This document shows, in pieces, positions 1 through 64,000 of a DNA stretch of 64,000 nt (its first letter is position 1; each line of letters starts with the position of its first letter). The position numbers were made by a program, and so were the translations under genes. The notes beneath the pieces are model-generated. The model was not told where the DNA came from and ran no database searches. It worked only from the letters and a program-made list of their open reading frames with translations. The stretch covers positions 199,710 to 263,709 of the IMG/VR virus record IMGVR_UViG_3300027736_001324; one strand, written 5' to 3'.

Positions 1-1
1 A

Positions 2-3000
2 GATGTTAAAGATATAACAATATCTGGCAGTAACGCAGCGTTTAGTTACACTAAGCATAGTGATTTGGATTTACATATATTAGTAGACATGGGTAACTTA
101 CCTGTAGATGAAGTATATAGAGAATTATTTACAGCAAAGAAAACAATATATAATGACACACATGACATAAGAATTCATACTATTCCAGTAGAATTATATG
201 TACAGGATAGTAGACAACCTGTAGTAAGTTTAGGTGAATATAGTGTAATGAACGACCAGTGGATAAGAATACCCACTAAGCGTAGAAGTGATTTTGACCA
301 AACCGCCACCAAAAGCAAATATGAAAAGTTATTAAGTTTAATAGAGATCGCCCTCAAGTCAAAGAAGTATAGCAAAGTAAAACATATAATAGACACAATC
401 AAAAGATATAGACAAGCAGGTTTAGATAAAGGTGGTGAGTTTGGTCCTGAGAATTTAGCATATAAGATGTTGCGTAGTCAGGGATATATTACGAAGTTAT
501 ATGATTTAAGAGACAAGTTACATAGTGAGAAGTTATCGTTTGAGACTATGTATCAGAATATAGATGAGAATGAAGAAACAAATCATTGGTACGATGCTGG
601 CGTGAAGGATGCTACTCGTGGTGCTAGACCTAATCCACGCACATATTTGCCAACACTTAAAGACAAGCAAGCAAAGCATCCAGAAGAAGTATATTTTTAT
701 ATGAATGGGTATAAAAGTGTTAAGCAAGGTGTGGCGGAAGGCTCCGAGAACAATAACCCAATAGCAAATAAAATATTCTTTGCTCGTAGTAATAAAACAC
801 CCAAAGGATGGAGTTATGACCATGTGGGGTTTATAACTCAAGATGGAAAACAAATTCAAATGAGTGGGCATAAAGGCAATGATGTATATGTCACTAACGA
901 TGTGACTGATGATCCGGAGTTTCCCAAACAAAATATCAAAATTGTATCATTATCAAAACCAGTATCGGTTCCTACAACTAACTCAGTAGAAGCAGAAAAT
1001 TGCGGAACATTTGTGGCAAATGTATTACGAGCCAATGGTATAAAAGATTTTGATACACAAAAACTATATAGTGTGTTCAAAAAGCCTCAAGAGCAAGGTG
1101 TGGCGGAAGATAAAGAAAATAACAATTCAAGATTAGATGAAATTTTATATAAGTTATGTAATATTGTTAAAAAAGAAATAAAAGAAAAGACAGGGGAACA
1201 CGCTGTTGCTGCTTGTATTATTGATCCTGATAACAGAATAGTAGCAAAAACAAGTAAAGACAAACACAGTAGATGGATTCATGCTGAACACAATGCCATT
1301 GATACATATGAAAAAAAGTATGGTGAAGTACCAGAAGGCAGTATTATAGTAACTACATTAAGCCCCTGCAATGAATATGATGATAGAACCTCCGATGAAA
1401 GATTTGGTGAAAGTTGTACAGATTACATAAACAGCAAAGGCATTAAAAAAGTCTATTGTGGATATATGGATCCTACACAAGATAATTATAACAGAGAATT
1501 TAATGTCATAGAAACTAGTGACACCGACCTTCGTAGGCAATGTAAACAGTTTGCTGATACTTTTTTGAAGAAAAATATAGATGAAGCGTTTGATACTCCA
1601 CTTCCAATAACATGGGAGAAAGGTATGCATGGTGATATTGATGCACTTGCTAAATTACCCGATGGATCAAATTTAAGCATTATGTTTAATAAACAAGATA
1701 ATATTAAACCTGATGACAAGACATGGATGGTTGAATTTTATAGAAACAACAGTCAAGAAGTAACAGGTGAGGGTGACGCACAAAAAGTATTTTCTACTGT
1801 GCTAGTTGCTATTCAACAATTCATTAAAAAATACAAACCACTAAAAATCTATTTCTCAGCAAGCAAAGAGATGGATCCGACTATAAATTACGGCCCAGAT
1901 GATGTTGTGCCTAATCCTGAAAGCCGTGCTAAGTTATATGATAGAATGGTACTGCGTTATGCTAAATCTTGGGGATATAAGTTTTTCCGTGCTGATAACG
2001 GTTCTTCTGTTATATATCAATTGTCAAGAATACCAAAACAAACGGCTGTGGGTGAAGATTACACCATGCAATTTGCTGCTGAAAAAACTCCACCAGTAAG
2101 TCCCTATGCCGGCGTTAAAGATAATCAATATCGTGGTGGAATAAGTGAAGCCTCTGGTAAAAAAATCAGTTTCAAAGTACAAAAAGGCAATGGAAAATTC
2201 TCTACCACTTTAACTGTTAACAATACACCAGCTGGAATATATCAATATGACAGTAACACTGGGCGTAGCATTGCTGAAGTTTATCCAGAATTCAAAGGAA
2301 AAGGACTAGGTAAATTATTAGTTTTACATGCTATCTACACCGCAGCAAAATTAGGATTAGATTTCCAAGAAGATGAATCAAGAACCAGTGCTTATGATAA
2401 TGTGTTAGATAGTTTAAGCAGCAACGGTTATATTGTAGATGATGATGGATATTGGTATGTTACAGGTGACGGGGAGCAATATCTAAAACAAGCATTGAAC
2501 GAAGCAAGTGGGTATATCCCAAGCGAAAAAACTCCTGCAATAAATCCATACGGCGGTCTTAAAGATAACCAATTTCGTGGTGGGATAAGTGAAGCAGTTT
2601 CTCCTAAATATGTAACTAGAGTTGATATGACACCCATTAAAGATTTTGAATCTGGTATGAAAACATATTATGGAACAGATGATTGGCATGAAAGCGGGTT
2701 AGAAAAGAAAGATAACTTCACACAAGAAATGAAGGGTTTATATGCAGGTGAACCACATCGTACAGCATTATATGCTAGTGGCAATGCAAGTAAAACTAGA
2801 TTCTTAGAATTGAATGATCCTAAAACAGGTCAACCTGTCGTATATTTTGATAAGAAAGATATCCCTAGAATTCGCAACACAAAGACATATGTTAGTGTGT
2901 TTGATGCTAGTAGATTTAAAAAGTTACCAACAGGGGAATACTTTAGTGAGAACCCTGGTAAACCATTGAAACAAGAAGAAATAACCGATCCTTTCAAGTA

Positions 3001-3292
3001 TATGACGAACAATGGTTGGGTAGTAAGAGTAACTGATGATATTCAAAAAGAATTCAAAAAGGCACAACAACTACATAAAGCAGGCAAGATAGACCATTAT
3101 GGTGGTGAAAACTTGACGGAAGCAAGTGGGTATATCCCAAGCGAAAAACAAAAGAATGATCCTAGATATAGCACCGCACTAACAATAGATGTACACCCAG
3201 ATTCTATAAAAAAGAACGCAAAAGCCTTCTATTGGAACACCAGTAGAGCAGGAATCCCCCCAACTGCTAAAGCAAACGGCAAAATCTATTAA
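2..3292 (+). CDS. 5'-truncated modular polyprotein: Pol-beta-type nucleotidyltransferase, permuted papain/NlpC-P60-like module, CDA-fold Zn deaminase, unknown phage domain, GNAT acetyltransferase, unknown module
   Basis: Frame is open from nt 2 (DVKDITISGSNAAFSYTKHSDLDLH = GS..DxD NTase motif). DHVGF...NCGTFVANVL (740-1093); HAEH...LSPC...SC (1109-1585); VYPEFKGKGLGKLL GNAT motif A (2150-2503). Modules are bounded by QGVAE/IDE/VGE/ISE/LNE/LTE. Confidence 0.85.
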   Translation, partial: DVKDITISGSNAAFSYTKHSDLDLHILVDMGNLPVDEVYRELFTAKKTIYNDTHDIRIHTIPVELYVQDSRQPVVSLGEYSVMNDQWIRIPTKRRSDFDQTATKSKYEKLLSLIEIALKSKKYSKVKHIIDTIKRYRQAGLDKGGEFGPENLAYKMLRSQGYITKLYDLRDKLHSEKLSFETMYQNIDENEETNHWYDAGVKDATRGARPNPRTYLPTLKDKQAKHPEEVYFYMNGYKSVKQGVAEGSENNNPIANKIFFARSNKTPKGWSYDHVGFITQDGKQIQMSGHKGNDVYVTNDVTDDPEFPKQNIKIVSLSKPVSVPTTNSVEAENCGTFVANVLRANGIKDFDTQKLYSVFKKPQEQGVAEDKENNNSRLDEILYKLCNIVKKEIKEKTGEHAVAACIIDPDNRIVAKTSKDKHSRWIHAEHNAIDTYEKKYGEVPEGSIIVTTLSPCNEYDDRTSDERFGESCTDYINSKGIKKVYCGYMDPTQDNYNREFNVIETSDTDLRRQCKQFADTFLKKNIDEAFDTPLPITWEKGMHGDIDALAKLPDGSNLSIMFNKQDNIKPDDKTWMVEFYRNNSQEVTGEGDAQKVFSTVLVAIQQFIKKYKPLKIYFSASKEMDPTINYGPDDVVPNPESRAKLYDRMVLRYAKSWGYKFFRADNGSSVIYQLSRIPKQTAVGEDYTMQFAAEKTPPVSPYAGVKDNQYRGGISEASGKKISFKVQKGNGKFSTTLTVNNTPAGIYQYDSNTGRSIAEVYPEFKGKGLGKLLVLHAIYTAAKLGLDFQEDESRTSAYDNVLDSLSSNGYIVDDDGYWYVTGDGEQYLKQALNEASGYIPSEKTPAINPYGGLKDNQFRGGISEAVSPKYVTRVDMTPIKDFESGMKTYYGTDDWHESGLEKKDNFTQEMKGLYAGEPHRTALYASGNASKTRFLELNDPKTGQPVVYFDKKDIPRIRNTKTYVSVFDASRFKKLPTGEYFSENPGKPLKQEEITDPFKYMTNNGWVVRVTDDIQKEFKKAQQLHKAGKIDHYGGENLTEASGYIPSEKQKNDPRYSTALTIDVHPDSIKKNAKAFYWNTSRAGIPPTAKANGKIY
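2081..3148 (+). repeat. Intragenic direct repeats flanking inserted modules
   Basis: Exact 30-bp repeat gaagcaagtgggtatatcccaagcgaaaaa at 2501-2530 and 3119-3148; diverged ~70-bp repeat (EKTP..PY.G.KDNQ.RGGISEA) at 2081-2151 and 2525-2596. Confidence 0.9.
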
Positions 3293-3344
3293 GTTTCCAT
3301 ATTGTGGTATTTTGATAAATACTCTATAACTTTGGGAAACCGTC

Positions 3345-4907
3345 ATGAGATTTAAGCAAATAGTAGAAAATTCAACAACAGCAGGATCAGTCGCAACCGT
3401 AGCACAGCCTATGATGACTCAAACCCGTGAAAGTGTAGATGTCAAGGGACTAAAGCCCGTAAAACAATTAATGAAGGGCACTAAAAAGAAAGGTCCCTAC
3501 GCTAATAGTATTGTTGAAGGAAAAGTTAAAGAACTTATCAGCGATTTAAAAAACTTAACTTCTTATGATTTTGAAAAGAAACACAAACAATCTAAGGCTG
3601 ACGTTAGAGCCGACATGAAGAAAGTCACCGAAGATGATCTTTCAGAACAAGACTTAATCGTTATCCCAGGACAAGGTAGACTAAGAGGTACTGGATTTAC
3701 AAAGCATGACCCTGATCGTGCTGAACATGAAGGTCAAACACTAAAGAATAGTTTACACACTATCATTCGTTTAGCAACTCATTTAGACAAAGAATTAACA
3801 GTAAGAGATAACTTCCCAGAATGGGTGTCAGAGAAAGTCGGTTCAATCAAGGGTGACATGCTTTCTGTAATGAACTATATAATCAGCAGCCAAGAAATGC
3901 GACATGATCCAGATACTATAAATGAACTCAGTTCTGCTCTGTTACAAACAGCCGCACAAGCTGCTACAGACAAACGTAATCAAGCAATGGATCCCGAGTT
4001 ACATAATGCATTAGGTGGCGGCTATATGAATCCATTAGCAAAACATTATGATAATGTATCACAAAAAATGGACAATAGGGCAGCACAAGTAAAAAGAAAA
4101 GAAACGATACAAAATATCGCTTCTAAAATCGCTTCTCCGGCGGTGATGCGTAAGATGGGTATGAATGAAGGCTCACAACGAGTTGATTCAATTGTTACTG
4201 ACGCATTACGAGTAATGAAGGGTCCAGAAGTAAGTGATGCTGTACTAGCATTAAAGAGAGTATTAGGCGACAGAGCATATAATGAGCGCCGCGGCTTTTA
4301 TAGTTTCTATGTTGATCAAATACATGATATGTACGGTCAGCAAGGCGTGGCGGAAGGCGAGTTAGAAGAAGATTTAAGCCGTAGAGGATTTTTAAGAGGC
4401 TTGGGCGCGGCAACGTTAGGTGCTACAGCATTAGGTGCTGCAAGTAAAGCACAGGCAAGTCAAGATTTAGGAAACGGATTTGTTTTAACCACTGTTGACG
4501 TTTTTGGTGGAAAATTTAAAGCAGTATTAGATACACAATCTGATATACATTATTTGCCAAATCGTCACGAAGGCGGTGGCGCTATTGTTAGAAGCATGGC
4601 TCCTTTTATTATGATAAAGAACGGTCAGACAAACACTGCTATGAATGTTGGGCCAGCTGTTCAGGCTGCATTAAAGAAAGCTGGACTATTGAAAGGTGTA
4701 GAAGAAGGTGTTAAAGAAGGCAAAATTGACTTTGCTAAGAAATTACAAAAGAATGTAGATAATCATAACAAAGCTGTAGTACAAACTAAAAAAGCTGTAG
4801 GTAGCAGAATTTCTGACATTGGCGCCGGCGGCAAAGAATACAATGTAAAGACTGATGCTGCATGGGATGCTGCTAAGAAAAAAGTTAGTGAAGGTTTAAG
4901 GAAATAA
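3345..4907 (+). CDS. Probable virion-internal polyprotein with an internal twin-arginine signal-like segment
   Basis: 520 aa. N-terminus MRFKQIVE; GATAAATA late-type promoter at 3314-3321; QGVAEG linker followed by LEE-DLSRRGFLRG...KAQA. Confidence 0.75.
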   Translation: MRFKQIVENSTTAGSVATVAQPMMTQTRESVDVKGLKPVKQLMKGTKKKGPYANSIVEGKVKELISDLKNLTSYDFEKKHKQSKADVRADMKKVTEDDLSEQDLIVIPGQGRLRGTGFTKHDPDRAEHEGQTLKNSLHTIIRLATHLDKELTVRDNFPEWVSEKVGSIKGDMLSVMNYIISSQEMRHDPDTINELSSALLQTAAQAATDKRNQAMDPELHNALGGGYMNPLAKHYDNVSQKMDNRAAQVKRKETIQNIASKIASPAVMRKMGMNEGSQRVDSIVTDALRVMKGPEVSDAVLALKRVLGDRAYNERRGFYSFYVDQIHDMYGQQGVAEGELEEDLSRRGFLRGLGAATLGATALGAASKAQASQDLGNGFVLTTVDVFGGKFKAVLDTQSDIHYLPNRHEGGGAIVRSMAPFIMIKNGQTNTAMNVGPAVQAALKKAGLLKGVEEGVKEGKIDFAKKLQKNVDNHNKAVVQTKKAVGSRISDIGAGGKEYNVKTDAAWDAAKKKVSEGLRK

Positions 4908-4908
4908 T

Positions 4909-7584
4909 ATGAAAACAAATGAATTTTTAACAGAATTATCTAACGACAAGTTAGGAAAGTACAAAACCGCTGCAGGAAAAGATGCTACTGCTGCTGATAA
5001 AGCTGGTAATTTTAAGCGCGGCAATAAGCGTATGAGTGGCATTACCAATGCAACTAAAAAAGAATTTGCAAATGATGCTAAAAAGGTATCAGAAAGTAAG
5101 CAATTTGTTTTAAATGAATCTTTATTAATGGAAGATCCCATTTATCGTCAATTTAAAAGTGTAAGTAAGTATATTGCTGAACGTAGACTTAGCAAACAAG
5201 AAATCTATCAAATATTTGCTGATGCTGAAACCGGCATGACAAGTAAAGATACTGGTGCTAATCGTACAATGCTTGGCCGTGGTAAAGATGTAACAGGTAA
5301 AGCAGTTACCAGTGTTAAAGATGCTGTATCAGGTGTTTTAAACTCTATACAATCTTCTGCTCCAGTAGCAGCCGTTGATGTTGCATATGATCAAGCTACA
5401 GCTGCCTTAGGAAAATTAACCGGCGGAGATAAAAGCAAGATAATGAAATCTATCATTGGATATCGTAATCTTGCTAAACAATATCCTAAAACAGCAGGAT
5501 TTGCTAAAGCAGCATTGGTTGCTGCTGTAGGACTTGCTACCGGTGGAGCAGGACTACCTGCTATTGCAGGTTTAACTTATGCACTTGATTCTGCAATTAG
5601 AGGCGATAAGTTATCAAGTGTAATTGGTAAGGGTGCCGGCGCTGCTGCGTTAGCATACGGTGGACAAGCTGCGGCACAATATGCTCAAGGTGGCGCTGAT
5701 ATTCCAGGAGCAAATCCACATCAACTTGATCCGTCACAAATGCAACAAGGCCCAGGTGGTGGAGGAGGTGGCGGTGCAGGTGGTGCTGATATTCCTGGAG
5801 CAAATCCACATCAATTAGATCCATCACAAATGCAATCAGGATCCGGTGGTGCTGATATTCCTGGAGCGAACCCGCATCAATTAGATCCGTCACAAATGCA
5901 ACAAGCAGCAGGCGGTTATAAGGAAGTAATAAAGACAGTAGCAAAAGGAGATACATTAAGTAATATTGCTCAACAATACGAAACTAGTGTTGAAGCATTA
6001 ATGAGAGCAAATCCTCAAATAACAAATCCCGATGCTTTAGCAATAGGAACTAAACTTAATATACCTCCAGTAAATGCTGATACTTATCTGCAAGGTGTAG
6101 GTACTGCTGCTGATACTGCTGCCAAAACTGCGTCTGGCGCATATGATAGTGTACCGGCTGCATTAGGTAAACAAGCAGCAGCCAATCGTGCCGGTGTTAC
6201 TGAAAGTATTTGGAAAAATCATTCTCCTAAACTAGATAAAAACATTATAGAATCTATTAATTTTAAAAAGTTATCAGCATATGATTTAATAGACAAGAAA
6301 ACTACTGCGTTCAACTGGGCATTAAATGAAAGTATTGGTAATAAAAATAGAAATATAAATTTAACTACAGTAGGGGTATATACTATATTTGAAAATGTTG
6401 ACCGTTACCGTCTTGCTGTAATGGAAGTAGCAGGAGTTCCGGGCAGCACTCGTCCAGAGCAGTATCGTCCAGATGAGCCGGAAGGTAAAGGTAAGGAAAG
6501 CAAACCAGGTTTAATTGGTAGAGGACTTAATTGGTTAGACAAAACTGCCGGCAAAGTAGGCGGCGCATTAAGTAATTTTGGACATCAGTTCACTACAAAC
6601 GTTACAAAAGAAAAACTAAAAATGAATTGGACTCAAAAAGGTGAGCCAAGTGATTCAGATGAAGTAGCGGCTTTTATGAAAAGTCAAGGTGTACCAGAAG
6701 ATGTAATTTCAACAGTATACACAAAGATGGGTCTACCTTTTACTATGACTCCCGCTGCAGCCGCAACTGCCCCGGCGGCAAACACAGGATCAACAAGTGC
6801 TAATACTAGTGGTGCTGGTGCAGGCGCATTTAGTTCAATGGCAAATCAATTACCTAAATCAACTAATACATCATCTACTGGCGGCACAACTACAAATACA
6901 TCAACTGGATTAACACATACAAGCAAAGCAGTTGCACCAACATCAGGTGGTGCAGGTGGGACAAGTAGTGTAGGCGGTATGTCACAACCATCACAGCCTA
7001 ATAGTCCTAGTCAACAACAAGCAGTGGCTCGCACAGTAAGACAACAGATTGATGACATTATGCATACCATAATGACTCAACATAATGACGACCAACCATC
7101 ATTAGTAAAATATTTGCGCCAACGTCTTGATAGTAGTTTTCCCGGTGATGCTACAAACGCAGCAGCACCAAAAAGAGCAGCACCTAAAAAAGCAGCACCT
7201 AAAAAAGCAGCGCCCAAAACAGCAGCACCTAAAGGCAAAAAACCTGACAACACAGTAGCGATGCCAAAACGTGAAAAATTCCGTATAGGCAAAGACGAAA
7301 TCAAACCCGATAATCCCATGTATGATAAAATTAAGGCCGCTAGCGGGACAAATGAATCATTAGGATTAAACTATCCAGAAACATATGAACAAACTAATGA
7401 TAAATTTAAAAGCAAAGGTCAACGTAGAGTTGCTGCACTAACCAATGAAGAAGAAAAACAACGTTTAGATCCTAAATGCTGGACTGGTTATAAAAAGCAA
7501 GGCACTAAGATGAAGGGTGGTACTAGAGTTAATAACTGTGTCCCAATAAAAGAATCAGCAATATTACAAGGCTTAAGAGGATAA
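4909..7584 (+). CDS. LysM-domain, low-complexity virion-associated protein
   Basis: 891 aa. N-terminus MKTNEFLTE; LysM (VAKGDTLSNIAQQYETSVEALMRANPQITNPDALAIGTKLNIP); Gly/Ala hydrophobic stretch; C-terminal CWTGY...NCVP motif. Confidence 0.8.
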   Translation: MKTNEFLTELSNDKLGKYKTAAGKDATAADKAGNFKRGNKRMSGITNATKKEFANDAKKVSESKQFVLNESLLMEDPIYRQFKSVSKYIAERRLSKQEIYQIFADAETGMTSKDTGANRTMLGRGKDVTGKAVTSVKDAVSGVLNSIQSSAPVAAVDVAYDQATAALGKLTGGDKSKIMKSIIGYRNLAKQYPKTAGFAKAALVAAVGLATGGAGLPAIAGLTYALDSAIRGDKLSSVIGKGAGAAALAYGGQAAAQYAQGGADIPGANPHQLDPSQMQQGPGGGGGGGAGGADIPGANPHQLDPSQMQSGSGGADIPGANPHQLDPSQMQQAAGGYKEVIKTVAKGDTLSNIAQQYETSVEALMRANPQITNPDALAIGTKLNIPPVNADTYLQGVGTAADTAAKTASGAYDSVPAALGKQAAANRAGVTESIWKNHSPKLDKNIIESINFKKLSAYDLIDKKTTAFNWALNESIGNKNRNINLTTVGVYTIFENVDRYRLAVMEVAGVPGSTRPEQYRPDEPEGKGKESKPGLIGRGLNWLDKTAGKVGGALSNFGHQFTTNVTKEKLKMNWTQKGEPSDSDEVAAFMKSQGVPEDVISTVYTKMGLPFTMTPAAAATAPAANTGSTSANTSGAGAGAFSSMANQLPKSTNTSSTGGTTTNTSTGLTHTSKAVAPTSGGAGGTSSVGGMSQPSQPNSPSQQQAVARTVRQQIDDIMHTIMTQHNDDQPSLVKYLRQRLDSSFPGDATNAAAPKRAAPKKAAPKKAAPKTAAPKGKKPDNTVAMPKREKFRIGKDEIKPDNPMYDKIKAASGTNESLGLNYPETYEQTNDKFKSKGQRRVAALTNEEEKQRLDPKCWTGYKKQGTKMKGGTRVNNCVPIKESAILQGLRG
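5689..5901 (+). repeat. Three 57-bp intragenic repeats encoding GGADIPGANPHQLDPSQMQ
   Basis: Copies start at 5689, 5779 and 5845, with synonymous third-position differences and Gly-rich spacers. Confidence 0.95.
7162..7233 (+). repeat. 15-bp tandem repeat encoding AAPKK/AAPKR/AAPKT
   Basis: gcagcacc(a/t)aaaa.. units repeated about 5 times; histone-H1-like basic tract. Confidence 0.9.
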
Positions 7585-7586
7585 TT

Positions 7587-8027
7587 ATGTTAACAGAAGA
7601 TTTAAAAGTGTTATTGGCAAGTGTTAACTCATTATCCATCAAAGCACAAAACTTTCATTGGAATGTAGAGGGAGATAACTTCCCTCAATATCACGAATTC
7701 TTTGGCAACTTCTATGAAGAAATATACAGTTCAGTAGATAAAATTGCTGAATACATTCGTACATTAGACAGTTATAGTCCTGGCAGCTTAACACGCTATG
7801 CTGAATTAACTATCATTCAAGATCAACTTAAGATTCCACGTGCTGAATTAATGTTTGCTGAATTGTATGAAGATAATGCTAGAATGATTGATTTGCTTAA
7901 TCATTGCTTTGCTTCTGCTACACAAGAAAATAAACAAGGTATCGCTAACTTTATTGCTGAAAGGTTAGATGCTCACGAAAAACATCAATGGATGGTTCGT
8001 AGTGTTCTAAAGAAAGCCCGTGCATAA
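7587..8027 (+). CDS. dps: Dps/ferritin-like DNA protection protein
   Basis: NFHWNVEG.NF..YHEFF...YEE....D.IAE ferroxidase signature; 146 aa. Confidence 0.93.
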   Translation: MLTEDLKVLLASVNSLSIKAQNFHWNVEGDNFPQYHEFFGNFYEEIYSSVDKIAEYIRTLDSYSPGSLTRYAELTIIQDQLKIPRAELMFAELYEDNARMIDLLNHCFASATQENKQGIANFIAERLDAHEKHQWMVRSVLKKARA

Positions 8028-8581
8028 TGAGAGCAAGAGAGTTTTTATCTGAGTCCTATCGCTCGGGTATAAATGAAGAACTCAGGGTCGATGTGCCTAA
8101 CGAAGAATGGTTACAAGACGCAATTGACTATGCTAAAAGTAAAAGTCCCGATCGCAATGGTCTACCTTACATGGGAAAGACCACTGCTACAGTTAGGAAC
8201 GTTGTGGTTCCGGTCAGCATATTAAGACGGATACCAGGCATGCGTCAAGAGCAATCAAAGGTAAGACACCACGATCTTGCTGCTATTAGAAAAATTATGC
8301 ACACTACAGGTAAACTGCCATTACACGGACATACTGGACAAGAATATAAACCTTTTATTAATGTAGCATATGATGGTAGTGCTTGGGTCAATGAAGGTAA
8401 TCATAGGATCATGGCTGCGGCCGAACTTGGTTGGGAGTCATTGCCAGTGGAAATTTCATACTTTGACGGCGGTGAAAGAATCAAGTCAGGTCCAATGTAT
8501 CCGGGTAAGATTGGGCTTGCAGAAGCAATGGATCAAGGAACTAGATGGACCGGTGATGAACCATATAGACAAACGGATTAA
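8027..8581 (+). CDS. ParB/Sulfiredoxin-like domain protein with capsid-targeting-like N-terminus
   Basis: MRAREFLSE start; VNEGNHRIMAAAELGWESLPVEI motif. Confidence 0.75.
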   Translation: MRAREFLSESYRSGINEELRVDVPNEEWLQDAIDYAKSKSPDRNGLPYMGKTTATVRNVVVPVSILRRIPGMRQEQSKVRHHDLAAIRKIMHTTGKLPLHGHTGQEYKPFINVAYDGSAWVNEGNHRIMAAAELGWESLPVEISYFDGGERIKSGPMYPGKIGLAEAMDQGTRWTGDEPYRQTD

Positions 8582-8587
8582 ACCTAC

Positions 8588-9403
8588 ATGAAAAAATTAT
8601 TAGCATTAACATTACTCGCAGTATCATTTACCGCATCAGCTTGGACACAACGAGCACCAAATCCACCTCAACAATGTCAAGTACACGCCCCATATGGATT
8701 CCCTCAAACGGCATTAGCGGTACAGCCCATTTGTCGTCAAGCATATCTAGTTGGTTATGATCCTGTCGCAAAATTACCAAAGTATGTAACATATGAACTT
8801 CTTCCGCAAAACGCACTAGGATGCGTGGGTAGAACAAATGCTTTTGCTGCTGATCAATCTATACCAAACGGACCTAAACCAGATGACTATGCGGGAACAG
8901 GCTACGATAAAGGACATATGAGCCCAGACGGTGATCTATCTTGGGATGTTCAAGTTGAGTTTGAAAGTTTCTTAATGACTAATATGGCTCCGCAAGCTGG
9001 TTCATTGAATCGTGGCATATGGAAATTGTTAGAAACAAGTGTGCGTGGTTGGGCAGTTCAACGCAATCAAAGTTACACAGTTTATGTTGGTGGAGTATAT
9101 AATGCACAAGATAAGAAAATCGGCAACGGTGTTGTTGTTCCGCATGGTTATTATAAAATTGTTATCAATAATCAAACTAAAGAAATAGCAGGATGGGCAT
9201 TCCCCCATGTTGCTCCTTATCCTAACTTAGGCAATGATTTATCTAAGTTTAGATTATCCGTAGTGCAGATTCAACAAGTAGCAGGTGTACATTTTGGATT
9301 CCCTCAGGGTGCTAAAGAATTGTCTCCGGGCCAAGAATGGCCAGTTGACTTTGGTGCTCTTACAAAAGCTAAGAGAGCCAAGTGTGGTAAGGATGATGAT
9401 TAA
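8588..9403 (+). CDS. Secreted DNA/RNA non-specific endonuclease (NucA/EndA-type His-Me finger)
   Basis: Signal peptide MKKLLALTLLAVSFTASA; YDKGHM, NMAPQ..LNRGIWK.LE motifs. Confidence 0.92.
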   Translation: MKKLLALTLLAVSFTASAWTQRAPNPPQQCQVHAPYGFPQTALAVQPICRQAYLVGYDPVAKLPKYVTYELLPQNALGCVGRTNAFAADQSIPNGPKPDDYAGTGYDKGHMSPDGDLSWDVQVEFESFLMTNMAPQAGSLNRGIWKLLETSVRGWAVQRNQSYTVYVGGVYNAQDKKIGNGVVVPHGYYKIVINNQTKEIAGWAFPHVAPYPNLGNDLSKFRLSVVQIQQVAGVHFGFPQGAKELSPGQEWPVDFGALTKAKRAKCGKDDD

Positions 9404-9436
9404 TATTAACACCAATATATCATACTAAATATCAGT

Positions 9437-9889
9437 ATGAACATCACAAAATTAGGCAAACTCGTGGGCGATTGGAGTAATATCAATGATACTTTACTTC
9501 AACAAATAAGCAATCTATTCAAACTTAGAGATTGTAATATTAATTTGGATATACAAAAACCAAATAAAGTAACCCCTTTCATTAAAGACAACTTAGAACA
9601 TTATAATTTGGATAATCCCTTTACTATTAAAAGAATCTGTATTCATTTAACAGATTGGGAACCGGGGCATTTCTATTGCTTTGACAAAGACATTCATACT
9701 GGATGGAGCGCAGGGGATGTGTATAGTGTTGATTGGCACAAAACTTCTTATGCTAGTGCAAATGCAGGAGCTTCTGATAGAATCATACTACAACTAACTG
9801 GAATAGTATCAGAAGAATCCAATGAATTCTTAGCACGATTAAAAAGATTTGATACATACACCATGGAACTTAAAGAAAGTTCTTGGTAA
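9437..9889 (+). CDS. Cupin/2OG-Fe(II) hydroxylase-like protein, possibly degenerate
   Basis: RICIHLTDWEPGH...WSAGDVY..DW....ASANAG..DRIILQLTG resembles the C-half of Asp/Asn beta-hydroxylase-like phage proteins; the expected distal His appears as Tyr. Confidence 0.45.
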   Translation: MNITKLGKLVGDWSNINDTLLQQISNLFKLRDCNINLDIQKPNKVTPFIKDNLEHYNLDNPFTIKRICIHLTDWEPGHFYCFDKDIHTGWSAGDVYSVDWHKTSYASANAGASDRIILQLTGIVSEESNEFLARLKRFDTYTMELKESSW

Positions 9890-9967
9890 GAACACACCTT
9901 AGGGCCGTGTGGCCGGCTGCTGGCCAACGAATAGGAATCGCTACCCATTTAGTTCGTTAAAGTGAGC
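9890..9967 (+). ncRNA. Candidate structured intergenic RNA or element, unassigned
   Basis: GC-rich island with stems cacac/gtgtg, tggccgg/ctggcca, aacgaa/ttcgtt and possible tcgct/agtga pairing. Confidence 0.3.
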
Positions 9968-9985
9968 ATATTTGATAAATACATA

Positions 9986-10570
9986 ATGCTTACCGAACAC
10001 ATCATTATTGAATCCGCAGCAATTGAATTAGCGAAAAGATTGCCGTCATTAGAAAAACATGACTACAATACCATTGACAAATTGATGCAGGATATCGCTA
10101 GTAAACACCGTATTACTGGTAAAGCATTACATGACTTGTTTGTACATAAATTTAGAAAATCACCTGATGATTGGGTTAAAAGTAAATTAGATGAACAAGA
10201 TAGTGAAACAGACTTCTTAGCAGATAACCCAATAATGCAAAAATTCATTAAATGGGCAAGTCAAAAACTTAATCTTCAATCTACACCCAAATTTGAATTC
10301 AGTTACAATACTGAAGAAGCACAGGCAGGTCATCATACTGGTCGTCATTCCGAAAACGACAATAGCGTTTGGGTATACGTTGCTAATCGTAATATGGTTG
10401 ATATTATGCGTACCGTTTTTCATGAATTGGTTCATGTCCGTCAAGGAGAATTGGGTATGATTAAACCAGGTGACAGTTATCCTGGTAGCCCAATTGAAAT
10501 GCTAGCAGATATGGGTGCGGGCAAATACATGAAAGTATTTGGCAAAGATCATCCAGAAATCTTTCAATAA
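9986..10570 (+). CDS. Zincin-like (HExxH) metallopeptidase domain protein, probable virion cargo
   Basis: RTVFHELVHVRQ with downstream E (PIEMLA); GATAAATA at 9974-9981; N-terminus MLTEHIIIES. Confidence 0.7.
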   Translation: MLTEHIIIESAAIELAKRLPSLEKHDYNTIDKLMQDIASKHRITGKALHDLFVHKFRKSPDDWVKSKLDEQDSETDFLADNPIMQKFIKWASQKLNLQSTPKFEFSYNTEEAQAGHHTGRHSENDNSVWVYVANRNMVDIMRTVFHELVHVRQGELGMIKPGDSYPGSPIEMLADMGAGKYMKVFGKDHPEIFQ

Positions 10571-10596
10571 AATACATTCTATGCTATAATGCATAG

Positions 10597-11205
10597 ATGC
10601 TTAAACTACTCTTTCCATTACCAAAAGATATTGTTGTCGCACTTAGCGGAGGCGTTGACTCTGTTGCTATTACAGATTTCCTTTCTCAAAAACACAATGT
10701 AACTTGTGCTTTCTTCCATCATGGAACAGAGAATAGCGAACGTGCATTAGAATTCGTTGCACACTTCTGTACCGAACGCAATCTTCCACTTATGATTGGG
10801 ATGATTAAAAATAGTAAACCCAAAGAACTCAGCACAGAAGAACATTGGCGTAATGAACGCTATGACTTCTTAGATAGTTTTGGTAATTCATTAGGACCAA
10901 TCATTACTGGTCATCATTTAGATGACTGTGTAGAAACATATGTCTGGTCATCACTTCACGGACAACCAAAAGTTATCCCATCAAAACGAAACAATGTTGT
11001 ACGTCCGTTTCTAACAACAAATAAAAGTGAATTCACTAATTGGTGCAAACGTAAATCTATTGATTGGTGTCACGACAATAGTAACGATGGCACAAAATAT
11101 ATGCGTAACTATGTAAGAACACATCTAATGCCACACGCATTACATATTAACCCAGGCCTGCACACTGTGGTTAAAAAGATTGTAGAAAATAAGCAAAATG
11201 TTTGA
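10597..11205 (+). CDS. tilS: tRNA(Ile)-lysidine synthetase-like PP-loop ATPase (N-terminal domain only)
   Basis: ALSGGVDS PP-loop, RNERY, TGHHLDD.VET, VRPFL, D.SN...Y.RNYVR. Confidence 0.88.
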   Translation: MLKLLFPLPKDIVVALSGGVDSVAITDFLSQKHNVTCAFFHHGTENSERALEFVAHFCTERNLPLMIGMIKNSKPKELSTEEHWRNERYDFLDSFGNSLGPIITGHHLDDCVETYVWSSLHGQPKVIPSKRNNVVRPFLTTNKSEFTNWCKRKSIDWCHDNSNDGTKYMRNYVRTHLMPHALHINPGLHTVVKKIVENKQNV

Positions 11206-11230
11206 CTTTTCTACACAAGGCATGTATACT
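11202..11230 (+). promoter_or_regulatory. Sigma70-type promoter of the replication operon
   Basis: TTGACT-17 bp-TATACT upstream of an AAGGAG RBS and the ATG at 11254. Confidence 0.75.
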
Positions 11231-11253
11231 AATTACTTTAACAAGGAGAAACT

Positions 11254-11511
11254 ATGAGTAAAATGTTTACTGGAGAGCAAAAGATTAAGTTGACTCAACT
11301 TATCAACGAGGGCATGGTAGTCCTACATGAAATCGATACCCTACGTGAGGGGCTAAGTGATACTGTGAAGGCTATCGCAGAAGAACTGGATGTAAAGCCG
11401 GGGATTCTTAAGAAGGCAATATCTGTTGCACACAAAGCAAGTCTTGGTCAAACAAATGCTGACCACGAGGAATTAAATACTATCCTTGAGACAGTGGGTA
11501 AAACAATTTGA
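11254..11511 (+). CDS. T4 DsbA/GapR-like dsDNA-binding protein
   Basis: 85 aa helical protein, pattern similar to T4 DsbA (A.EEL.V....KK.I..AHK); directly upstream of the polymerase. Confidence 0.65.
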   Translation: MSKMFTGEQKIKLTQLINEGMVVLHEIDTLREGLSDTVKAIAEELDVKPGILKKAISVAHKASLGQTNADHEELNTILETVGKTI

Positions 11512-14213
11512 GTTACGTGGATGCGGTTCATTCTAGGGATGACGATAGAATTTTTGTAGTTGAACGAGACCAGAACGGAAAGCGTCAATACAAAGAATAT
11601 CCCACAAACTATGTACTCTACTATCCCGATCATAAGGGAAAGTATCGCAGTATATACGGTGACCCTGTAAATCGTTTCAGTACACGCAAACGACAAGAGT
11701 TTGAAAAAGAACGCAGAATTCATTCAGGTAAGAAATTATTTGAAAGCGATGTGCCAGTAGTGTTTCGCTGCCTTAGTGAAAACTATCTTAAGGCAGACGT
11801 TCCTAAACTACATACATGCTTCTTTGACATTGAGGTAGACTTTGATCCTGAGAAGGGTTTCAGTCCTACAACTGATCCATTCAATCCAGTTACTGCTATC
11901 TCATTGTATTTAGATTGGCAAGATACATTGGTTACATTGGTCATTGCTCCCAAGCATATGTCACCAGAGACAGCACAGGAAATATGTAATGAGTTTAATA
12001 ATTGTATGCTTTTCACTAATGAAAAGGATATGTTTGATGTTTTCTTTCAACTCATTGAAGATGCTGATGTAATGACTGGCTGGAATTCTGAAGGATACGA
12101 CATACCTTACATGGTTAATCGTGTCACAAGAGTAATGAGTAAGGATGACACACGCAAGTTTTGCTTGATGGGTCAACTTCCTAAGCCAAGAGAGTACGAA
12201 AGATTTGGCAAAAGTGAAACTACATACGACTTAGTAGGTCGTATTCACATGGACTATTTGCAACTCTACAAGAAATACAACTATGAATCACGACATTCAT
12301 ATAAGTTAGATGCTATTGGTGAGATGGAAGTAGGTGAGAACAAAACTCAATATGAAGGTACACTTGATCAGTTGTATAACAAAGACTTTAAAAAGTTTAT
12401 TGAATACAATAGACAAGATACCGTGCTGTTAGTGAAGATCCACAACAAACTCAAATTCTTAGAACTTGCTAATCAATTGGCGCATGAGAACACAGTACTG
12501 CTTCCAACAGTAATGGGTTCTGTAGCAATGATTGAAATGGCAATTTTTAATGAAGCCCACGAACGTGGATTAGTAGTGCCAGACAAAAAAAGAAGGAATG
12601 AAAATGCAGAAGAAACAACGCCAGCAGCAGGTGCCTTCGTTGCTACGCCGAAAAGAGGTATGCACGAATACGTCGGAGCAGTTGACATTAACTCGCTCTA
12701 TCCCTCGGTTATTCGTAGCCTCAACATGGCAGGAGAAACCATTATTGGTCAAGTCCGTCAGACATTAACTGACAAATATATGCTTGACAAAGGCAAGCAA
12801 CTTGCTAGCCTTAAGAAGCGTTTCAAAGAAGGCGACGATGACGTTACTGGTGCTATTCTATGGGAAAACTTGTTTGGTGTATTAGAATACACATCAATTA
12901 TGAATCAAGAACGTGGCACAATTCTTACTATAGATTACGAAGATGGTCGTAGTGAGGAATATAGTGCCGCTGAAATATGGAAGATGATCTTTGATAGCAA
13001 TCGCCCATGGATGCTCTCTGCTAATGGTACTATCTTTACTTACGAAAAAGAGGGCGTAGTTCCAGGACTATTGTCTCGCTGGTACTCAGATCGTAAAGTA
13101 ATGCAGAAGAAACTTAAAGAATCTACTACTGATGAAGATAGAGACTACTGGGATAAGCGTCAACTTGTTCGTAAGATTTTGTTGAACTCGGCGTATGGCG
13201 CACTATTGAACGAACATTGTAGATTCTATGACAAACGTATCGGTCAAAGTGTTACACTAAGTGGTCGTCAGATTGTTAAACATATGATGAGTACCATCAA
13301 TGAAACAGTTACTGGTGATTATAACCATGAAGGCCCTGCAATTGTGTATGGTGATACTGACTCCTGTTACTTTACCGCGTATCCCATTCTCAATTCGCAA
13401 ATAGCAAACGGTGATATTAAATGGGATAAAGAAAACTGTATCACATTGTATGATGGTATTGCTGACCAAGCAAACGAATCATTCCCTGCATTCATGGAAA
13501 AAGCATTTCATGCTCCAAGAAAGAATGGCGCAATCATTAAAGCTGGTCGTGAATTGATCGGTGATCGTGCTATCTTTATCACAAAGAAACGCTATGCTAT
13601 CAATATCTTTGATAAAGAGGGTAAGCGTAAAGATACAAACGGTAAAAACGGTGATATCAAAGCAATGGGTCTTGACTTGAAACGTGCTGATACTCCTAAA
13701 TACATTCAAGAATTCTTAATGGATGTACTTACTAAGGTCCTCGCTGGTGAGCAACGTGATAAAGTTATTGAAATGGTTAAAGAATTCAAAACTAAACTAT
13801 CTGAACAAGATAGTTGGACAAAGGGTAGCCCAAAGAGTGTTAATAACTTAACTAAGCACACTATTGAATTTGAAAAGACTGGTAAGTGTGGTGTGGGTCA
13901 TGCAAGAGCAGCAATTAACTGGAACTATCTACGCAGAGTATACGGTGACAACTATAGCCAAAAGATTATAGATGGCATGAAGATTGTGGTGTGTAAACTC
14001 AAAGATAACGCATTGGGTTTCACTAGTATTGCATATCCAGTAGATGAATTGAGATTGCCAACATGGTTCAAAGAATTACCATTTGATGATTTACTAATGG
14101 AATCAACATTGGTGGATGAAAAGATTGACAACTTACTTGGTGTATTAGATTGGGATATCAGAAGCAATACAGATGTTAACTCAATGTTTGATGAACTATT
14201 CACATTCGGTTAA
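11508..14213 (+). CDS. Family B DNA polymerase (T4 gp43-like)
   Basis: Exo FFDIEVD; DINSLYPS; KILLNSAYG; YGDTDS; KKRY; C-terminal SMFDELFTFG clamp motif. TTG start; no intein apparent. Confidence 0.97.
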   Translation: MSYVDAVHSRDDDRIFVVERDQNGKRQYKEYPTNYVLYYPDHKGKYRSIYGDPVNRFSTRKRQEFEKERRIHSGKKLFESDVPVVFRCLSENYLKADVPKLHTCFFDIEVDFDPEKGFSPTTDPFNPVTAISLYLDWQDTLVTLVIAPKHMSPETAQEICNEFNNCMLFTNEKDMFDVFFQLIEDADVMTGWNSEGYDIPYMVNRVTRVMSKDDTRKFCLMGQLPKPREYERFGKSETTYDLVGRIHMDYLQLYKKYNYESRHSYKLDAIGEMEVGENKTQYEGTLDQLYNKDFKKFIEYNRQDTVLLVKIHNKLKFLELANQLAHENTVLLPTVMGSVAMIEMAIFNEAHERGLVVPDKKRRNENAEETTPAAGAFVATPKRGMHEYVGAVDINSLYPSVIRSLNMAGETIIGQVRQTLTDKYMLDKGKQLASLKKRFKEGDDDVTGAILWENLFGVLEYTSIMNQERGTILTIDYEDGRSEEYSAAEIWKMIFDSNRPWMLSANGTIFTYEKEGVVPGLLSRWYSDRKVMQKKLKESTTDEDRDYWDKRQLVRKILLNSAYGALLNEHCRFYDKRIGQSVTLSGRQIVKHMMSTINETVTGDYNHEGPAIVYGDTDSCYFTAYPILNSQIANGDIKWDKENCITLYDGIADQANESFPAFMEKAFHAPRKNGAIIKAGRELIGDRAIFITKKRYAINIFDKEGKRKDTNGKNGDIKAMGLDLKRADTPKYIQEFLMDVLTKVLAGEQRDKVIEMVKEFKTKLSEQDSWTKGSPKSVNNLTKHTIEFEKTGKCGVGHARAAINWNYLRRVYGDNYSQKIIDGMKIVVCKLKDNALGFTSIAYPVDELRLPTWFKELPFDDLLMESTLVDEKIDNLLGVLDWDIRSNTDVNSMFDELFTFG

Positions 14214-14220
14214 ACTGGTG

Positions 14221-14249
14221 TTGACTATCGCAATATATTCCATTATAAT
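14221..14249 (+). promoter_or_regulatory. Sigma70-type promoter
   Basis: TTGACT-17 bp-TATAAT upstream of the AAGGAA RBS of 14292. Confidence 0.75.
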
Positions 14250-14291
14250 ACGTGATAGGAACTCCTAAATATTTTAAACAAAGGAAACAAA

Positions 14292-15023
14292 ATGAAAGAT
14301 TATTTAAAAGACTTAATTGACCATACTCTTGGTCTTGGCACTATTGAACTTATTAAGGTCACTGGTACAGATACTGTAACTGCAATCAATGCAGTAGCAG
14401 AAAACAAAAGTGTTATCATTAGTGGTACATTCAAAGACCCGATCGCCGACTTCATTGGTGTATTCGGTATGCCTAACTTGAACAAACTCAAAACAATTAT
14501 TGGGTTTGATGAATATGATGAAACATCTAAAATCAATGTTGTTCGTACTCAACGTGATGGTGTAGATGTGCCGTCTACTATTCACTTTGAAACAAAGACT
14601 GGAGACTTTATTAACGATTATCGTCTTATGCTTAAAAGCGTAGTTGATGAAAAAGTTAAGAGTGTATCATTCAAGGGTGCTAAGTGGAATGTTGAATTTG
14701 AGCCTACAGTTGCTGGTATTCAACGGCTTAAGAAGCAAGCACAAGCAAACAGTGAAGAAGAACATTTTGTGTTCAAAACTGATGGTAGTGATTTGAAAGT
14801 ATTCTTTGGTGATGCGTCAACACACAGTGGTAACTTTGTATTCAACACTCCAGTAACTGGCACACTAGCTGGTACACACAAGTGGCCTGTTAAAGAATTC
14901 TTGAGTATCATGGATCTAGTTGGTGACAAGACAGTAAAGATTAGTGAACAAGGTGCGACTGAAATCACAGTTAATAGTGGTATCGCAACTTATGTTTACT
15001 TATTGCCAGCTAATAAGAAATGA
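14292..15023 (+). CDS. Probable DNA polymerase sliding clamp (gp45/PCNA-like)
   Basis: 243 aa two-domain beta-rich pattern (FGMPNLNKLKTII...), immediately after the polymerase. Confidence 0.7.
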   Translation: MKDYLKDLIDHTLGLGTIELIKVTGTDTVTAINAVAENKSVIISGTFKDPIADFIGVFGMPNLNKLKTIIGFDEYDETSKINVVRTQRDGVDVPSTIHFETKTGDFINDYRLMLKSVVDEKVKSVSFKGAKWNVEFEPTVAGIQRLKKQAQANSEEEHFVFKTDGSDLKVFFGDASTHSGNFVFNTPVTGTLAGTHKWPVKEFLSIMDLVGDKTVKISEQGATEITVNSGIATYVYLLPANKK

Positions 15024-15397
15024 TCAAGAACATTTCTAGTTCCGGTAAGTACATAAATGTAATTGGTGAATCTGTTGCCAATTACATTAATAATTATTCA
15101 GGGGCGCAAGGTGTCGGCAATATAAGATTCAATACAGTTAATCAAAGTATGGAAGTGTATGACGGTAATGGTTGGATACTACTTCAGATGGGACACGTTA
15201 ATGTAGGGCTAAATGCTGAAGCAGAATCAATACTTGATTGGGCTAAAAAGAAGCGTGATGAAGAAATAGAAATTGATTTATTAGCTGCGGCCAATCCCAC
15301 TGTCAAAAATTTACTTGAGCAAATAAAAGAAAAAGAAGACCAAATACAAATGGTCATGACCTTGATTAAGAAAGAAGTTTCAATTGAAACAAGATAA
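15020..15397 (+). CDS. Hypothetical protein
   Basis: 125 aa ORF overlapping both neighbours; coiled-coil C-terminus. Confidence 0.7.
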   Translation: MIKNISSSGKYINVIGESVANYINNYSGAQGVGNIRFNTVNQSMEVYDGNGWILLQMGHVNVGLNAEAESILDWAKKKRDEEIEIDLLAAANPTVKNLLEQIKEKEDQIQMVMTLIKKEVSIETR

Positions 15398-16925
15398 TCT
15401 ATCACAAAAACATAACCCAGACTGGGCATTATTTTTACCCGCAGTAAGTAGTTTTTATATTGCTGGCTTGGGTAAACAACGCAAGGGTGAACAGTACTTT
15501 GATGCTGCACGTATCCCTGTAAGTTTCAATGGTGATGTTGAGAAACTAAACTTTCTTAATAGCAAAGAAGGTCTTTACTATTACAAGTGGGGATTGTACA
15601 GTGCTGGTCATGCTAACTTAGATACTACAGTTGATGATCCAAGTGAATCTATCATACGTGAACGTGAAGAAGGTACATTCATGTTGGGTGATAGTGGTGG
15701 ATTTCAGATTTTAAAAGGTCAATGGCCCGCAGACTGGAAAGATCCTAACTGTCCACGTGCCATGGTAAAGCGTAAAGCAGTATTGAAGTGGATGGACACA
15801 TACATGGACTATGGTATGTGCTTAGATATTCCTTCTCAATCATTAACTACGTTTGGCATGAAAGATAAGAATGGTAATAGCCTGCATGGTATCAGTACTA
15901 TTGAAGAAGCAATATCTGCCACACATATTAATAACGAATACTTTATAAATAATCGCTCAGGGAAATGTAAGTTTTTAAATGTGTTGCAAGGTCGCAATCA
16001 TACTCAAAGTGATGATTGGTATGAGGAGATGAAGAAGTACTGTGATCCAAACATCTATCCAGACAATCATTTTAATGGTTGGGCATTTGGTGGTCAGAAC
16101 AAGATTGACATTCATTTGACCTTGCGTAGATTGGTTGGTATTATCCATGATGGATTACTACAAGAAGGCAAGCACGACTTGATTCATTGTTTGGGTACAA
16201 GTATATTGGAGTATGCTGTATTGTTTACTGATATTCAAAAAGCTATACGTAAGTATCACAATCCAAATCTACAAATTACATTTGATTGTGCTAGTCCATT
16301 CTTTAGTGCTGCTAAGGGTCTTGCTTATTTCAATACAACTATTGAGCATAACAAGAAATGGTCTTATCAAATGGAAAAGACTGCTGAAAAGAAAAGTTAT
16401 GCTAATGATATGCGTAAATATCGTGATGCTGTATTGGCTGATGGTGTACATAAATCATTTACTGATAGTCCGGTAACTGATGCATTAGTAATGAAAGATA
16501 TGTGTTATCGTGGTGTGGGCTTCTTAGGACAGCACGGTAAAGAAACTAAAACAAGCTGGGATACACTAAGCTACACATTGATTCAAAGTCATAATGTTTG
16601 GATGCACATGAATGCGGTACAAGAGGCTAATCGTCAATATGAAACAGGTGTAGTTCCAAAGATGTTGGTGCATAAGTTTGAAGGTGATAACTTCTTTGGC
16701 AATATTATTGATGAAATCTTTTCTAAAAAAACAAAGCAAGAGTCATTAGAGTTGATTGATTATCATAGTAGTTATTGGAAACAATTCCAATCAGGTAGTC
16801 AGGGTATTAGCGGTAAGAAAACGGTTAATGCTATGAGTATGTTTGAAGAATTGTTTACAGTAGATGAAGAACCAATTGAGGAAATAGAAGATAGCGATGA
16901 AGCTATGTCATTAGTTTTGGAGTAA
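15384..16925 (+). CDS. dpdA: DpdA-like 7-deazaguanine DNA transglycosylase (TGT fold)
   Basis: LGDSGGFQ TGT motif, CLDIP, GWAFGG, IHCLG; co-located with folE/queD/queE; no CxCxxC Zn site seen. Confidence 0.85.
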   Translation: MKQDNLSQKHNPDWALFLPAVSSFYIAGLGKQRKGEQYFDAARIPVSFNGDVEKLNFLNSKEGLYYYKWGLYSAGHANLDTTVDDPSESIIREREEGTFMLGDSGGFQILKGQWPADWKDPNCPRAMVKRKAVLKWMDTYMDYGMCLDIPSQSLTTFGMKDKNGNSLHGISTIEEAISATHINNEYFINNRSGKCKFLNVLQGRNHTQSDDWYEEMKKYCDPNIYPDNHFNGWAFGGQNKIDIHLTLRRLVGIIHDGLLQEGKHDLIHCLGTSILEYAVLFTDIQKAIRKYHNPNLQITFDCASPFFSAAKGLAYFNTTIEHNKKWSYQMEKTAEKKSYANDMRKYRDAVLADGVHKSFTDSPVTDALVMKDMCYRGVGFLGQHGKETKTSWDTLSYTLIQSHNVWMHMNAVQEANRQYETGVVPKMLVHKFEGDNFFGNIIDEIFSKKTKQESLELIDYHSSYWKQFQSGSQGISGKKTVNAMSMFEELFTVDEEPIEEIEDSDEAMSLVLE

Positions 16926-16929
16926 TAAT

Positions 16930-17139
16930 ATGTATAAACAACGAATTGCTAAACTACAACAGAGGGCCATAGACCTTGATAAAGAAATCTTGAAGGCAGA
17001 AAAGGATACTAACTTTAACAAAGACGCCCTTAAAGCTATGCTGATAGACAGAAATGATGTATACTCTGAGATAAGAAGATATACAAAACTTCAATGGGAT
17101 GAAGACCACGAAAGTGTTAATTTTGAGGATGATAGATAA
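16930..17139 (+). CDS. Hypothetical coiled-coil protein
   Basis: 69 aa ORF in operon. Confidence 0.7.
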   Translation: MYKQRIAKLQQRAIDLDKEILKAEKDTNFNKDALKAMLIDRNDVYSEIRRYTKLQWDEDHESVNFEDDR

Positions 17140-17591
17140 TGGAACAACAAGAACAAGCTGATATGGAAAAGCGTCAACGCATTAAAGATAAAGCATTTCG
17201 TACAATCTTTGTACGATTTCAAAAAGAAGGTATTCATAAATACCCCGCAGCAGCAACAGACCCGTCACTTGCTACAGGTGATGAGTATGATGTTAGCTTT
17301 TTAGCAACTCCACATCGTCACATATTTCATTTTGAAGTGACAATTGAAGTATTTCACAACGACCGTGATATTGAGTTTATTCAATTCAAACGATGGTTAG
17401 AGAATCAATATTCTCAAGGAATCTTAGCATTGGATTACAAAAGTTGTGAAATGATTAGCGATGACCTTTATGAAGTTATTGCAACTCGGTATCCAAATCG
17501 TAATATCAAAATCAAAGTCTCTGAAGATGATGAGAATGGTGCTACGATTTCTTATAACAGAACTCAACCTTATCGTAACCTCGCTATTTAA
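17139..17591 (+). CDS. dpdL: DpdL-like QueD paralogue (T-fold; proposed CDG decarboxylase family)
   Basis: LATPHRHIF matches the LxxxHRHxF signature as I recall it; EGIH, SCEMI, VSEDDENG. Confidence 0.78.
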   Translation: MEQQEQADMEKRQRIKDKAFRTIFVRFQKEGIHKYPAAATDPSLATGDEYDVSFLATPHRHIFHFEVTIEVFHNDRDIEFIQFKRWLENQYSQGILALDYKSCEMISDDLYEVIATRYPNRNIKIKVSEDDENGATISYNRTQPYRNLAI

Positions 17592-17603
17592 AGGAAATAT
17601 AAA

Positions 17604-17810
17604 ATGGCAAAACAAACTTTTCAATCAAACCCACGTGTTACTCAAATCTTTGAGGACCTAGAAAAATATCTAGAATTCTGCGTGGATTACGGTTATAAAT
17701 ACAATGAAGCAGAACTCTATGATCAACGGAGTTATGTATATCGTCAGTATAGTAAATTTGCTACAGGCAAATTTGCTAAAGATCAATGGCAGGAAAACGC
17801 TCGTCCATAA
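17604..17810 (+). CDS. Hypothetical protein
   Basis: 68 aa ORF with AAGGA RBS. Confidence 0.7.
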   Translation: MAKQTFQSNPRVTQIFEDLEKYLEFCVDYGYKYNEAELYDQRSYVYRQYSKFATGKFAKDQWQENARP

Positions 17811-17814
17811 TGTT

Positions 17815-18393
17815 ATGATTAACCACCCCGTTAATAATTCTGACTTATCAGTTTATGAATATGATTTGCTACCGGAGTTTGACTTCACTAAGTTGGCTAG
17901 TTATATAAACGAATACAAAGAACAATATCCTAAAAATTATTATACTGATGGATATTGGGACGGGGGTAATTGGTGGCATTCAGACTATATTGTACATTAT
18001 CAAACTGATAAATTTAACGACTTAATAGCAAATATAGAAGAAAAGGCAACATCTATAATGCCCTCACAGAATATAAATGTTAGTTTGGAAGTGAAAGAGT
18101 CATGGATAATTGATTATAAAAGATTAAGTTTTCACAAAGAACATGATCACAGTCCAATTGGATTTAGTGCAGTATGTTATATAGATACAGTTTATGCATC
18201 TGATATTTGGTTTAACAAAACTAAAATAACACCTGAAACCGGGAAGTTAATAATATTTCCCGGCTCACTAAAACACAAAGTTAGCCCAATGACAAATTCA
18301 AATGGACATAGATTGATAATGGCTTTTAATTTATTTCCGAAAATAAACTATGACAAGCTAAACAAATATATAGATGATATAAAAAATGCGTAA
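17815..18393 (+). CDS. 2OG-Fe(II) oxygenase family protein
   Basis: HKEHDH, FSAVCYI, PETGKLIIFPGSLKHKV, RLIMAFN; start placed at ATG 17815 after the upstream stop. Confidence 0.8.
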   Translation: MINHPVNNSDLSVYEYDLLPEFDFTKLASYINEYKEQYPKNYYTDGYWDGGNWWHSDYIVHYQTDKFNDLIANIEEKATSIMPSQNINVSLEVKESWIIDYKRLSFHKEHDHSPIGFSAVCYIDTVYASDIWFNKTKITPETGKLIIFPGSLKHKVSPMTNSNGHRLIMAFNLFPKINYDKLNKYIDDIKNA

Positions 18394-19573
18394 ACTATTT
18401 TACATGGGTCTTGAACCCTACAAAGCAAGGTATACTCTACAGTTACAAGACTGGAATACTACTGTGTTTGATAAAAGAGGCATCAACTATGTTGTAGTCT
18501 CTGGTGAAACACTAAGTAATGATCAAGCAATTGTGACAGGTCAAGTATTAGATGCACATGGTCGTACATATTTTGGTATGTCACAATTGATGAATCTAAT
18601 CAAAATGATGAAACAAGGAGAATTAAATAATGAAGATGTTATCTACTTTGAGGACATGTTTCAACCCGGTATTGAAAGCCTTCCTTATATCCTCAATCAA
18701 ATCGATGCTAGTCACCGGCCTCGTATTTTTGTTCGCTGTCTTGCCCAGTCTATTGATCCTGACGATTTTGTTCATGTGTGGAATATGCAAGAGTTTATGG
18801 GTCATTATGAAAAGATGGTGGACTCATTTGTGGATGGAGTACTCGCAACTAATGAAGAAATGGTAATGCATATGAAGATTGCAGGTTGGAAGGCACCAAT
18901 CTACAATATCAGTGGGTTAGCATTTGGCAAGAGTGAAGTGCAAGGTCGTGTCGCAAGTATCAAACCATTCAATGAACGCAAGAACCGTGTAGTATTTTCT
19001 GCACGATGGGATCAGGAGAAACAACCTGATTTCTATATGGATTTAATTGAGCAATGGTACAGCAAAGAAAATCCAAATCATCCTATAAGTAGTATTGAAT
19101 TCTGTGTATGTAGTGGTGGCAAATTAAAATCCAATAGCGACAGTTATATGCAACGAACTCGTGACATGCAATCACGCGGGTTATTGAAAGTTTATGAGGA
19201 TCTAGAAAAGAATGACTACTACAACATTGTTAATGATAGTCGGGTTGTATTTAACTGTGCGTTACAGGACTGGGTTTCAAACACAGTCAGTGAGGCTGAT
19301 GCTCTCGGATGTAATGTTCTCTATCCTGCTTATCGCAGTTTCCCTGAAACTTTCGCTAACGATCCTGAACGTTTGTATATTCCTTGGTCTATTGATAATG
19401 CTATTGGTAAGTTGCGTCGGCTATTACAAGAGCCTCATAAGAATATGGGAAAGATAAGTGACCGAAACGATAGCACAGTAGATAGAATCTGTGATATACT
19501 TGAAGGCAAGGGCGAGTCTATGCTACGAATGGGTGTAGACTATCGTAAATATACTAGAGAAAGCAAATACTGA
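18386..19573 (+). CDS. GT-B fold glycosyltransferase
   Basis: VFSARWDQEKQP, QDWVSNTVSEADALGCNVLYP..RSFPE (GT4-like donor-binding region). Confidence 0.82.
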   Translation: MRKLFYMGLEPYKARYTLQLQDWNTTVFDKRGINYVVVSGETLSNDQAIVTGQVLDAHGRTYFGMSQLMNLIKMMKQGELNNEDVIYFEDMFQPGIESLPYILNQIDASHRPRIFVRCLAQSIDPDDFVHVWNMQEFMGHYEKMVDSFVDGVLATNEEMVMHMKIAGWKAPIYNISGLAFGKSEVQGRVASIKPFNERKNRVVFSARWDQEKQPDFYMDLIEQWYSKENPNHPISSIEFCVCSGGKLKSNSDSYMQRTRDMQSRGLLKVYEDLEKNDYYNIVNDSRVVFNCALQDWVSNTVSEADALGCNVLYPAYRSFPETFANDPERLYIPWSIDNAIGKLRRLLQEPHKNMGKISDRNDSTVDRICDILEGKGESMLRMGVDYRKYTRESKY

Positions 19574-19574
19574 T

Positions 19575-19862
19575 ATGTCAAGAATTCCAACAGACCTAAC
19601 AGATGAAGAAATTGAAGAATGCATTGATGGCAGCAGCGATGTTGATATGATACGTGAAATCATGACCATGGAAGATGTGTGGGATAAAGATAGTACTCAT
19701 ATAAATGAAGAAAACTTTGCTACACGTTTTGCTTATGCGATTGAAGGCTTCATTGATGCTGATGATCATACCCCTGAATATGATGAAGCATGGGATAACA
19801 ACTATGAGTGGGCAATGAGTATTGCCGAGAACATTAACGATTTATTAACTGAGGAAGAATAA
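19575..19862 (+). CDS. Acidic hypothetical protein
   Basis: 95 aa ORF in operon. Confidence 0.65.
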   Translation: MSRIPTDLTDEEIEECIDGSSDVDMIREIMTMEDVWDKDSTHINEENFATRFAYAIEGFIDADDHTPEYDEAWDNNYEWAMSIAENINDLLTEEE

Positions 19863-19863
19863 A

Positions 19864-20280
19864 ATGACAACATGGACATTAAAAACTCAACATAAAAAGA
19901 GTGCAATTGAAAAACAACACTGGTACAAAGACGGTAAAGAAATTATCCGTACTGAGGGTTATCGTTGGGGGATATTCTATTGCGAAAGTGATACACAACC
20001 TAAAATTGATTTAGTCAATGAGGATGGTTATCAGATTGGTAGCGATGATTATGAATGGGAACTTGAACATCTAGATGATGGTTGTTATGCTGATTGGGAA
20101 TTCCCTGAGGATATGAGTGAAGAAGAACAAGAAAAAATAACAGAGGCATGGGAAGAAGAATTCTATGATGGGCTAGAAGAATTGGGTTGGAGTTGTGATG
20201 ATACAGATTACATACTTGAAGGTCCTCTAGAGTTGTTAGATGAAGATGATAATATTGTGGGTCAAGGCGATCCAAGCTAA
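19864..20280 (+). CDS. Acidic hypothetical protein
   Basis: 138 aa ORF with GAGGA RBS. Confidence 0.7.
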   Translation: MTTWTLKTQHKKSAIEKQHWYKDGKEIIRTEGYRWGIFYCESDTQPKIDLVNEDGYQIGSDDYEWELEHLDDGCYADWEFPEDMSEEEQEKITEAWEEEFYDGLEELGWSCDDTDYILEGPLELLDEDDNIVGQGDPS

Positions 20281-20302
20281 ATAAATTTTTAAAGGAAATA
20301 AA

Positions 20303-20491
20303 ATGAACGCACATAATGATATTAAAACACAATTGGCAGCATACGAAGCCGAACATGAAAAGTTTGAAAAGGGTAATGCAGCAGCAGGAACTCGTGCCCG
20401 TAAAGCGTTGGGTGAACTAGCTAAAGCAGTTAAGGCTCGCCGTAACGAAATCACCGCTGAGAAAGCAGCACGTAAAGAAGCTAAGGCTTAA
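20303..20491 (+). CDS. Histone H1-like Hc1-family small DNA-binding protein
   Basis: KFEKGNAAAGTRARKALGELAKAVKARRNEI pattern. Confidence 0.75.
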   Translation: MNAHNDIKTQLAAYEAEHEKFEKGNAAAGTRARKALGELAKAVKARRNEITAEKAARKEAKA

Positions 20492-20493
20492 TC

Positions 20494-20700
20494 ATGGCAA
20501 CCCGCAAAAAGAAAACAGAAACTATTGATGCTACTGGACAAGATGTAGTAAAGATAGTTAAAGGTACACACTTGACAGTTACAACATTTCCAAATGGCAA
20601 AACTGAATTAGTTTGGGACGATGAAGCCCTATTGCGGGAAGTTACTGAAGCTATTGCTAGCGTTAAGCCAGCAAAAAAATCAAAAGCAAAATCAAAGTGA
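20494..20700 (+). CDS. Hypothetical basic protein
   Basis: 68 aa ORF. Confidence 0.65.
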   Translation: MATRKKKTETIDATGQDVVKIVKGTHLTVTTFPNGKTELVWDDEALLREVTEAIASVKPAKKSKAKSK

Positions 20701-20709
20701 TAAATAAAT

Positions 20710-20737
20710 ATGTAAGCAGCACAACGGTTGCTTACAT
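20710..20737 (+). promoter_or_regulatory. Stem-loop in the folE leader
   Basis: atgtaagcagc-acaacg-gttgcttacat, 11-bp stem (one G-U), just after TAAATAAATA. Confidence 0.6.
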
Positions 20738-20772
20738 TTCAAAACACAAACCATCACAAAGGAAGGTTATCT

Positions 20773-21453
20773 ATGAGTTATAATAAAACAAAAACAGATC
20801 CAGAGTTGGGTCAAAAAGTACACGAACATTTGATTAAGATGGGAGTTGAAACTCCAATCAAAGACGGAGGTCAAATTGTTGATCGTAAAGGCAAAGTACA
20901 AGTTATTGAAACTTTATTTGCTGACATTATGGTAGCGTTGGGTCTTGACTTAACTGATGACAGTCTTATGGACACCCCAAAGCGTGTAGCAAAGATGTAT
21001 GTCAACGAAATCTTTTGGGGTCTTGATTATGAAGCATTCCCTAAATGTACCGCAGTTGATAACAAAATGAAGTACAACGAAATGGTATGCGAACGCAATA
21101 TCAATGTACAAAGTAACTGTGAACATCACTTTGTCGTCATTGACGGTCTTGCTACTGTAGCATATGTTCCCAATCAAAAGGTGCTTGGATTGAGTAAAAT
21201 CAATCGTATCGTAGAATATTTTAGCAAGCGTCCACAAATTCAAGAACGATTGACTGAACAAATCTTTCACGCATTGCAATATATTCTGGAAACAGAAGAT
21301 GTTGCGGTTATGATTGACGCTAAACATTACTGTGTAGCCGCACGTGGCGTAGAAGATACTGGTAGTAGTACTGTCACTAGTAAGTTGGGCGGAGGATTTA
21401 AATCTGACCCGGCAGCAAGAGCAGAATTCTATCAACTGGCTAGGAAACAATAA
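20773..21453 (+). CDS. folE: GTP cyclohydrolase I
   Basis: DTPKRVAKMY, SNCEHH, GLSKINRIV..FSKRPQIQERLT, HYCVAARGV; start set at ATG 20773 behind GGAAGG. Confidence 0.96.
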   Translation: MSYNKTKTDPELGQKVHEHLIKMGVETPIKDGGQIVDRKGKVQVIETLFADIMVALGLDLTDDSLMDTPKRVAKMYVNEIFWGLDYEAFPKCTAVDNKMKYNEMVCERNINVQSNCEHHFVVIDGLATVAYVPNQKVLGLSKINRIVEYFSKRPQIQERLTEQIFHALQYILETEDVAVMIDAKHYCVAARGVEDTGSSTVTSKLGGGFKSDPAARAEFYQLARKQ

Positions 21454-21620
21454 TGGAAGTACAACCTAAAGATACAAGCAAGGGACATTTTTATGTTAGC
21501 CTTGTAAAGAGTGCCATCCGTATCGTAGCAGGTGCTTGCTTAATTGGAGGAAACTTGTTAATGGCAGGATATTGTCTAATCATAGCAGAAATGCTTGGTA
21601 TTGTTGAGGAGTTAGTATAA
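21453..21620 (+). CDS. Small membrane protein (55 aa, not in ORF track)
   Basis: MEVQPKDTSKGHFYVSLVKSAIRIVAGACLIGGNLLMAGYCLIIAEMLGIVEELV; start and stop overlap both neighbours. Confidence 0.7.
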   Translation: MEVQPKDTSKGHFYVSLVKSAIRIVAGACLIGGNLLMAGYCLIIAEMLGIVEELV

Positions 21621-21856
21621 TGGGATTTCATAAACCAATGGACTATAACAGTGTACATCATCAAATTTATATGGCCGGAGTAGAATTACATTCTAGTCAT
21701 AATGACGGATTCACTACTTGGGAAATCAAAAAAGATTTACATCGTATCAAGTGGTTGTTAGATGAAATCATGGCTGATGCTCCGACCTTTGCAGGAGAAG
21801 AAGAATTCTTAGATGAACATTCTAAAGTAAAGATGTGGAGAACATTGAAAAAATGA
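21620..21856 (+). CDS. Hypothetical protein
   Basis: 78 aa translationally coupled ORF. Confidence 0.7.
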   Translation: MGFHKPMDYNSVHHQIYMAGVELHSSHNDGFTTWEIKKDLHRIKWLLDEIMADAPTFAGEEEFLDEHSKVKMWRTLKK

Positions 21857-22317
21857 TATTCAATAGAATTAAAGAATTAAAACTACAAGGCTTAAAGATA
21901 GGTATTGTATTCTCACAATTTGATATTCTACACGCAGGACATATCGCAATGCTTAGTGAAGCCAAGAATCATTGTGATTACCTAATTGCTGGATTACAAA
22001 ACAATGCACAATGGGATAGACCAGATAAGAATGCACCCATTCAAAGTATTGTTGAAAGACAAATCAGTTTAAGTGCTGTCCGTTTCGTAGATGAAATTGT
22101 TGTTTACAATACTGAAAAAGATTTGGAAGACATACTGTTGACATTGCCTGTAGATGTGCGTATACTAGGGGTTGAGTACATGGAGAAAGACTTTACCGGA
22201 CGAGCAATCTGTGAGAAGCGTAAGATTGAATTAGTATTCAATAGTCGTGACCATAGTTTCAGCAGTAGCAGTTTGCGTAAGAGAGTAGCAGAAGCGGAAC
22301 AAAATAAGGTGAAATAA
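21853..22317 (+). CDS. Cytidylyltransferase-like (TagD/glycerol-3-phosphate CTase family)
   Basis: FDILHAGH (HxGH), VDEIVVY, SSSSLRKR. Confidence 0.88.
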   Translation: MIFNRIKELKLQGLKIGIVFSQFDILHAGHIAMLSEAKNHCDYLIAGLQNNAQWDRPDKNAPIQSIVERQISLSAVRFVDEIVVYNTEKDLEDILLTLPVDVRILGVEYMEKDFTGRAICEKRKIELVFNSRDHSFSSSSLRKRVAEAEQNKVK

Positions 22318-22628
22318 TGGACAGAGAAGAAGATCAGTTTACTAGAAATTTTGATGTTAAAAGAATTTCAAGAAGTTATTCTAATGCCCGTTCTCATTAC
22401 GACTCATTTAATACTTATGGTCACAAATCTTATACTTATTATAGCCATGATGATGAAATGCTAGATGTTGAAATGTCTAGACGAGGCTGGGATGAACTTA
22501 TGCGCTATTATAGAATGAATGAAAAATGTTCAGCACTAGAAACTTACGAACACGTTATGCGAGAAAAACATCCTGCTATTAAAGATGCATATGAAAAATA
22601 TCAAATGTTAATGGAGTTATACAGATGA
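22317..22628 (+). CDS. Hypothetical protein
   Basis: 103 aa coupled ORF. Confidence 0.65.
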   Translation: MDREEDQFTRNFDVKRISRSYSNARSHYDSFNTYGHKSYTYYSHDDEMLDVEMSRRGWDELMRYYRMNEKCSALETYEHVMREKHPAIKDAYEKYQMLMELYR

Positions 22629-23482
22629 CAAAGAAAATACTTATTATGGGCTTGCCTGGCGCAGGCAAAACATTCTTAGCTACGGCATTGAAGAAATACA
22701 TTGAAGAAAATTCAGGTATTCATCATTTTCCAATGGATCGTGCTGTTAATATGGAATATGTTCCACATAACTATAAATGTAGTGTAGATTGGTTCAATGC
22801 CGACGAAATTCGTAAACGATTTAATGATTGGGACTTTAGCCGTGAAGGTCGTATTCGTCAATCATTGCGTATGGCTGAGTTTGCATTAAAATGTACTAGT
22901 GACTTTGTTATATGTGACTTTGTTGCACCATTAGTTGAGATGCGTAATAACTTCAAAGCTGATTGGACTATCTGGGTCGATACTATTGACCAAGGTCGCT
23001 TTGATGACACAAACAAAGCATTTATTCCACCAGATGTATATGATTTCCGTGTGACTGAACAAAATGCTGACAAGTGGGCAGAGTTTATTGGTCAACATAT
23101 ACTAGACAATCGGCGTAGACCAGTCTTTGATTGGAAGAAAGAAACGGTACAGATGTTAGGTCGTTGGCAACCATGGCATGCTGGTCATCGTGCATTGTTT
23201 GAAAGATTGATAGCAAAAACTGGGCAAGTTGTTATTCAAGTACGTGATGTACAAGGATGGCAAGGAAGTAATCCTTTTGCGATTGAACAAGTTAAGGGGT
23301 TTATTCGTAAAGATTTGGATCCAATCTATCAAGGCCAATATGAGATACAAGTTGTACCCAATATTGTCCATATCGGATGGGGTCGTGGAGTAGGTTATAC
23401 ATCGGGTGAAGAAACATTTGATGAAAGTATTACTCAAATTAGTGCTACTAATATCCGAAAAGAAATGAATTTAGGTAAATAG
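22625..23482 (+). CDS. Fusion of APS-kinase-like P-loop domain and HIGH-family nucleotidyltransferase
   Basis: GLPGAGKT; NADEIR..DWDFSREGR.RQ; C-terminal GRWQPWHAGH and ISATNIR. Confidence 0.8.
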   Translation: MTKKILIMGLPGAGKTFLATALKKYIEENSGIHHFPMDRAVNMEYVPHNYKCSVDWFNADEIRKRFNDWDFSREGRIRQSLRMAEFALKCTSDFVICDFVAPLVEMRNNFKADWTIWVDTIDQGRFDDTNKAFIPPDVYDFRVTEQNADKWAEFIGQHILDNRRRPVFDWKKETVQMLGRWQPWHAGHRALFERLIAKTGQVVIQVRDVQGWQGSNPFAIEQVKGFIRKDLDPIYQGQYEIQVVPNIVHIGWGRGVGYTSGEETFDESITQISATNIRKEMNLGK

Positions 23483-23483
23483 A

Positions 23484-23558
23484 TATAACCGGTCTCTTAT
23501 GGGCTCATCCCGGTATACAAATTCTGCGTCCTATGCTATAATAACATAGGAGAACATC
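23484..23558 (+). promoter_or_regulatory. Structured queD leader with RBS-sequestering hairpin
   Basis: Stem accgg(23488-92)/ccggt(23510-14); stem cctatg(23530-35)/catagg(23545-50) covers the AGGAGA RBS; loop contains TATAAT. Confidence 0.55.
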
Positions 23559-24032
23559 ATGGCAAAATATATTTCAACAAAGACTTACAAGCAGATAGGT
23601 CCAGTAGCTTATCGTCAATGGCGTGCAGATAGTCATTGCAATCTAATACATGGCTACGCACTTTCATTTCATTTTGAATTTGAAGCTGATACATTAGATG
23701 CCCGTAATTGGGTAACAGACTTTGGTGGACTAAAGCCTCTAAAATCTGTATTAGAAGATTGGTTTGATCATACATTACTAGTCGCACAAGATGACCCAAT
23801 GCGTGAACATTTACTTGAGTTGGGTAGACTTAAGCTAGCAAAGATTACAGAAGTTGAAAAGACTGGCTGTGAGGGTATTGCTGATTTCTTATACGAATAC
23901 ATTAACACTATTCTATTGCCTAGCTTTGGTGCTAGTGAAGCAGAACGTGTTTGGTGTAGCAAAGTAGAAGTAAGAGAAACAGATGCTAACATGGCAATGC
24001 GTGTTGGGCATAGAGAAGATAGGGAGTTTTAA
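23559..24032 (+). CDS. queD: 6-carboxy-tetrahydropterin synthase (QueD/PTPS)
   Basis: RQW..DSHCNLIHGY, DFGGLK, FDHTLL, GCEG, VEVRET. Confidence 0.88.
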   Translation: MAKYISTKTYKQIGPVAYRQWRADSHCNLIHGYALSFHFEFEADTLDARNWVTDFGGLKPLKSVLEDWFDHTLLVAQDDPMREHLLELGRLKLAKITEVEKTGCEGIADFLYEYINTILLPSFGASEAERVWCSKVEVRETDANMAMRVGHREDREF

Positions 24033-24036
24033 TAAT

Positions 24037-24810
24037 ATGTCTATTAATAACATGAAATCGCCAATTAATTATTTCCCACTTAAAGTGGGAAACACTGAAT
24101 TAAAAAAAATTAGAAATACGTTTAGTCTACATGATATTAATCAAAAATGGATGGGATATAATCTAGAAAATAAAGAAAATAAAGAAAATGATTGGCAGGC
24201 ACATTGGCAGGCACGTGAATTTTTTATAGAATTAGAATTGGCGTACGGCAAATGTGTTACTAGTGGACTGGGATTAGGAGTAATACAAACTTTATTAGCG
24301 GAGAAAGATAACGTTACTGAAGTAATTGTATATGAAAAAAATCCAGATGTTATTGAAATGTTTAAAATTTTAGCCGAGAAATCAAATATTGATACTTCTA
24401 AAATCGTAATAATAAATGAAGATGCGAATAATATAAAAAATATTACATGTGATTGTTTATTTTTGGATCATTTTGAATATGAACCCTTTAGTGAAATAGA
24501 AGAAACAGTTAAAAGAATAGCTTCTCAAAATACAATCAATATAGTATGGTTTTGGCCTGCATGGCGTGTGTTTTCACTATATTGTATAGATACGAATAAA
24601 GAGATAAATGAAAATTCTTTTTTAGAATGGACATCAACTTTAAACATATCTAAATTTCCAAACCAGATACCATCTCACTTGTTTGATAATTTAATTGAAT
24701 TTATTAATCCTATTTGGGATAACTTAAACGCACCAAACAAACATAAAATTGAAGCAAATAAACAGAAGAATGAGTTAATTAATTTTTTTAAAAAACGCAA
24801 TACAAATTAA
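24037..24810 (+). CDS. Class I SAM-dependent methyltransferase-like (spermidine-synthase-like motif)
   Basis: TSGLGLGVI motif I, VYEKN.DVI, INEDA, LFLDHF; very AT-rich. Confidence 0.65.
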   Translation: MSINNMKSPINYFPLKVGNTELKKIRNTFSLHDINQKWMGYNLENKENKENDWQAHWQAREFFIELELAYGKCVTSGLGLGVIQTLLAEKDNVTEVIVYEKNPDVIEMFKILAEKSNIDTSKIVIINEDANNIKNITCDCLFLDHFEYEPFSEIEETVKRIASQNTINIVWFWPAWRVFSLYCIDTNKEINENSFLEWTSTLNISKFPNQIPSHLFDNLIEFINPIWDNLNAPNKHKIEANKQKNELINFFKKRNTN

Positions 24811-24825
24811 TTAAGGAACATATTA

Positions 24826-25674
24826 ATGGCAAAATTAAAAGTCGCAGAATTATTCTATAGCATTCAAGGTGAAGGTCGCTATATGGGCGTCCCTTCTGTC
24901 TTTCTACGCACATTTGGATGTAACTTCAAATGTGCAGGGTTTGGTATGCCTAAGGGCGAACTAAGCAAAGAAGTAGAAGATATCGCTAGTCGCATACATT
25001 ACTATACTGATTATAAACAACTACCATTGGTCAGTACAGGCTGTGATAGTTATGCTAGTTGGGACCCAAGATTCAAAGACTTAAGTCCGATGCTTGAAAC
25101 AGATAGTATTGTTGATAGCATTATGGATATGCTACCACACAATCGTTGGTTGAGTGAACATCTTGTTATCACAGGCGGCGAACCATTATTAGGTTGGCAA
25201 CGTAGTTATGTTGATTTGCTTTCACATGAAAACATGCGCGGATTACAAGAATTAACTTTTGAAACTAACGGAACACAAGAATTGCAACAAGACTTAAAAA
25301 TCTTTTTACATAAATGGTGTATCAGTCGTAGCATGGGTGCAATAACATTTAGCGTCAGTCCTAAACTAAGTATCAGCGGAGAGAAGTGGGAAGAAGCAAT
25401 AAGACCTGAAGTTGTATATGAATATACTCAAGTGGGTCATGTATATCTTAAATTTGTTGTAGCAAACAAACAAGACGTAGAAGAAGCACAAGAAGCGGTT
25501 AATGAATACAGTAAGCGTGGCTTTAGAGGTCATGTATATTTGATGCCTTGCGGCGGTGTTGAAAGTTTATATAATATGAATGCTAGAACAGTTGCTAATG
25601 AAGCAATGCGTTTAGGCTGGCGTTATAGTGATAGACTTCAGGTACCTCTTTTCAAGAACGCATGGAATACTTGA
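24826..25674 (+). CDS. queE: 7-carboxy-7-deazaguanine synthase (radical SAM)
   Basis: ELFYSIQGEG, VFLRTFGCNFKC..GCDS, ITGGEPLL, FETNGT, SVSPKL. Confidence 0.93.
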   Translation: MAKLKVAELFYSIQGEGRYMGVPSVFLRTFGCNFKCAGFGMPKGELSKEVEDIASRIHYYTDYKQLPLVSTGCDSYASWDPRFKDLSPMLETDSIVDSIMDMLPHNRWLSEHLVITGGEPLLGWQRSYVDLLSHENMRGLQELTFETNGTQELQQDLKIFLHKWCISRSMGAITFSVSPKLSISGEKWEEAIRPEVVYEYTQVGHVYLKFVVANKQDVEEAQEAVNEYSKRGFRGHVYLMPCGGVESLYNMNARTVANEAMRLGWRYSDRLQVPLFKNAWNT

Positions 25675-25768
25675 TGAATTTCTTTTGGGGATTCTTACTT
25701 GGATATATAGTAGGTGTATTATACATGTGCTATCGTTCCAATATAGATGCTAGAGTGGATAGAGAATA

Positions 25769-26026
25769 ATGCCCTCAAGTGATTGGACTACACAATCAGC
25801 CGATGCTTATCATTTTAAAAGATGTGTTATGGGTAGAAAATTAAAGTTTACCCTATTGCCTAGACGATGCTATGTAACAAAGCGTATAATGTGGTTAGAG
25901 AGTGCATATTGTATTACCGCAGGATACAGAGCACGAGCACATTTTGGTGATAGCATTTATGTTTATGAACATCGTTGGTATGATAAAGATGAATATTTAA
26001 TAGCAAGATTAAGGGATTTAGTATGA
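25769..26026 (+). CDS. Hypothetical protein
   Basis: 85 aa coupled ORF; a 31-aa hydrophobic ORF lies at 25674-25769. Confidence 0.6.
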   Translation: MPSSDWTTQSADAYHFKRCVMGRKLKFTLLPRRCYVTKRIMWLESAYCITAGYRARAHFGDSIYVYEHRWYDKDEYLIARLRDLV

Positions 26027-26217
26027 GATTTGAAATGCGTTGGCTTATTACAGCAGGATGGGATGGGCCTGAGAAGATATTACAATATCGTTATCAAACA
26101 GAAATAACAGACTATGCTTCACAGAATCCTAGAACAGGTGGATTTCTTAAACGGGCAGGATTTACCGAATGGGTTACTGTTCCTTCAGTAGATGAGGTAT
26201 GGAATGCGGACATATAA
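26023..26217 (+). CDS. Hypothetical protein
   Basis: 64 aa coupled ORF. Confidence 0.6.
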   Translation: MRFEMRWLITAGWDGPEKILQYRYQTEITDYASQNPRTGGFLKRAGFTEWVTVPSVDEVWNADI

Positions 26218-27562
26218 CAAAAGAATAGGCTTTCTAATTGCCGATCAGCACTTTATCCCGCATGGTGGCATAGGTCAATTCGCTAAAGGCTTTACTGAAA
26301 TGTGTCAACGTATCAACTGGAAAGTTGATATTATACTAGACAAACAACCAACAAATGAATTTAGCGACTATGTAAAATCGTTAGGTGCTAACATTGTCTA
26401 TCCATCTAATCCATTACGCTATTCATCACATACAGCTACATTCGCATTTAGTGATAGCATTAACTTTGAGAAGATGGTTAACTTTAGAGAAAGTATACTA
26501 CAGGCTTTTCAAACAAATATCTATGATATGTTAGTATGTAATACACAGGAAGCAATGAGTGCTGCTTATGCCATGGGTATAGGCAAGTATATCCCAGTAG
26601 TATTCTATACACATTCATACAGCATGGTCTTCCGTGATGAACAAGATTTTAGTGACGTATGTATAGATGAGTATCATAACTTTTTTAATAAGCATATGGA
26701 ACTATCACATAGTTTTGTAGGAACTCAAAGTCAAAAGAACGTTGATGAGATGACCAAGTATGGAGCAAAGAATGTTTCATTGTTGCGTATGCCATTAAGT
26801 GAACGTGGATTACTGGACCCTAGTATTGGTCCTCGCAAGGGTGTATTGTTTATTGGACGATGGGAAGAACGCAAGAACCCGTCTGCCTATATCAAAATAA
26901 TGAAAGAAACACAACTACCCTGTAAAGTAATGACTAATAGTAATGGTGCTAAGAAGTTTGAGAAAGCATTTAGTGAAGCTGGTATTACTGATTACGAAAT
27001 TAAAATTGCTATCGTTGGACAAGAGAAAGTAGATTTCATTAAGAGTTGTAAAGTATTCTTTATGCCAGCATTGGGTGAGAACTATCCATTTGCTTTTAGT
27101 GAATGTTTGGGGCATATGCCATGTGTTGTTTTAGATAATCAAGAATGGTCTGATAACTTTGATAGTAAGTATTTCTATAAAGAGAAACTAGCCAATGCTG
27201 GAAATCTAATTAAATTATTATACAATGTTGACAACTACTATGATACCGGCGCATTAGATTATATCAAGCAATTAGATAATGATACTGCACAAGGTTGGAT
27301 ACAATTCTTAGATAACTTTGTAGCAAAGCGTAGCAATACTAATGCCGCAAAGATTAACAACTATGATACAGTATGCTATAGAGATTATATTAAAGAATTA
27401 GATCGTGGGCATTTGGCTCGGGAAGATTTTGAAAGTGTATTGGCTAATCGTCATAAGTTTATCATTAATACATACACAGATGATAATAGCTATTTAAGTA
27501 AAGACCCGGTTTATAAACCAATTGAAGAGGAAACAGGCGAGAGTCTGTTTGAATTTGTATGA
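26204..27562 (+). CDS. GT4-like (GT-B) glycosyltransferase with C-terminal SLFEF motif
   Basis: PHGGIG, LFIGRWEERKNP, ENYPFAFSECLG. Confidence 0.85.
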   Translation: MRTYNKRIGFLIADQHFIPHGGIGQFAKGFTEMCQRINWKVDIILDKQPTNEFSDYVKSLGANIVYPSNPLRYSSHTATFAFSDSINFEKMVNFRESILQAFQTNIYDMLVCNTQEAMSAAYAMGIGKYIPVVFYTHSYSMVFRDEQDFSDVCIDEYHNFFNKHMELSHSFVGTQSQKNVDEMTKYGAKNVSLLRMPLSERGLLDPSIGPRKGVLFIGRWEERKNPSAYIKIMKETQLPCKVMTNSNGAKKFEKAFSEAGITDYEIKIAIVGQEKVDFIKSCKVFFMPALGENYPFAFSECLGHMPCVVLDNQEWSDNFDSKYFYKEKLANAGNLIKLLYNVDNYYDTGALDYIKQLDNDTAQGWIQFLDNFVAKRSNTNAAKINNYDTVCYRDYIKELDRGHLAREDFESVLANRHKFIINTYTDDNSYLSKDPVYKPIEEETGESLFEFV

Positions 27563-28380
27563 AAAAAGTATTAATAACAGGTAACAGTGGTTACATCGGT
27601 AGTCATCTTAGTAAGATGCTACGCACAGATTATCAAATATATGGATTGGATATTAATCCATCACAATACTCCGTTACCGATCATTATCAACTCAATATCA
27701 ATAAGGTGTTTAATATTGATATGGAATTTGACGCAGTAATTCATTTAGCAGCATTAGTTAATGTTAGTGAAAGTGAAAGAATGCCCATTCAATATTACAT
27801 CACTAACTTAAATGGTACAATGAATGTTATCAATAAAGTAAAGACAAAGAACTTTATCTTTGCTAGCACTGGTGCTGCACAAGATTGTGAAAGTGCATAT
27901 GGTATCAGTAAACGTGCTGCTGAGGATGTGGTGCGTGAGTATTGTACAGTACACAATCCCAAAGATTACACTATCTTTAGATTCTATAACGTAATCGGTA
28001 GTGATGGGTTTGCGCCAACTAATCCAGACGGATTGATGTATAACCTGATGAAGGCTAAAGAGAGAGGCGAGTTTACTATCTACGGTACTGACTATGGTTC
28101 AAGTGACGGTACTTGTGTGCGTGATTACGTTCATGTTAATGAGATATGTGACGCATTATCTAGTGCTATTGAAAAGCCAAGCAATCAGATAGAATGCTTG
28201 GGGCATGGAGTTGGACATTCAGTTAGAGATATTGTTAATCTATATAAAAAGGTTAACAACGTTGAATTTCTAGTAAAGCACGGACCAAGAAGAAAGGGTG
28301 ACTTAGCAGTATCTGTATTAGATAATGTGTCACCCTATATGAAAGAGTTATACTCTTTGGAAGAACTACTTAAGGTCTAA
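27559..28380 (+). CDS. NAD-dependent epimerase/dehydratase (GalE-like)
   Basis: ITGNSGYIG, HLAA, FAST, YGISK, FRFYNV, RDYVHV, RRKGD. Confidence 0.93.
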   Translation: MKKVLITGNSGYIGSHLSKMLRTDYQIYGLDINPSQYSVTDHYQLNINKVFNIDMEFDAVIHLAALVNVSESERMPIQYYITNLNGTMNVINKVKTKNFIFASTGAAQDCESAYGISKRAAEDVVREYCTVHNPKDYTIFRFYNVIGSDGFAPTNPDGLMYNLMKAKERGEFTIYGTDYGSSDGTCVRDYVHVNEICDALSSAIEKPSNQIECLGHGVGHSVRDIVNLYKKVNNVEFLVKHGPRRKGDLAVSVLDNVSPYMKELYSLEELLKV

Positions 28381-28752
28381 AAACTTTATTTGGTTTGTTG
28401 AAAACACAACATACCAAACATCATCTCCCTCATCGTGTTCAGCAATGATACTATCATATCCGTCTGCTATTAATTCTTCACGTAGTTCTAAATAATCTTC
28501 TTTCTCTAGTCCTACTAACTCATCCATTGTTGCTTCATATGTCTTGTTCATGGTCAATGACGCAGATATGATATATTTTCCGTATAGTTTTGCTTCACGA
28601 ATAGAAGTAGTAAAAAAATGTCCTAGTACAGCATTTGGATCTCCTGTACTAGTTCCTAGCGTAGCATTATCAAATGACGAGAATTTATTGTTAGTACCGT
28701 GATAGGCAACAACACCCGAACTACTTTCAGCAATAAATTCTCTTGCTCTCAT
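28366..28752 (-). CDS. ADP-ribosyltransferase-like domain (ART-PolyVal type) with capsid-targeting-like N-terminus
   Basis: MRAREFIAE; AYHGT..F..F; GHFFT...A..YG; GYDSII. Confidence 0.72.
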   Translation of the reverse strand: MRAREFIAESSSGVVAYHGTNNKFSSFDNATLGTSTGDPNAVLGHFFTTSIREAKLYGKYIISASLTMNKTYEATMDELVGLEKEDYLELREELIADGYDSIIAEHDEGDDVWYVVFSTNQIKFLDLK

Positions 28753-28753
28753 T

Positions 28754-30262
28754 TTAGTGTCTTAACAATAGTGTACTTAATACACCAGGATCGTTAGCAC
28801 TAACATCACCTTCGCCCGGAGCAACAATAACATTGTACTTCATTCCAGTTGGGATTGAATTTCTCTTAGCCATATATTCAGTATAACTTAAAATACTTGA
28901 AGCACTGATTCCATATTCTGTAGCAATACGTTGTTTCATTTCTTTAAGTGCGGCTTCATCAGCAGGTTGCCATGCTCCGTCATCAGTTTTCTTCAAGTTA
29001 CCCTTCTCATCCTTAGCTAACAAGTCATAGAATAGTTTCTCTGGAACAATACGACTATTCTTTGTTGTATCTAATTTAGGGTCTTGCGCCTTTATTTTCT
29101 TCTCTTGCTCAGTGTTAGCACCTTCGCTCCAATTGATAATAAAGTTGTCTGGTTTCTTAGCTAATGCTGCTCCAGCCATCTTAGTGTAAGCATAGAACTT
29201 AACATCAGGGTGTTTAGCAGCCATCTTTAATGCCATGTCTAAATATTCTGGACTAAAGAAGTCACCGGCATCATGCCAACGAACTGTTGTTTGCCAACCA
29301 TCAGGGAATTTCTTATCACCCTTTGCTCCTGCACTTGCTTCTTTTGATATCTCACTACTTAATTGATTAAAGAATCCATCAGGATCATTCAACAGATATG
29401 TTAATATACGACCATCACTTTGCCATGCTGCTTTAAACTGAATCTTACCGCCCTTCATAGCAAAGCATTCTACTTTACATGAACCTGCACCCGGGCAAGT
29501 ATTAACAATGATTAATTTATTGGTTTGTTCATCAAGTGCAATTCCTACTAATGCCGCAAATCCAACATTGAAGAATTGTTCAAACTCTCCGTTACTATGC
29601 TTCATCTTTTCATTTTGCTTTAATAATGATTTAGGACGAATTGCTAATGTTTGTTTAACTGCATCTTCATCATATGTTTTACCATCCGGACTCATGTAAG
29701 TAACTACGCTACTACGATGGATGTAGGGCATTTTGTATTTGTCACCTTTGGTCTTGCCAGTAGTATACTTTTCGTTACCTTTTTTATCTATTTTAACATT
29801 ACCGCTTTTATCTAAATCAGGAGTACCAACGATACGCTTCATGTAATCTTGAAATTCTTGGCTATCCAAATCACGGGTTTGTGCTGGTAGTTTAGTTGCT
29901 TCATCTAGCCCAGATAGACTACGAATTCTATCTAAGTGTTCCGAGCCTTCCGCCACACCTTTGCGATAATCTGGAAATCCAAACTTGCGATAGTATGCTA
30001 ATGCGTGACCAAACATCTTTTTGTATTCTTCAGTACCCTTTTTGTAACCTTTTGTAGCCAACTCATTTTCAATATGACGAACCATTGGCATCTCTGCTTT
30101 TAGTAATTCTGGAGCACCTTCCGCCACACCTTGTTCTGATTCTTCATCAGGTTTTGAATCACCTGCACTAGCAACAAATTGCTGAGGTGTCATAATCTTT
30201 ATGCCACTAGGGGCTCCTGGCATCTTTGGCTCTGCGCCCTCTAATAGTTCTTTAAAGTTCAT
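28754..30262 (-). CDS. Polyprotein with Gp88-like (radical-SAM-like Cys cluster) domain
   Basis: MNFKELLEG; two GVAEG linkers; TCPGAGSCKVEC; VRWHDAGDFF; FYAYTK. Confidence 0.7.
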   Translation of the reverse strand: MNFKELLEGAEPKMPGAPSGIKIMTPQQFVASAGDSKPDEESEQGVAEGAPELLKAEMPMVRHIENELATKGYKKGTEEYKKMFGHALAYYRKFGFPDYRKGVAEGSEHLDRIRSLSGLDEATKLPAQTRDLDSQEFQDYMKRIVGTPDLDKSGNVKIDKKGNEKYTTGKTKGDKYKMPYIHRSSVVTYMSPDGKTYDEDAVKQTLAIRPKSLLKQNEKMKHSNGEFEQFFNVGFAALVGIALDEQTNKLIIVNTCPGAGSCKVECFAMKGGKIQFKAAWQSDGRILTYLLNDPDGFFNQLSSEISKEASAGAKGDKKFPDGWQTTVRWHDAGDFFSPEYLDMALKMAAKHPDVKFYAYTKMAGAALAKKPDNFIINWSEGANTEQEKKIKAQDPKLDTTKNSRIVPEKLFYDLLAKDEKGNLKKTDDGAWQPADEAALKEMKQRIATEYGISASSILSYTEYMAKRNSIPTGMKYNVIVAPGEGDVSANDPGVLSTLLLRH

Positions 30263-32739
30263 TTCTTATTGTTCCTAATGTATTGTTCAGCAAGCATTAC
30301 TAATTCATGTAGTTCTTCAATGCTTTCGCAATGCCATCTACGCAAACTTTTATTTATATTGCTATTTGGATCGTGTGCTGTTTTTGCACCAGTACGATGT
30401 TTCTTCATTCCACGCATTCTAGCACAGAATGATTTACGACGGGCAGCGGCTTTGCTACCTTTTTTAAGTTTGCTTGGTTTAGTTGTTACTGCTGTTTGAA
30501 TCTTGCTGCCTGGATGACTACGGCGATAACTGGCTACACTCTTTTTACTCATCCCACCTGCACGTTTATTATTGTGCTTTGACCAATTCTCGCCCTCATC
30601 AACTTCTTTCTTTGCCATGCCGATACCATCACAAGCACCGCATTTATACTTTTTAGCGCCCGGTACGTCATTAGCAGGAAGAATTTTTCCGTCAGGTGCT
30701 TTCCATAAAGTACCACGACCGTTACATCTTTTACAACTAGTATTAGGGTTCTTTACAGTGGCACCTGGCATGTAGTCACTCTTGCTGAAACCGCCTGGCA
30801 AGCCTTCCGCCACACCTTGCTGACCCGGCACTGTATCAACAATGTTTATCATTTTATCAGGAACTATTTGTACAGGAACATTGCCGTTGTATCCGGCGGC
30901 TTGGTATGCGATAAATCTATGATTCCCATCTATTACAAAAAGTTTACCCTTGTTATTCCAAACAACTAACGGACCTAATTTCCCATTTTGTTTTAGTTGT
31001 GGTAAAAGATGGTTATTGACCCATTGAGCAACCTTTGGATCCTTCATTGACTTACCATTTTCCCACATTTGTAATTTATTAAAAGGTGCCTCAGTTACTG
31101 GCAAACTTTTCTTTATCCTGTCATCAACAGTAGCACCTTTATAAGCAGGATTTGTATAGATAGTTACTAGTTGCTGTTCCAAGCCTTCCGCTACACCTTG
31201 CTGTTGTTCTGCCTTTACAAATTGATTGGGTCTTGGCATATCTAACCTGCGTGGATCATTCATTATGGCAGGATCTTGCATTAATTTGCTTTTAGGATTA
31301 ATCCAGAATCCAACCATTGTTCCTTTTAAGGGTAATGAACCTTTTGGAACAACTACTGCTTCTTCAAATTCACCACCTGCTTTGGCAGTAGGTTCAGCAT
31401 ATTTTGCTTTGCCTTTTGCGTTAGTTCTTGCCATTGGGTCTGTGTTCTGTGACCGTGCTTCACCGTCTTTTTTTAGATACGGGTTAAATGCTAGACCTTT
31501 GATATTTGTACTTTGACTTGTACCTAGTGTTTTGAAATTGCTTTCGACTGCATTACGATCTAAAACTAGTATTGCATCTCTACCAATGCCAGCCATTTGA
31601 TTGCTTGCATTTGATCCACTGGCATAGCCCCAATCTCTGGTCACGCTTACTGTAGGCAGTTTAGTCTGAGCCGAGGTTGCTGCCTGCGGACTAGTTGCTG
31701 ATCGGATACTACCGGACGATAGCATTCCTTTAAGACCGTTTGCATCCGTAGCATGATAAAGATAGTTTCCGCCTATACCTTCATTTAGCCCTTCCGCTAC
31801 ACCTTGCTTGTCAATACTTCCCCGTATACCGCATTTAGCACAATGATATTGTGTTAGCGTTGGGTGTTCTTTTTTCTTTACAGGACCATGGCAATGTGGG
31901 CAGGTACCTGTGGCCATTGCCTTGACTTCTTTACTCATATCTTCTTTGGAGCCTTCCGCCACACCTTTTGATGAAGCAGTTGGAGATTGCAGTGCCCTAG
32001 TTTTAACTCCAGGCATGCCACCTAATGTCGCTAATTTTTTAACCCAGCCTTCAGCGTCAGTATCATTAAGAGATGTAACTACAGTGCCATCGGGGTCAAT
32101 AGAATCTATACCAGTAAGTTTATCGCTAGCATATCCTGTATTATCAAAATAATGTCCAGGTACTGTACCAACTTTATTAGAACGATCTAAGCGAGTTTTA
32201 TACTCAGCATCCCCTTTTTGTTTGTGTACCTCTAAACCTTTAGAAATTGCTGCACGAACTTGTTGTTGTTGTGTGGTTTCAGTAGAGCCTTCCGCCACAC
32301 CTTGTTCTTCAATATTAGGGTTATTGATTTGTTCTGCTACACTATTCAATTTGTCATTGCTAACTGTAACAAAACTATACATCCAACCATCTAAACTAAC
32401 ACCCTTATCTAATTGATTCTTAATATGTATAGCATTTTTAATAATTTCACGAATCTCGCCTTGAGCCATTCCATCAATTTGCTCATCTTCCATAGCATAA
32501 CCTTCGGTTTTGGGCTTCTTCCCAGCCTTTTTCATGGCAATGGCAATTGCGGCCTGTCGTTTTGGGTTAGCCGCTTCATCTGTTGCTGACTTTTTTAATG
32601 CATCCGCTGTTGGAGCACCTTTACTTCCGGGCTTACGCATATGTTCACCGGAACCATTCTTGATTCGGTCACGCTTGGCATGTATGTTTGCCCATAACCC
32701 AGGCTTTTTGTTTTCGGATATAATTTCACTAAATCTCAT
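30259..32739 (-). CDS. Modular polyprotein: Zn ribbon, ART-like, ParB/Srx-like and DnaJ-type Zn finger modules plus conserved basic termini
   Basis: MRFSEIISE; five GVAEG linkers; CPHC..CAKC; YLYHAT..VSVTRD..EFEE; VIDGNHRF; CKRCNGRG..CGACDGIG; RRKSFCARM. Confidence 0.8.
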   Translation of the reverse strand: MRFSEIISENKKPGLWANIHAKRDRIKNGSGEHMRKPGSKGAPTADALKKSATDEAANPKRQAAIAIAMKKAGKKPKTEGYAMEDEQIDGMAQGEIREIIKNAIHIKNQLDKGVSLDGWMYSFVTVSNDKLNSVAEQINNPNIEEQGVAEGSTETTQQQQVRAAISKGLEVHKQKGDAEYKTRLDRSNKVGTVPGHYFDNTGYASDKLTGIDSIDPDGTVVTSLNDTDAEGWVKKLATLGGMPGVKTRALQSPTASSKGVAEGSKEDMSKEVKAMATGTCPHCHGPVKKKEHPTLTQYHCAKCGIRGSIDKQGVAEGLNEGIGGNYLYHATDANGLKGMLSSGSIRSATSPQAATSAQTKLPTVSVTRDWGYASGSNASNQMAGIGRDAILVLDRNAVESNFKTLGTSQSTNIKGLAFNPYLKKDGEARSQNTDPMARTNAKGKAKYAEPTAKAGGEFEEAVVVPKGSLPLKGTMVGFWINPKSKLMQDPAIMNDPRRLDMPRPNQFVKAEQQQGVAEGLEQQLVTIYTNPAYKGATVDDRIKKSLPVTEAPFNKLQMWENGKSMKDPKVAQWVNNHLLPQLKQNGKLGPLVVWNNKGKLFVIDGNHRFIAYQAAGYNGNVPVQIVPDKMINIVDTVPGQQGVAEGLPGGFSKSDYMPGATVKNPNTSCKRCNGRGTLWKAPDGKILPANDVPGAKKYKCGACDGIGMAKKEVDEGENWSKHNNKRAGGMSKKSVASYRRSHPGSKIQTAVTTKPSKLKKGSKAAARRKSFCARMRGMKKHRTGAKTAHDPNSNINKSLRRWHCESIEELHELVMLAEQYIRNNKK

Positions 32740-32757
32740 GTTTTTGTCCGTAAATAG

Positions 32758-32803
32758 TTGACTTTATTGCGTAATTCTGTTACACTATATGTATTATTTA
32801 TCA
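32758..32803. promoter_or_regulatory. Divergent promoter region: sigma70 promoter (+) for uvsE and late-type TAAATA (-) for the cargo operon
   Basis: TTGACT(32758)-17 bp-TACACT(32781); minus-strand GATAAATA at 32795-32802. Confidence 0.65.
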
Positions 32804-33844
32804 CTTTGGACTTTTATCTTGACAAATCAATCTATCAAACGTATCGGTTTCGCTTGTAAGTTTAGTGAACTAAACAGTAAGGGTGAAATCTGTTCTATCA
32901 AAGAACTAAACACAGGCGGCACAACTCGTGCCTGGGTCAATAGACAAACTCAAAGTGTAGCGGAAGAAAAGGTGCTAGATGTATCAAAACAAAACATTCT
33001 ACATACTCACAATCTAGTTAAAAAAGTGTCATCACTGGAACCCGCATTGCGTATGGTTCGTCTTACATCGGATATGTTGCCTTTCTATACAATGGATGGC
33101 TGGCAAGAGTTTTGGCAAGATAAATCAATGCAGGATAATCTAGCACGATGGTTTGCACCCATCGGTGAAACTGCACGGGCTAATGATGTTCGTCTTAGCT
33201 TTCACCCTGACCAATTTGTAGTTTTAGCGAGTGACCGTGAAGAAGTAGTAAATAAGAGTATAGAAGAATTTGAATATCATTGTGACATGGTTCGTTGGAT
33301 GGGCTATGGCAAGACATTTCAAGACTTCAAAGTTAATGTACACATCAGTGGTCGTAAAGGTCCACAGGGCATTCGTGATGTATACAATCGTTTGTCACCC
33401 GAAGCCCGCAACACACTTACACTAGAGAATGAGGAATACACACATGGACTTACAGACTGCTTATCATTATCTGACCTCGTACCTACGGTCCTGGACATAC
33501 ATCACCACTGGATTAGGGAAGGTGAATATATTCAACCTACTGATGACAGGGTTAAGAGGGTTATTGATAGTTGGCGTGGCGTGCGCCCTACTATGCATTA
33601 CAGTGTTAGCCGCGAAGATGTACTCACAGGTCATTCCACTACACAATTACCCGATCATGGTGCGTTGATTGCAGAAGGACACAGTAAACAGAAACTCAGG
33701 GCACATAGCGACCAATATTGGAACGATGCTGTGAACGATTGGGCATTGACATTTGTTGATAACTTTGATACCATGTGTGAATCAAAATGGAAAAATCTTG
33801 CCAGCTTTAAATTATTTGAAAGATACAAAAATGGGATTATTTGA
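32789..33844 (+). CDS. uvsE: UV damage endonuclease (UvsE/UVDE)
   Basis: IGFACK, VRLTSD..P, LSFHPDQF, LTLENEE, DIHHH, HYS, AHSD, CESK.KNLA; true start uncertain. Confidence 0.92.
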   Translation: MYYLSLWTFILTNQSIKRIGFACKFSELNSKGEICSIKELNTGGTTRAWVNRQTQSVAEEKVLDVSKQNILHTHNLVKKVSSLEPALRMVRLTSDMLPFYTMDGWQEFWQDKSMQDNLARWFAPIGETARANDVRLSFHPDQFVVLASDREEVVNKSIEEFEYHCDMVRWMGYGKTFQDFKVNVHISGRKGPQGIRDVYNRLSPEARNTLTLENEEYTHGLTDCLSLSDLVPTVLDIHHHWIREGEYIQPTDDRVKRVIDSWRGVRPTMHYSVSREDVLTGHSTTQLPDHGALIAEGHSKQKLRAHSDQYWNDAVNDWALTFVDNFDTMCESKWKNLASFKLFERYKNGII

Positions 33845-34274
33845 TAAACTATTTGGCAAAAAGCCAGAACCAGTGGTAGAGGCACCAAAGCCTGTAACGG
33901 AAAAGAAACCTCGCAAACCTAAGATAAAGAAGGAAGCACCTACTTCATCTGATAAGGAAAAGGCCAATGCAGAGGGACTACCCTATGTTAACATTCTCAA
34001 AATGGAAATCGATCCATACGATATTAACAGTGGTGCGTTTGAACTTGACTTTAACGACAAATTCGTATTGAATCTGATTCGTGCAGGGTATAAAATTCGT
34101 GATGACGATACTGATACTATCATTGTGGATCGCTGGTTCCAAACAGTTTGTCGCAATGTAGCACTTGAACTGTATGAACAGCAACAAGCGGATCCGGAAA
34201 ACCGAGCAATGGCCTCAGATATGAGAGTGGTCCGTGCTAAGGATTTGGGTGATGGACGTACAGAGGTAAGTTGA
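33831..34274 (+). CDS. Conserved-looking phage hypothetical protein
   Basis: MGLFDKLFGK start; ELDFND.FV..L..AGY. Confidence 0.7.
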   Translation: MGLFDKLFGKKPEPVVEAPKPVTEKKPRKPKIKKEAPTSSDKEKANAEGLPYVNILKMEIDPYDINSGAFELDFNDKFVLNLIRAGYKIRDDDTDTIIVDRWFQTVCRNVALELYEQQQADPENRAMASDMRVVRAKDLGDGRTEVS

Positions 34275-34714
34275 TGAGAAGATCAGTTTTTAATACTTTT
34301 ATAGAGAGTAGCGTATATAATATATTGAATCGGAATAAGGAACATGTTAATTGTCCCTTGATAATTAAAACATCATACAAGACTCTGTATCGCCGAGCAT
34401 TGTATTGTGCAGAGCATGATTTTTTTCTTACTTGGGTTAATGAAAATCATTATGATGAGTATAAAGAATTAGGAATCAATCATGTAGAATACCCCGATGA
34501 TAATTATTATTTCTCATTGTTACACCAGACCAACTCTAAAAATAATAACTGGGCAGTAAAAAACTTGTTAACAATGGGTGATCCTGAAATAACAACAAAA
34601 GTAAAAAACTATAGAAATGGCAAAAAAGTTGATTTATGGGTAGCTTTCAAGGGAGACCCATGTCGTGATCCTTCAATGCCTGAATATTGGAAATTTATTG
34701 AGAAATTTGTATAA
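34271..34714 (+). CDS. Hypothetical protein
   Basis: 147 aa coupled ORF. Confidence 0.6.
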   Translation: MMRRSVFNTFIESSVYNILNRNKEHVNCPLIIKTSYKTLYRRALYCAEHDFFLTWVNENHYDEYKELGINHVEYPDDNYYFSLLHQTNSKNNNWAVKNLLTMGDPEITTKVKNYRNGKKVDLWVAFKGDPCRDPSMPEYWKFIEKFV

Positions 34715-34744
34715 TTTTGTTGTAAAAATGCAACAAACTAATAG

Positions 34745-34773
34745 TTGACATTAATATCAAACTACTGTATACT
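34745..34773 (+). promoter_or_regulatory. Sigma70-type promoter
   Basis: TTGACA-17 bp-TATACT. Confidence 0.75.
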
Positions 34774-34800
34774 TAAGGCTTATTAACTCAAATATACAAT

Positions 34801-35412
34801 ATGTCTAATAATTATGAAATTGACCCTAAGATAATTTCAAAATTGAAATCATTTGATTGGGATTTTATTATTGATTTTGGATTCAATAAAGTAAATCATA
34901 TCAAGGGAAATCAATATAATTTTTGGAGAGGTACACTAATGGAACAAATAGTTGCCCTGCAAGATACAAAATTGAAGTTTGTGGGTGGTGATACTCATCA
35001 TAAAGATTTTGACTGGGAACGGTTTGGAGTAACTTTAGAACTTAAATCTTTACTTACTAAAGAGATGTACACTAGACGCGGTGCTCTTAAAACAAATTTT
35101 AAATTAAATCTTACCAACTTACGAAGTACACGAGAATTAAAGGAATCAGAAATTTGTGATATAATTTTAGTTATTATGAAAGATGGTACTTTCATAATTC
35201 CTAAACAAATAGCTTTCCAAAATCGTATACAAAACGGCAAAAAAGTTGATATAATTGTGCCATCTAAGTATATTATTGAAATTTCAGGTAGAAAAAGTTT
35301 AAGTCTTGTAAATCAAAAGGTAGATATCAACGAAATGATACGAGATTTTAGTAAACATACTATTGAACTAGCAAAAGAAGATTTTATTTCTCGGCAAAAA
35401 CTAAAGGTGTAA
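34801..35412 (+). CDS. Putative PD-(D/E)xK restriction-endonuclease-like protein
   Basis: GTLME...KDFD...LELKS spacing (E..D..ExK). Confidence 0.5.
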   Translation: MSNNYEIDPKIISKLKSFDWDFIIDFGFNKVNHIKGNQYNFWRGTLMEQIVALQDTKLKFVGGDTHHKDFDWERFGVTLELKSLLTKEMYTRRGALKTNFKLNLTNLRSTRELKESEICDIILVIMKDGTFIIPKQIAFQNRIQNGKKVDIIVPSKYIIEISGRKSLSLVNQKVDINEMIRDFSKHTIELAKEDFISRQKLKV

Positions 35413-35415
35413 ATT

Positions 35416-36693
35416 ATGGCTACAGCAATTTTTAACAAGCCTCAGGGCAAAATTGATATTTCAAAAATTGATAATGTTCTTATTAAGCCCAAAGGAACAT
35501 TTAAAAAATATACAGTACAAGATTGGGGCGATATGCTTATGTTAGATAAGGAAATTAAAAATATCCTTAATACTGATAAGGCAAATGATGTTGCAAATAC
35601 AGATTCTAGATTTGACCCCGCAGTAATGGGTGTTACTGGATACACCTTGCTTAAGGAATTCTTTTATGATGAGGAATATCAACGATTAATGGAAATGAGC
35701 AATTCAAAAAGATTGCTTAGAACTTTTGATTTACGATTCTTTACGTGTGTATTTTGTGTTAAGGTAATAAACAAAAAGAATAAACCTTTTACTATCATAG
35801 ACGGCGCAGGCAATGCAATGGTTCTTTATATGAACACGGTTGACGGATGGCACCATTTAGTTGACTTGTACCTTGAACTACGTGCAGGAAATATCAAAGG
35901 ATGGGATCCTGAAGATTGGGGAGACTTTCCTGTGCCCACACAAACATGGACAACCGATGATCCTACTTTACCGGGTCTTATTGCACTTATGTTAAACGGT
36001 GAAGGACAGTCTAAATGGGGTGAATTTGAATATTTGAGAATTCATAGCAATAATTATAGATTGTATCCCAAACAAGCAACTGAGCAGGATAAATTAGCAT
36101 ACGACCAAGTAATGACTTGTCTCCAGGCAGGTAATACTGCACTACTACCTAACAATCATACTGATGCTAAAGAAGCCGGGGTGTTTTCACACATTGGGGC
36201 AGTAACGCAAAGTGCTAATGCAGAAATACCCCGTCTGGAGTTTATCATGTCTCAAAATGAAAAATGGTGGCCTTTAGAGGAAAGAAGTAGTGCAATGTTT
36301 GGGTTTTATGGTAACATATACGATGAGTTTGTTCGCAATCACAAACCACTTGGTGGCACCGCATTTGACGATCAAATGCTAAATTATCATTATATCCTAC
36401 AACAAGTATTTGGTAATTTAAGCAAGGCAATGAAAGCTATTAAGGGTAAACACGGGGCATTGAAAAAATTAGAGACATTATCTAATCAAGGTTGGAAAGC
36501 ACCAAGTGGTGACACTGAAGTATTGGCAGTAGTAGAAATCATTTATAAGGATTATTTAAAGGGTACTCATAAAATTTCTGCGATACGTGGAAGTTATGTT
36601 TGGACTAATACAAAAAAGCAACAACAAACAGTTGTGGATGCTTTAATGAAACTTCCAAATACTACTTATGCTCAAATAATTAGTTCCTTATAA
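35416..36693 (+). CDS. ParB/DGQHR-like domain protein
   Basis: YQR and IIDG...VDGWHH motifs in a 425-aa ORF. Confidence 0.45.
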   Translation: MATAIFNKPQGKIDISKIDNVLIKPKGTFKKYTVQDWGDMLMLDKEIKNILNTDKANDVANTDSRFDPAVMGVTGYTLLKEFFYDEEYQRLMEMSNSKRLLRTFDLRFFTCVFCVKVINKKNKPFTIIDGAGNAMVLYMNTVDGWHHLVDLYLELRAGNIKGWDPEDWGDFPVPTQTWTTDDPTLPGLIALMLNGEGQSKWGEFEYLRIHSNNYRLYPKQATEQDKLAYDQVMTCLQAGNTALLPNNHTDAKEAGVFSHIGAVTQSANAEIPRLEFIMSQNEKWWPLEERSSAMFGFYGNIYDEFVRNHKPLGGTAFDDQMLNYHYILQQVFGNLSKAMKAIKGKHGALKKLETLSNQGWKAPSGDTEVLAVVEIIYKDYLKGTHKISAIRGSYVWTNTKKQQQTVVDALMKLPNTTYAQIISSL

Positions 36694-36694
36694 G

Positions 36695-36723
36695 TTGACT
36701 TTATTCAAATACCAGTATATAAT
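36695..36723 (+). promoter_or_regulatory. Sigma70-type promoter
   Basis: TTGACT-17 bp-TATAAT. Confidence 0.75.
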
Positions 36724-36729
36724 ACACGT

Positions 36730-37725
36730 ATGAAATACGCATTAATTGATACCGCAAATACTTTTTTTCGGGCCCGTCACATTGCATCACGCAGTAGTAC
36801 GGTTGACGAGAAGATAGGGATGGCAATTCATCTTACACTAGCAAGTACTAATCAAATCGTTAAACGTTTTGGAATTGATCATGTTGTGTTTTGTCTCGAA
36901 GGTAGGTCGTGGAGAAAGGACTTCTATGCTCCATATAAGAAGAACCGTGTAGTAGATACGCTATCGCAAACAGAAGCGGAAGTGGAAGAAAACACCATGT
37001 TTTGGCAAACGTATGAGGCCTTCACAAATTACCTTAAAGACCGCACAAACTGTAGTGTATTGCGTGATCCTAAGGCTGAAGCTGATGATCTCATAGCCCG
37101 CTGGATTCACTTGCATCCAGCAGATGAACATTTTATAATTTCAACCGACAGCGATTTTTACCAATTAATTTCTCCTACAGTAAAACAATATTCGGGTGTC
37201 ACTGGTGAACTAATTACGCTAGAGGGATTTTTCAAAGAAAATGGTAAGCCCGTATTGGATAAGTTAAAGAATCCGAAACTATTAGAGGATCCACAATATA
37301 TATTATTTCGCAAAATAATGCGCGGTGACGCAACCGACAACGTATTCAGTGCTTTTCCCGGGGTACGTGAAAAAGGTTCAGCAAAGAAAGCTGGATTGAT
37401 TGAAGCATATGCTGATCGCCATAAGCAAGGCTATGCGTGGAACAATATGCAACTTTCCCGCTGGTCCGACCATGAAGGAAATGAGGTCCGTGTCAAGGAC
37501 GCATATGAGAGAAATCGTACCCTAATTGACTTGACAGCACAGCCCGATGATGTTAAACTGTCAGTAGATACAAACATCCGTGAAGGTGTTCGTACAACTA
37601 CTATTCCTCAAGTGGGCCTACACTTACTAAAATTTTGCGGGAAGTATGAACTGCAAAAAATTGCAGATAACGCGGAGACATACGCAAAATGGTTGAACAG
37701 CCCTTATGTAGGAGTATTGAAATGA
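36730..37725 (+). CDS. 5'-3' exonuclease / T4 RNase H-like flap endonuclease
   Basis: LIDTAN, WRKDFYAPYK.NR, EADDLIA, ISTDSDF.QL, GDATDNV..PGV. Confidence 0.92.
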   Translation: MKYALIDTANTFFRARHIASRSSTVDEKIGMAIHLTLASTNQIVKRFGIDHVVFCLEGRSWRKDFYAPYKKNRVVDTLSQTEAEVEENTMFWQTYEAFTNYLKDRTNCSVLRDPKAEADDLIARWIHLHPADEHFIISTDSDFYQLISPTVKQYSGVTGELITLEGFFKENGKPVLDKLKNPKLLEDPQYILFRKIMRGDATDNVFSAFPGVREKGSAKKAGLIEAYADRHKQGYAWNNMQLSRWSDHEGNEVRVKDAYERNRTLIDLTAQPDDVKLSVDTNIREGVRTTTIPQVGLHLLKFCGKYELQKIADNAETYAKWLNSPYVGVLK

Positions 37726-37925
37726 ATAACAGAGTAAGAGAATTAATTAAAGAACACGGTAGTGATTCTAGTGGCAAGTGGGTAGCAATTGATAAGGTAG
37801 AATTGATTGCCGAGTTGATTGCTTACGAATGTATGGACCTTGCTCTGGGGTCTAGTCATAGAGAAGATGATATGGGTGCTATTATTGCTAATAAGATTAA
37901 GAAACATTTTGGAGTAGAAGAATGA
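37722..37925 (+). CDS. Small early protein, MNERI/HFGVEE paralogue family
   Basis: MNNRVRELI...AELIAYEC...IKKHFGVEE. Confidence 0.7.
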   Translation: MNNRVRELIKEHGSDSSGKWVAIDKVELIAELIAYECMDLALGSSHREDDMGAIIANKIKKHFGVEE

Positions 37926-38359
37926 GAAAAATTATTGAAGATACAATTACTAGAAACAAAGACTTTCAAGAAGAAAGACGGCTGAGAGTAAAAAGATTTA
38001 AAGAACTAAAGGCTCCCGATATCATAATTGAAACTGAAGAAATGATTTCAAAGATGACTTTAGCAGAATATAACATCTACTGCCAGCAACTTGAAGAAGA
38101 AGATAAAAAAGTTAAATTGGAATATGCTAAAAATAATCCTATTCAACAATCTATAGTTGATGAGATTTATAATAGAGAAAGTAAATTAGAATATGATTAT
38201 TTCATTTATTCATCTAATGTTCATCTGGCAATGGCTATTGATCCTTTGAGTTTTATGAGCAACGAAGATTATGAAAATGATTTGTATAGAACCTTTTTAG
38301 AACACGCCAAAGAACTTTATAGAAATAGATTCAAAGAACAGTTTGGAGTAGAAGAATGA
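37922..38359 (+). CDS. Hypothetical protein ending FGVEE
   Basis: Lies between two exact 18-bp repeats tttggagtagaagaatga (37908-37925, 38342-38359). Confidence 0.7.
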   Translation: MRKIIEDTITRNKDFQEERRLRVKRFKELKAPDIIIETEEMISKMTLAEYNIYCQQLEEEDKKVKLEYAKNNPIQQSIVDEIYNRESKLEYDYFIYSSNVHLAMAIDPLSFMSNEDYENDLYRTFLEHAKELYRNRFKEQFGVEE

Positions 38360-38640
38360 AATTTAAAATTTGCGGAATAGATTACGAAGTAAAATATAAA
38401 ACATCGGAAGAAATGCAAGGCACTATTGGCTTAGCACGATTCAATGACCAAGAGATTTGGATTGGTGATCAATTTACTGAACAAACTAAAAAGATTGCAT
38501 TGTGGCATGAAGTATTACATATACTAGACCATGCATACAATCTAAAGATGACAGAAGAACAGGTGAAGTTTCAAACACATGCATTAATTGCACTAGTAGA
38601 AGATAACCCGGAAGTATTTAAAAATGGCACAACACAGTAA
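38356..38640 (+). CDS. Small HExxH metallopeptidase-like protein
   Basis: ALWHEVLH..DH; G......QEI.I pattern. Confidence 0.65.
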   Translation: MKFKICGIDYEVKYKTSEEMQGTIGLARFNDQEIWIGDQFTEQTKKIALWHEVLHILDHAYNLKMTEEQVKFQTHALIALVEDNPEVFKNGTTQ

Positions 38641-39469
38641 TTACTGGTCATGCACACCCTTTGCTGATTGGGTGCGCGGTATGCCAAAAGGCGGAGCCAA
38701 GACTAGTGAAGGTTGGGATGAATGGAATAGTGAAGCTAAACAATACCATCCTGTTCGTTATTGGTTAGCAGAAGAAGGTCTTGATAAACTTCAAGATTTT
38801 GTAACATATCCTGTCAGAAAAATATATGATGTCAAATATTACATTAATAACAGGTACGTTACTCGTACTCATGCTCTCACCGCTCATAGCCGTGATATTA
38901 AGCCTGGTTCTTGGTCTGATGTTGGGAGTCGCTTCCTTCCATGCTTATTTAATGAGTTGGTTGATTTTGTCGAGGTCGAGCAAGCCTGGAGCCACATCGC
39001 ATGGGGAAGTAAAGAAGATAGAAAGAAGTATGATGCTCCTTTTTATGCTACTGGGTGGTGGCGTTGGCGCACTTGGCGTTGCCCTCAAGCAGGTATCGAT
39101 CATCTTGACTGGGCAATGACACTTACTCTTGATAAAGATATGGGTGTAGATCCAGATAACCCAGAATATGGCAAGCCTACTGGTCAAGCATTACGTGCTA
39201 AAGAAATTAAAGAACTGTATACATGGTGGACAGTAACATATCGTAATCGTCCGGACCCTCACGATGCAAGTGGTTGGAGTGAATACTGTGAAAGTTTACG
39301 AATCAAGTTTGGTACAAACTGGATTGGTAGATCCGATAAAGATACTGCAAGTAAAAAAGCAGGTGATAAGGCTCTTAAACTTACTACTAAGATTGAAGCA
39401 GCCTACGACAAAGAAGATGAACAAATGATGATCCGTTTAATTAAAATTCGTGATAGTTTGTGGACATGA
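38624..39469 (+). CDS. Trp-rich conserved hypothetical protein
   Basis: 281 aa ORF; LVDFVEVE, ELYTWWT. Confidence 0.75.
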   Translation: MAQHSNYWSCTPFADWVRGMPKGGAKTSEGWDEWNSEAKQYHPVRYWLAEEGLDKLQDFVTYPVRKIYDVKYYINNRYVTRTHALTAHSRDIKPGSWSDVGSRFLPCLFNELVDFVEVEQAWSHIAWGSKEDRKKYDAPFYATGWWRWRTWRCPQAGIDHLDWAMTLTLDKDMGVDPDNPEYGKPTGQALRAKEIKELYTWWTVTYRNRPDPHDASGWSEYCESLRIKFGTNWIGRSDKDTASKKAGDKALKLTTKIEAAYDKEDEQMMIRLIKIRDSLWT

Positions 39470-39470
39470 T

Positions 39471-39920
39471 ATGAAAAAGATTTACTACGAAAAAGTAGGA
39501 CGTAAGTATGTACCTGTTGCAGAATACGATAGCGACTGGATGGACAGTTTTCATAAAGGTACACACCTTTTGATGGTATATCCGGGTGGGCAGAGTCGTA
39601 GGTTTAATATTGATCCCAACTATGCAGCTATGATTGCAGCCAGCCGAGTAGCCGAAGAAGCTATAATTCAGGCTATGCACAAAGCTAGTGAATTAAAGCC
39701 TACCCAAACTCCGATAACAGAAGGTCAACGCAAGGCATGGAAGAAACTAGCAAAAGAGTTTGGTAATGAACTTTGTACCTTGAACGGAGCCAGTTCACAC
39801 GATATTGCCGAAGCAGGTGTGAAAGCTATGATGGCAGAAGCTGATCAGTTAATGACTAACCCTGCTGTAAAGAAAGCCTACGAACATTTTTTATTGGTTG
39901 CTGAATTGACAAAGGATTAA
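39471..39920 (+). CDS. Hypothetical protein
   Basis: MKKIYYEKVGRKY start. Confidence 0.7.
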   Translation: MKKIYYEKVGRKYVPVAEYDSDWMDSFHKGTHLLMVYPGGQSRRFNIDPNYAAMIAASRVAEEAIIQAMHKASELKPTQTPITEGQRKAWKKLAKEFGNELCTLNGASSHDIAEAGVKAMMAEADQLMTNPAVKKAYEHFLLVAELTKD

Positions 39921-39922
39921 GT

Positions 39923-41208
39923 ATGACAGTAGATGAATACGTTAAAGAATTAGAAGTACAACTTGAGGCAGATGTAATTGAAAAGTTTAAAGACTGGCCA
40001 GTTGATACTAAGTTGTATATGTACTTACATCATATTCAACTACAATTCATGGCAGATTACATGGACGCCCTTAATGTTGCTATGCAAATTTATAGGTCAA
40101 AAAAGAATGCGTAAATATATAACCAACAAATTCAATAGTGTATTTCTTCCTTACGAAGAAGGCATGATTGAATGGCTTAATGAAAACTACCCGCACAGTA
40201 AATATGTTGTTGTTGAGGTTGTATGAACGAACGAATTAAACTACTAAAAGAACAGTCTATGGAATGGGTGCCTAATATGGCTGACCCAGATACCAAGATT
40301 CGGCTGCTCAATGCTGAAAAGTTTGCCGAGTTGATTATAAAAGAATGTGCTACTGCGGTAGCCAAAGCCAACAATCCTCTTGGACGCAATATTGATAAAC
40401 TATTTGAAATGCACTTTGAAAAATGATTGAAATTTTTATACCTGTATTATTCATGTGTCTAAATGACAATTGTAATTTCATGCAATCACAGAATGTTTAT
40501 AAGTCGGAAGCACAATGCAGATTATCAATCGATAATCAAAAAAAACACATGCTTGAAGTTGCCAATCAAGCTGGTCAGCCAAAGATAACTATACTTGAAG
40601 GTACTTGTATTAATACGAAAATTGAAAATACAGGAAAGAAAATATGATATACGTTAAACTACGTTTAACTAATCCATGGAGTCCAACTTGGGAAGTATTA
40701 AAAACTATTAGTGGACAATTTACTAAAAATAAAGCATGGGAATTTAATATATATCACAGTAATGAATTATTAGGTATAGAATTTGAATATACACTACGAA
40801 CCGATCATGCAGGGCTTGGGTTAACATTGTCATTTTTTAATTATACCTTTGAGTATAAAATTTACGATATAAGACATTGGGATTATACAGAAGATAAATG
40901 GAGTACTACCACGTATGCGTAATCAAGCAGATTATTTTAAAGAAAATCGTCACGTAGCCAAATATGAATTTGGTCAACGTATCTTTGGATACTGGAATAG
41001 TATTCCATTCGTGGGTACGGTTGGCAATGATACTGTAATCAACGACACAATTGGACCACAATACAGTATCCATTTAGATTTACCAATACGCTTTGAGAAT
41101 ACTACCTATAATGTTATAGTAGACAAACAAAGTAATTTTAAAAAGATTACAAAATTAATAGAAATGGAAGAAGATGTCAAAACCACTAATCGCAAAACCC
41201 GTCGTTAA
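39923..41208 (+). other. Run of six coupled small hypothetical ORFs (39923-40114, 40107-40226, 40223-40426, 40423-40647, 40644-40922, 40915-41208)
   Basis: Overlapping ATGA-type junctions; 40223 ORF is an MNERI-family paralogue. Confidence 0.65.
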
Positions 41209-42680
41209 AAATCAATTTTGGATTGTTACTGATGGCAAAGAAAAAGTAGGAAATGTAATTGCTGATGGGTCTGGCTTTGAAGTAAAACTCAACGGCAGTA
41301 AAACTCATTTCAAAAATACTAATGCAATTAAAAAACAAACTAGTATACAGTTTGAAACAACCAAGGTAGATAAGAATAAAAAAGAAATACCTTTCAACGA
41401 ATACCCGACTACAAAGAAGGTATTTAACTCTATACTTGATATCAAGCGCAAGATTCATCTATTCACAAAGACCCAGAAAAGCAAGTGTTTTCACGCCGCA
41501 GGGTGGTATGTTTTGTATCAAGGTGATGAACCAGTTGTAACATTTTGCCCTAAATACATCTTTATTCAGCGTTATGAGTATCTAGGTCCGTTCAAAACAG
41601 AGGATGAGGCAAAAAAACTGATAAATATCTAATGATTCATATCAAACGATTTATTGATAGAGTAGCAAGTATTGAGAGTAGACAGGGTAAAGATGTGGTT
41701 ATTCCATTATCTGATGCTCGTGGACTACGTGACGAATTAGCTAAACTACTAGTAGATCACTATGAGGTTACTGAAGGAAAGAAGAACACTTCCGAAGTTA
41801 TTCAAGTTGAACTAGTCGGAGGTAAATTTTAATGAGTAGAACACAACCAAAAGTATTATTGGAACTTGTAGATAAAAATACATACAAGTGCGATCAAATT
41901 GTAGAAGCCAGTGGCATATGGGCTGTATTCTATGATGGCCAACCTATTAACTTAAAGTCACAACACTATCAAGATCCAGACGCTACTCCTAAATATAAGA
42001 AAACAAGTTTTAGTAATCCGGGTCATGCACGTAATCTTTGTCGCAAACTAAACACACAATTTAAAACAGATAAATTCACGGTTGTGTTTATGAATAATGG
42101 TACTACTGTGTACCCAGATGAGTGATAGAAAAAAACTAAAATACACTATCACTAGAGCAGTTATGGATCAACTGCCTAGCAATAACATCCCAATTGAAAC
42201 AATCATAAGTGATTGGTGGTTCACCAAATCAGGTGATAGCCTGCGCCTGACGCCACAGGGCGATATAAAATTCAAAGAAGCACAGATAGAATATTTTGAC
42301 CTACCTGTCAAAGTTAAGAAAACTAATTGGTATAAGTTTCTAACTGAATGTAATAGAAAAATTAAATGTCCATATTACTTTAGTGTAAATAAAAATGTAG
42401 AGTCAAAAGAACCTTTCATAAGACTATACGATAGTAAGATAGCAATGATGCTAGCACTATACGGTGATATAGAAAGTTATTTAGAATCAGTGAGGATACG
42501 ACAATGACAGAAGAAAAGAAAAGCAAGAACCCATTCATTGCAATGGCACAAGAAGCTAAAAAGAAAAACGCACTAGCAAATCCTGGATTAGGTAAGGCCC
42601 CTAAAAGTCAAGGACCTAAAGCAAACACTAAGGGATTTGGTGGGGCAAATGTTACACGTAGAGCAGGTCGCGGTGGTTAA
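41174..42680 (+). other. Five coupled conserved-looking hypothetical ORFs (41174-41632, 41632-41832, 41832-42125, 42118-42507, 42504-42680)
   Basis: Tight stop/start coupling; 42504-42680 is a 58-aa basic ORF absent from the track. Confidence 0.7.
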
Positions 42681-43171
42681 TACCACTCACCTTCATTACG
42701 CATACGTTTAATAAAAGACAAGTAATTACTACATACACCAAAACAACGTAGGTGTACTGTAGAATACATTCCTCTATCCTGTATCTCGGGTAGAAATATA
42801 ACACTAGAATTATCTATCGCAACAGTTCCGGGAGTGATAATTTTTCCATTGCTTGCTGTTACGGGAGTACTTTCTGTGTCAGTGGGGAACCAAAAGTAAT
42901 TTGGATATAATTTACTTGGTTGAGTTACTATCCAAGTTTGCATCTCATCATTCATAGCATTAAGCCAAAAACGAGGACCTTGAAGATATTTTTCGGTTAC
43001 TTGAGTTATGGGTTGATCTACGCCCAAATATAGAATTCCACTATCACGCCAAACATTGACCATAGTGCTGAACCCAGCATTCATTGATTTGGTTATTTGT
43101 TTTGGGGTAGCAGCATCCTCAAAATTGGTGCCGTCGTAGATTCCCTGATAAGAGATATATTGTAAACGCAT
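42677..43171 (-). CDS. Degenerate glycerophosphodiester-phosphodiesterase-like protein
   Basis: ISYQG/MVNVW/LYLGVD align to IAHRG/VEIDVW/LYLGHD with the catalytic residues replaced; minus-strand CTAAATA at 43176-43182. Confidence 0.5.
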   Translation of the reverse strand: MRLQYISYQGIYDGTNFEDAATPKQITKSMNAGFSTMVNVWRDSGILYLGVDQPITQVTEKYLQGPRFWLNAMNDEMQTWIVTQPSKLYPNYFWFPTDTESTPVTASNGKIITPGTVAIDNSSVIFLPEIQDRGMYSTVHLRCFGVCSNYLSFIKRMRNEGEWY

Positions 43172-43411
43172 TTAGTATTTAGTCTTGTCAACGGAAGTAC
43201 GGTCTGCCGCGTTATATATATATGCAAGACAAAAATCAACTTGATGATTACGAAACGAAAAAGGATAAAACCGAACCGTTTATGGAACAGTATTTGCCCA
43301 CTAGTTACGATTGGAGATTATCCAATTGTGATGAAAGGCGTAGTGGTCCATGTAAGATCAAAGATGAATATGTTAAGCATAAATTTCATTAACACTAAAA
43401 GGAAACTTCAA

Positions 43412-43705
43412 ATGAAAACAATCGCTACTCTTATCGCTACTTTGGTAACTACTGCTGCTTTTGCAACTGAGCCTGCTAAGACCCCCGCAGCACCGGCTGC
43501 TCCCGCTGTAACTGCTTCCGCTGTAACTGTTTCCGCCCCTGCTGCTCCAGCTAAGGAAGAAATGAAGTTAGCCAAGAAGAAGGAGGACAAGAAAGCTGAT
43601 GCCACCAAAAGTGCTAAGCCAGCTAAACCTACCCAAGACAAAACGGCTACAGCTAAAACTGAGTCTGCAACACCAGCAGCGCCAGCAGTACCCGCTACTA
43701 AGTAA
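43412..43705 (+). CDS. Exported Ala/Pro/Lys-rich small protein
   Basis: AAGGAA RBS; signal peptide MKTIATLIATLVTTAAFA; APAA/PAK tracts. Confidence 0.8.
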   Translation: MKTIATLIATLVTTAAFATEPAKTPAAPAAPAVTASAVTVSAPAAPAKEEMKLAKKKEDKKADATKSAKPAKPTQDKTATAKTESATPAAPAVPATK

Positions 43706-43964
43706 TACAATAATAGAGGAAGATGATGACGATGATGGTCCAGAAGAATTGGATTATCATCGTGCATATGGTCGTCCTAAGGTTTACTATGTAGATGAAA
43801 AAGTTATAGATTTAGGTGATGAACCATTATCTGATTATGTAACTGTTAGGTTAGCCCTTTCCAGAGCAAAAGCCTTGCTAAAATATAGAGAAACCTATAC
43901 AATTGTATAAATACAGTTAAGAGTTCTGTACAAAAACTCTTTAACACACTTACACGGAGAATAT

Positions 43965-44867
43965 ATGTTAAACCAACTAGCGGGCTATTTTTGTAGCCTA
44001 CTCAATAACTTCAGCAGACCACAGACTTATGGTACTGCATTAGAAGAATACATTGTTAGACATGCACCCCAAAATGCATGTGATGTAGACCGTCTCACCC
44101 GTCAATTTGAAATACAACAATCTGGTAGAGGATGGTAATCATGCAAGTATTAAAAGCAATATACAATTTTTTTGGTGCAATGAGACAGGCCCGAGCAGCC
44201 TCAACATTAGCACACAATGGAGATCATAAAGGCGCACGTAAACTTATTATGTCTGACTTTAAGGGCTGGATCTAATAACTAAATAACATACTAACAAAGG
44301 ATCCATTATGTTTACACCTGATTTTTATATAGAAATGTTCCAGACCTCAAAAAGGATGGCAACTAATCAAATTTTCAAAGACGAGAGATTAAATAAGGTT
44401 GCCAACGACTTTATAGATGCCCAAACAGTCTTTGCAAAGATGATGGCAAAGAATACAATAGAGATGTTAACTTATGCTGCTGACAGCATGAGTAAAACAA
44501 TTTATCCTCAAGGTGAGGATGAAACAGTCAAGGCAAAGACTGCGAAAAAATAAGCTATTTTTACACACACCGACATTAACACAAGGAGATTAATATGTCA
44601 ACATTTGATACACCAAAATTACCCGAAGTAAAATTAAACAAAAACGGTTACGAAATCCGTGCCGACATTCTAGACATGGCCAAAGGCTTAGTTAGTGAAG
44701 ATTATCACTCTAAATTCCGCGGTTGGGAAATGACTGTCGCTAAGGATGAAAAGACTGGACAAATCGTTACCAAAGTTGGTATGCCCGAATTCCCAGGTCT
44801 AGACAAGATTTTGGAAACTGCTGAAAAGATGTATGGTTTTGTAAACCAAAATACAACTAAGAAGTAA
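43965..44867 (+). other. Cluster of four small host-like ORFs (43965-44138, 44141-44275, 44308-44553 phasin-like, 44595-44867)
   Basis: TATAAATA at 43906-43913 and CTAAATA at 44279; three of the four ORFs have a GGAG/AAGGA RBS; phasin call is weak (amphipathic helical pattern only). Confidence 0.6.
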
Positions 44868-44877
44868 TTCTACCCCA

Positions 44878-44901
44878 AAATGCCCCAAAATCGGGGCATT
44901 T
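44878..44901. terminator. Intrinsic terminator-like hairpin
   Basis: aaatgcccc-aaaatc-ggggcattt. Confidence 0.75.
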
Positions 44902-44979
44902 CCACGGGTAAAAAAGGTTGACATTAAATGGATTTGGGTATATAATAGAGGCTTAGACAGTCAACAAACGGAGTATTTT

Positions 44980-45812
44980 ATGATGATTGAAAAAGAAACT
45001 AAACACAAGTCTGCTGGCAATTTTGCTTGGTTCGCTGAACGTGATGCAAGATTGCGTAGTGCAGTTAATAGTTCTTTGTTTACTGAAATACAGAAAATTC
45101 GTGCTGAACAAGTCAAATTGGGCCTGGAAATGGTCTATAGTGCTGATAGAGTTTATGTTGAATTTCGCAAAACATTTATCAGCGTCAAAGTAGAAAAGCC
45201 CAATGTGCGTGATCGTAAGGGCCTAGCAATGCTAGAAACTTGCTATGCAAACGAAGATTTTGAAAAGTGCAAGACTGCACAGGGTGTTACTTATCGTCTG
45301 TTTCGCAAATAAACTTGACAATAAATGGATTTGGGTATATAATAGAATCTTAGACAGTAACAAAACGGAGTTAATTATGAATCTCAATATCAATGATGCA
45401 ATTTCTTGGACTAGTGCTGCTGGCAACCTGTCAGGCTATATCACTAATATTTGCTTGAATCTCAATGCTGCTAATCAAATTGTAGCTTGGATTGATGTTA
45501 CATATATGCACGAAAACGGCCGTGAATGTAGTGTCCGTCTTTGCGCTACTGAATCAAATCTCAAGGCAATGCGTGTTGCTAAACTTAACGCTGAATCTGT
45601 TTAAGGAGTAAATTATGGCAATCGTATACAATGTTCAAATGCACCCTGTATATGAAGGGCATATCAATGACCATAAGGTCCTGACTGAGCGTGAGTTTAC
45701 TACCTGTCAGGATGCTATTGACTATGTGGAGTTCTTTAACTCAATGGGAGCCCATGGAGTCATTGCTGTCTATACTGGTGCCATTGATACAGTCTCTGGT
45801 GAAAATCTATAA
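44980..45812 (+). other. Three early-promoter-driven small hypothetical ORFs (44980-45312, 45377-45604, 45615-45812)
   Basis: Each has a GGAG RBS; two sit directly behind repeat promoters. Confidence 0.7.
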
Positions 45813-45827
45813 ACTAAAGGAATTGTA

Positions 45828-46469
45828 ATGTCTCGCTTTCAAAAACCTGCTCCCCTCAATCTTAATGCCGATGATGTTTGGGCGGCTGCTTGCATGGCAC
45901 AACGGTTAAATCAAGGCTACATAAAGGTTAGTGAAGATGCCCCAATGGGGCAAACAAACCGTAATCTAGTAACGCAATATATTGCCGACACTAGTAAGAT
46001 CACCAACGAGGATCGTGAAGAAGGTAAATTGGTTCGCAAATTCTATCAAGCATATACATTCAAAATACTTAAAGGTATCAGGTTGTCTGAATTTGACAAC
46101 ACCGCAATGTTACTTGCTAATCGTGAAACTATTGATACCGGGTTTGATATAGCAGTAATTACTAGTTTGCCCTCAGGCTATGTTCGTGGCATGAAACGTC
46201 AAACAGTGGACCAGCGTATCAATTTTGCTAACGGCGGACTAATCGGTAGTGTAGGTGACAAGGTGTCTCCTTCTATTGAGGTACTCAAATCCGTATTCTC
46301 GCAAACTTGGAATACACATTACATCACCGGTATTACTAGTGATGACCAAGTGTTGTTCTTTGCGTACAAACAACAACTAGAAGTGGGCAAGCAGTTTGAT
46401 ATTTATGGAACTGTCAAAGCACACCGTGATAATACTACTCAACTTAACCGTGTAAAGGTAATCGTATGA
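45828..46469 (+). CDS. Hypothetical protein with probable C-terminal OB fold
   Basis: IGSVGDKV...GTVKAH...TQLNRVK pattern. Confidence 0.6.
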   Translation: MSRFQKPAPLNLNADDVWAAACMAQRLNQGYIKVSEDAPMGQTNRNLVTQYIADTSKITNEDREEGKLVRKFYQAYTFKILKGIRLSEFDNTAMLLANRETIDTGFDIAVITSLPSGYVRGMKRQTVDQRINFANGGLIGSVGDKVSPSIEVLKSVFSQTWNTHYITGITSDDQVLFFAYKQQLEVGKQFDIYGTVKAHRDNTTQLNRVKVIV

Positions 46470-46609
46470 AAACAAAATTGGTATCGGCAATGTTGCTATT
46501 GACTTTTATTGCAGGATGCAGTACAATAGCGGGGACAGTAAAGGGAGTCGGTGAAGATGTTAAATCGGGAACTGATTCGTTATCTAAAATAATCAAACCT
46601 AATCAATAA
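46466..46609 (+). CDS. Entericidin EcnA/B-like lipoprotein (47 aa, not in ORF track)
   Basis: MKTKLVSAMLLLTFIAG-CSTIAGTVKGVGEDVKS: lipobox plus CxT..G.G.D motif. Confidence 0.7.
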   Translation: MKTKLVSAMLLLTFIAGCSTIAGTVKGVGEDVKSGTDSLSKIIKPNQ

Positions 46610-46611
46610 TT

Positions 46612-46832
46612 ATGAGAAACTTTTTTCTAGGAACAATATTTGGTATCGTTATCGCTACTGTGGGTTTTAGCGGAATTGCTAAACTACTTGACGGTGGTGT
46701 TAACAAAGTTAAATCAATCACGCAAGAACAGGTGAAAGAATGATAGCTTGGATAGCAGTCATTTTGATGATTATATATGGTCATGTTTGGCTTGCTCTCC
46801 TGTTAGCATTACTCATTATATTTTCTGATTAA
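46612..46832 (+). other. Two tiny membrane-protein ORFs (46612-46743, 43 aa; 46740-46832, 30 aa)
   Basis: Hydrophobic translations, ATGA coupling. Confidence 0.55.
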
Positions 46833-46834
46833 CT

Positions 46835-47779
46835 ATGCACGAAAAATTATCATTGTTTCCGGGACTAGATGAGAAGGGTCGCAGATTAGGTGAGATTCGT
46901 GTCCCTACACATACCATGGAAGCATTGGATAATTACTTCCTCAGGGGTTATGAACCGGGCGATTTCCTTACAGGTATACTTACTAACAATTTGTATCGTG
47001 CGGTGGCTAGTGCAGATTTGGCTAATCGTCATGCTATCTGGGAAATAGTTAAATGGTTGACTACTAACCCGATAGTACCGGAACATAGCTGGGGAACTCA
47101 GCATTGGGTTAATTGGTGGTTAAATGATACTGAACAAGTTAGAACCAAGTTTGTAGAGAAGATTGAAAAAGAATATATTTGGAAAACACTGAAAGGTTAA
47201 TATGAGTGGCTGGAATACAATTCGTCAAATTCATATCTTAGAAGAACGAGCAGATAAACTTGGGCTAAAGTTTGCCGCATACAAACATGATGATAGCTTT
47301 GGTGCCAATGTAGCATTAGTTCCCAAAGATAGTGATGTATTGCCCATCTATAGCCGTGATGCGGTAATGTATGTTGGCACATTAGAAGGTGCTGATAGTT
47401 GGATGCGAGGTGTATTGTGGGCACGAGAATATGATCGTATGACCATTGATCGTAAGCTGGATGAAAAGCGTGAACGCAAAGAACAAGACGAACGCAACAA
47501 GCAAATGGTTAAAATCTTGAAAGAAGAAAAACTAAGTTTAGTGCAGACATAAATAATGTTATGATTAAAAATGTAATTATTGCAGGGTTATCATTGATTG
47601 TTGTAATGTGCTGGATTAAAGTTGATCCGGAATGTGTTAATAACGGTGAGGATCCAAATGCAGTAACTATAGAATATCAATGCTCTGATTTAGAAGATTA
47701 CGAAAATGTCCCGCCCGAGGTCATGGAAGAATGCATTAAACGGGCAAATGAATTCACAAATCGAAAAACTAAACCTTGA
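46835..47779 (+). other. Three hypothetical ORFs (46835-47200, 47202-47552, 47561-47779)
   Basis: Consecutive ORFs with short gaps. Confidence 0.7.
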
Positions 47780-47804
47780 CAACATTGCTAATATATAGTA
47801 TAAT
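47776..47804 (+). promoter_or_regulatory. Sigma70-type promoter of ligase
   Basis: TTGACA-17 bp-TATAAT, AGGAG RBS downstream. Confidence 0.75.
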
Positions 47805-47827
47805 ATTAGCATATATAGGAGTTATAA

Positions 47828-49162
47828 ATGTCAGCAAGTTGGATTAAAAAATTAAACGAGAGTGATAGTCGCCTACACAAAGAAGATGTATTAAGACAAG
47901 CATTAGAAGCAAGTGTCCTAGGCAGCACAAACGCAATCAATTTTTTAAAATTTACTAAACTTTGTTACAATCCCTATGTTACATTTGGGGTGCGTCAAGT
48001 CCCTGATTCAAAAAATGTTTTTAATAAAACTAATCCATGGGATCAGTTTGAGGAATTGTTAACAAAACTTAGCAATAGAGAATTGACAGGTAATGCGGCA
48101 CTAGATGCTATCACATCCCTTGCATGGAATTTTGATAGTGAAGAATGGATGAACTTTGTTTTGCCTGTAATTACCAGAGACCTTCGTGCTGGCATCAGTG
48201 ATAAAACCATTAACAAGGTATGCAAAGGCACTGAATTTGAAATTCCAGTCTTTGGTTGTCAACTAGCAACAACCTGTGAAGATCGTCCAGAGATGAAGGG
48301 CACTAAACGTTTAGAACCTAAATTAGATGGTGTTCGTGTATTGATGGTATTCACTCCTAATCTTAAAGGCGAGGCATCTGTTATTAGTTTCAGTCGCAAT
48401 GGCAAAGAGTTTGACAACTTTACTACAATTGAAAACCAAATCTCTAGTCGATTCAAAGAAATTATCGGCACAAATGCACGTACATTAAAGAATGGATTTG
48501 TATTTGATGGTGAGGTTGTTGGTAATTCTTTTCAAGAATTAATGAAACAAGCACGTAGAAAGAAAGATGCAAAGGCAGATGATAGTGTTTTTCATATCTT
48601 TGATATTATTCCAATTGATGAATTCTACAAAGGTATATACGAGGAACCATTAAGCAAACGTCTAAAGATATTAGACAAAATGAATGGTATCATTGAAGAA
48701 TTGCCAAACGTAGAGTTTCTAACTAGTATCAAAGTTAATTTAGATACTGCGGCAGGTAAGAATCAATTAGACAGATATGCCAAAAACAAAGTTGCAGAAG
48801 GCTTTGAAGGCATTATGATTAAGGACCTCGATGCATATTACGAATGTAAACGTAATACATCTTGGATGAAATGGAAGCCTACACTTACTGTAGATTTGGA
48901 GGTCATTGATGTTCAAGAAGGCACTGGAAAAAATAAAGGACGACTTGGAGCTCTTGTTTGCGCCGGCCACGACCAAGGGGTCGATATTTCAGTCAATGTT
49001 GGTAGTGGGTTTAGTGATGACAATAGACATGATTATTGGGATAACAGTGATAGTGTTATTGGTCGAACTGTTGAAATCTTATGTGATGCCGTAACACAAA
49101 ACAAAGACGGAACATATAGTTTGCGCTTTCCCAGATTCGTTCGTTTTCGTGACGATAAGTGA
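47828..49162 (+). CDS. ATP-dependent DNA ligase
   Basis: EPKLDGVR (motif I), FDGEV, FDII, EGIMIK, KWKP, SLRFPRF. Confidence 0.95.
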   Translation: MSASWIKKLNESDSRLHKEDVLRQALEASVLGSTNAINFLKFTKLCYNPYVTFGVRQVPDSKNVFNKTNPWDQFEELLTKLSNRELTGNAALDAITSLAWNFDSEEWMNFVLPVITRDLRAGISDKTINKVCKGTEFEIPVFGCQLATTCEDRPEMKGTKRLEPKLDGVRVLMVFTPNLKGEASVISFSRNGKEFDNFTTIENQISSRFKEIIGTNARTLKNGFVFDGEVVGNSFQELMKQARRKKDAKADDSVFHIFDIIPIDEFYKGIYEEPLSKRLKILDKMNGIIEELPNVEFLTSIKVNLDTAAGKNQLDRYAKNKVAEGFEGIMIKDLDAYYECKRNTSWMKWKPTLTVDLEVIDVQEGTGKNKGRLGALVCAGHDQGVDISVNVGSGFSDDNRHDYWDNSDSVIGRTVEILCDAVTQNKDGTYSLRFPRFVRFRDDK

Positions 49163-49170
49163 TATAATAC

Positions 49171-49389
49171 ATGAAAGCAAATATCAAAGAATTAGCCGCC
49201 AAAGCAGGATTGGCTAAGGTTATAATCCATCCTACTTCGGACAGTGGAGTTTTTATTTCACTTGATCCTGAGTCGGAAAATAAATTAAAAGAATTTGCTA
49301 AATTGGTTGCGGTAGAATGTTCTACAATTGCTGATAAAGCAGAACCATATAAAGCATCTGATTTAATAAAAAAACATTTTGGAGTATGA
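49171..49389 (+). CDS. MNERI/HFGV paralogue family small protein
   Basis: KEFAKLVAVEC...IKKHFGV. Confidence 0.7.
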   Translation: MKANIKELAAKAGLAKVIIHPTSDSGVFISLDPESENKLKEFAKLVAVECSTIADKAEPYKASDLIKKHFGV

Positions 49390-49577
49390 CAATGGCATTA
49401 TTCGCAGTAGGTGATAAAGTAGAAAAAGTCAGTGGTTACAAATGGCCCGGTATAGTTGTGTCAGTATTTGATACGCTTGACGGTCAACGCAGAGTTGTTG
49501 TAGAATGTACTACTCCAGAAGTAGCAGGTGCTTTGCACATCTATAACGAAGGTCAATTAAGAATTTCTTTGGAGTAA
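49386..49577 (+). CDS. DfrB/R67-dihydrofolate-reductase-like SH3-fold protein
   Basis: F.VGDKVEKVSG..W.G.VV....T.....VE....GALHIY aligns to R67 FGMGDRVRKKSGAAWQG...GSVQIY. Confidence 0.55.
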   Translation: MTMALFAVGDKVEKVSGYKWPGIVVSVFDTLDGQRRVVVECTTPEVAGALHIYNEGQLRISLE

Positions 49578-49580
49578 ATC

Positions 49581-50876
49581 ATGGTATCAGTTGTTAAAAG
49601 TGAATGGCATCAAGTAGAGAAACGATATGGCATTGAAATTGATGCCGATCTATTAAGTGAAATTTATCCTGAATTGGATGAAGATGAAATTGAAGCAAAA
49701 CTTGCCGCACTAGAATCAGGTGAGGAAGATGCTGAAGAAGTTATCAATGAAGCATGGAACAATGATGTAGATATTGATTGGGATTATCTCAATGAAGATG
49801 ATTGGTGGACCGATCGTAAAGGTGGATATGAAGTTACTTACAAAGTAGAAGAATGGAAAGTACATGAAGATTATGTATCTCCCGTTACTCACAAATGTAC
49901 AAAGTGCAAGTGGACTGGAACACAGTATGATGCTGCATGGTCTTGGCAAGATAGTGACGGTAATGAGATAGATGATCCAATCAAGATTTGCCCCATGTGT
50001 GATAGTGCTACTGAATTAACAGAAGTAGGTGTTGAAGAAGCCGCAAAGGATGCTGCTAATAAAGCTAAATGGGCTAAGATTGAAGAAGATGAAGTGGAAG
50101 AAGATGATGAAAACGTCGGTACTCCGCCGAGTGATGAAGAAATGAAGGAGCAAATAGAAGCACTTGACGCACTTGTTAATGAGAAGGTTGCTAGATGGCC
50201 CTTTGATAAAGAAGCGGTAACTGAAGCAGCAGATTTACTTCCAAACTATCCAGCTGGTGAATATACTATTCGTATCTGGGGTCGTACCCGTGAAATTGGG
50301 GTAGGCAAGATTACTAAACAACAATACGACCACTGGAGTCACGAAGATCATAATGATGACCTTTCTGATGCAATGAATGAATCATATGATTATGACGAGA
50401 ACGATACACCAGAGAAAGCACGATTTGATAGTGCTTACTATGAGTACCAAGATGTTCATTCATTCTGGGGCTTTGATGAAGATGATACTCATATGACTAT
50501 TACTGATGAAAGTGGTGAAGAAATTTATGACGGCACCTTAGATGGATTCATTAGTGAAGCACACGGAGATAATGATAGTCGTTGGGATGCTACAGAAGAA
50601 GTTGAAGAATTATATCCTCACTACTTAGGTAAAGGTTACTTTGTGGTATGGACACAAGGTGGTAAGGGTAGTTGTATTCAAACTACTATTGATACTAATG
50701 GTGAAGAGTTTGATCCTCGCAAATTGAAGTATACCACGTGGGATATTGAAGGTAGTTCATGTGTCAATCGTTTGAAATATGATGATGTTGAACTTGATGA
50801 CTATGGTATGGATAGCGAACATGATAACTGGCGCGGGCAATGGTCACAGTTTGATGTTTATCACAACAAAAAATAA
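49581..50876 (+). CDS. Highly acidic multidomain hypothetical protein with Zn ribbon
   Basis: CTKC...CPMC; strongly Asp/Glu-rich. Confidence 0.75.
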   Translation: MVSVVKSEWHQVEKRYGIEIDADLLSEIYPELDEDEIEAKLAALESGEEDAEEVINEAWNNDVDIDWDYLNEDDWWTDRKGGYEVTYKVEEWKVHEDYVSPVTHKCTKCKWTGTQYDAAWSWQDSDGNEIDDPIKICPMCDSATELTEVGVEEAAKDAANKAKWAKIEEDEVEEDDENVGTPPSDEEMKEQIEALDALVNEKVARWPFDKEAVTEAADLLPNYPAGEYTIRIWGRTREIGVGKITKQQYDHWSHEDHNDDLSDAMNESYDYDENDTPEKARFDSAYYEYQDVHSFWGFDEDDTHMTITDESGEEIYDGTLDGFISEAHGDNDSRWDATEEVEELYPHYLGKGYFVVWTQGGKGSCIQTTIDTNGEEFDPRKLKYTTWDIEGSSCVNRLKYDDVELDDYGMDSEHDNWRGQWSQFDVYHNKK

Positions 50877-50881
50877 ATGAC

Positions 50882-51622
50882 ATGAATCCTGTATTATTCA
50901 CCACTCCTAGAACTGGGTCTACACTTATTTGTAGTTTATTAGCAGATATTTTTGATAAAAAAAATTTGAATGAGTTTTTTCGGGACTACCCTATAAATTA
51001 TCAAAAAACTAATGGTATAGTAGTAGGAGAATCCTTTAAGGAAATCCTACACAGTGGCCCACCGTGGCTGGGGAATTTTAAAGATGAACAGTTAAGAAGG
51101 TTAGATTTAATTAAGGGAAATTATAGTTATATTTTTAAGTTATTTGGAGATCCACTAGAACCTGAAATATTAACAGAAATAAAAAATAATTACGATATTA
51201 TTTTCTTGGAAAGAAAAAATAAGATAAGACAAATTTTAAGTTTTTCTCTGCTTGTAAAAAATAATACTACACATTACACCAAACATGATAAAAAAATAAA
51301 TTCAATAATATATAAACCTTGGGTAGCAAAATACATAATAGATAATTATACTTTATATAAAAAATTTAAAAGTGAATTATCTAGTAATTTCACTACAATA
51401 TATTATGAAGATTTCATTGAGCAAGGTGCTAATCATTCGGCATTACTATCTTTATTAAAATTACCAATAGAATATAAGTCAAATATCAGAATTAATGATA
51501 ACTGGATACATAAAGATAGTGCGCCAACTCCATATTCGTCTGACAATCTCGAAGATTTGATTGTAAATAAAAAAACTTGGTTAAGAGATAAAGAAAATAT
51601 TTTAGAAAAACTAAAGGACTAA
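50882..51622 (+). CDS. Sulfotransferase-family protein (Stf0-like)
   Basis: TTPRTGSTL 5'-PSB loop, NEFF, LERKN...QILS 3'-PB, IYYEDF. Confidence 0.7.
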   Translation: MNPVLFTTPRTGSTLICSLLADIFDKKNLNEFFRDYPINYQKTNGIVVGESFKEILHSGPPWLGNFKDEQLRRLDLIKGNYSYIFKLFGDPLEPEILTEIKNNYDIIFLERKNKIRQILSFSLLVKNNTTHYTKHDKKINSIIYKPWVAKYIIDNYTLYKKFKSELSSNFTTIYYEDFIEQGANHSALLSLLKLPIEYKSNIRINDNWIHKDSAPTPYSSDNLEDLIVNKKTWLRDKENILEKLKD

Positions 51623-51624
51623 TA

Positions 51625-52052
51625 ATGTACAAAACAGTTTACACCGAAGTAGAAGTAGATGTTGATTTGAGTGACTTTGAAACCGATGACCTAATTGAAG
51701 AATTAGAAGAACGCGGAGAATTACCTTCACGCACTGGACCTGGACCATATGATAGTAACGAACTAGTAGAACAGATTTGGATGCGTAGACGTAACGGACA
51801 AGACTATCAAAACCTCTTGGATAATTTAATTTATCAAGTTACTGGTCATATAGTATGACACATCCTTTAGTAGGTAAATCATATACCTTTGAAGATGGCA
51901 ATAGGATGGAGATAATCCAAGTAAGAGAAGTAGATGAACTACGTGGTGGTTCTAGTGTTACTTACTTGGCTTATCAAGGTCCTGGCATACCACAAAAATT
52001 AATACTAAATTTAGAACAATTCATAGATATCTACGGTCAGCTATTTGAATGA
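51625..52052 (+). other. Two small hypothetical ORFs (51625-51858, 51855-52052)
   Basis: Coupled ORFs. Confidence 0.65.
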
Positions 52053-52086
52053 CTATTTAGGTAGTCTACTGTAGACTAAATACAAA

Positions 52087-53766
52087 ATGCTTAAAAGAAT
52101 ATTCAGTTTTTCCAACCTCACATTATTAGTAGCATTAATCCTTAGCACTATCGCCGCATGGTATAGTATTATTGGTTTGACTACTATCTTTGCTGGAGCA
52201 GTAGTTCCAGTTATCATCATGGGTTCAGCACTTGAACTTGCTAAGATTACTGCAACAGTATGGTTGCGTAAGTATTGGCATCGTGCTGGATTACTACTGA
52301 AACTATACTTAGTGCCTGCTGTAATGGCTATTGCATTGATTACGAGCATGGGTATCTTTGGATTTTTAAGTAAAGCACACATGGATCAAGGAGTTACATC
52401 AGGTGATGTACAAGCTAAGATAGCAATATATGATGAAAAAATTAAAACCGAAAAAGAGAATATTGAAGCAAACCGCAAGGCACTTAAACAAATGGATGAG
52501 GGAGTGGACCAAGTACTGGGCCGCTCAACAACAGAAACGGGTGCCGAAAAAGCTGTGGCTATGCGAAAGTCCCAGCAGAAAGAACGTACTCGCCTTCAAA
52601 ATGAAATACTACAGTCGCAGAAGTCTATCGCGGGACTTAACAATGAACGTGCGCCTATTGCCGCCGAGGTCCGAAAAGTGGAAGCAGAGGTTGGACCAAT
52701 AAAATATATCGCAGCATTACTATATGGTGATAATCCTGATGCTAATATCTTAGAACGTGCTGTGCGTTGGGTTATTATTTTACTTGTTATTGTTTTTGAT
52801 CCACTTGCATTGATGTTAGTATTGGCTGCTAATCAAAGTAAAGACTGGGATGATGAAGAACCTGTTGAAGAAAAAGTAGAAGAAGATATTTCAGAAGATG
52901 GGTATAAGACTACATGGCCTACTAGACCTCATATACCCGGATACGATGATGAATATGTTAAATATCCAGGCGGCGTTGGGATTACTGAACCCGTAGCAGA
53001 AAAAGAATTTGACATTAAAGATCATCCATACTTGTTCACACCTGCAGGTAGTGATACCCCTCCCGGAATTAAACCAGTTGGTCCACAGGTATATAAACCA
53101 GAAAAAAGTGACACCACACTAGATCCTTGCTATAAGTGTGGTACACCATTAATGATTGCCCCGGGCATCGGTCCGTTCTGTCCAAATAAAGATTGTGATG
53201 TATCAGACAATACTAGCGGAGCAGAACCAATAGAAATTACTTATATTCCACCTGCTCCAATCGTTGATGATGCTCCAAATTTTGAAGCAATTAAAGTTGA
53301 CGGAGAATGGATACAGACCGGGCCTGATTTTAAAGAAACCACTACCGTTAATTTACCGGACACTATAGAATCCAAAACTATTCCTTATCAGGAATTGGAT
53401 GGTGGATATGTAATGTTTGACGGTAAACATATGCACAAAGATGTATTATTGGGTATGCGCCCAGATATGTTAAAATTAGTTGCAGATTCGGGCAGAGCAA
53501 CTAAGACTAGTTTTGGAACATCATTCCCGGGTTTAGCAGCAAAGGGAGATACATTTGTTCGTGTTGATACCTTACCAAATAAGGTTTACAAATTTGACGG
53601 AATCAGATGGATTGTCGTTAACAAGACCCAATCAACTAGCTACCTTTATGACCTGGAATATATTAAATATTTGGTCAAGAAGATAGAATCAGGCGAGTAC
53701 GATATCGAATTATTATCAGATATTGAAAAGCAACAAATTGAAGAATACTTGACCAAAAAAGATTGA
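52087..53766 (+). CDS. Membrane protein with coiled coil, Zn ribbon and acidic/Pro-rich tail
   Basis: N-terminal hydrophobic helices, heptad region, CYKC...CPNKDC; CTAAATA at 52076. Confidence 0.75.
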   Translation: MLKRIFSFSNLTLLVALILSTIAAWYSIIGLTTIFAGAVVPVIIMGSALELAKITATVWLRKYWHRAGLLLKLYLVPAVMAIALITSMGIFGFLSKAHMDQGVTSGDVQAKIAIYDEKIKTEKENIEANRKALKQMDEGVDQVLGRSTTETGAEKAVAMRKSQQKERTRLQNEILQSQKSIAGLNNERAPIAAEVRKVEAEVGPIKYIAALLYGDNPDANILERAVRWVIILLVIVFDPLALMLVLAANQSKDWDDEEPVEEKVEEDISEDGYKTTWPTRPHIPGYDDEYVKYPGGVGITEPVAEKEFDIKDHPYLFTPAGSDTPPGIKPVGPQVYKPEKSDTTLDPCYKCGTPLMIAPGIGPFCPNKDCDVSDNTSGAEPIEITYIPPAPIVDDAPNFEAIKVDGEWIQTGPDFKETTTVNLPDTIESKTIPYQELDGGYVMFDGKHMHKDVLLGMRPDMLKLVADSGRATKTSFGTSFPGLAAKGDTFVRVDTLPNKVYKFDGIRWIVVNKTQSTSYLYDLEYIKYLVKKIESGEYDIELLSDIEKQQIEEYLTKKD

Positions 53767-53821
53767 TTCTTTATCCCAACTAGTGTATAATACTAGTATC
53801 ATTAACTAACTGGAGTTATCC

Positions 53822-54451
53822 ATGAAACTTAAACTTGCCGCTATTGCGATTGCTATCGCATTTACAGGCTGTGCCTCAACTAAAAATGAAGGCGATGGCC
53901 CCGTAAAAACACAGAAACTTTCTACATCATTTGCTGGTGAGAAAATTAAAATTGAAACCAACTGCACTTGGTACAAGTTTTGGAAAACTGAATGTGAGGT
54001 AATTGCTATTGAATCTACTGCGACTGCTACATCATTCGGTAATACTTCAAACAACCGTAAAACTGCATTGACAGTTGCTGAACTGCGGGCTAACTCTCAT
54101 GTAGCAGAATTTATGTCTAAAGATATTTCTACTACCCGTGTTACATCTACTATTGCCAAGAATCTAGAAAAAGCAAATGATAAAGTCAAATCTGGAAACC
54201 CAGATGGGGCTACTGTAGAAATGACAGACAAGGAAGCTGCGTCTATTAGTTTGCGTGAAAACAACAACGAAACAATACATACTCTTACTGAAACAATTCG
54301 TACTAATTCACAAGCAATCCTTAAAGGATTTATCAAAATCAATGAAGAAGTAGTTGGCAATCAGGAAGTATTAGTTACTATTCGTTGGGATAAAGATACT
54401 GAACGTGCTGCCGAAACGTTGCGTAGGAAATTCAGCCCTAACCAGAACTAA
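53822..54451 (+). CDS. Lipoprotein (LPP20-like)
   Basis: Lipobox FTG-C; TTGATT-17 bp-TATAAT promoter at 53763-53791. Confidence 0.75.
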   Translation: MKLKLAAIAIAIAFTGCASTKNEGDGPVKTQKLSTSFAGEKIKIETNCTWYKFWKTECEVIAIESTATATSFGNTSNNRKTALTVAELRANSHVAEFMSKDISTTRVTSTIAKNLEKANDKVKSGNPDGATVEMTDKEAASISLRENNNETIHTLTETIRTNSQAILKGFIKINEEVVGNQEVLVTIRWDKDTERAAETLRRKFSPNQN

Positions 54452-54454
54452 AAC

Positions 54455-55420
54455 ATGTTAAAGCTACTTTGTTTAGTAGCATGTTTCTTAGTTAACAATG
54501 TAGTCGCAGCCGAAAAATACATTCGTGTTACCGGCGAGGCTACTACTATTGAACAAGCAAAAGAAAATGCTTTCCGTACTGCTGTTCAACAACAGGCAGG
54601 AGCAATTGTACTAAGTGAGCGTCAAGCTACATCTGGTACATTATCTAAAGATAACATATCATTGTTTAGCGCAGGATATGTTGATGACTTCAAAATTATT
54701 GACGTAAACCAAAATGGTTCTACTATTATAATCACTATGGATGTATTAGTTTCTGATAGTAAATTACTTAACCAAGTACTTACTACAGGGAGAACTGAAC
54801 AGGGTATAGATGGCAATCGTGCCGGTACCGCGGTAAGTACTTACTTGGATCAAAAACAAAAAGGTGATCAAATGTTAGACATGGTGTTAAACACCTATCC
54901 ACAGAATGCCTTTACTATTCAACAAAAGCCTTTTATTATTGCTATGGATAGTTATCGTAATACTTTATTACAAATACCATATACAATTAAATGGAATAAG
55001 GATTATATCTATTCATTGAATGAGGCATTAACATTACTGGAAGACAAGGTTGGATTCTTTCAAGAGGCACCTGCTAAAATTATCATAGGTGATAAGGATC
55101 CAATCGGTGCATATGCGGGGAAATGGCAACATAAATTTAATGATTTAATAACATACAACAAAATTGTAAATTCAATGAAGGATGATCGTGCTGCACGATT
55201 TTTATTAGAGATATATGACAACGGCGGAGAATTGTTATATCATACATGTTATACAATGCCAATGTTCTATTCTGTTCAATTTAAACAATTAATGTTTACA
55301 ACTTCTAGAATTGAAACATCATACTTACAAGCAACAATTGACCACGAGCATAGATATGTTATAGATCGGGCAAGCAGAATTGAAGTATCATCTGTTCCAG
55401 ATAGTAAATGTCACTGGTAA
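54455..55420 (+). CDS. Exported protein with LPP20/FlgT-like N-terminal domain
   Basis: Signal peptide; G.A.TIEQAKENA...AVQQ pattern. Confidence 0.6.
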   Translation: MLKLLCLVACFLVNNVVAAEKYIRVTGEATTIEQAKENAFRTAVQQQAGAIVLSERQATSGTLSKDNISLFSAGYVDDFKIIDVNQNGSTIIITMDVLVSDSKLLNQVLTTGRTEQGIDGNRAGTAVSTYLDQKQKGDQMLDMVLNTYPQNAFTIQQKPFIIAMDSYRNTLLQIPYTIKWNKDYIYSLNEALTLLEDKVGFFQEAPAKIIIGDKDPIGAYAGKWQHKFNDLITYNKIVNSMKDDRAARFLLEIYDNGGELLYHTCYTMPMFYSVQFKQLMFTTSRIETSYLQATIDHEHRYVIDRASRIEVSSVPDSKCHW

Positions 55421-55457
55421 AAAATAACCAACAAATAATAAAAAGATAAATTAATAT

Positions 55458-56660
55458 ATGACCAACGAATCTAAAATAAACCATTGTTCTTTTTGTGAGT
55501 TACACAAAGATAAAGTTAAGAAATTAATAGTAAGTGAAGGAGTTGCTATATGTAGCGACTGCATCGAATTATGCACCAACCTTATTGAAGATGATAGTTT
55601 AATTGTTGAAGATAAACCTAAAGAAGAAATAAAATATGATCCATCTAGTATTAAAGAATACTTAGATATTCATGTTGTTGGACAGGATAATGCTAAAACA
55701 GTATTAAGTGTAGCTATTGCTAATCACTATAAGCGTATCACTTATCCACCAAAAGATTTAGAGATTGCTAAGGGCAATGTGTTATTAATTGGACCAACTG
55801 GATCAGGTAAAACATTGCTTGCTAAGACTGTAGCAAAATATCTTAAAGTGCCCTTCGTGGTTGCGGATGCTACAAGTTTAACAGAAGCCGGCTATGTTGG
55901 CGATGATGTTGAATCAATGATTAGTATGCTATTAAATGCTGCTGGGGGAGACCCTAGATTAGCAGAGCGTGGCATTGTGTTTGTTGATGAGATTGACAAG
56001 ATTGCCCGTCGTAGTGAATCAACAAGCATTACCCGTGATGTATCGGGCGAGGGTGTTCAGCAAGCATTACTTAAATTAGTTGAGGGCACAGTATGTCGTA
56101 TCCCGGCTGGTGGCGGACGTAAACATCCTGGTGGCGACATGATGGAAATTGATACGAAAAACATCCTATTCATATCAGGCGGAGCCTTTGTTGGTTTGAA
56201 AGATTTGATCGGTAATCGTAAGAATGGCTCTACTATTGGATTTGGTGCTGATATCAAAGACAAAAAAGTAGAGGGTGATTTGACTGAGGTTACCCCAGAT
56301 GACTTAACCAAATATGGAATGATTCCTGAATTTATTGGACGTTTTACTACTACAGTTAGTATAGGGGAATTGAACAAAGAAGAACTATTGCGTGTATTGA
56401 CTGAAGTTAAAAACAACTATATTGCCCAATATACATATCTATTGAGTATTGACAATATTAACCTAGAATTCACCAATGGAGCATTAGAACAGATTGTTGA
56501 AAATTGCTTGAAATTGAAGACCGGAGCACGTGGATTACATACTGAAATTGAGCGTTGCCTAATGCCCCATATGTTTAACACAAAAAAATACAGAGAAAAT
56601 AACATAACTGAGATAAATATAACAAGGGAGCAAGTTTTAGAACCAAAATCAATTATATGA
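55458..56660 (+). CDS. clpX: ATP-dependent Clp protease ATPase subunit ClpX
   Basis: C4 Zn finger CSFC..CSDC; GPTGSGKT; DATSLTEAGYVGDDVE; DEIDK; RDVSGEGVQQALLK; IGF loop. Confidence 0.97.
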   Translation: MTNESKINHCSFCELHKDKVKKLIVSEGVAICSDCIELCTNLIEDDSLIVEDKPKEEIKYDPSSIKEYLDIHVVGQDNAKTVLSVAIANHYKRITYPPKDLEIAKGNVLLIGPTGSGKTLLAKTVAKYLKVPFVVADATSLTEAGYVGDDVESMISMLLNAAGGDPRLAERGIVFVDEIDKIARRSESTSITRDVSGEGVQQALLKLVEGTVCRIPAGGGRKHPGGDMMEIDTKNILFISGGAFVGLKDLIGNRKNGSTIGFGADIKDKKVEGDLTEVTPDDLTKYGMIPEFIGRFTTTVSIGELNKEELLRVLTEVKNNYIAQYTYLLSIDNINLEFTNGALEQIVENCLKLKTGARGLHTEIERCLMPHMFNTKKYRENNITEINITREQVLEPKSII

Positions 56661-56878
56661 GTATAAAAGGAAGACGAGTTATTGTTACTGACGGGAACGT
56701 TGATAAAGCATTACGTAAATTCAAAAAGAAGATAACAGACCAAAATCTGTTACAGGAATTGCGTGATCGGGAACAATATGTCAAACCTTCTATACAGCGT
56801 AAAGTGAATCATGGTTTAGCCAAACGCAGATGGCAAAAATACTTGCGTGACCAGAGTCTTCCCAAAAAACTATTTTGA
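56657..56878 (+). CDS. rpsU: Ribosomal protein bS21
   Basis: V.V.DGNVDKALRKFKKK....L.ELRDRE.YVKPS..RK. Confidence 0.9.
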   Translation: MSIKGRRVIVTDGNVDKALRKFKKKITDQNLLQELRDREQYVKPSIQRKVNHGLAKRRWQKYLRDQSLPKKLF

Positions 56879-56923
56879 CCTAAATAGTAGAATTTTTTAC
56901 ACATTTCTGATAGAATAAATACT

Positions 56924-56983
56924 TATTGTAGATGCCGATGGTCGGGTCTACAATATAGTCATCTTGCTTAATAGGAGAAAAAT
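56924..56983 (+). promoter_or_regulatory. ROSE-like RNA thermometer leader of hsp20
   Basis: 5' hairpin tattgtaga/tctacaata; TCTTGCT-TAAT-AGGAGA hairpin with bulged G pairing the SD. Confidence 0.6.
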
Positions 56984-57436
56984 ATGACAAAAACTTTACA
57001 CCTTCGTTCCCTTGACATTCCGTCAATTCACAAATTTGCAGTAGGTTTTGATAATATGTTTGATGAAATCTTACGTGTTAATGCTCAACAATCTAATTCA
57101 AACTATCCCCCGTATAATGTCGTTCAAATCAATGAGGATGAGTTTATGATTAGTATTGCAGTGGCTGGATTTGGTCTTGATAATCTTTCAGTAACAAAAG
57201 ATAAAAACTTTTTGATTATTGAAGGCAAGAACACAATCAAAGAAGAAGATTTACCTGACATTAACTATCTACACAAGGGCATCAGCGCAAGAGATTTCCG
57301 TCGTGAATTCAAACTTGCTGACTTTGTAGAGATTGAAAATGCTCATTTAGAATTGGGTATTCTTAATGTTCACTTGAAACGTGAAGTTCCCGAAGAACAA
57401 AAGCCCAGAGCAATTGCTATTACTGCTACTAAATAG
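56984..57436 (+). CDS. Small heat shock protein Hsp20 (IbpA-like)
   Basis: GFDNMFD, NYPPYNV, AVAGF, YLHKGIS.RDF.R.F.LA, G.L.V.L.R.VPEE.KPR.I. Confidence 0.95.
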   Translation: MTKTLHLRSLDIPSIHKFAVGFDNMFDEILRVNAQQSNSNYPPYNVVQINEDEFMISIAVAGFGLDNLSVTKDKNFLIIEGKNTIKEEDLPDINYLHKGISARDFRREFKLADFVEIENAHLELGILNVHLKREVPEEQKPRAIAITATK

Positions 57437-57445
57437 TATAATAGC

Positions 57446-57476
57446 AAGTGTGTAGTCACAGTGGCTACACACTTTT
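57446..57476 (+). terminator. Intrinsic terminator-like hairpin after hsp20
   Basis: aagtgtgtagtcac-a-gtggctacacactt followed by T. Confidence 0.75.
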
Positions 57477-57498
57477 ATAACTAACAATATAAACTACT

Positions 57499-57804
57499 AT
57501 GTCTAAAACAGAAACAAAAATTAAGATCAAGCCTAACCTTGCATTATCCGAGCCTCCGTTGTTCAAAATCATTTATATCAATGATAATGTAACAAGTATG
57601 GAATTTGTCGTAGGTAGTTTAATTGATTACTTTAATTATAACCAAGACACTGCACAAACGATTACACATAATATCCACGAAGAGGGTAGTGCAATTGTTG
57701 CTGTTTTACCTTATGAGATTGCAGAACAAAAAGGTATTGAGGTTACACTTGACGCACGTAGTCAAGGATTCCCATTACAAGTGAAAGTTGAAGCTGAAGC
57801 CTAA
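57499..57804 (+). CDS. clpS: ClpS N-degron adaptor
   Basis: P..FKII..ND.VTSMEFV, IHEEG, AEQK, A....FPL. Confidence 0.9.
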   Translation: MSKTETKIKIKPNLALSEPPLFKIIYINDNVTSMEFVVGSLIDYFNYNQDTAQTITHNIHEEGSAIVAVLPYEIAEQKGIEVTLDARSQGFPLQVKVEAEA

Positions 57805-58499
57805 ACTGTAACCGCAATCCTCTTAGCCCAATAGGGGTTTCTTTTGAAACTACTATTATTAATGTAGTTGATATCATTTATACTGGTATCAACTACTTTT
57901 TTATATGTGCCGTACAACCAATGTGATACTTTAGTTTCAGTGTCGGCTAATAGGGCAATACTTAAATTAAGTTGCGTATCTATTGTTGAGGGATGTTCTC
58001 CAAAGTATAAATCTATACTAGGAACTGAGTTAGAGACTACTACAATACGTTTAACATCTAAATGTTTTTGTAGTCGTTCAATTGTATTTTTGAGATATAA
58101 TATATCCTCATTGCGATGAACCTCTATGATGCTAGCGGTTTCATCTTCATATACAGTATTACCATACCAGCCATTAGCGCCAATAACCGCTATACCATCA
58201 ATAACAACCACATGATGGTGCATCAATGCTAGGTTACGAATATTGCGACATGCTTTATGGATTTCTTCAGTTCTTTTTGCAACATCACCTGTATTGTGAT
58301 ATTCTAGTGAACCTAGAGTATAGAATATGCCCTGATAGAATTTTGACAAATGCGATAAAGTTTGCTTAATCGTGCGTAAATCTTCACTAATATTTCCTGC
58401 TATTATACAGTATAAACTAGTTGCTTTTCCTTCCCAATCAAAACTATCATCGGGAGATAGATTTAGGTCACTAATTAAGTCAAACCCTATCGTAGTCAT
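57801..58499 (-). CDS. Degenerate calcineurin-like metallophosphoesterase
   Basis: SDLN/AGNI/LGSLEY/SNSVP/YGTY occupy the positions of DLH/GD/GNHE/HH/GHxH. Confidence 0.6.
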   Translation of the reverse strand: MTTIGFDLISDLNLSPDDSFDWEGKATSLYCIIAGNISEDLRTIKQTLSHLSKFYQGIFYTLGSLEYHNTGDVAKRTEEIHKACRNIRNLALMHHHVVVIDGIAVIGANGWYGNTVYEDETASIIEVHRNEDILYLKNTIERLQKHLDVKRIVVVSNSVPSIDLYFGEHPSTIDTQLNLSIALLADTETKVSHWLYGTYKKVVDTSINDINYINNSSFKRNPYWAKRIAVTV

Positions 58500-58838
58500 T
58501 TATTTTGCAATGCTAATTTTAGGCTTTTTTGCAGCAGCAGGTGCTTTCGCTTTTGCTGGCGCTTTTTCTGCTTTTGGCTTAGCAGGTGCTTTAGCAGCGG
58601 CAGGCTTTGCGGCCTTTGGTGCTTTAGGCTTTGCTACTGCGTTTGGCTCAGGTATAGTTTCTTCAACAATATAAGAACCTCCCATATCATGTGCTATTTT
58701 AGTCTCGGGAACCATTGGAATTGGTGTTGCCGCTGGCTCCGGAACCTTATAAGGTGCACCACCCGGTGCAACCACATCGGCCGGGCGACTCTCGCTATAT
58801 GGTCCTATACCAAACAGATTTTTTAGAAATTTTAACAT
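58500..58838 (-). CDS. Histone-H1-like Ala/Lys/Pro-rich protein
   Basis: KAPKAAKPAAAKAPAKPKAEKAPAKAKAPAAAKKPK; minus-strand GTAAATA at 58856-58862. Confidence 0.7.
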   Translation of the reverse strand: MLKFLKNLFGIGPYSESRPADVVAPGGAPYKVPEPAATPIPMVPETKIAHDMGGSYIVEETIPEPNAVAKPKAPKAAKPAAAKAPAKPKAEKAPAKAKAPAAAKKPKISIAK

Positions 58839-58909
58839 AATTTTCTCCTTCATTGTATTTACTATCGGGTAACAATTTTATATTTTTTTCTTCAGATAAA
58901 TACTAAACT

Positions 58910-60442
58910 ATGCGTGAACTTATTAATATTATTGAACAACTGAATGAAAGCACTGGACTAGCTGGACGTAAACCCGGTGACGTTTTTAAAAACGAAAACG
59001 GTGAGGAGGCAATATTTAATGATATTAAATTCTTCCCCGAAGGTGGAGGAAAATACTCACCCGAAGAACTAGATCAGGCTCTGGGTGAAATTGAACAACA
59101 AGTTCCAGGAATTGTTTGGCAAAACAGTCGTTCTGGACGTACAGGTGGATTTGCAATAATCTCATTCGGTAACTTTGTTATTGGCCAATATCTACAGGAA
59201 GTTAAACCTTCTATTACTGATAACAAAGTATCAAATACATTTACAGTAGATGGTGCAACTTATAAGTTCGGTGGCAAGGCTGCTGCCAAAGCTGATGCAG
59301 GATTAAGTCCACAAGATTTGTTAACGGATAAACTTGATTTAACTATTCCAAAGATAATGAATCAACTTGCTAGCAGTCTAGGAACTGATAACCCACTATA
59401 CTCTTTAGCACATAATATCGCAATGGGACAACCATTGCCCATAACATTTGATGCTCCAGAGGGAGTTAGTTTTACTGCGTTCCGTGATTATTTCTGTGAA
59501 ATATTACAACCAATAGCATTGCAAAAAGGTCAATACACGGGTAACGCAGGTGAGGCTGCAAATAAGTTTTTAGGTGGATCATTCCAAAAAACATTAATCA
59601 GTTTTGATGATAGCAAAACCGCAGGACTAAGCGATAGTGTTATGTCTACTAGAGATGGTCGTAGCGTACTGGTAAGTACTAAAGGTGGCAAAGGTGCTAC
59701 CGCTAGCGCATCAAACTTAATTGACCAAATTGATAAGATTGCAGAAACGCCAGATGGTGGAAAATTCTTAAACAAACACAAACAAATAGTTGACTTACTA
59801 CGTGAGATACAAGATGCAGGGCAAGCAGGTGCTCCATTAATGTTGGGTGTAAGATATGGTATCATCAGTCCTGATGATGCTGAAATGATTAGAGCATTTA
59901 AAAAGTTAAGTCCAGTTAGCTTAGACAATCTTGGTCAACTTGGTCTTAGTGAGAACTTAACAAAATTGGCACAATCACGTAACACAGATGATCCAGATAA
60001 TGTAAACTTATATTATCACTTGATGGCAGCAGTGGCACATAAAGCTGCTGAGAAAGTTAATGACAAAACTAAATTCAGTTCTGCTGCTGCTGATATATTA
60101 AACAACGGTGCATTAGTGCAAATGTATACCAAAGCAAATGAGGGCAAAGGTAAATGGACTTTGCAAGAATTCAATACAGTTTATCCAGGTAAAAGCATCA
60201 AGGGTGTTTATCTCTCAGCAGGTAAAACATATTACTCTACTGGTATAAAGGGTAACTATACATTCAAAATTGATAAAGGTTCAGGTAAACCCAAAGATGA
60301 TGAAGAAACAACTACCACACCTGCTGCAAGAGTAAAACGTGAAAAGAATGCAGGCAAAGATGAGTTAGCAACATCAGCAAGAGATATCATTAATCCTGTT
60401 AATAAGCCAAGAGAAACTGGCACTAGGACTAAACGTAAATAA
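58910..60442 (+). CDS. Probable virion cargo protein with possible PD-(D/E)xK-like domain
   Basis: GATAAATA at 58895; MRELINIIEQLNE start; EIL...LSDS...VSTK. Confidence 0.6.
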   Translation: MRELINIIEQLNESTGLAGRKPGDVFKNENGEEAIFNDIKFFPEGGGKYSPEELDQALGEIEQQVPGIVWQNSRSGRTGGFAIISFGNFVIGQYLQEVKPSITDNKVSNTFTVDGATYKFGGKAAAKADAGLSPQDLLTDKLDLTIPKIMNQLASSLGTDNPLYSLAHNIAMGQPLPITFDAPEGVSFTAFRDYFCEILQPIALQKGQYTGNAGEAANKFLGGSFQKTLISFDDSKTAGLSDSVMSTRDGRSVLVSTKGGKGATASASNLIDQIDKIAETPDGGKFLNKHKQIVDLLREIQDAGQAGAPLMLGVRYGIISPDDAEMIRAFKKLSPVSLDNLGQLGLSENLTKLAQSRNTDDPDNVNLYYHLMAAVAHKAAEKVNDKTKFSSAAADILNNGALVQMYTKANEGKGKWTLQEFNTVYPGKSIKGVYLSAGKTYYSTGIKGNYTFKIDKGSGKPKDDEETTTTPAARVKREKNAGKDELATSARDIINPVNKPRETGTRTKRK

Positions 60443-60455
60443 GTAGGAGGTTATC

Positions 60456-61184
60456 GTGGCAGCTTGTAAATTTGACTGGTCATCAATAAATCGCTACGAA
60501 TTAAACGATTACATTTGGTCGATGCATCCTAAAGTAATTAACAAAGAAATGACTATTGCAAATTTTCATAGACTAGTAGGAAATCACATAAAGAAACATA
60601 TCCCTATTAAATTAAAAAAATGGAGAGATAGTGATGTTGAAAACAATTGCACTTGGGTCGGTGGTGCTTACTACAGTGATTTAGATAAACAAAAACAAAA
60701 ATCAATTGAATTAGTACTTGTTTATAAGAGTAGAGAAAATTCAATTAAGATAACTCCACTTAATTTTCAAAGGTCATGTCGTACTATTACTCATACAATA
60801 ATGCATGAAATAATTCATATGCGACAATATCGCCGTAGAAAATTTAAAGAGTTACCCGATTATAATAGCACCGCTAAAAAAACAGAGCAACGAGAAGAAC
60901 AATCTTATCTTGGATGTAGTGATGAGATTGATGCGTATGGATTCAATATAGCCTGTGAATTGTTATGGAAATTCAATAATGACACGGATAAAGTAATTTC
61001 ATACCTCAATGAGGACCAAAGAGGTAAACGCAGAAAACATAACAGTTGGAGATTGTATTTAAAAGCATTCAATCACGACCACGAGCATCCAATCATAAAA
61101 CGGGTAAAACAAAAGGTTGTACGATACTTACCAAATGCAATGTATGGTAAACCCTATCGCAATAAAGATTGGATAAATCATTAA
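60456..61184 (+). CDS. HExxH zincin-like protein
   Basis: TIMHEIIHMRQY...YLG..DEIDAY. Confidence 0.7.
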   Translation: MAACKFDWSSINRYELNDYIWSMHPKVINKEMTIANFHRLVGNHIKKHIPIKLKKWRDSDVENNCTWVGGAYYSDLDKQKQKSIELVLVYKSRENSIKITPLNFQRSCRTITHTIMHEIIHMRQYRRRKFKELPDYNSTAKKTEQREEQSYLGCSDEIDAYGFNIACELLWKFNNDTDKVISYLNEDQRGKRRKHNSWRLYLKAFNHDHEHPIIKRVKQKVVRYLPNAMYGKPYRNKDWINH

Positions 61185-61241
61185 CCATAATAGTTGCAAC
61201 TAGCTAAATTTTCTGTTATACTTACAATTTTAAGGAAGTAT

Positions 61242-61829
61242 ATGAGTTTAGTACCAATGGTTTTAGAACAAACAAGCAAAGGTGAGCGTAGTTATGATAT
61301 CTACAGCCGCATGTTGCGTGACCGTGTAATTTTGCTTGAGGGAGAAGTACATGATCAAATGGCAAATCTTGTTGTTGCACAATTGCTTTACTTGGAAAGC
61401 GAAGGTGAGAAAGATATTAGTGTTTACATTAATAGCCCTGGTGGTAGTGTAACTGCTGGTATGGCAATCTATGATTGTATGCAATTCATTAAACCCGAAG
61501 TTATGACTATCGTTATGGGTCAGGCTTGTTCAATGGGTAGTTTACTTGCACAAGCAGGTGCTAAGGGAAAGCGTTATATGTTGCCTAATTCTCGGCACAT
61601 GATTCATCAACCCTCAGGTGGCGCACGTGGTCAAGCTACTGATATGGAAATTCAAGTTAAAGAAATTCTAGCTATGAAAAAGAGTCTTACTCAAATCTAT
61701 GTTGACCACAATAGTGTTGGTAAGACATACGAGGAACTAGCTAAAGATATGGAACGTGACTTCTTTATGAGTGCTACTGAAGCAGTACAATATGGATTAG
61801 CTGATTCTGTATTGAAAAAGCGCCCGTAA
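61242..61829 (+). CDS. clpP: Clp protease proteolytic subunit ClpP
   Basis: [32 protein letters not shown] (catalytic Ser), MIHQP (catalytic His), ERD.FMSA.EA..YG. Confidence 0.97.
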
Positions 61830-61833
61830 TAGT

Positions 61834-62956
61834 ATGGACTATTTAATTAAGGTATACTGGCATGACGGTACCTCTACAACGCAAATTGTAAGAGGTAAAT
61901 CAGAAAGTCATGCACTTAAGGACCTTCAATATGAATATAGTTTGTGTAAACAGATTAAGGATCTTGATGGGCCAGTTTCGTTTGAGAGTTTAGGATTGCT
62001 TGATTCTATTACTCAAAAGAATTACTGGCAACCCACTAAGTCTAGTAGAAAACGATATTGGCACCCGTCAACTAGTAGTTTAACTTCACTAATGAAGGGT
62101 GTTCAACCTCTATATAAAATAGAAAATGAATTAAACAATCCCAGAGGTTGACATTAAATGGGTTTGGGTATATAATACGTGTATGCTTAAAAATGATACA
62201 CTACAATGGGGCGGGGTTTTCTTTGTTATCGCAGGGCATTTGCTCAATGCGATGGGAAATATGGACCCTTACAATATAATTGCTTTTGCTTTCGGGACGA
62301 TTTTCTTCCTAATTTGGGCGTTGCGTGTCCGCAACAACCCCCAAATTCTGGTGAATATTGTCTCAATCGTCATTTGTGCTAGTGGCCTATTCAGGGCCGC
62401 GACTTGACATTAAATGGTTTTGGGTATATAATATAGACTTAGACAGTTAAGAACAGGACTAGAAAATGCGTACAAAAACAGTGATTGAAGGCTTCAAAAA
62501 TTCACAAAAATTCCGTGTGATTTTCAAGGGCGATGGCTCTGAAAACGACATTGGAATGTATATGACGGTCAAGCAAATGACCGAACAATTTGCTACAGTT
62601 AACGCCCGTGCTACTTGCTGGGACGCACTTTTGCAGTTGGCAAATATGCGTTATTTTGCTAAGGTTGACGGGAAACCAGTCCCCACCGGACTCGGAACTA
62701 CGATTCGCGGCAAGCAAATTCAAGTGGACCTAGTATAATGTACAATTTACTTTACATGGTTGTGGTAGCACAATCTCAAATGACATTTTTCCTAGGAAAC
62801 TATAATGATTTACCTAGTTGTCAGAATGCTATCCACGAAATCTACGCAACCAGACTAAATCTACCCAATCAACGCAACCCTGATTTGGAGAAAATTATCC
62901 AAAAACAGATGGAATTAAACCGGGAATTCGTCTGTATTCCGGTGAAAAAGGGTTGA
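61834..62956 (+). other. Four small hypothetical ORFs (61834-62151, 62183-62407 membrane, 62466-62738, 62738-62956)
   Basis: Two of the four lie directly behind repeat promoters. Confidence 0.65.
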
Positions 62957-63014
62957 CAGTAAATGGTTTTGGGTATATAATAGAGTCTTAATCAGTTAAT
63001 TAAAGGACAAGAAA

Positions 63015-63332
63015 ATGACAGATACAGAATTCGACACTAAATTTGACTACTACGAAACCGTTCGTGAGGAGTTGGGATTGAGTGCTATTTGGTCAATCTT
63101 TGAGATTGAAAATCTCAGCGAACCCCATCCGTTCAAGGATGCAAAAATTGTTTCTTACAAGGTCTATCATGGTAAGGAATATCAGATTGAAATCAATGGT
63201 TCTACATGGGCCGCATTGTTTGTTGCGGCTAATGCTGTTATTCGTGATAGCCGCGACTATCATATTTTTATTGAAGCCTTCACCCCGAATAGCAAAAACC
63301 CTGAAATCCTAGAATTGCACACTGGTTCTTAA
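63015..63332 (+). CDS. Early hypothetical protein
   Basis: Behind the promoter at 62953, AAGGA RBS. Confidence 0.7.
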   Translation: MTDTEFDTKFDYYETVREELGLSAIWSIFEIENLSEPHPFKDAKIVSYKVYHGKEYQIEINGSTWAALFVAANAVIRDSRDYHIFIEAFTPNSKNPEILELHTGS

Positions 63333-63392
63333 TAGTTGACAACAAATGGTTTTGGTTATATAATAGAGTCTTAATCAGTTAATTACAGGAGT

Positions 63393-63881
63393 TTGAAAAT
63401 GGGTACACGTTCACGAATTGGTGTTATGCATGGTGACAAGCTGAAAAGCGTTTACTGTCATTGGGATGGTTATCTATCAAACAACGGCAAGATCCTGCAA
63501 GCACACTATGATAGTGCTAAGGCAAATCATCTGGTATCGCTTGGTTTTATCTCTAGCCTAAAAGAGAACATTGGCGAAAAGCACCCGTTCAGCCCGTTTG
63601 ATTTGCCTACTGAATTGCGTAACATGACACAAGGCGAGTTTGAGGCCGCATATGGCAACATGACTACATTTTACGGCCGTGATCGTGGTGAGTCTGGTGT
63701 TGACTTTACTGTGGACCAATCGTATGATGAATTTCTGAGCAAGGATTATGATTACGAATACTACTACATTATGAACGATGGTGTGTGGTATGTTGGTGTT
63801 GCGTATGATGTTGACGGCATGGTCCCTGGACAATTGTATGTCTTGGCTGAGCAATTGGCTAAGTTAACAGAGGAAGCATAA
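63393..63881 (+). CDS. Early conserved-looking phage protein
   Basis: MGTRSRIG...YCHWDGY motif; behind the promoter at 63336; may start at 63399. Confidence 0.75.
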   Translation: MKMGTRSRIGVMHGDKLKSVYCHWDGYLSNNGKILQAHYDSAKANHLVSLGFISSLKENIGEKHPFSPFDLPTELRNMTQGEFEAAYGNMTTFYGRDRGESGVDFTVDQSYDEFLSKDYDYEYYYIMNDGVWYVGVAYDVDGMVPGQLYVLAEQLAKLTEEA

Positions 63882-64000
63882 TGAACGAACGAATTAAAGC
63901 ACTTGTTGAACAGGCACGAAAATACGCAGACGAAAATCGTCCAGGATCCTTTGTAAAATATGATCCTGAATGGTTTGTTTTGTATAACGAAAAGTTCGCA
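63881..64000 (+). CDS. MNERI-family small protein, 3'-truncated
   Basis: MNERIKALVEQA...EKFA; runs off the window. Confidence 0.7.
   Translation, partial: MNERIKALVEQARKYADENRPGSFVKYDPEWFVLYNEKFA

Follow-up and report, generated by a model that had tools for sequence, protein, structure and literature searches.

The closest described relative of the locus analyzed here is the QueC-less pathway of Cellulophaga phage phiST and relatives (Cui, Hutinet et al., NAR 2023; PMC10516641), in which FolE, QueD and QueE act together with DpdA3 and DpdL; phiST carries 7-deazaguanine (dDG) in its DNA. The Pseudomonas jumbo phage PA5oct (Arenbergviridae) carries a related locus (EST35_0311-0322) in which no gene of the cluster except QueE is annotated, and its DNA resists restriction enzymes whose sites contain G (PMC12191111). 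Sugar decoration of DNA is represented by the T4 alpha- and beta-glucosyltransferases, GT-B fold enzymes that use UDP-hexose to decorate a modified base (5-hmC) in the major groove, with lineage-specific glycans and a role in evading restriction. In huimycin and dapiramicin biosynthesis in actinomycetes, FolE, QueD and QueE are clustered with HuiG, a GT4-type GT-B enzyme that puts a sugar on a free 7-deazaguanine-derived base, at N2 (PMC7439116); this pathway goes through QueC and preQ0, has neither DpdL nor DpdA, and yields a free metabolite. Finally, in mannosyl- and galactosyl-queuosine of animal tRNA a sugar is added to a 7-deazaguanine derivative that is already in a nucleic acid, on the cyclopentenediol side chain of queuosine (see PMC12518689).

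Gene content of the deazaguanine block

We analyzed a window of 64,000 nucleotides at the end of a 264-kb (263.7-kb) contig of a giant freshwater phage (IMG/VR record IMGVR_UViG_3300027736_001324, positions 199,710 to 263,709), rated 69% complete by CheckV. A first-pass annotation had described at 15384-28380 a 7-deazaguanine pathway without QueC, interleaved with sugar enzymes, and this observation was confirmed: all the genes it named are present at the stated places, on the + strand, in one uninterrupted run from the DNA polymerase (11508-14213) to 28380, where the strand switches. The features are listed below; counts out of 28 refer to IMG/VR relatives with full flanks, and counts out of 80 to related loci.

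15384..16925 (+), DpdA-like DNA-guanine transglycosylase, predicted TGT fold, PA5oct/Phosso-type family, 513 aa; 34% identical to PA5oct EST35_0316.
16930..17139 (+), 69-aa ORF of unknown function between dpdA and dpdL; 23 of 80; no family hit.
17139..17591 (+), DpdL, a QueD-like T-fold protein, the proposed CDG decarboxylase; phrog_17812, 1.6e-32; 28 of 28.
17604..17810 (+), conserved 68-aa ORF of unknown function; 28 of 28; no family hit.
17704..18393 (+), 2OG-Fe(II) oxygenase (2OG-FeII_Oxy_5; PF13759, 7.9e-10), likely true start near 17815; the homologue in one related locus (L006) is 193 aa; accessory, 3 of 28.
18386..19573 (+), GT1, a predicted GT-B, GT4-like glycosyltransferase.
19575..20280 (+), two very acidic small ORFs (95 and 138 aa, pI 4.05) of unknown function; poorly conserved, 3 and 17 of 80.
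20303..20491 (+), Hc1 histone-H1-like DNA-binding protein; PF07432, 1.5e-14; 17 of 28.
20728..21453 (+), FolE, GTP cyclohydrolase I; PF01227, 7.7e-62; 28 of 28.
21835..22317 (+), cytidylyl/adenylyltransferase, RfaE-domain-II/TagD-like; PF01467, 6e-10; TIGR02199, 3e-17; PDB 1coz, 1e-10; 19 of 28.
22625..23482 (+), bifunctional P-loop kinase plus NMNAT-like nucleotidyltransferase (285 aa), with an APS-kinase-like N-terminal half and NMNAT-like residues 174-245; phrog_10255, 1.8e-40; 7 of 28.
23559..24032 (+), QueD, CPH4 synthase; PF01242, 2.8e-15; phrog_2389, 2.6e-43; 27 of 28.
23983..24810 (+), strain-specific class-I methyltransferase-like ORF inserted in a variable slot; 0 of 80.
24826..25674 (+), QueE, radical-SAM CDG synthase; phrog_2076, 1.9e-53; 25 of 28.
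26192..27562 (+), GT2, a second GT4-like GT-B glycosyltransferase, a distant paralogue of GT1; 19 of 28.
27559..28380 (+), GalE-like UDP-hexose 4-epimerase (SDR), short (273 aa), its start overlapping the GT2 stop; TIGR01179, 1e-47; PDB 7k3p, 9e-33; 26 of 28.

The DpdL contains LATPHRHIF, which fits the published LxxxHRHxF signature (PMC10516641), and it matched ACP17 DpdL at 4e-40 and phiST CGPG_00067 at 4e-5 (tblastn). The DpdA is very divergent and had no Pfam, PHROG or NCBIfam hit; however, its AF2 model (pLDDT 88.7) matched only TGT and DpdA (7ui4) structures among the top 50 Foldseek hits in PDB, its ESM Atlas neighbours are TGT and DpdA clusters, and D103 (in DSGG) and D301 (in FDCASP) are invariant. 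It is not demonstrably a phiST-type DpdA3: that protein has 259 aa, and BLASTP gave an E of only 0.45, thus no detectable sequence similarity. It belongs instead to a separate TGT-fold family of 513-540 aa shared with PA5oct and Phosso. As in phiST, the DpdA is encoded next to the DNA polymerase region.

The first-pass annotation had noted no queC or queF motif in the window and had proposed a search of the rest of the genome for queC. We did not find QueC in the whole contig, nor QueF, the only hit being a weak T-fold match inside FolE. Neither gene occurs in five complete relatives that carry DpdL and GT1, where no QueC scored above the cut-off. The locus thus has the known QueC-less type of deazaguanine pathway.

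GT2 is GT4-like by ESM Atlas (score 0.98-0.99 to GT4 clusters), with a weak Pfam hit (PF00534), and is 43% identical to the BUCT-ZZ01 homologue next to FolE. The GalE-like protein has the GxxGxxG and YxxxK motifs, and in one subgroup of relatives (L028) a full-length GalE lies directly after GT1, at 288 bits, above the cut-off. The methyltransferase is weakly supported (phrog_15480 at 1e-4, and a class-I MTase-like fold in ESM Atlas, with methyltransferase and spermine-synthase clusters as neighbours). The kinase gene may activate a sugar or alditol, but given its NMNAT-like domain it may serve NAD salvage instead. GT2, the cytidylyltransferase and the kinase are variable among lineages, while the 2OG oxygenase and the methyltransferase-like ORF, which the first-pass annotation had counted in the same block, are not conserved parts of it.

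Genomic association of GT1 with DpdL

The new result of this analysis concerns GT1. Its AF2 model (pLDDT 94.9) has a GT-B fold, with Foldseek hits to BshA, MshA, PimA and glycogen synthase at 4e-13, and residues R207, K212, D295 and E303 of the donor site are conserved. GT1 thus resembles small-molecule GT4 enzymes; although the first-pass annotation had pointed out that the T4 DNA glucosyltransferases are GT-B, GT1 does not resemble them, and neither the alpha- nor the beta-enzyme appears in the top 50 PDB hits or the 30 listed Swiss-Prot hits. No special structural similarity to the queuosine-glycosylating enzymes was seen either. GT1 (by structure) and GT2 are the only two Glycos_transf_1-like genes in the contig.

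In all 14 independent lineages sampled, GT1 lies near a DpdL gene, usually adjacent to or overlapping it, often with overlapping stop and start codons, and across unrelated phage families; no GT1 was seen without DpdL. These lineages are the window's own group, in which all 28 relatives with full flanks carry both genes, six cultured lineages and seven divergent metagenome contigs. In the cultured phages GT1 lies adjacent to or near DpdL and within the cluster: PA5oct (EST35_0317, HMM 3e-51), BCSR5 (4e-87), ACP17, X1 and BUDD (one lineage), BUCT-ZZ01 (62% identity) and Phosso (4e-54). The seven divergent representatives were picked on GT1 similarity alone, and all carry DpdL on the same short contig, often overlapping GT1. 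PA5oct shares a syntenic order (polymerase, structural protein, DpdA, GT1, DpdL, then QueE), but identities are only 34-58%, and GT2, a full GalE and the cytidylyltransferase are lacking from its locus.

The linkage is asymmetric. Six DpdL lineages have no GT1 anywhere in their genomes: phiST, in which dDG was shown by mass spectrometry, MA9V-3, RHph_I1_18, Ahp1, Bakedbeans and D479. Their DpdLs are scattered among the GT1-linked ones in the tree, consistent with GT1 being an add-on that acts after DpdL. Compared with phiST, the cluster described here adds GT1, GalE, GT2 and nucleotidyltransferases.

Possible roles of the glycosyltransferases

The first-pass annotation had inferred that the genome carries dCDG/dDG and perhaps a further sugar-decorated derivative, and our results support this interpretation in part. 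The presence of a QueC-less FolE-QueD-QueE-DpdL-DpdA pathway and the pairing of GT1 with DpdL come directly from the analysis, and the pairing strongly supports the idea that sugar enzymes, in the case of GT1, belong to the pathway; that any sugar ends up on DNA is inference only, drawn from gene linkage rather than from chemical data, whether for this phage or for any phage that carries GT1.

Several alternatives were considered. The phage DNA may carry plain dDG, as in phiST, or dCDG, with GT1, GT2, GalE and the nucleotidyltransferases acting on host envelope glycans, virion proteins or a host defence factor, and lying in the cluster only because they share its timing of expression. We regard this as unlikely, although phiST makes dDG with DpdL and without any GT, GT2-like genes occur in Erwinia phages that lack DpdL, the nearest structures to GT1 are cell-envelope or small-molecule GT4 enzymes, and GT2, the cytidylyltransferase and the kinase vary among relatives. 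It is opposed by the consistent GT1-DpdL linkage and by the conservation of GT1, which among relatives exceeds that of the DNA polymerase, although this comparison is biased because the loci were chosen by GT1 identity. Even less likely, DpdL and GT1 may make a soluble glycosylated deazapurine or pterin, analogous to huimycin or to tetrahydrobiopterin glucoside, serving as a metabolite, inhibitor or transient intermediate and not installed in DNA, while DpdA would insert a different base, either CDG or 7-deazaguanine. HuiG offers a precedent, a BH4 glucosyltransferase is among the structural hits of GT1 (rank 49), the set FolE, T-fold enzyme, SDR and GT-B matches the enzyme types of pterin-glycoside synthesis, and GT1 is tied more tightly to DpdL, a base-level enzyme, than to DpdA. 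However, QueE and a DpdA with intact catalytic Asp residues always accompany the pair where the contig is long enough, the SDR is GalE-like and not a sepiapterin reductase, and no benefit to a phage from a soluble product is known.

It is very unlikely that queC or queF lies in the unassembled 31% of the genome, in which case the DNA would carry dPreQ0, dADG, dG+ or dPreQ1 and DpdL would be a second QueD-like enzyme. Incompleteness of the contig is the argument for it, but besides the lack of a QueC above the cut-off in the five complete genomes with the same DpdL-GT1 cluster, deazaguanine genes are clustered in every relative, DpdL lacks the catalytic Cys of QueD, and in the literature DpdL phages are defined by lacking QueC.

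The explanation that we consider somewhat more likely than not is that the block is a phage module that modifies guanine in DNA. Following the established enzymology of their families, FolE, QueD and QueE would convert GTP to 7-carboxy-7-deazaguanine (CDG). DpdL would then remove the carboxyl group to give 7-deazaguanine, a step proposed by Cui et al. 2023 and never shown in vitro, and the TGT-fold DpdA, as inferred from its fold and catalytic aspartates, would exchange this base for guanine in phage DNA after replication. From gene linkage we infer that GT1, using a nucleotide sugar, adds a hexose to the DpdL product, either on the free base before insertion or on the base in DNA. In this view the phage GalE adjusts the UDP-hexose pool, so that the donor is probably UDP-Gal or UDP-Glc, and GT2, and perhaps the cytidylyltransferase, extend or vary the glycan in a lineage-specific way; other sub-lineages carry a DegT/DnrJ-type aminotransferase fragment, a GT-A enzyme, a methyltransferase and a B12 radical-SAM enzyme in the same positions.

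Sugar-supply genes are interleaved between folE, queD and queE and differ between sub-lineages, and the GTs have no other obvious target in the contig: ThyA is a canonical thymidylate synthase, no hydroxymethylase was found, and there are no other GT-B genes. In ACP17 the GT1 gene lies between dpdA and dpdL, and expressing dpdA plus dpdL alone gave no dDG (PMC10516641). The restriction resistance of the DNA of the relative PA5oct also speaks for this reading, and HuiG is a precedent for a GT4-type enzyme that glycosylates a free 7-deazapurine base. On the other hand, 7-deazaguanine has no hydroxyl group, unlike the T4 acceptor, and here the queuosine side chain is also absent; a retaining GT4 enzyme would therefore have to form an N- or C-glycoside, or use the CDG carboxylate. 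Nothing shows DNA binding by GT1, whose nearest structural neighbours are generic GT4 enzymes, and a complex prediction for DpdA plus GT1 gave no answer. As for the site of attachment, C7 lies in the major groove and is the sterically sensible one, while N2 is the only one with a biochemical precedent (huimycin).

The predicted result would be phage DNA in which G is replaced by a sugar-bearing 7-deazaguanine that blocks restriction. The recurrence of GT1 near DpdL in many unrelated phages points to a sugar-decorated DNA base that has not yet been described.

Deazaguanine genes of the freshwater phage contig

The window is the last 64 kb of a 263,709-bp IMG/VR virus contig that CheckV rates 69% complete, from a phage that occurs, as assembled contigs, in many freshwater metagenomes. 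From the family-B DNA polymerase to position 28380 the genes form one uninterrupted run on the + strand, after which the strand switches. A megablast search of the block against the phage collection found no match, and promoter and terminator scans found no more sites than in shuffled sequence. The gene order around the polymerase is syntenic with the Pseudomonas jumbo phage PA5oct (Arenbergviridae): polymerase, a 243-aa structural-protein homologue, DpdA-like, GT1-like (GT1 being the first glycosyltransferase of the cluster), DpdL, then QueE. The following features are referred to by position below:

11508-14213 (+), family-B DNA polymerase
17139-17591 (+), DpdL, 150 aa
18386-19573 (+), GT1, predicted GT-B glycosyltransferase
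19575-19862 and 19864-20280 (+), two very acidic small proteins
20303-20491 (+), Hc1 histone-H1-like protein, followed at 20494-20700 by a second small basic ORF
23983-24810 (+), methyltransferase-like ORF
26192-27562 (+), GT2, GT4-like glycosyltransferase

The first-pass annotation had described a 7-deazaguanine pathway without QueC, interleaved with sugar enzymes, and this observation was confirmed, since every gene it named is present. FolE (PF01227, 7.7e-62), QueD (PF01242, 2.8e-15; phrog_2389, 2.6e-43) and QueE (phrog_2076, 1.9e-53) are encoded together. The ORF at 17139-17591 carries LATPHRHIF, consistent with the LxxxHRHxF signature that distinguishes DpdL, a QueD-like T-fold protein, from QueD, whose motif is CxxxHGH (Cui et al., NAR 2023, PMC10516641). 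It matches DpdL of phage ACP17 at 4e-40 and CGPG_00067 of phage phiST at 4e-5.

The presence of queC elsewhere in the genome had been named beforehand as a result that would count against this reading. We found no PF06508 (QueC) hit in the whole contig, bearing in mind its 69% completeness, and no QueC above the cut-off in five complete genomes with the same cluster type. QueF was also absent, the only PF14489 hit being a sub-threshold T-fold match inside FolE. We considered a stand-alone PP-loop gene at 10597-11205 as a substitute for QueC, but it passes the cut-off of the TilS N-domain (125.6 bits against 93.6) and was rejected, although the window holds no tRNA gene. In the Xanthomonas phages X1 and BUDD, a small gene annotated as “PAPS reductase family” (PP-loop superfamily) lies directly after FolE in the DpdL-GT1 cluster (7843-8376 and 7885-8379 of the respective loci); it does not reach the QueC model.

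The 513-aa protein annotated as DpdA had no hit in Pfam, PHROGs or NCBIfam, none against the TGT model (PF01702) in a search of the contig even at E 10, and none with phmmer against PDB sequences, so that its fold was settled only by structure prediction. We aligned 45 homologues from IMG/VR loci (35–97% identity) and predicted the structure of the protein (pLDDT 88.7). All top 50 Foldseek matches in PDB are tRNA-guanine transglycosylases or the bacterial DNA preQ0 insertase DpdA, 7ui4 (E 6e-8 to 1e-6, TM by target about 0.5). D103 in LGDSGGFQ and D301 in FDCASP are invariant in the 45 sequences, and by motif they correspond to the two catalytic aspartates of TGT (D102 in DSGG and D280 in FDC of the Z. 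mobilis enzyme).

The protein is not, however, demonstrably a DpdA3 of the phiST type. The phiST protein (CGPG_00065) has 259 aa and gave a BLASTP E of 0.45, and tblastn found homologues in PA5oct, Phosso and a Vibrio phage but none in phiST. The family of the window (513–540 aa) is separate, and is shared with PA5oct, Phosso, a Vibrio phage and two divergent metagenome contigs, while ACP17, X1/BUDD and BUCT-ZZ01 use another DpdA family of 416–437 aa. BLASTP against the ACP17 DpdA was not significant either, and hhalign between the two DpdA families gave E 5e-4 at a probability of 33%, suggesting distant homology at most.

Predicted glycosyltransferases and accessory genes

GT1 scores below the Pfam gathering cut-off (PF13524, 22.5 bits against 25), and a profile search of PDB sequences gave only E 5e-4, with no close solved relative. 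GT1 is a distinct family. With 119 diverse homologues, AlphaFold gave a model with pLDDT 94.9. The model has a two-Rossmann-domain GT-B fold nearest to retaining GT4 enzymes (BshA, MshA, PimA, glycogen synthase, SenB and LmbT, at E 4e-13 and higher, with TM 0.6–0.65 for the first four). Across the 119 sequences R207, K212 and D295 are invariant and E303 is at least 90% conserved; we infer that the Arg/Lys pair and the D-x7-E motif are the donor-phosphate residues and the EX7E-like motif found where GT4 enzymes bind the donor. No T4 alpha- or beta-glucosyltransferase appears in the top 50 PDB hits, and the contig shows no sign of the T4-type acceptor, a hydroxymethyl-pyrimidine made by a thymidylate-synthase-like hydroxymethylase. 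The only ThyA-family gene of the contig passes the thymidylate synthase equivalog cut-off (346 bits against 327), no ThyX was found, and there is thus no sign of a hydroxymethylase. GT1 and GT2 are the only GT-B genes of the contig, which offers them no other obvious DNA target.

GT2 is GT4-like by comparison with ESM Atlas. The SDR is GalE-like (TIGR01179, 1e-47; PDB 7k3p, 9e-33), with GxxGxxG and the Ser/Tyr/Lys triad intact, but it is short (273 aa) and its TIGR01179 score is 162.6 bits against an equivalog cut-off of 262.3. A 160-aa nucleotidyltransferase resembles RfaE domain II and TagD, and a 285-aa protein joins a P-loop kinase to an NMNAT-like nucleotidyltransferase and could equally belong to NAD salvage. 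The 2OG oxygenase is real, whereas the methyltransferase has only weak support.

Other small genes lie within the cluster. The 62-aa basic Hc1 protein (PF07432, 1.5e-14) is kept in 17 of 28 relatives. The two acidic proteins directly after GT1 (pI 4.05) are poorly conserved among relatives and could be DNA mimics or anti-restriction proteins. Upstream of the polymerase lie a non-specific DNA/RNA endonuclease (8588-9403; PF01223, 5.8e-39), a ferritin-like protein (7587-8027) and a 1075-aa protein with a dCMP deaminase domain (65-3292). At the other end (28366-32739, - strand, and 32789-33844), an ART-PolyVal ADP-ribosyltransferase, a GP88-family protein and an 826-aa basic DUF6321 protein converge on the end of the cluster, and a UvdE UV endonuclease follows.

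Association of GT1 with DpdL across phages

In the phage collection, tblastn found GT1 only in phages that also hold DpdL, and next to it: BUCT-ZZ01 (62% identity), ACP17, X1 and BUDD. An HMM built from six seeds also detected PA5oct EST35_0317 (3e-51), BCSR5 QRE00063 (4e-87) and Phosso XYS97382 (4e-54), all scored before being added to the model. All three lie in the deazaguanine cluster, and the PA5oct and Phosso genes directly abut DpdL. In ACP17 the order is dpdA, GT1, dpdL, queE. The GT1 family is large, with 796 clusters at 50% identity (E at or below 1e-3) and at least 567 IMG/VR loci. In genome collections, a search with a reduced alignment found GT1 only on MAG contigs; four of eight are Bacteroidota bins (Haliscomenobacter twice, Chitinophagales, Bacteroidetes), a weak hint at the host group.

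We then picked seven divergent metagenome representatives on GT1 similarity alone (31–39% identity). Pfam could not name the neighbours of these genes, and we used HMMs for DpdL, QueE, FolE, QueD and DpdA that were built from the fetched loci themselves. All seven contigs carry a DpdL homologue (3e-17 to 4e-36), usually as the gene directly before or after GT1 and sometimes with overlapping stop and start, and QueE, FolE or QueD are nearby wherever the contig is long enough. In two of them a DpdA of the window's type lies next to the DpdL-GT1 pair on the opposite strand. Although the sample is small (14 lineages), GT1 was never seen without DpdL. Some DpdL domains are fused to uncharacterised N-terminal regions, in proteins of 383 aa (gp176 of Vibrio phage Bakedbeans, 11215-12366 of its locus) and 317 aa (460-1413 of a second locus, L015), and one GT1 relative has 655 aa, with an unexplained C-terminal extension.

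The reverse does not hold. The phages phiST, MA9V-3, RHph_I1_18, Ahp1, Bakedbeans and D479 have DpdL but no GT1 anywhere in their genomes, by a profile that did find the positive controls PA5oct, Phosso and BCSR5. In a DpdL tree these proteins are not clustered but scattered among the GT1-linked ones (four changes), RHph_I1_18 being sister to the window and Ahp1 sister to PA5oct, although the protein is short and most forks are weak. This asymmetric pattern fits an enzyme acting on the DpdL product.

Close relatives were compared using 80 IMG/VR loci ranked by GT1 identity, of which 28 have full 10-kb flanks. The counts are as follows.

Occurrence of cluster genes among the 28 relatives with full flanks (methyltransferase-like ORF: among the 80 loci)
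Polymerase, DpdA, DpdL, a 68-aa ORF, GT1 and FolE: 28 of 28 each
QueD: 27 of 28
GalE-like: 26 of 28
QueE: 25 of 28
GT2: 19 of 28
Cytidylyltransferase: 19 of 28
Kinase-nucleotidyltransferase: 7 of 28
2OG oxygenase: 3 of 28
Methyltransferase-like ORF: 0 of 80

In the distant subgroup (loci L028 to L094), GT1 is more conserved than the replicative polymerase (about 76% against 59% identity), a comparison biased by the ranking of the loci on GT1. FolE there is only about 35% identical, so a different FolE has replaced it.

The sugar genes vary within this constant core. In the window the cytidylyltransferase and the kinase lie between FolE and QueD, and GT2 and the GalE-like gene follow QueE. In a second sub-lineage (L028 and others) GT1 is followed directly by a full-length GalE (287.7 bits, above the equivalog cut-off) and a DegT/DnrJ aminotransferase fragment. 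The slot between queD and queE is a variable hot spot: it holds the methyltransferase-like ORF in the window, an HNH homing endonuclease in a close relative (L006, 14943-15638), and a B12 radical-SAM enzyme, a GT-A glycosyltransferase and a SAM methyltransferase in the second sub-lineage (L028, 16196-19729). Interleaved, lineage-specific sugar genes within a constant base-synthesis core are what a modification with a variable glycan would produce. In the Synechococcus phage BUCT-ZZ01, a gene annotated as xanthine-guanine phosphoribosyltransferase lies between QueE and QueD (7093-7554 of its locus), hinting at a nucleotide-level branch in that phage; we searched for a homologue elsewhere in the contig under study and found none.

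A proposed sugar-bearing deazaguanine

The interpretation of the first-pass annotation, that the genome carries dCDG or dDG and perhaps a further sugar-decorated derivative, is partly supported. The core is a known kind of system, a QueC-less deazaguanine DNA modification, whereas the conserved DpdL-GT1 pair and the variable sugar module are, as far as we could find, undescribed. Full-text searches found no paper describing a glycosylated deazaguanine in DNA or linking a glycosyltransferase to DpdL. DpdL and DpdA3 appeared only in the 2023 paper and its preprint, and the main text of that paper does not contain the words glycosyl or sugar.

The conversion of GTP to H2NTP (FolE), to CPH4 (QueD) and to CDG (QueE) follows established family enzymology. 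The conversion of CDG to 7-deazaguanine by DpdL is a proposal from the literature and unproven. The remaining steps, including the presence of any modified base in virion DNA, are inferred: DpdA would exchange the base for G in DNA, GT1 would glycosylate the DpdL product using a UDP-hexose tuned by GalE, and GT2 and other enzymes would extend the glycan. The tight coupling to DpdL hints that GT1 acts at the level of the base. The major-groove logic of all known phage modifications favours attachment at C7, while the only biochemical precedent is N2-glycosylation of a free 7-deazapurine by the GT4-type HuiG in huimycin biosynthesis (PMC7439116). Although this is inference from gene linkage, without chemical data for any phage that carries GT1, the pair and the variable module make a sugar-bearing deazaguanine the most likely product. 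Consistent with this model, PA5oct DNA resists restriction enzymes whose sites contain G, and nucleases that sense hypermodified G target it (PMC12191111).

Other explanations fit the data less well. The DNA may carry plain dDG, with the glycosyltransferases acting elsewhere; this is possible for GT2, GalE and the nucleotidyltransferases, but is hard to reconcile with the pairing of GT1 and DpdL. The enzyme types would also match the synthesis of a soluble glycosylated deazapurine or pterin, but the constant presence of QueE and DpdA argues against it. A BH4-glucoside pathway in particular would consist of FolE, PTPS, sepiapterin reductase and BGluT with no deazapurine enzymes, whereas here QueE and a DpdA are present, the SDR is GalE-like rather than a sepiapterin reductase, and BGluT ranks only 49th among generic GT4 hits. 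A QueC in the missing part of the genome is unlikely, because the five complete relatives lack it above the cut-off.

A broader reading, possible but somewhat less likely than not, is that the DpdL-GT1 pair marks a large, undescribed class of phage DNA hypermodification, in which 7-deazaguanine bases carry lineage-specific glycans. These could be galactose or glucose, or amino-sugar or methylated variants where a DegT-type aminotransferase fragment, a GT-A enzyme, a methyltransferase and a B12 radical-SAM enzyme replace GT2. It would be the first glycosylated purine-type base in any genome, present in hundreds of environmental phage contigs and in cultured phages such as PA5oct, ACP17, X1, BCSR5, BUCT-ZZ01 and Phosso.

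Every phage DNA glycosylation known so far sits on hydroxymethyl-pyrimidines, and every known deazaguanine DNA base carries only a small substituent at C7, so that a sugar on a deazaguanine would be a new chemical class of natural DNA base. The model offers a concrete explanation for why expressing dpdA and dpdL from ACP17 in E. coli gave no dDG: the GT1 gene lying between them was left out. Such a base would bear on the evasion of restriction enzymes and CRISPR systems, and on type IV restriction and the END nucleases, which already target PA5oct, and it would also affect nanopore and enzymatic sequencing of environmental phages.
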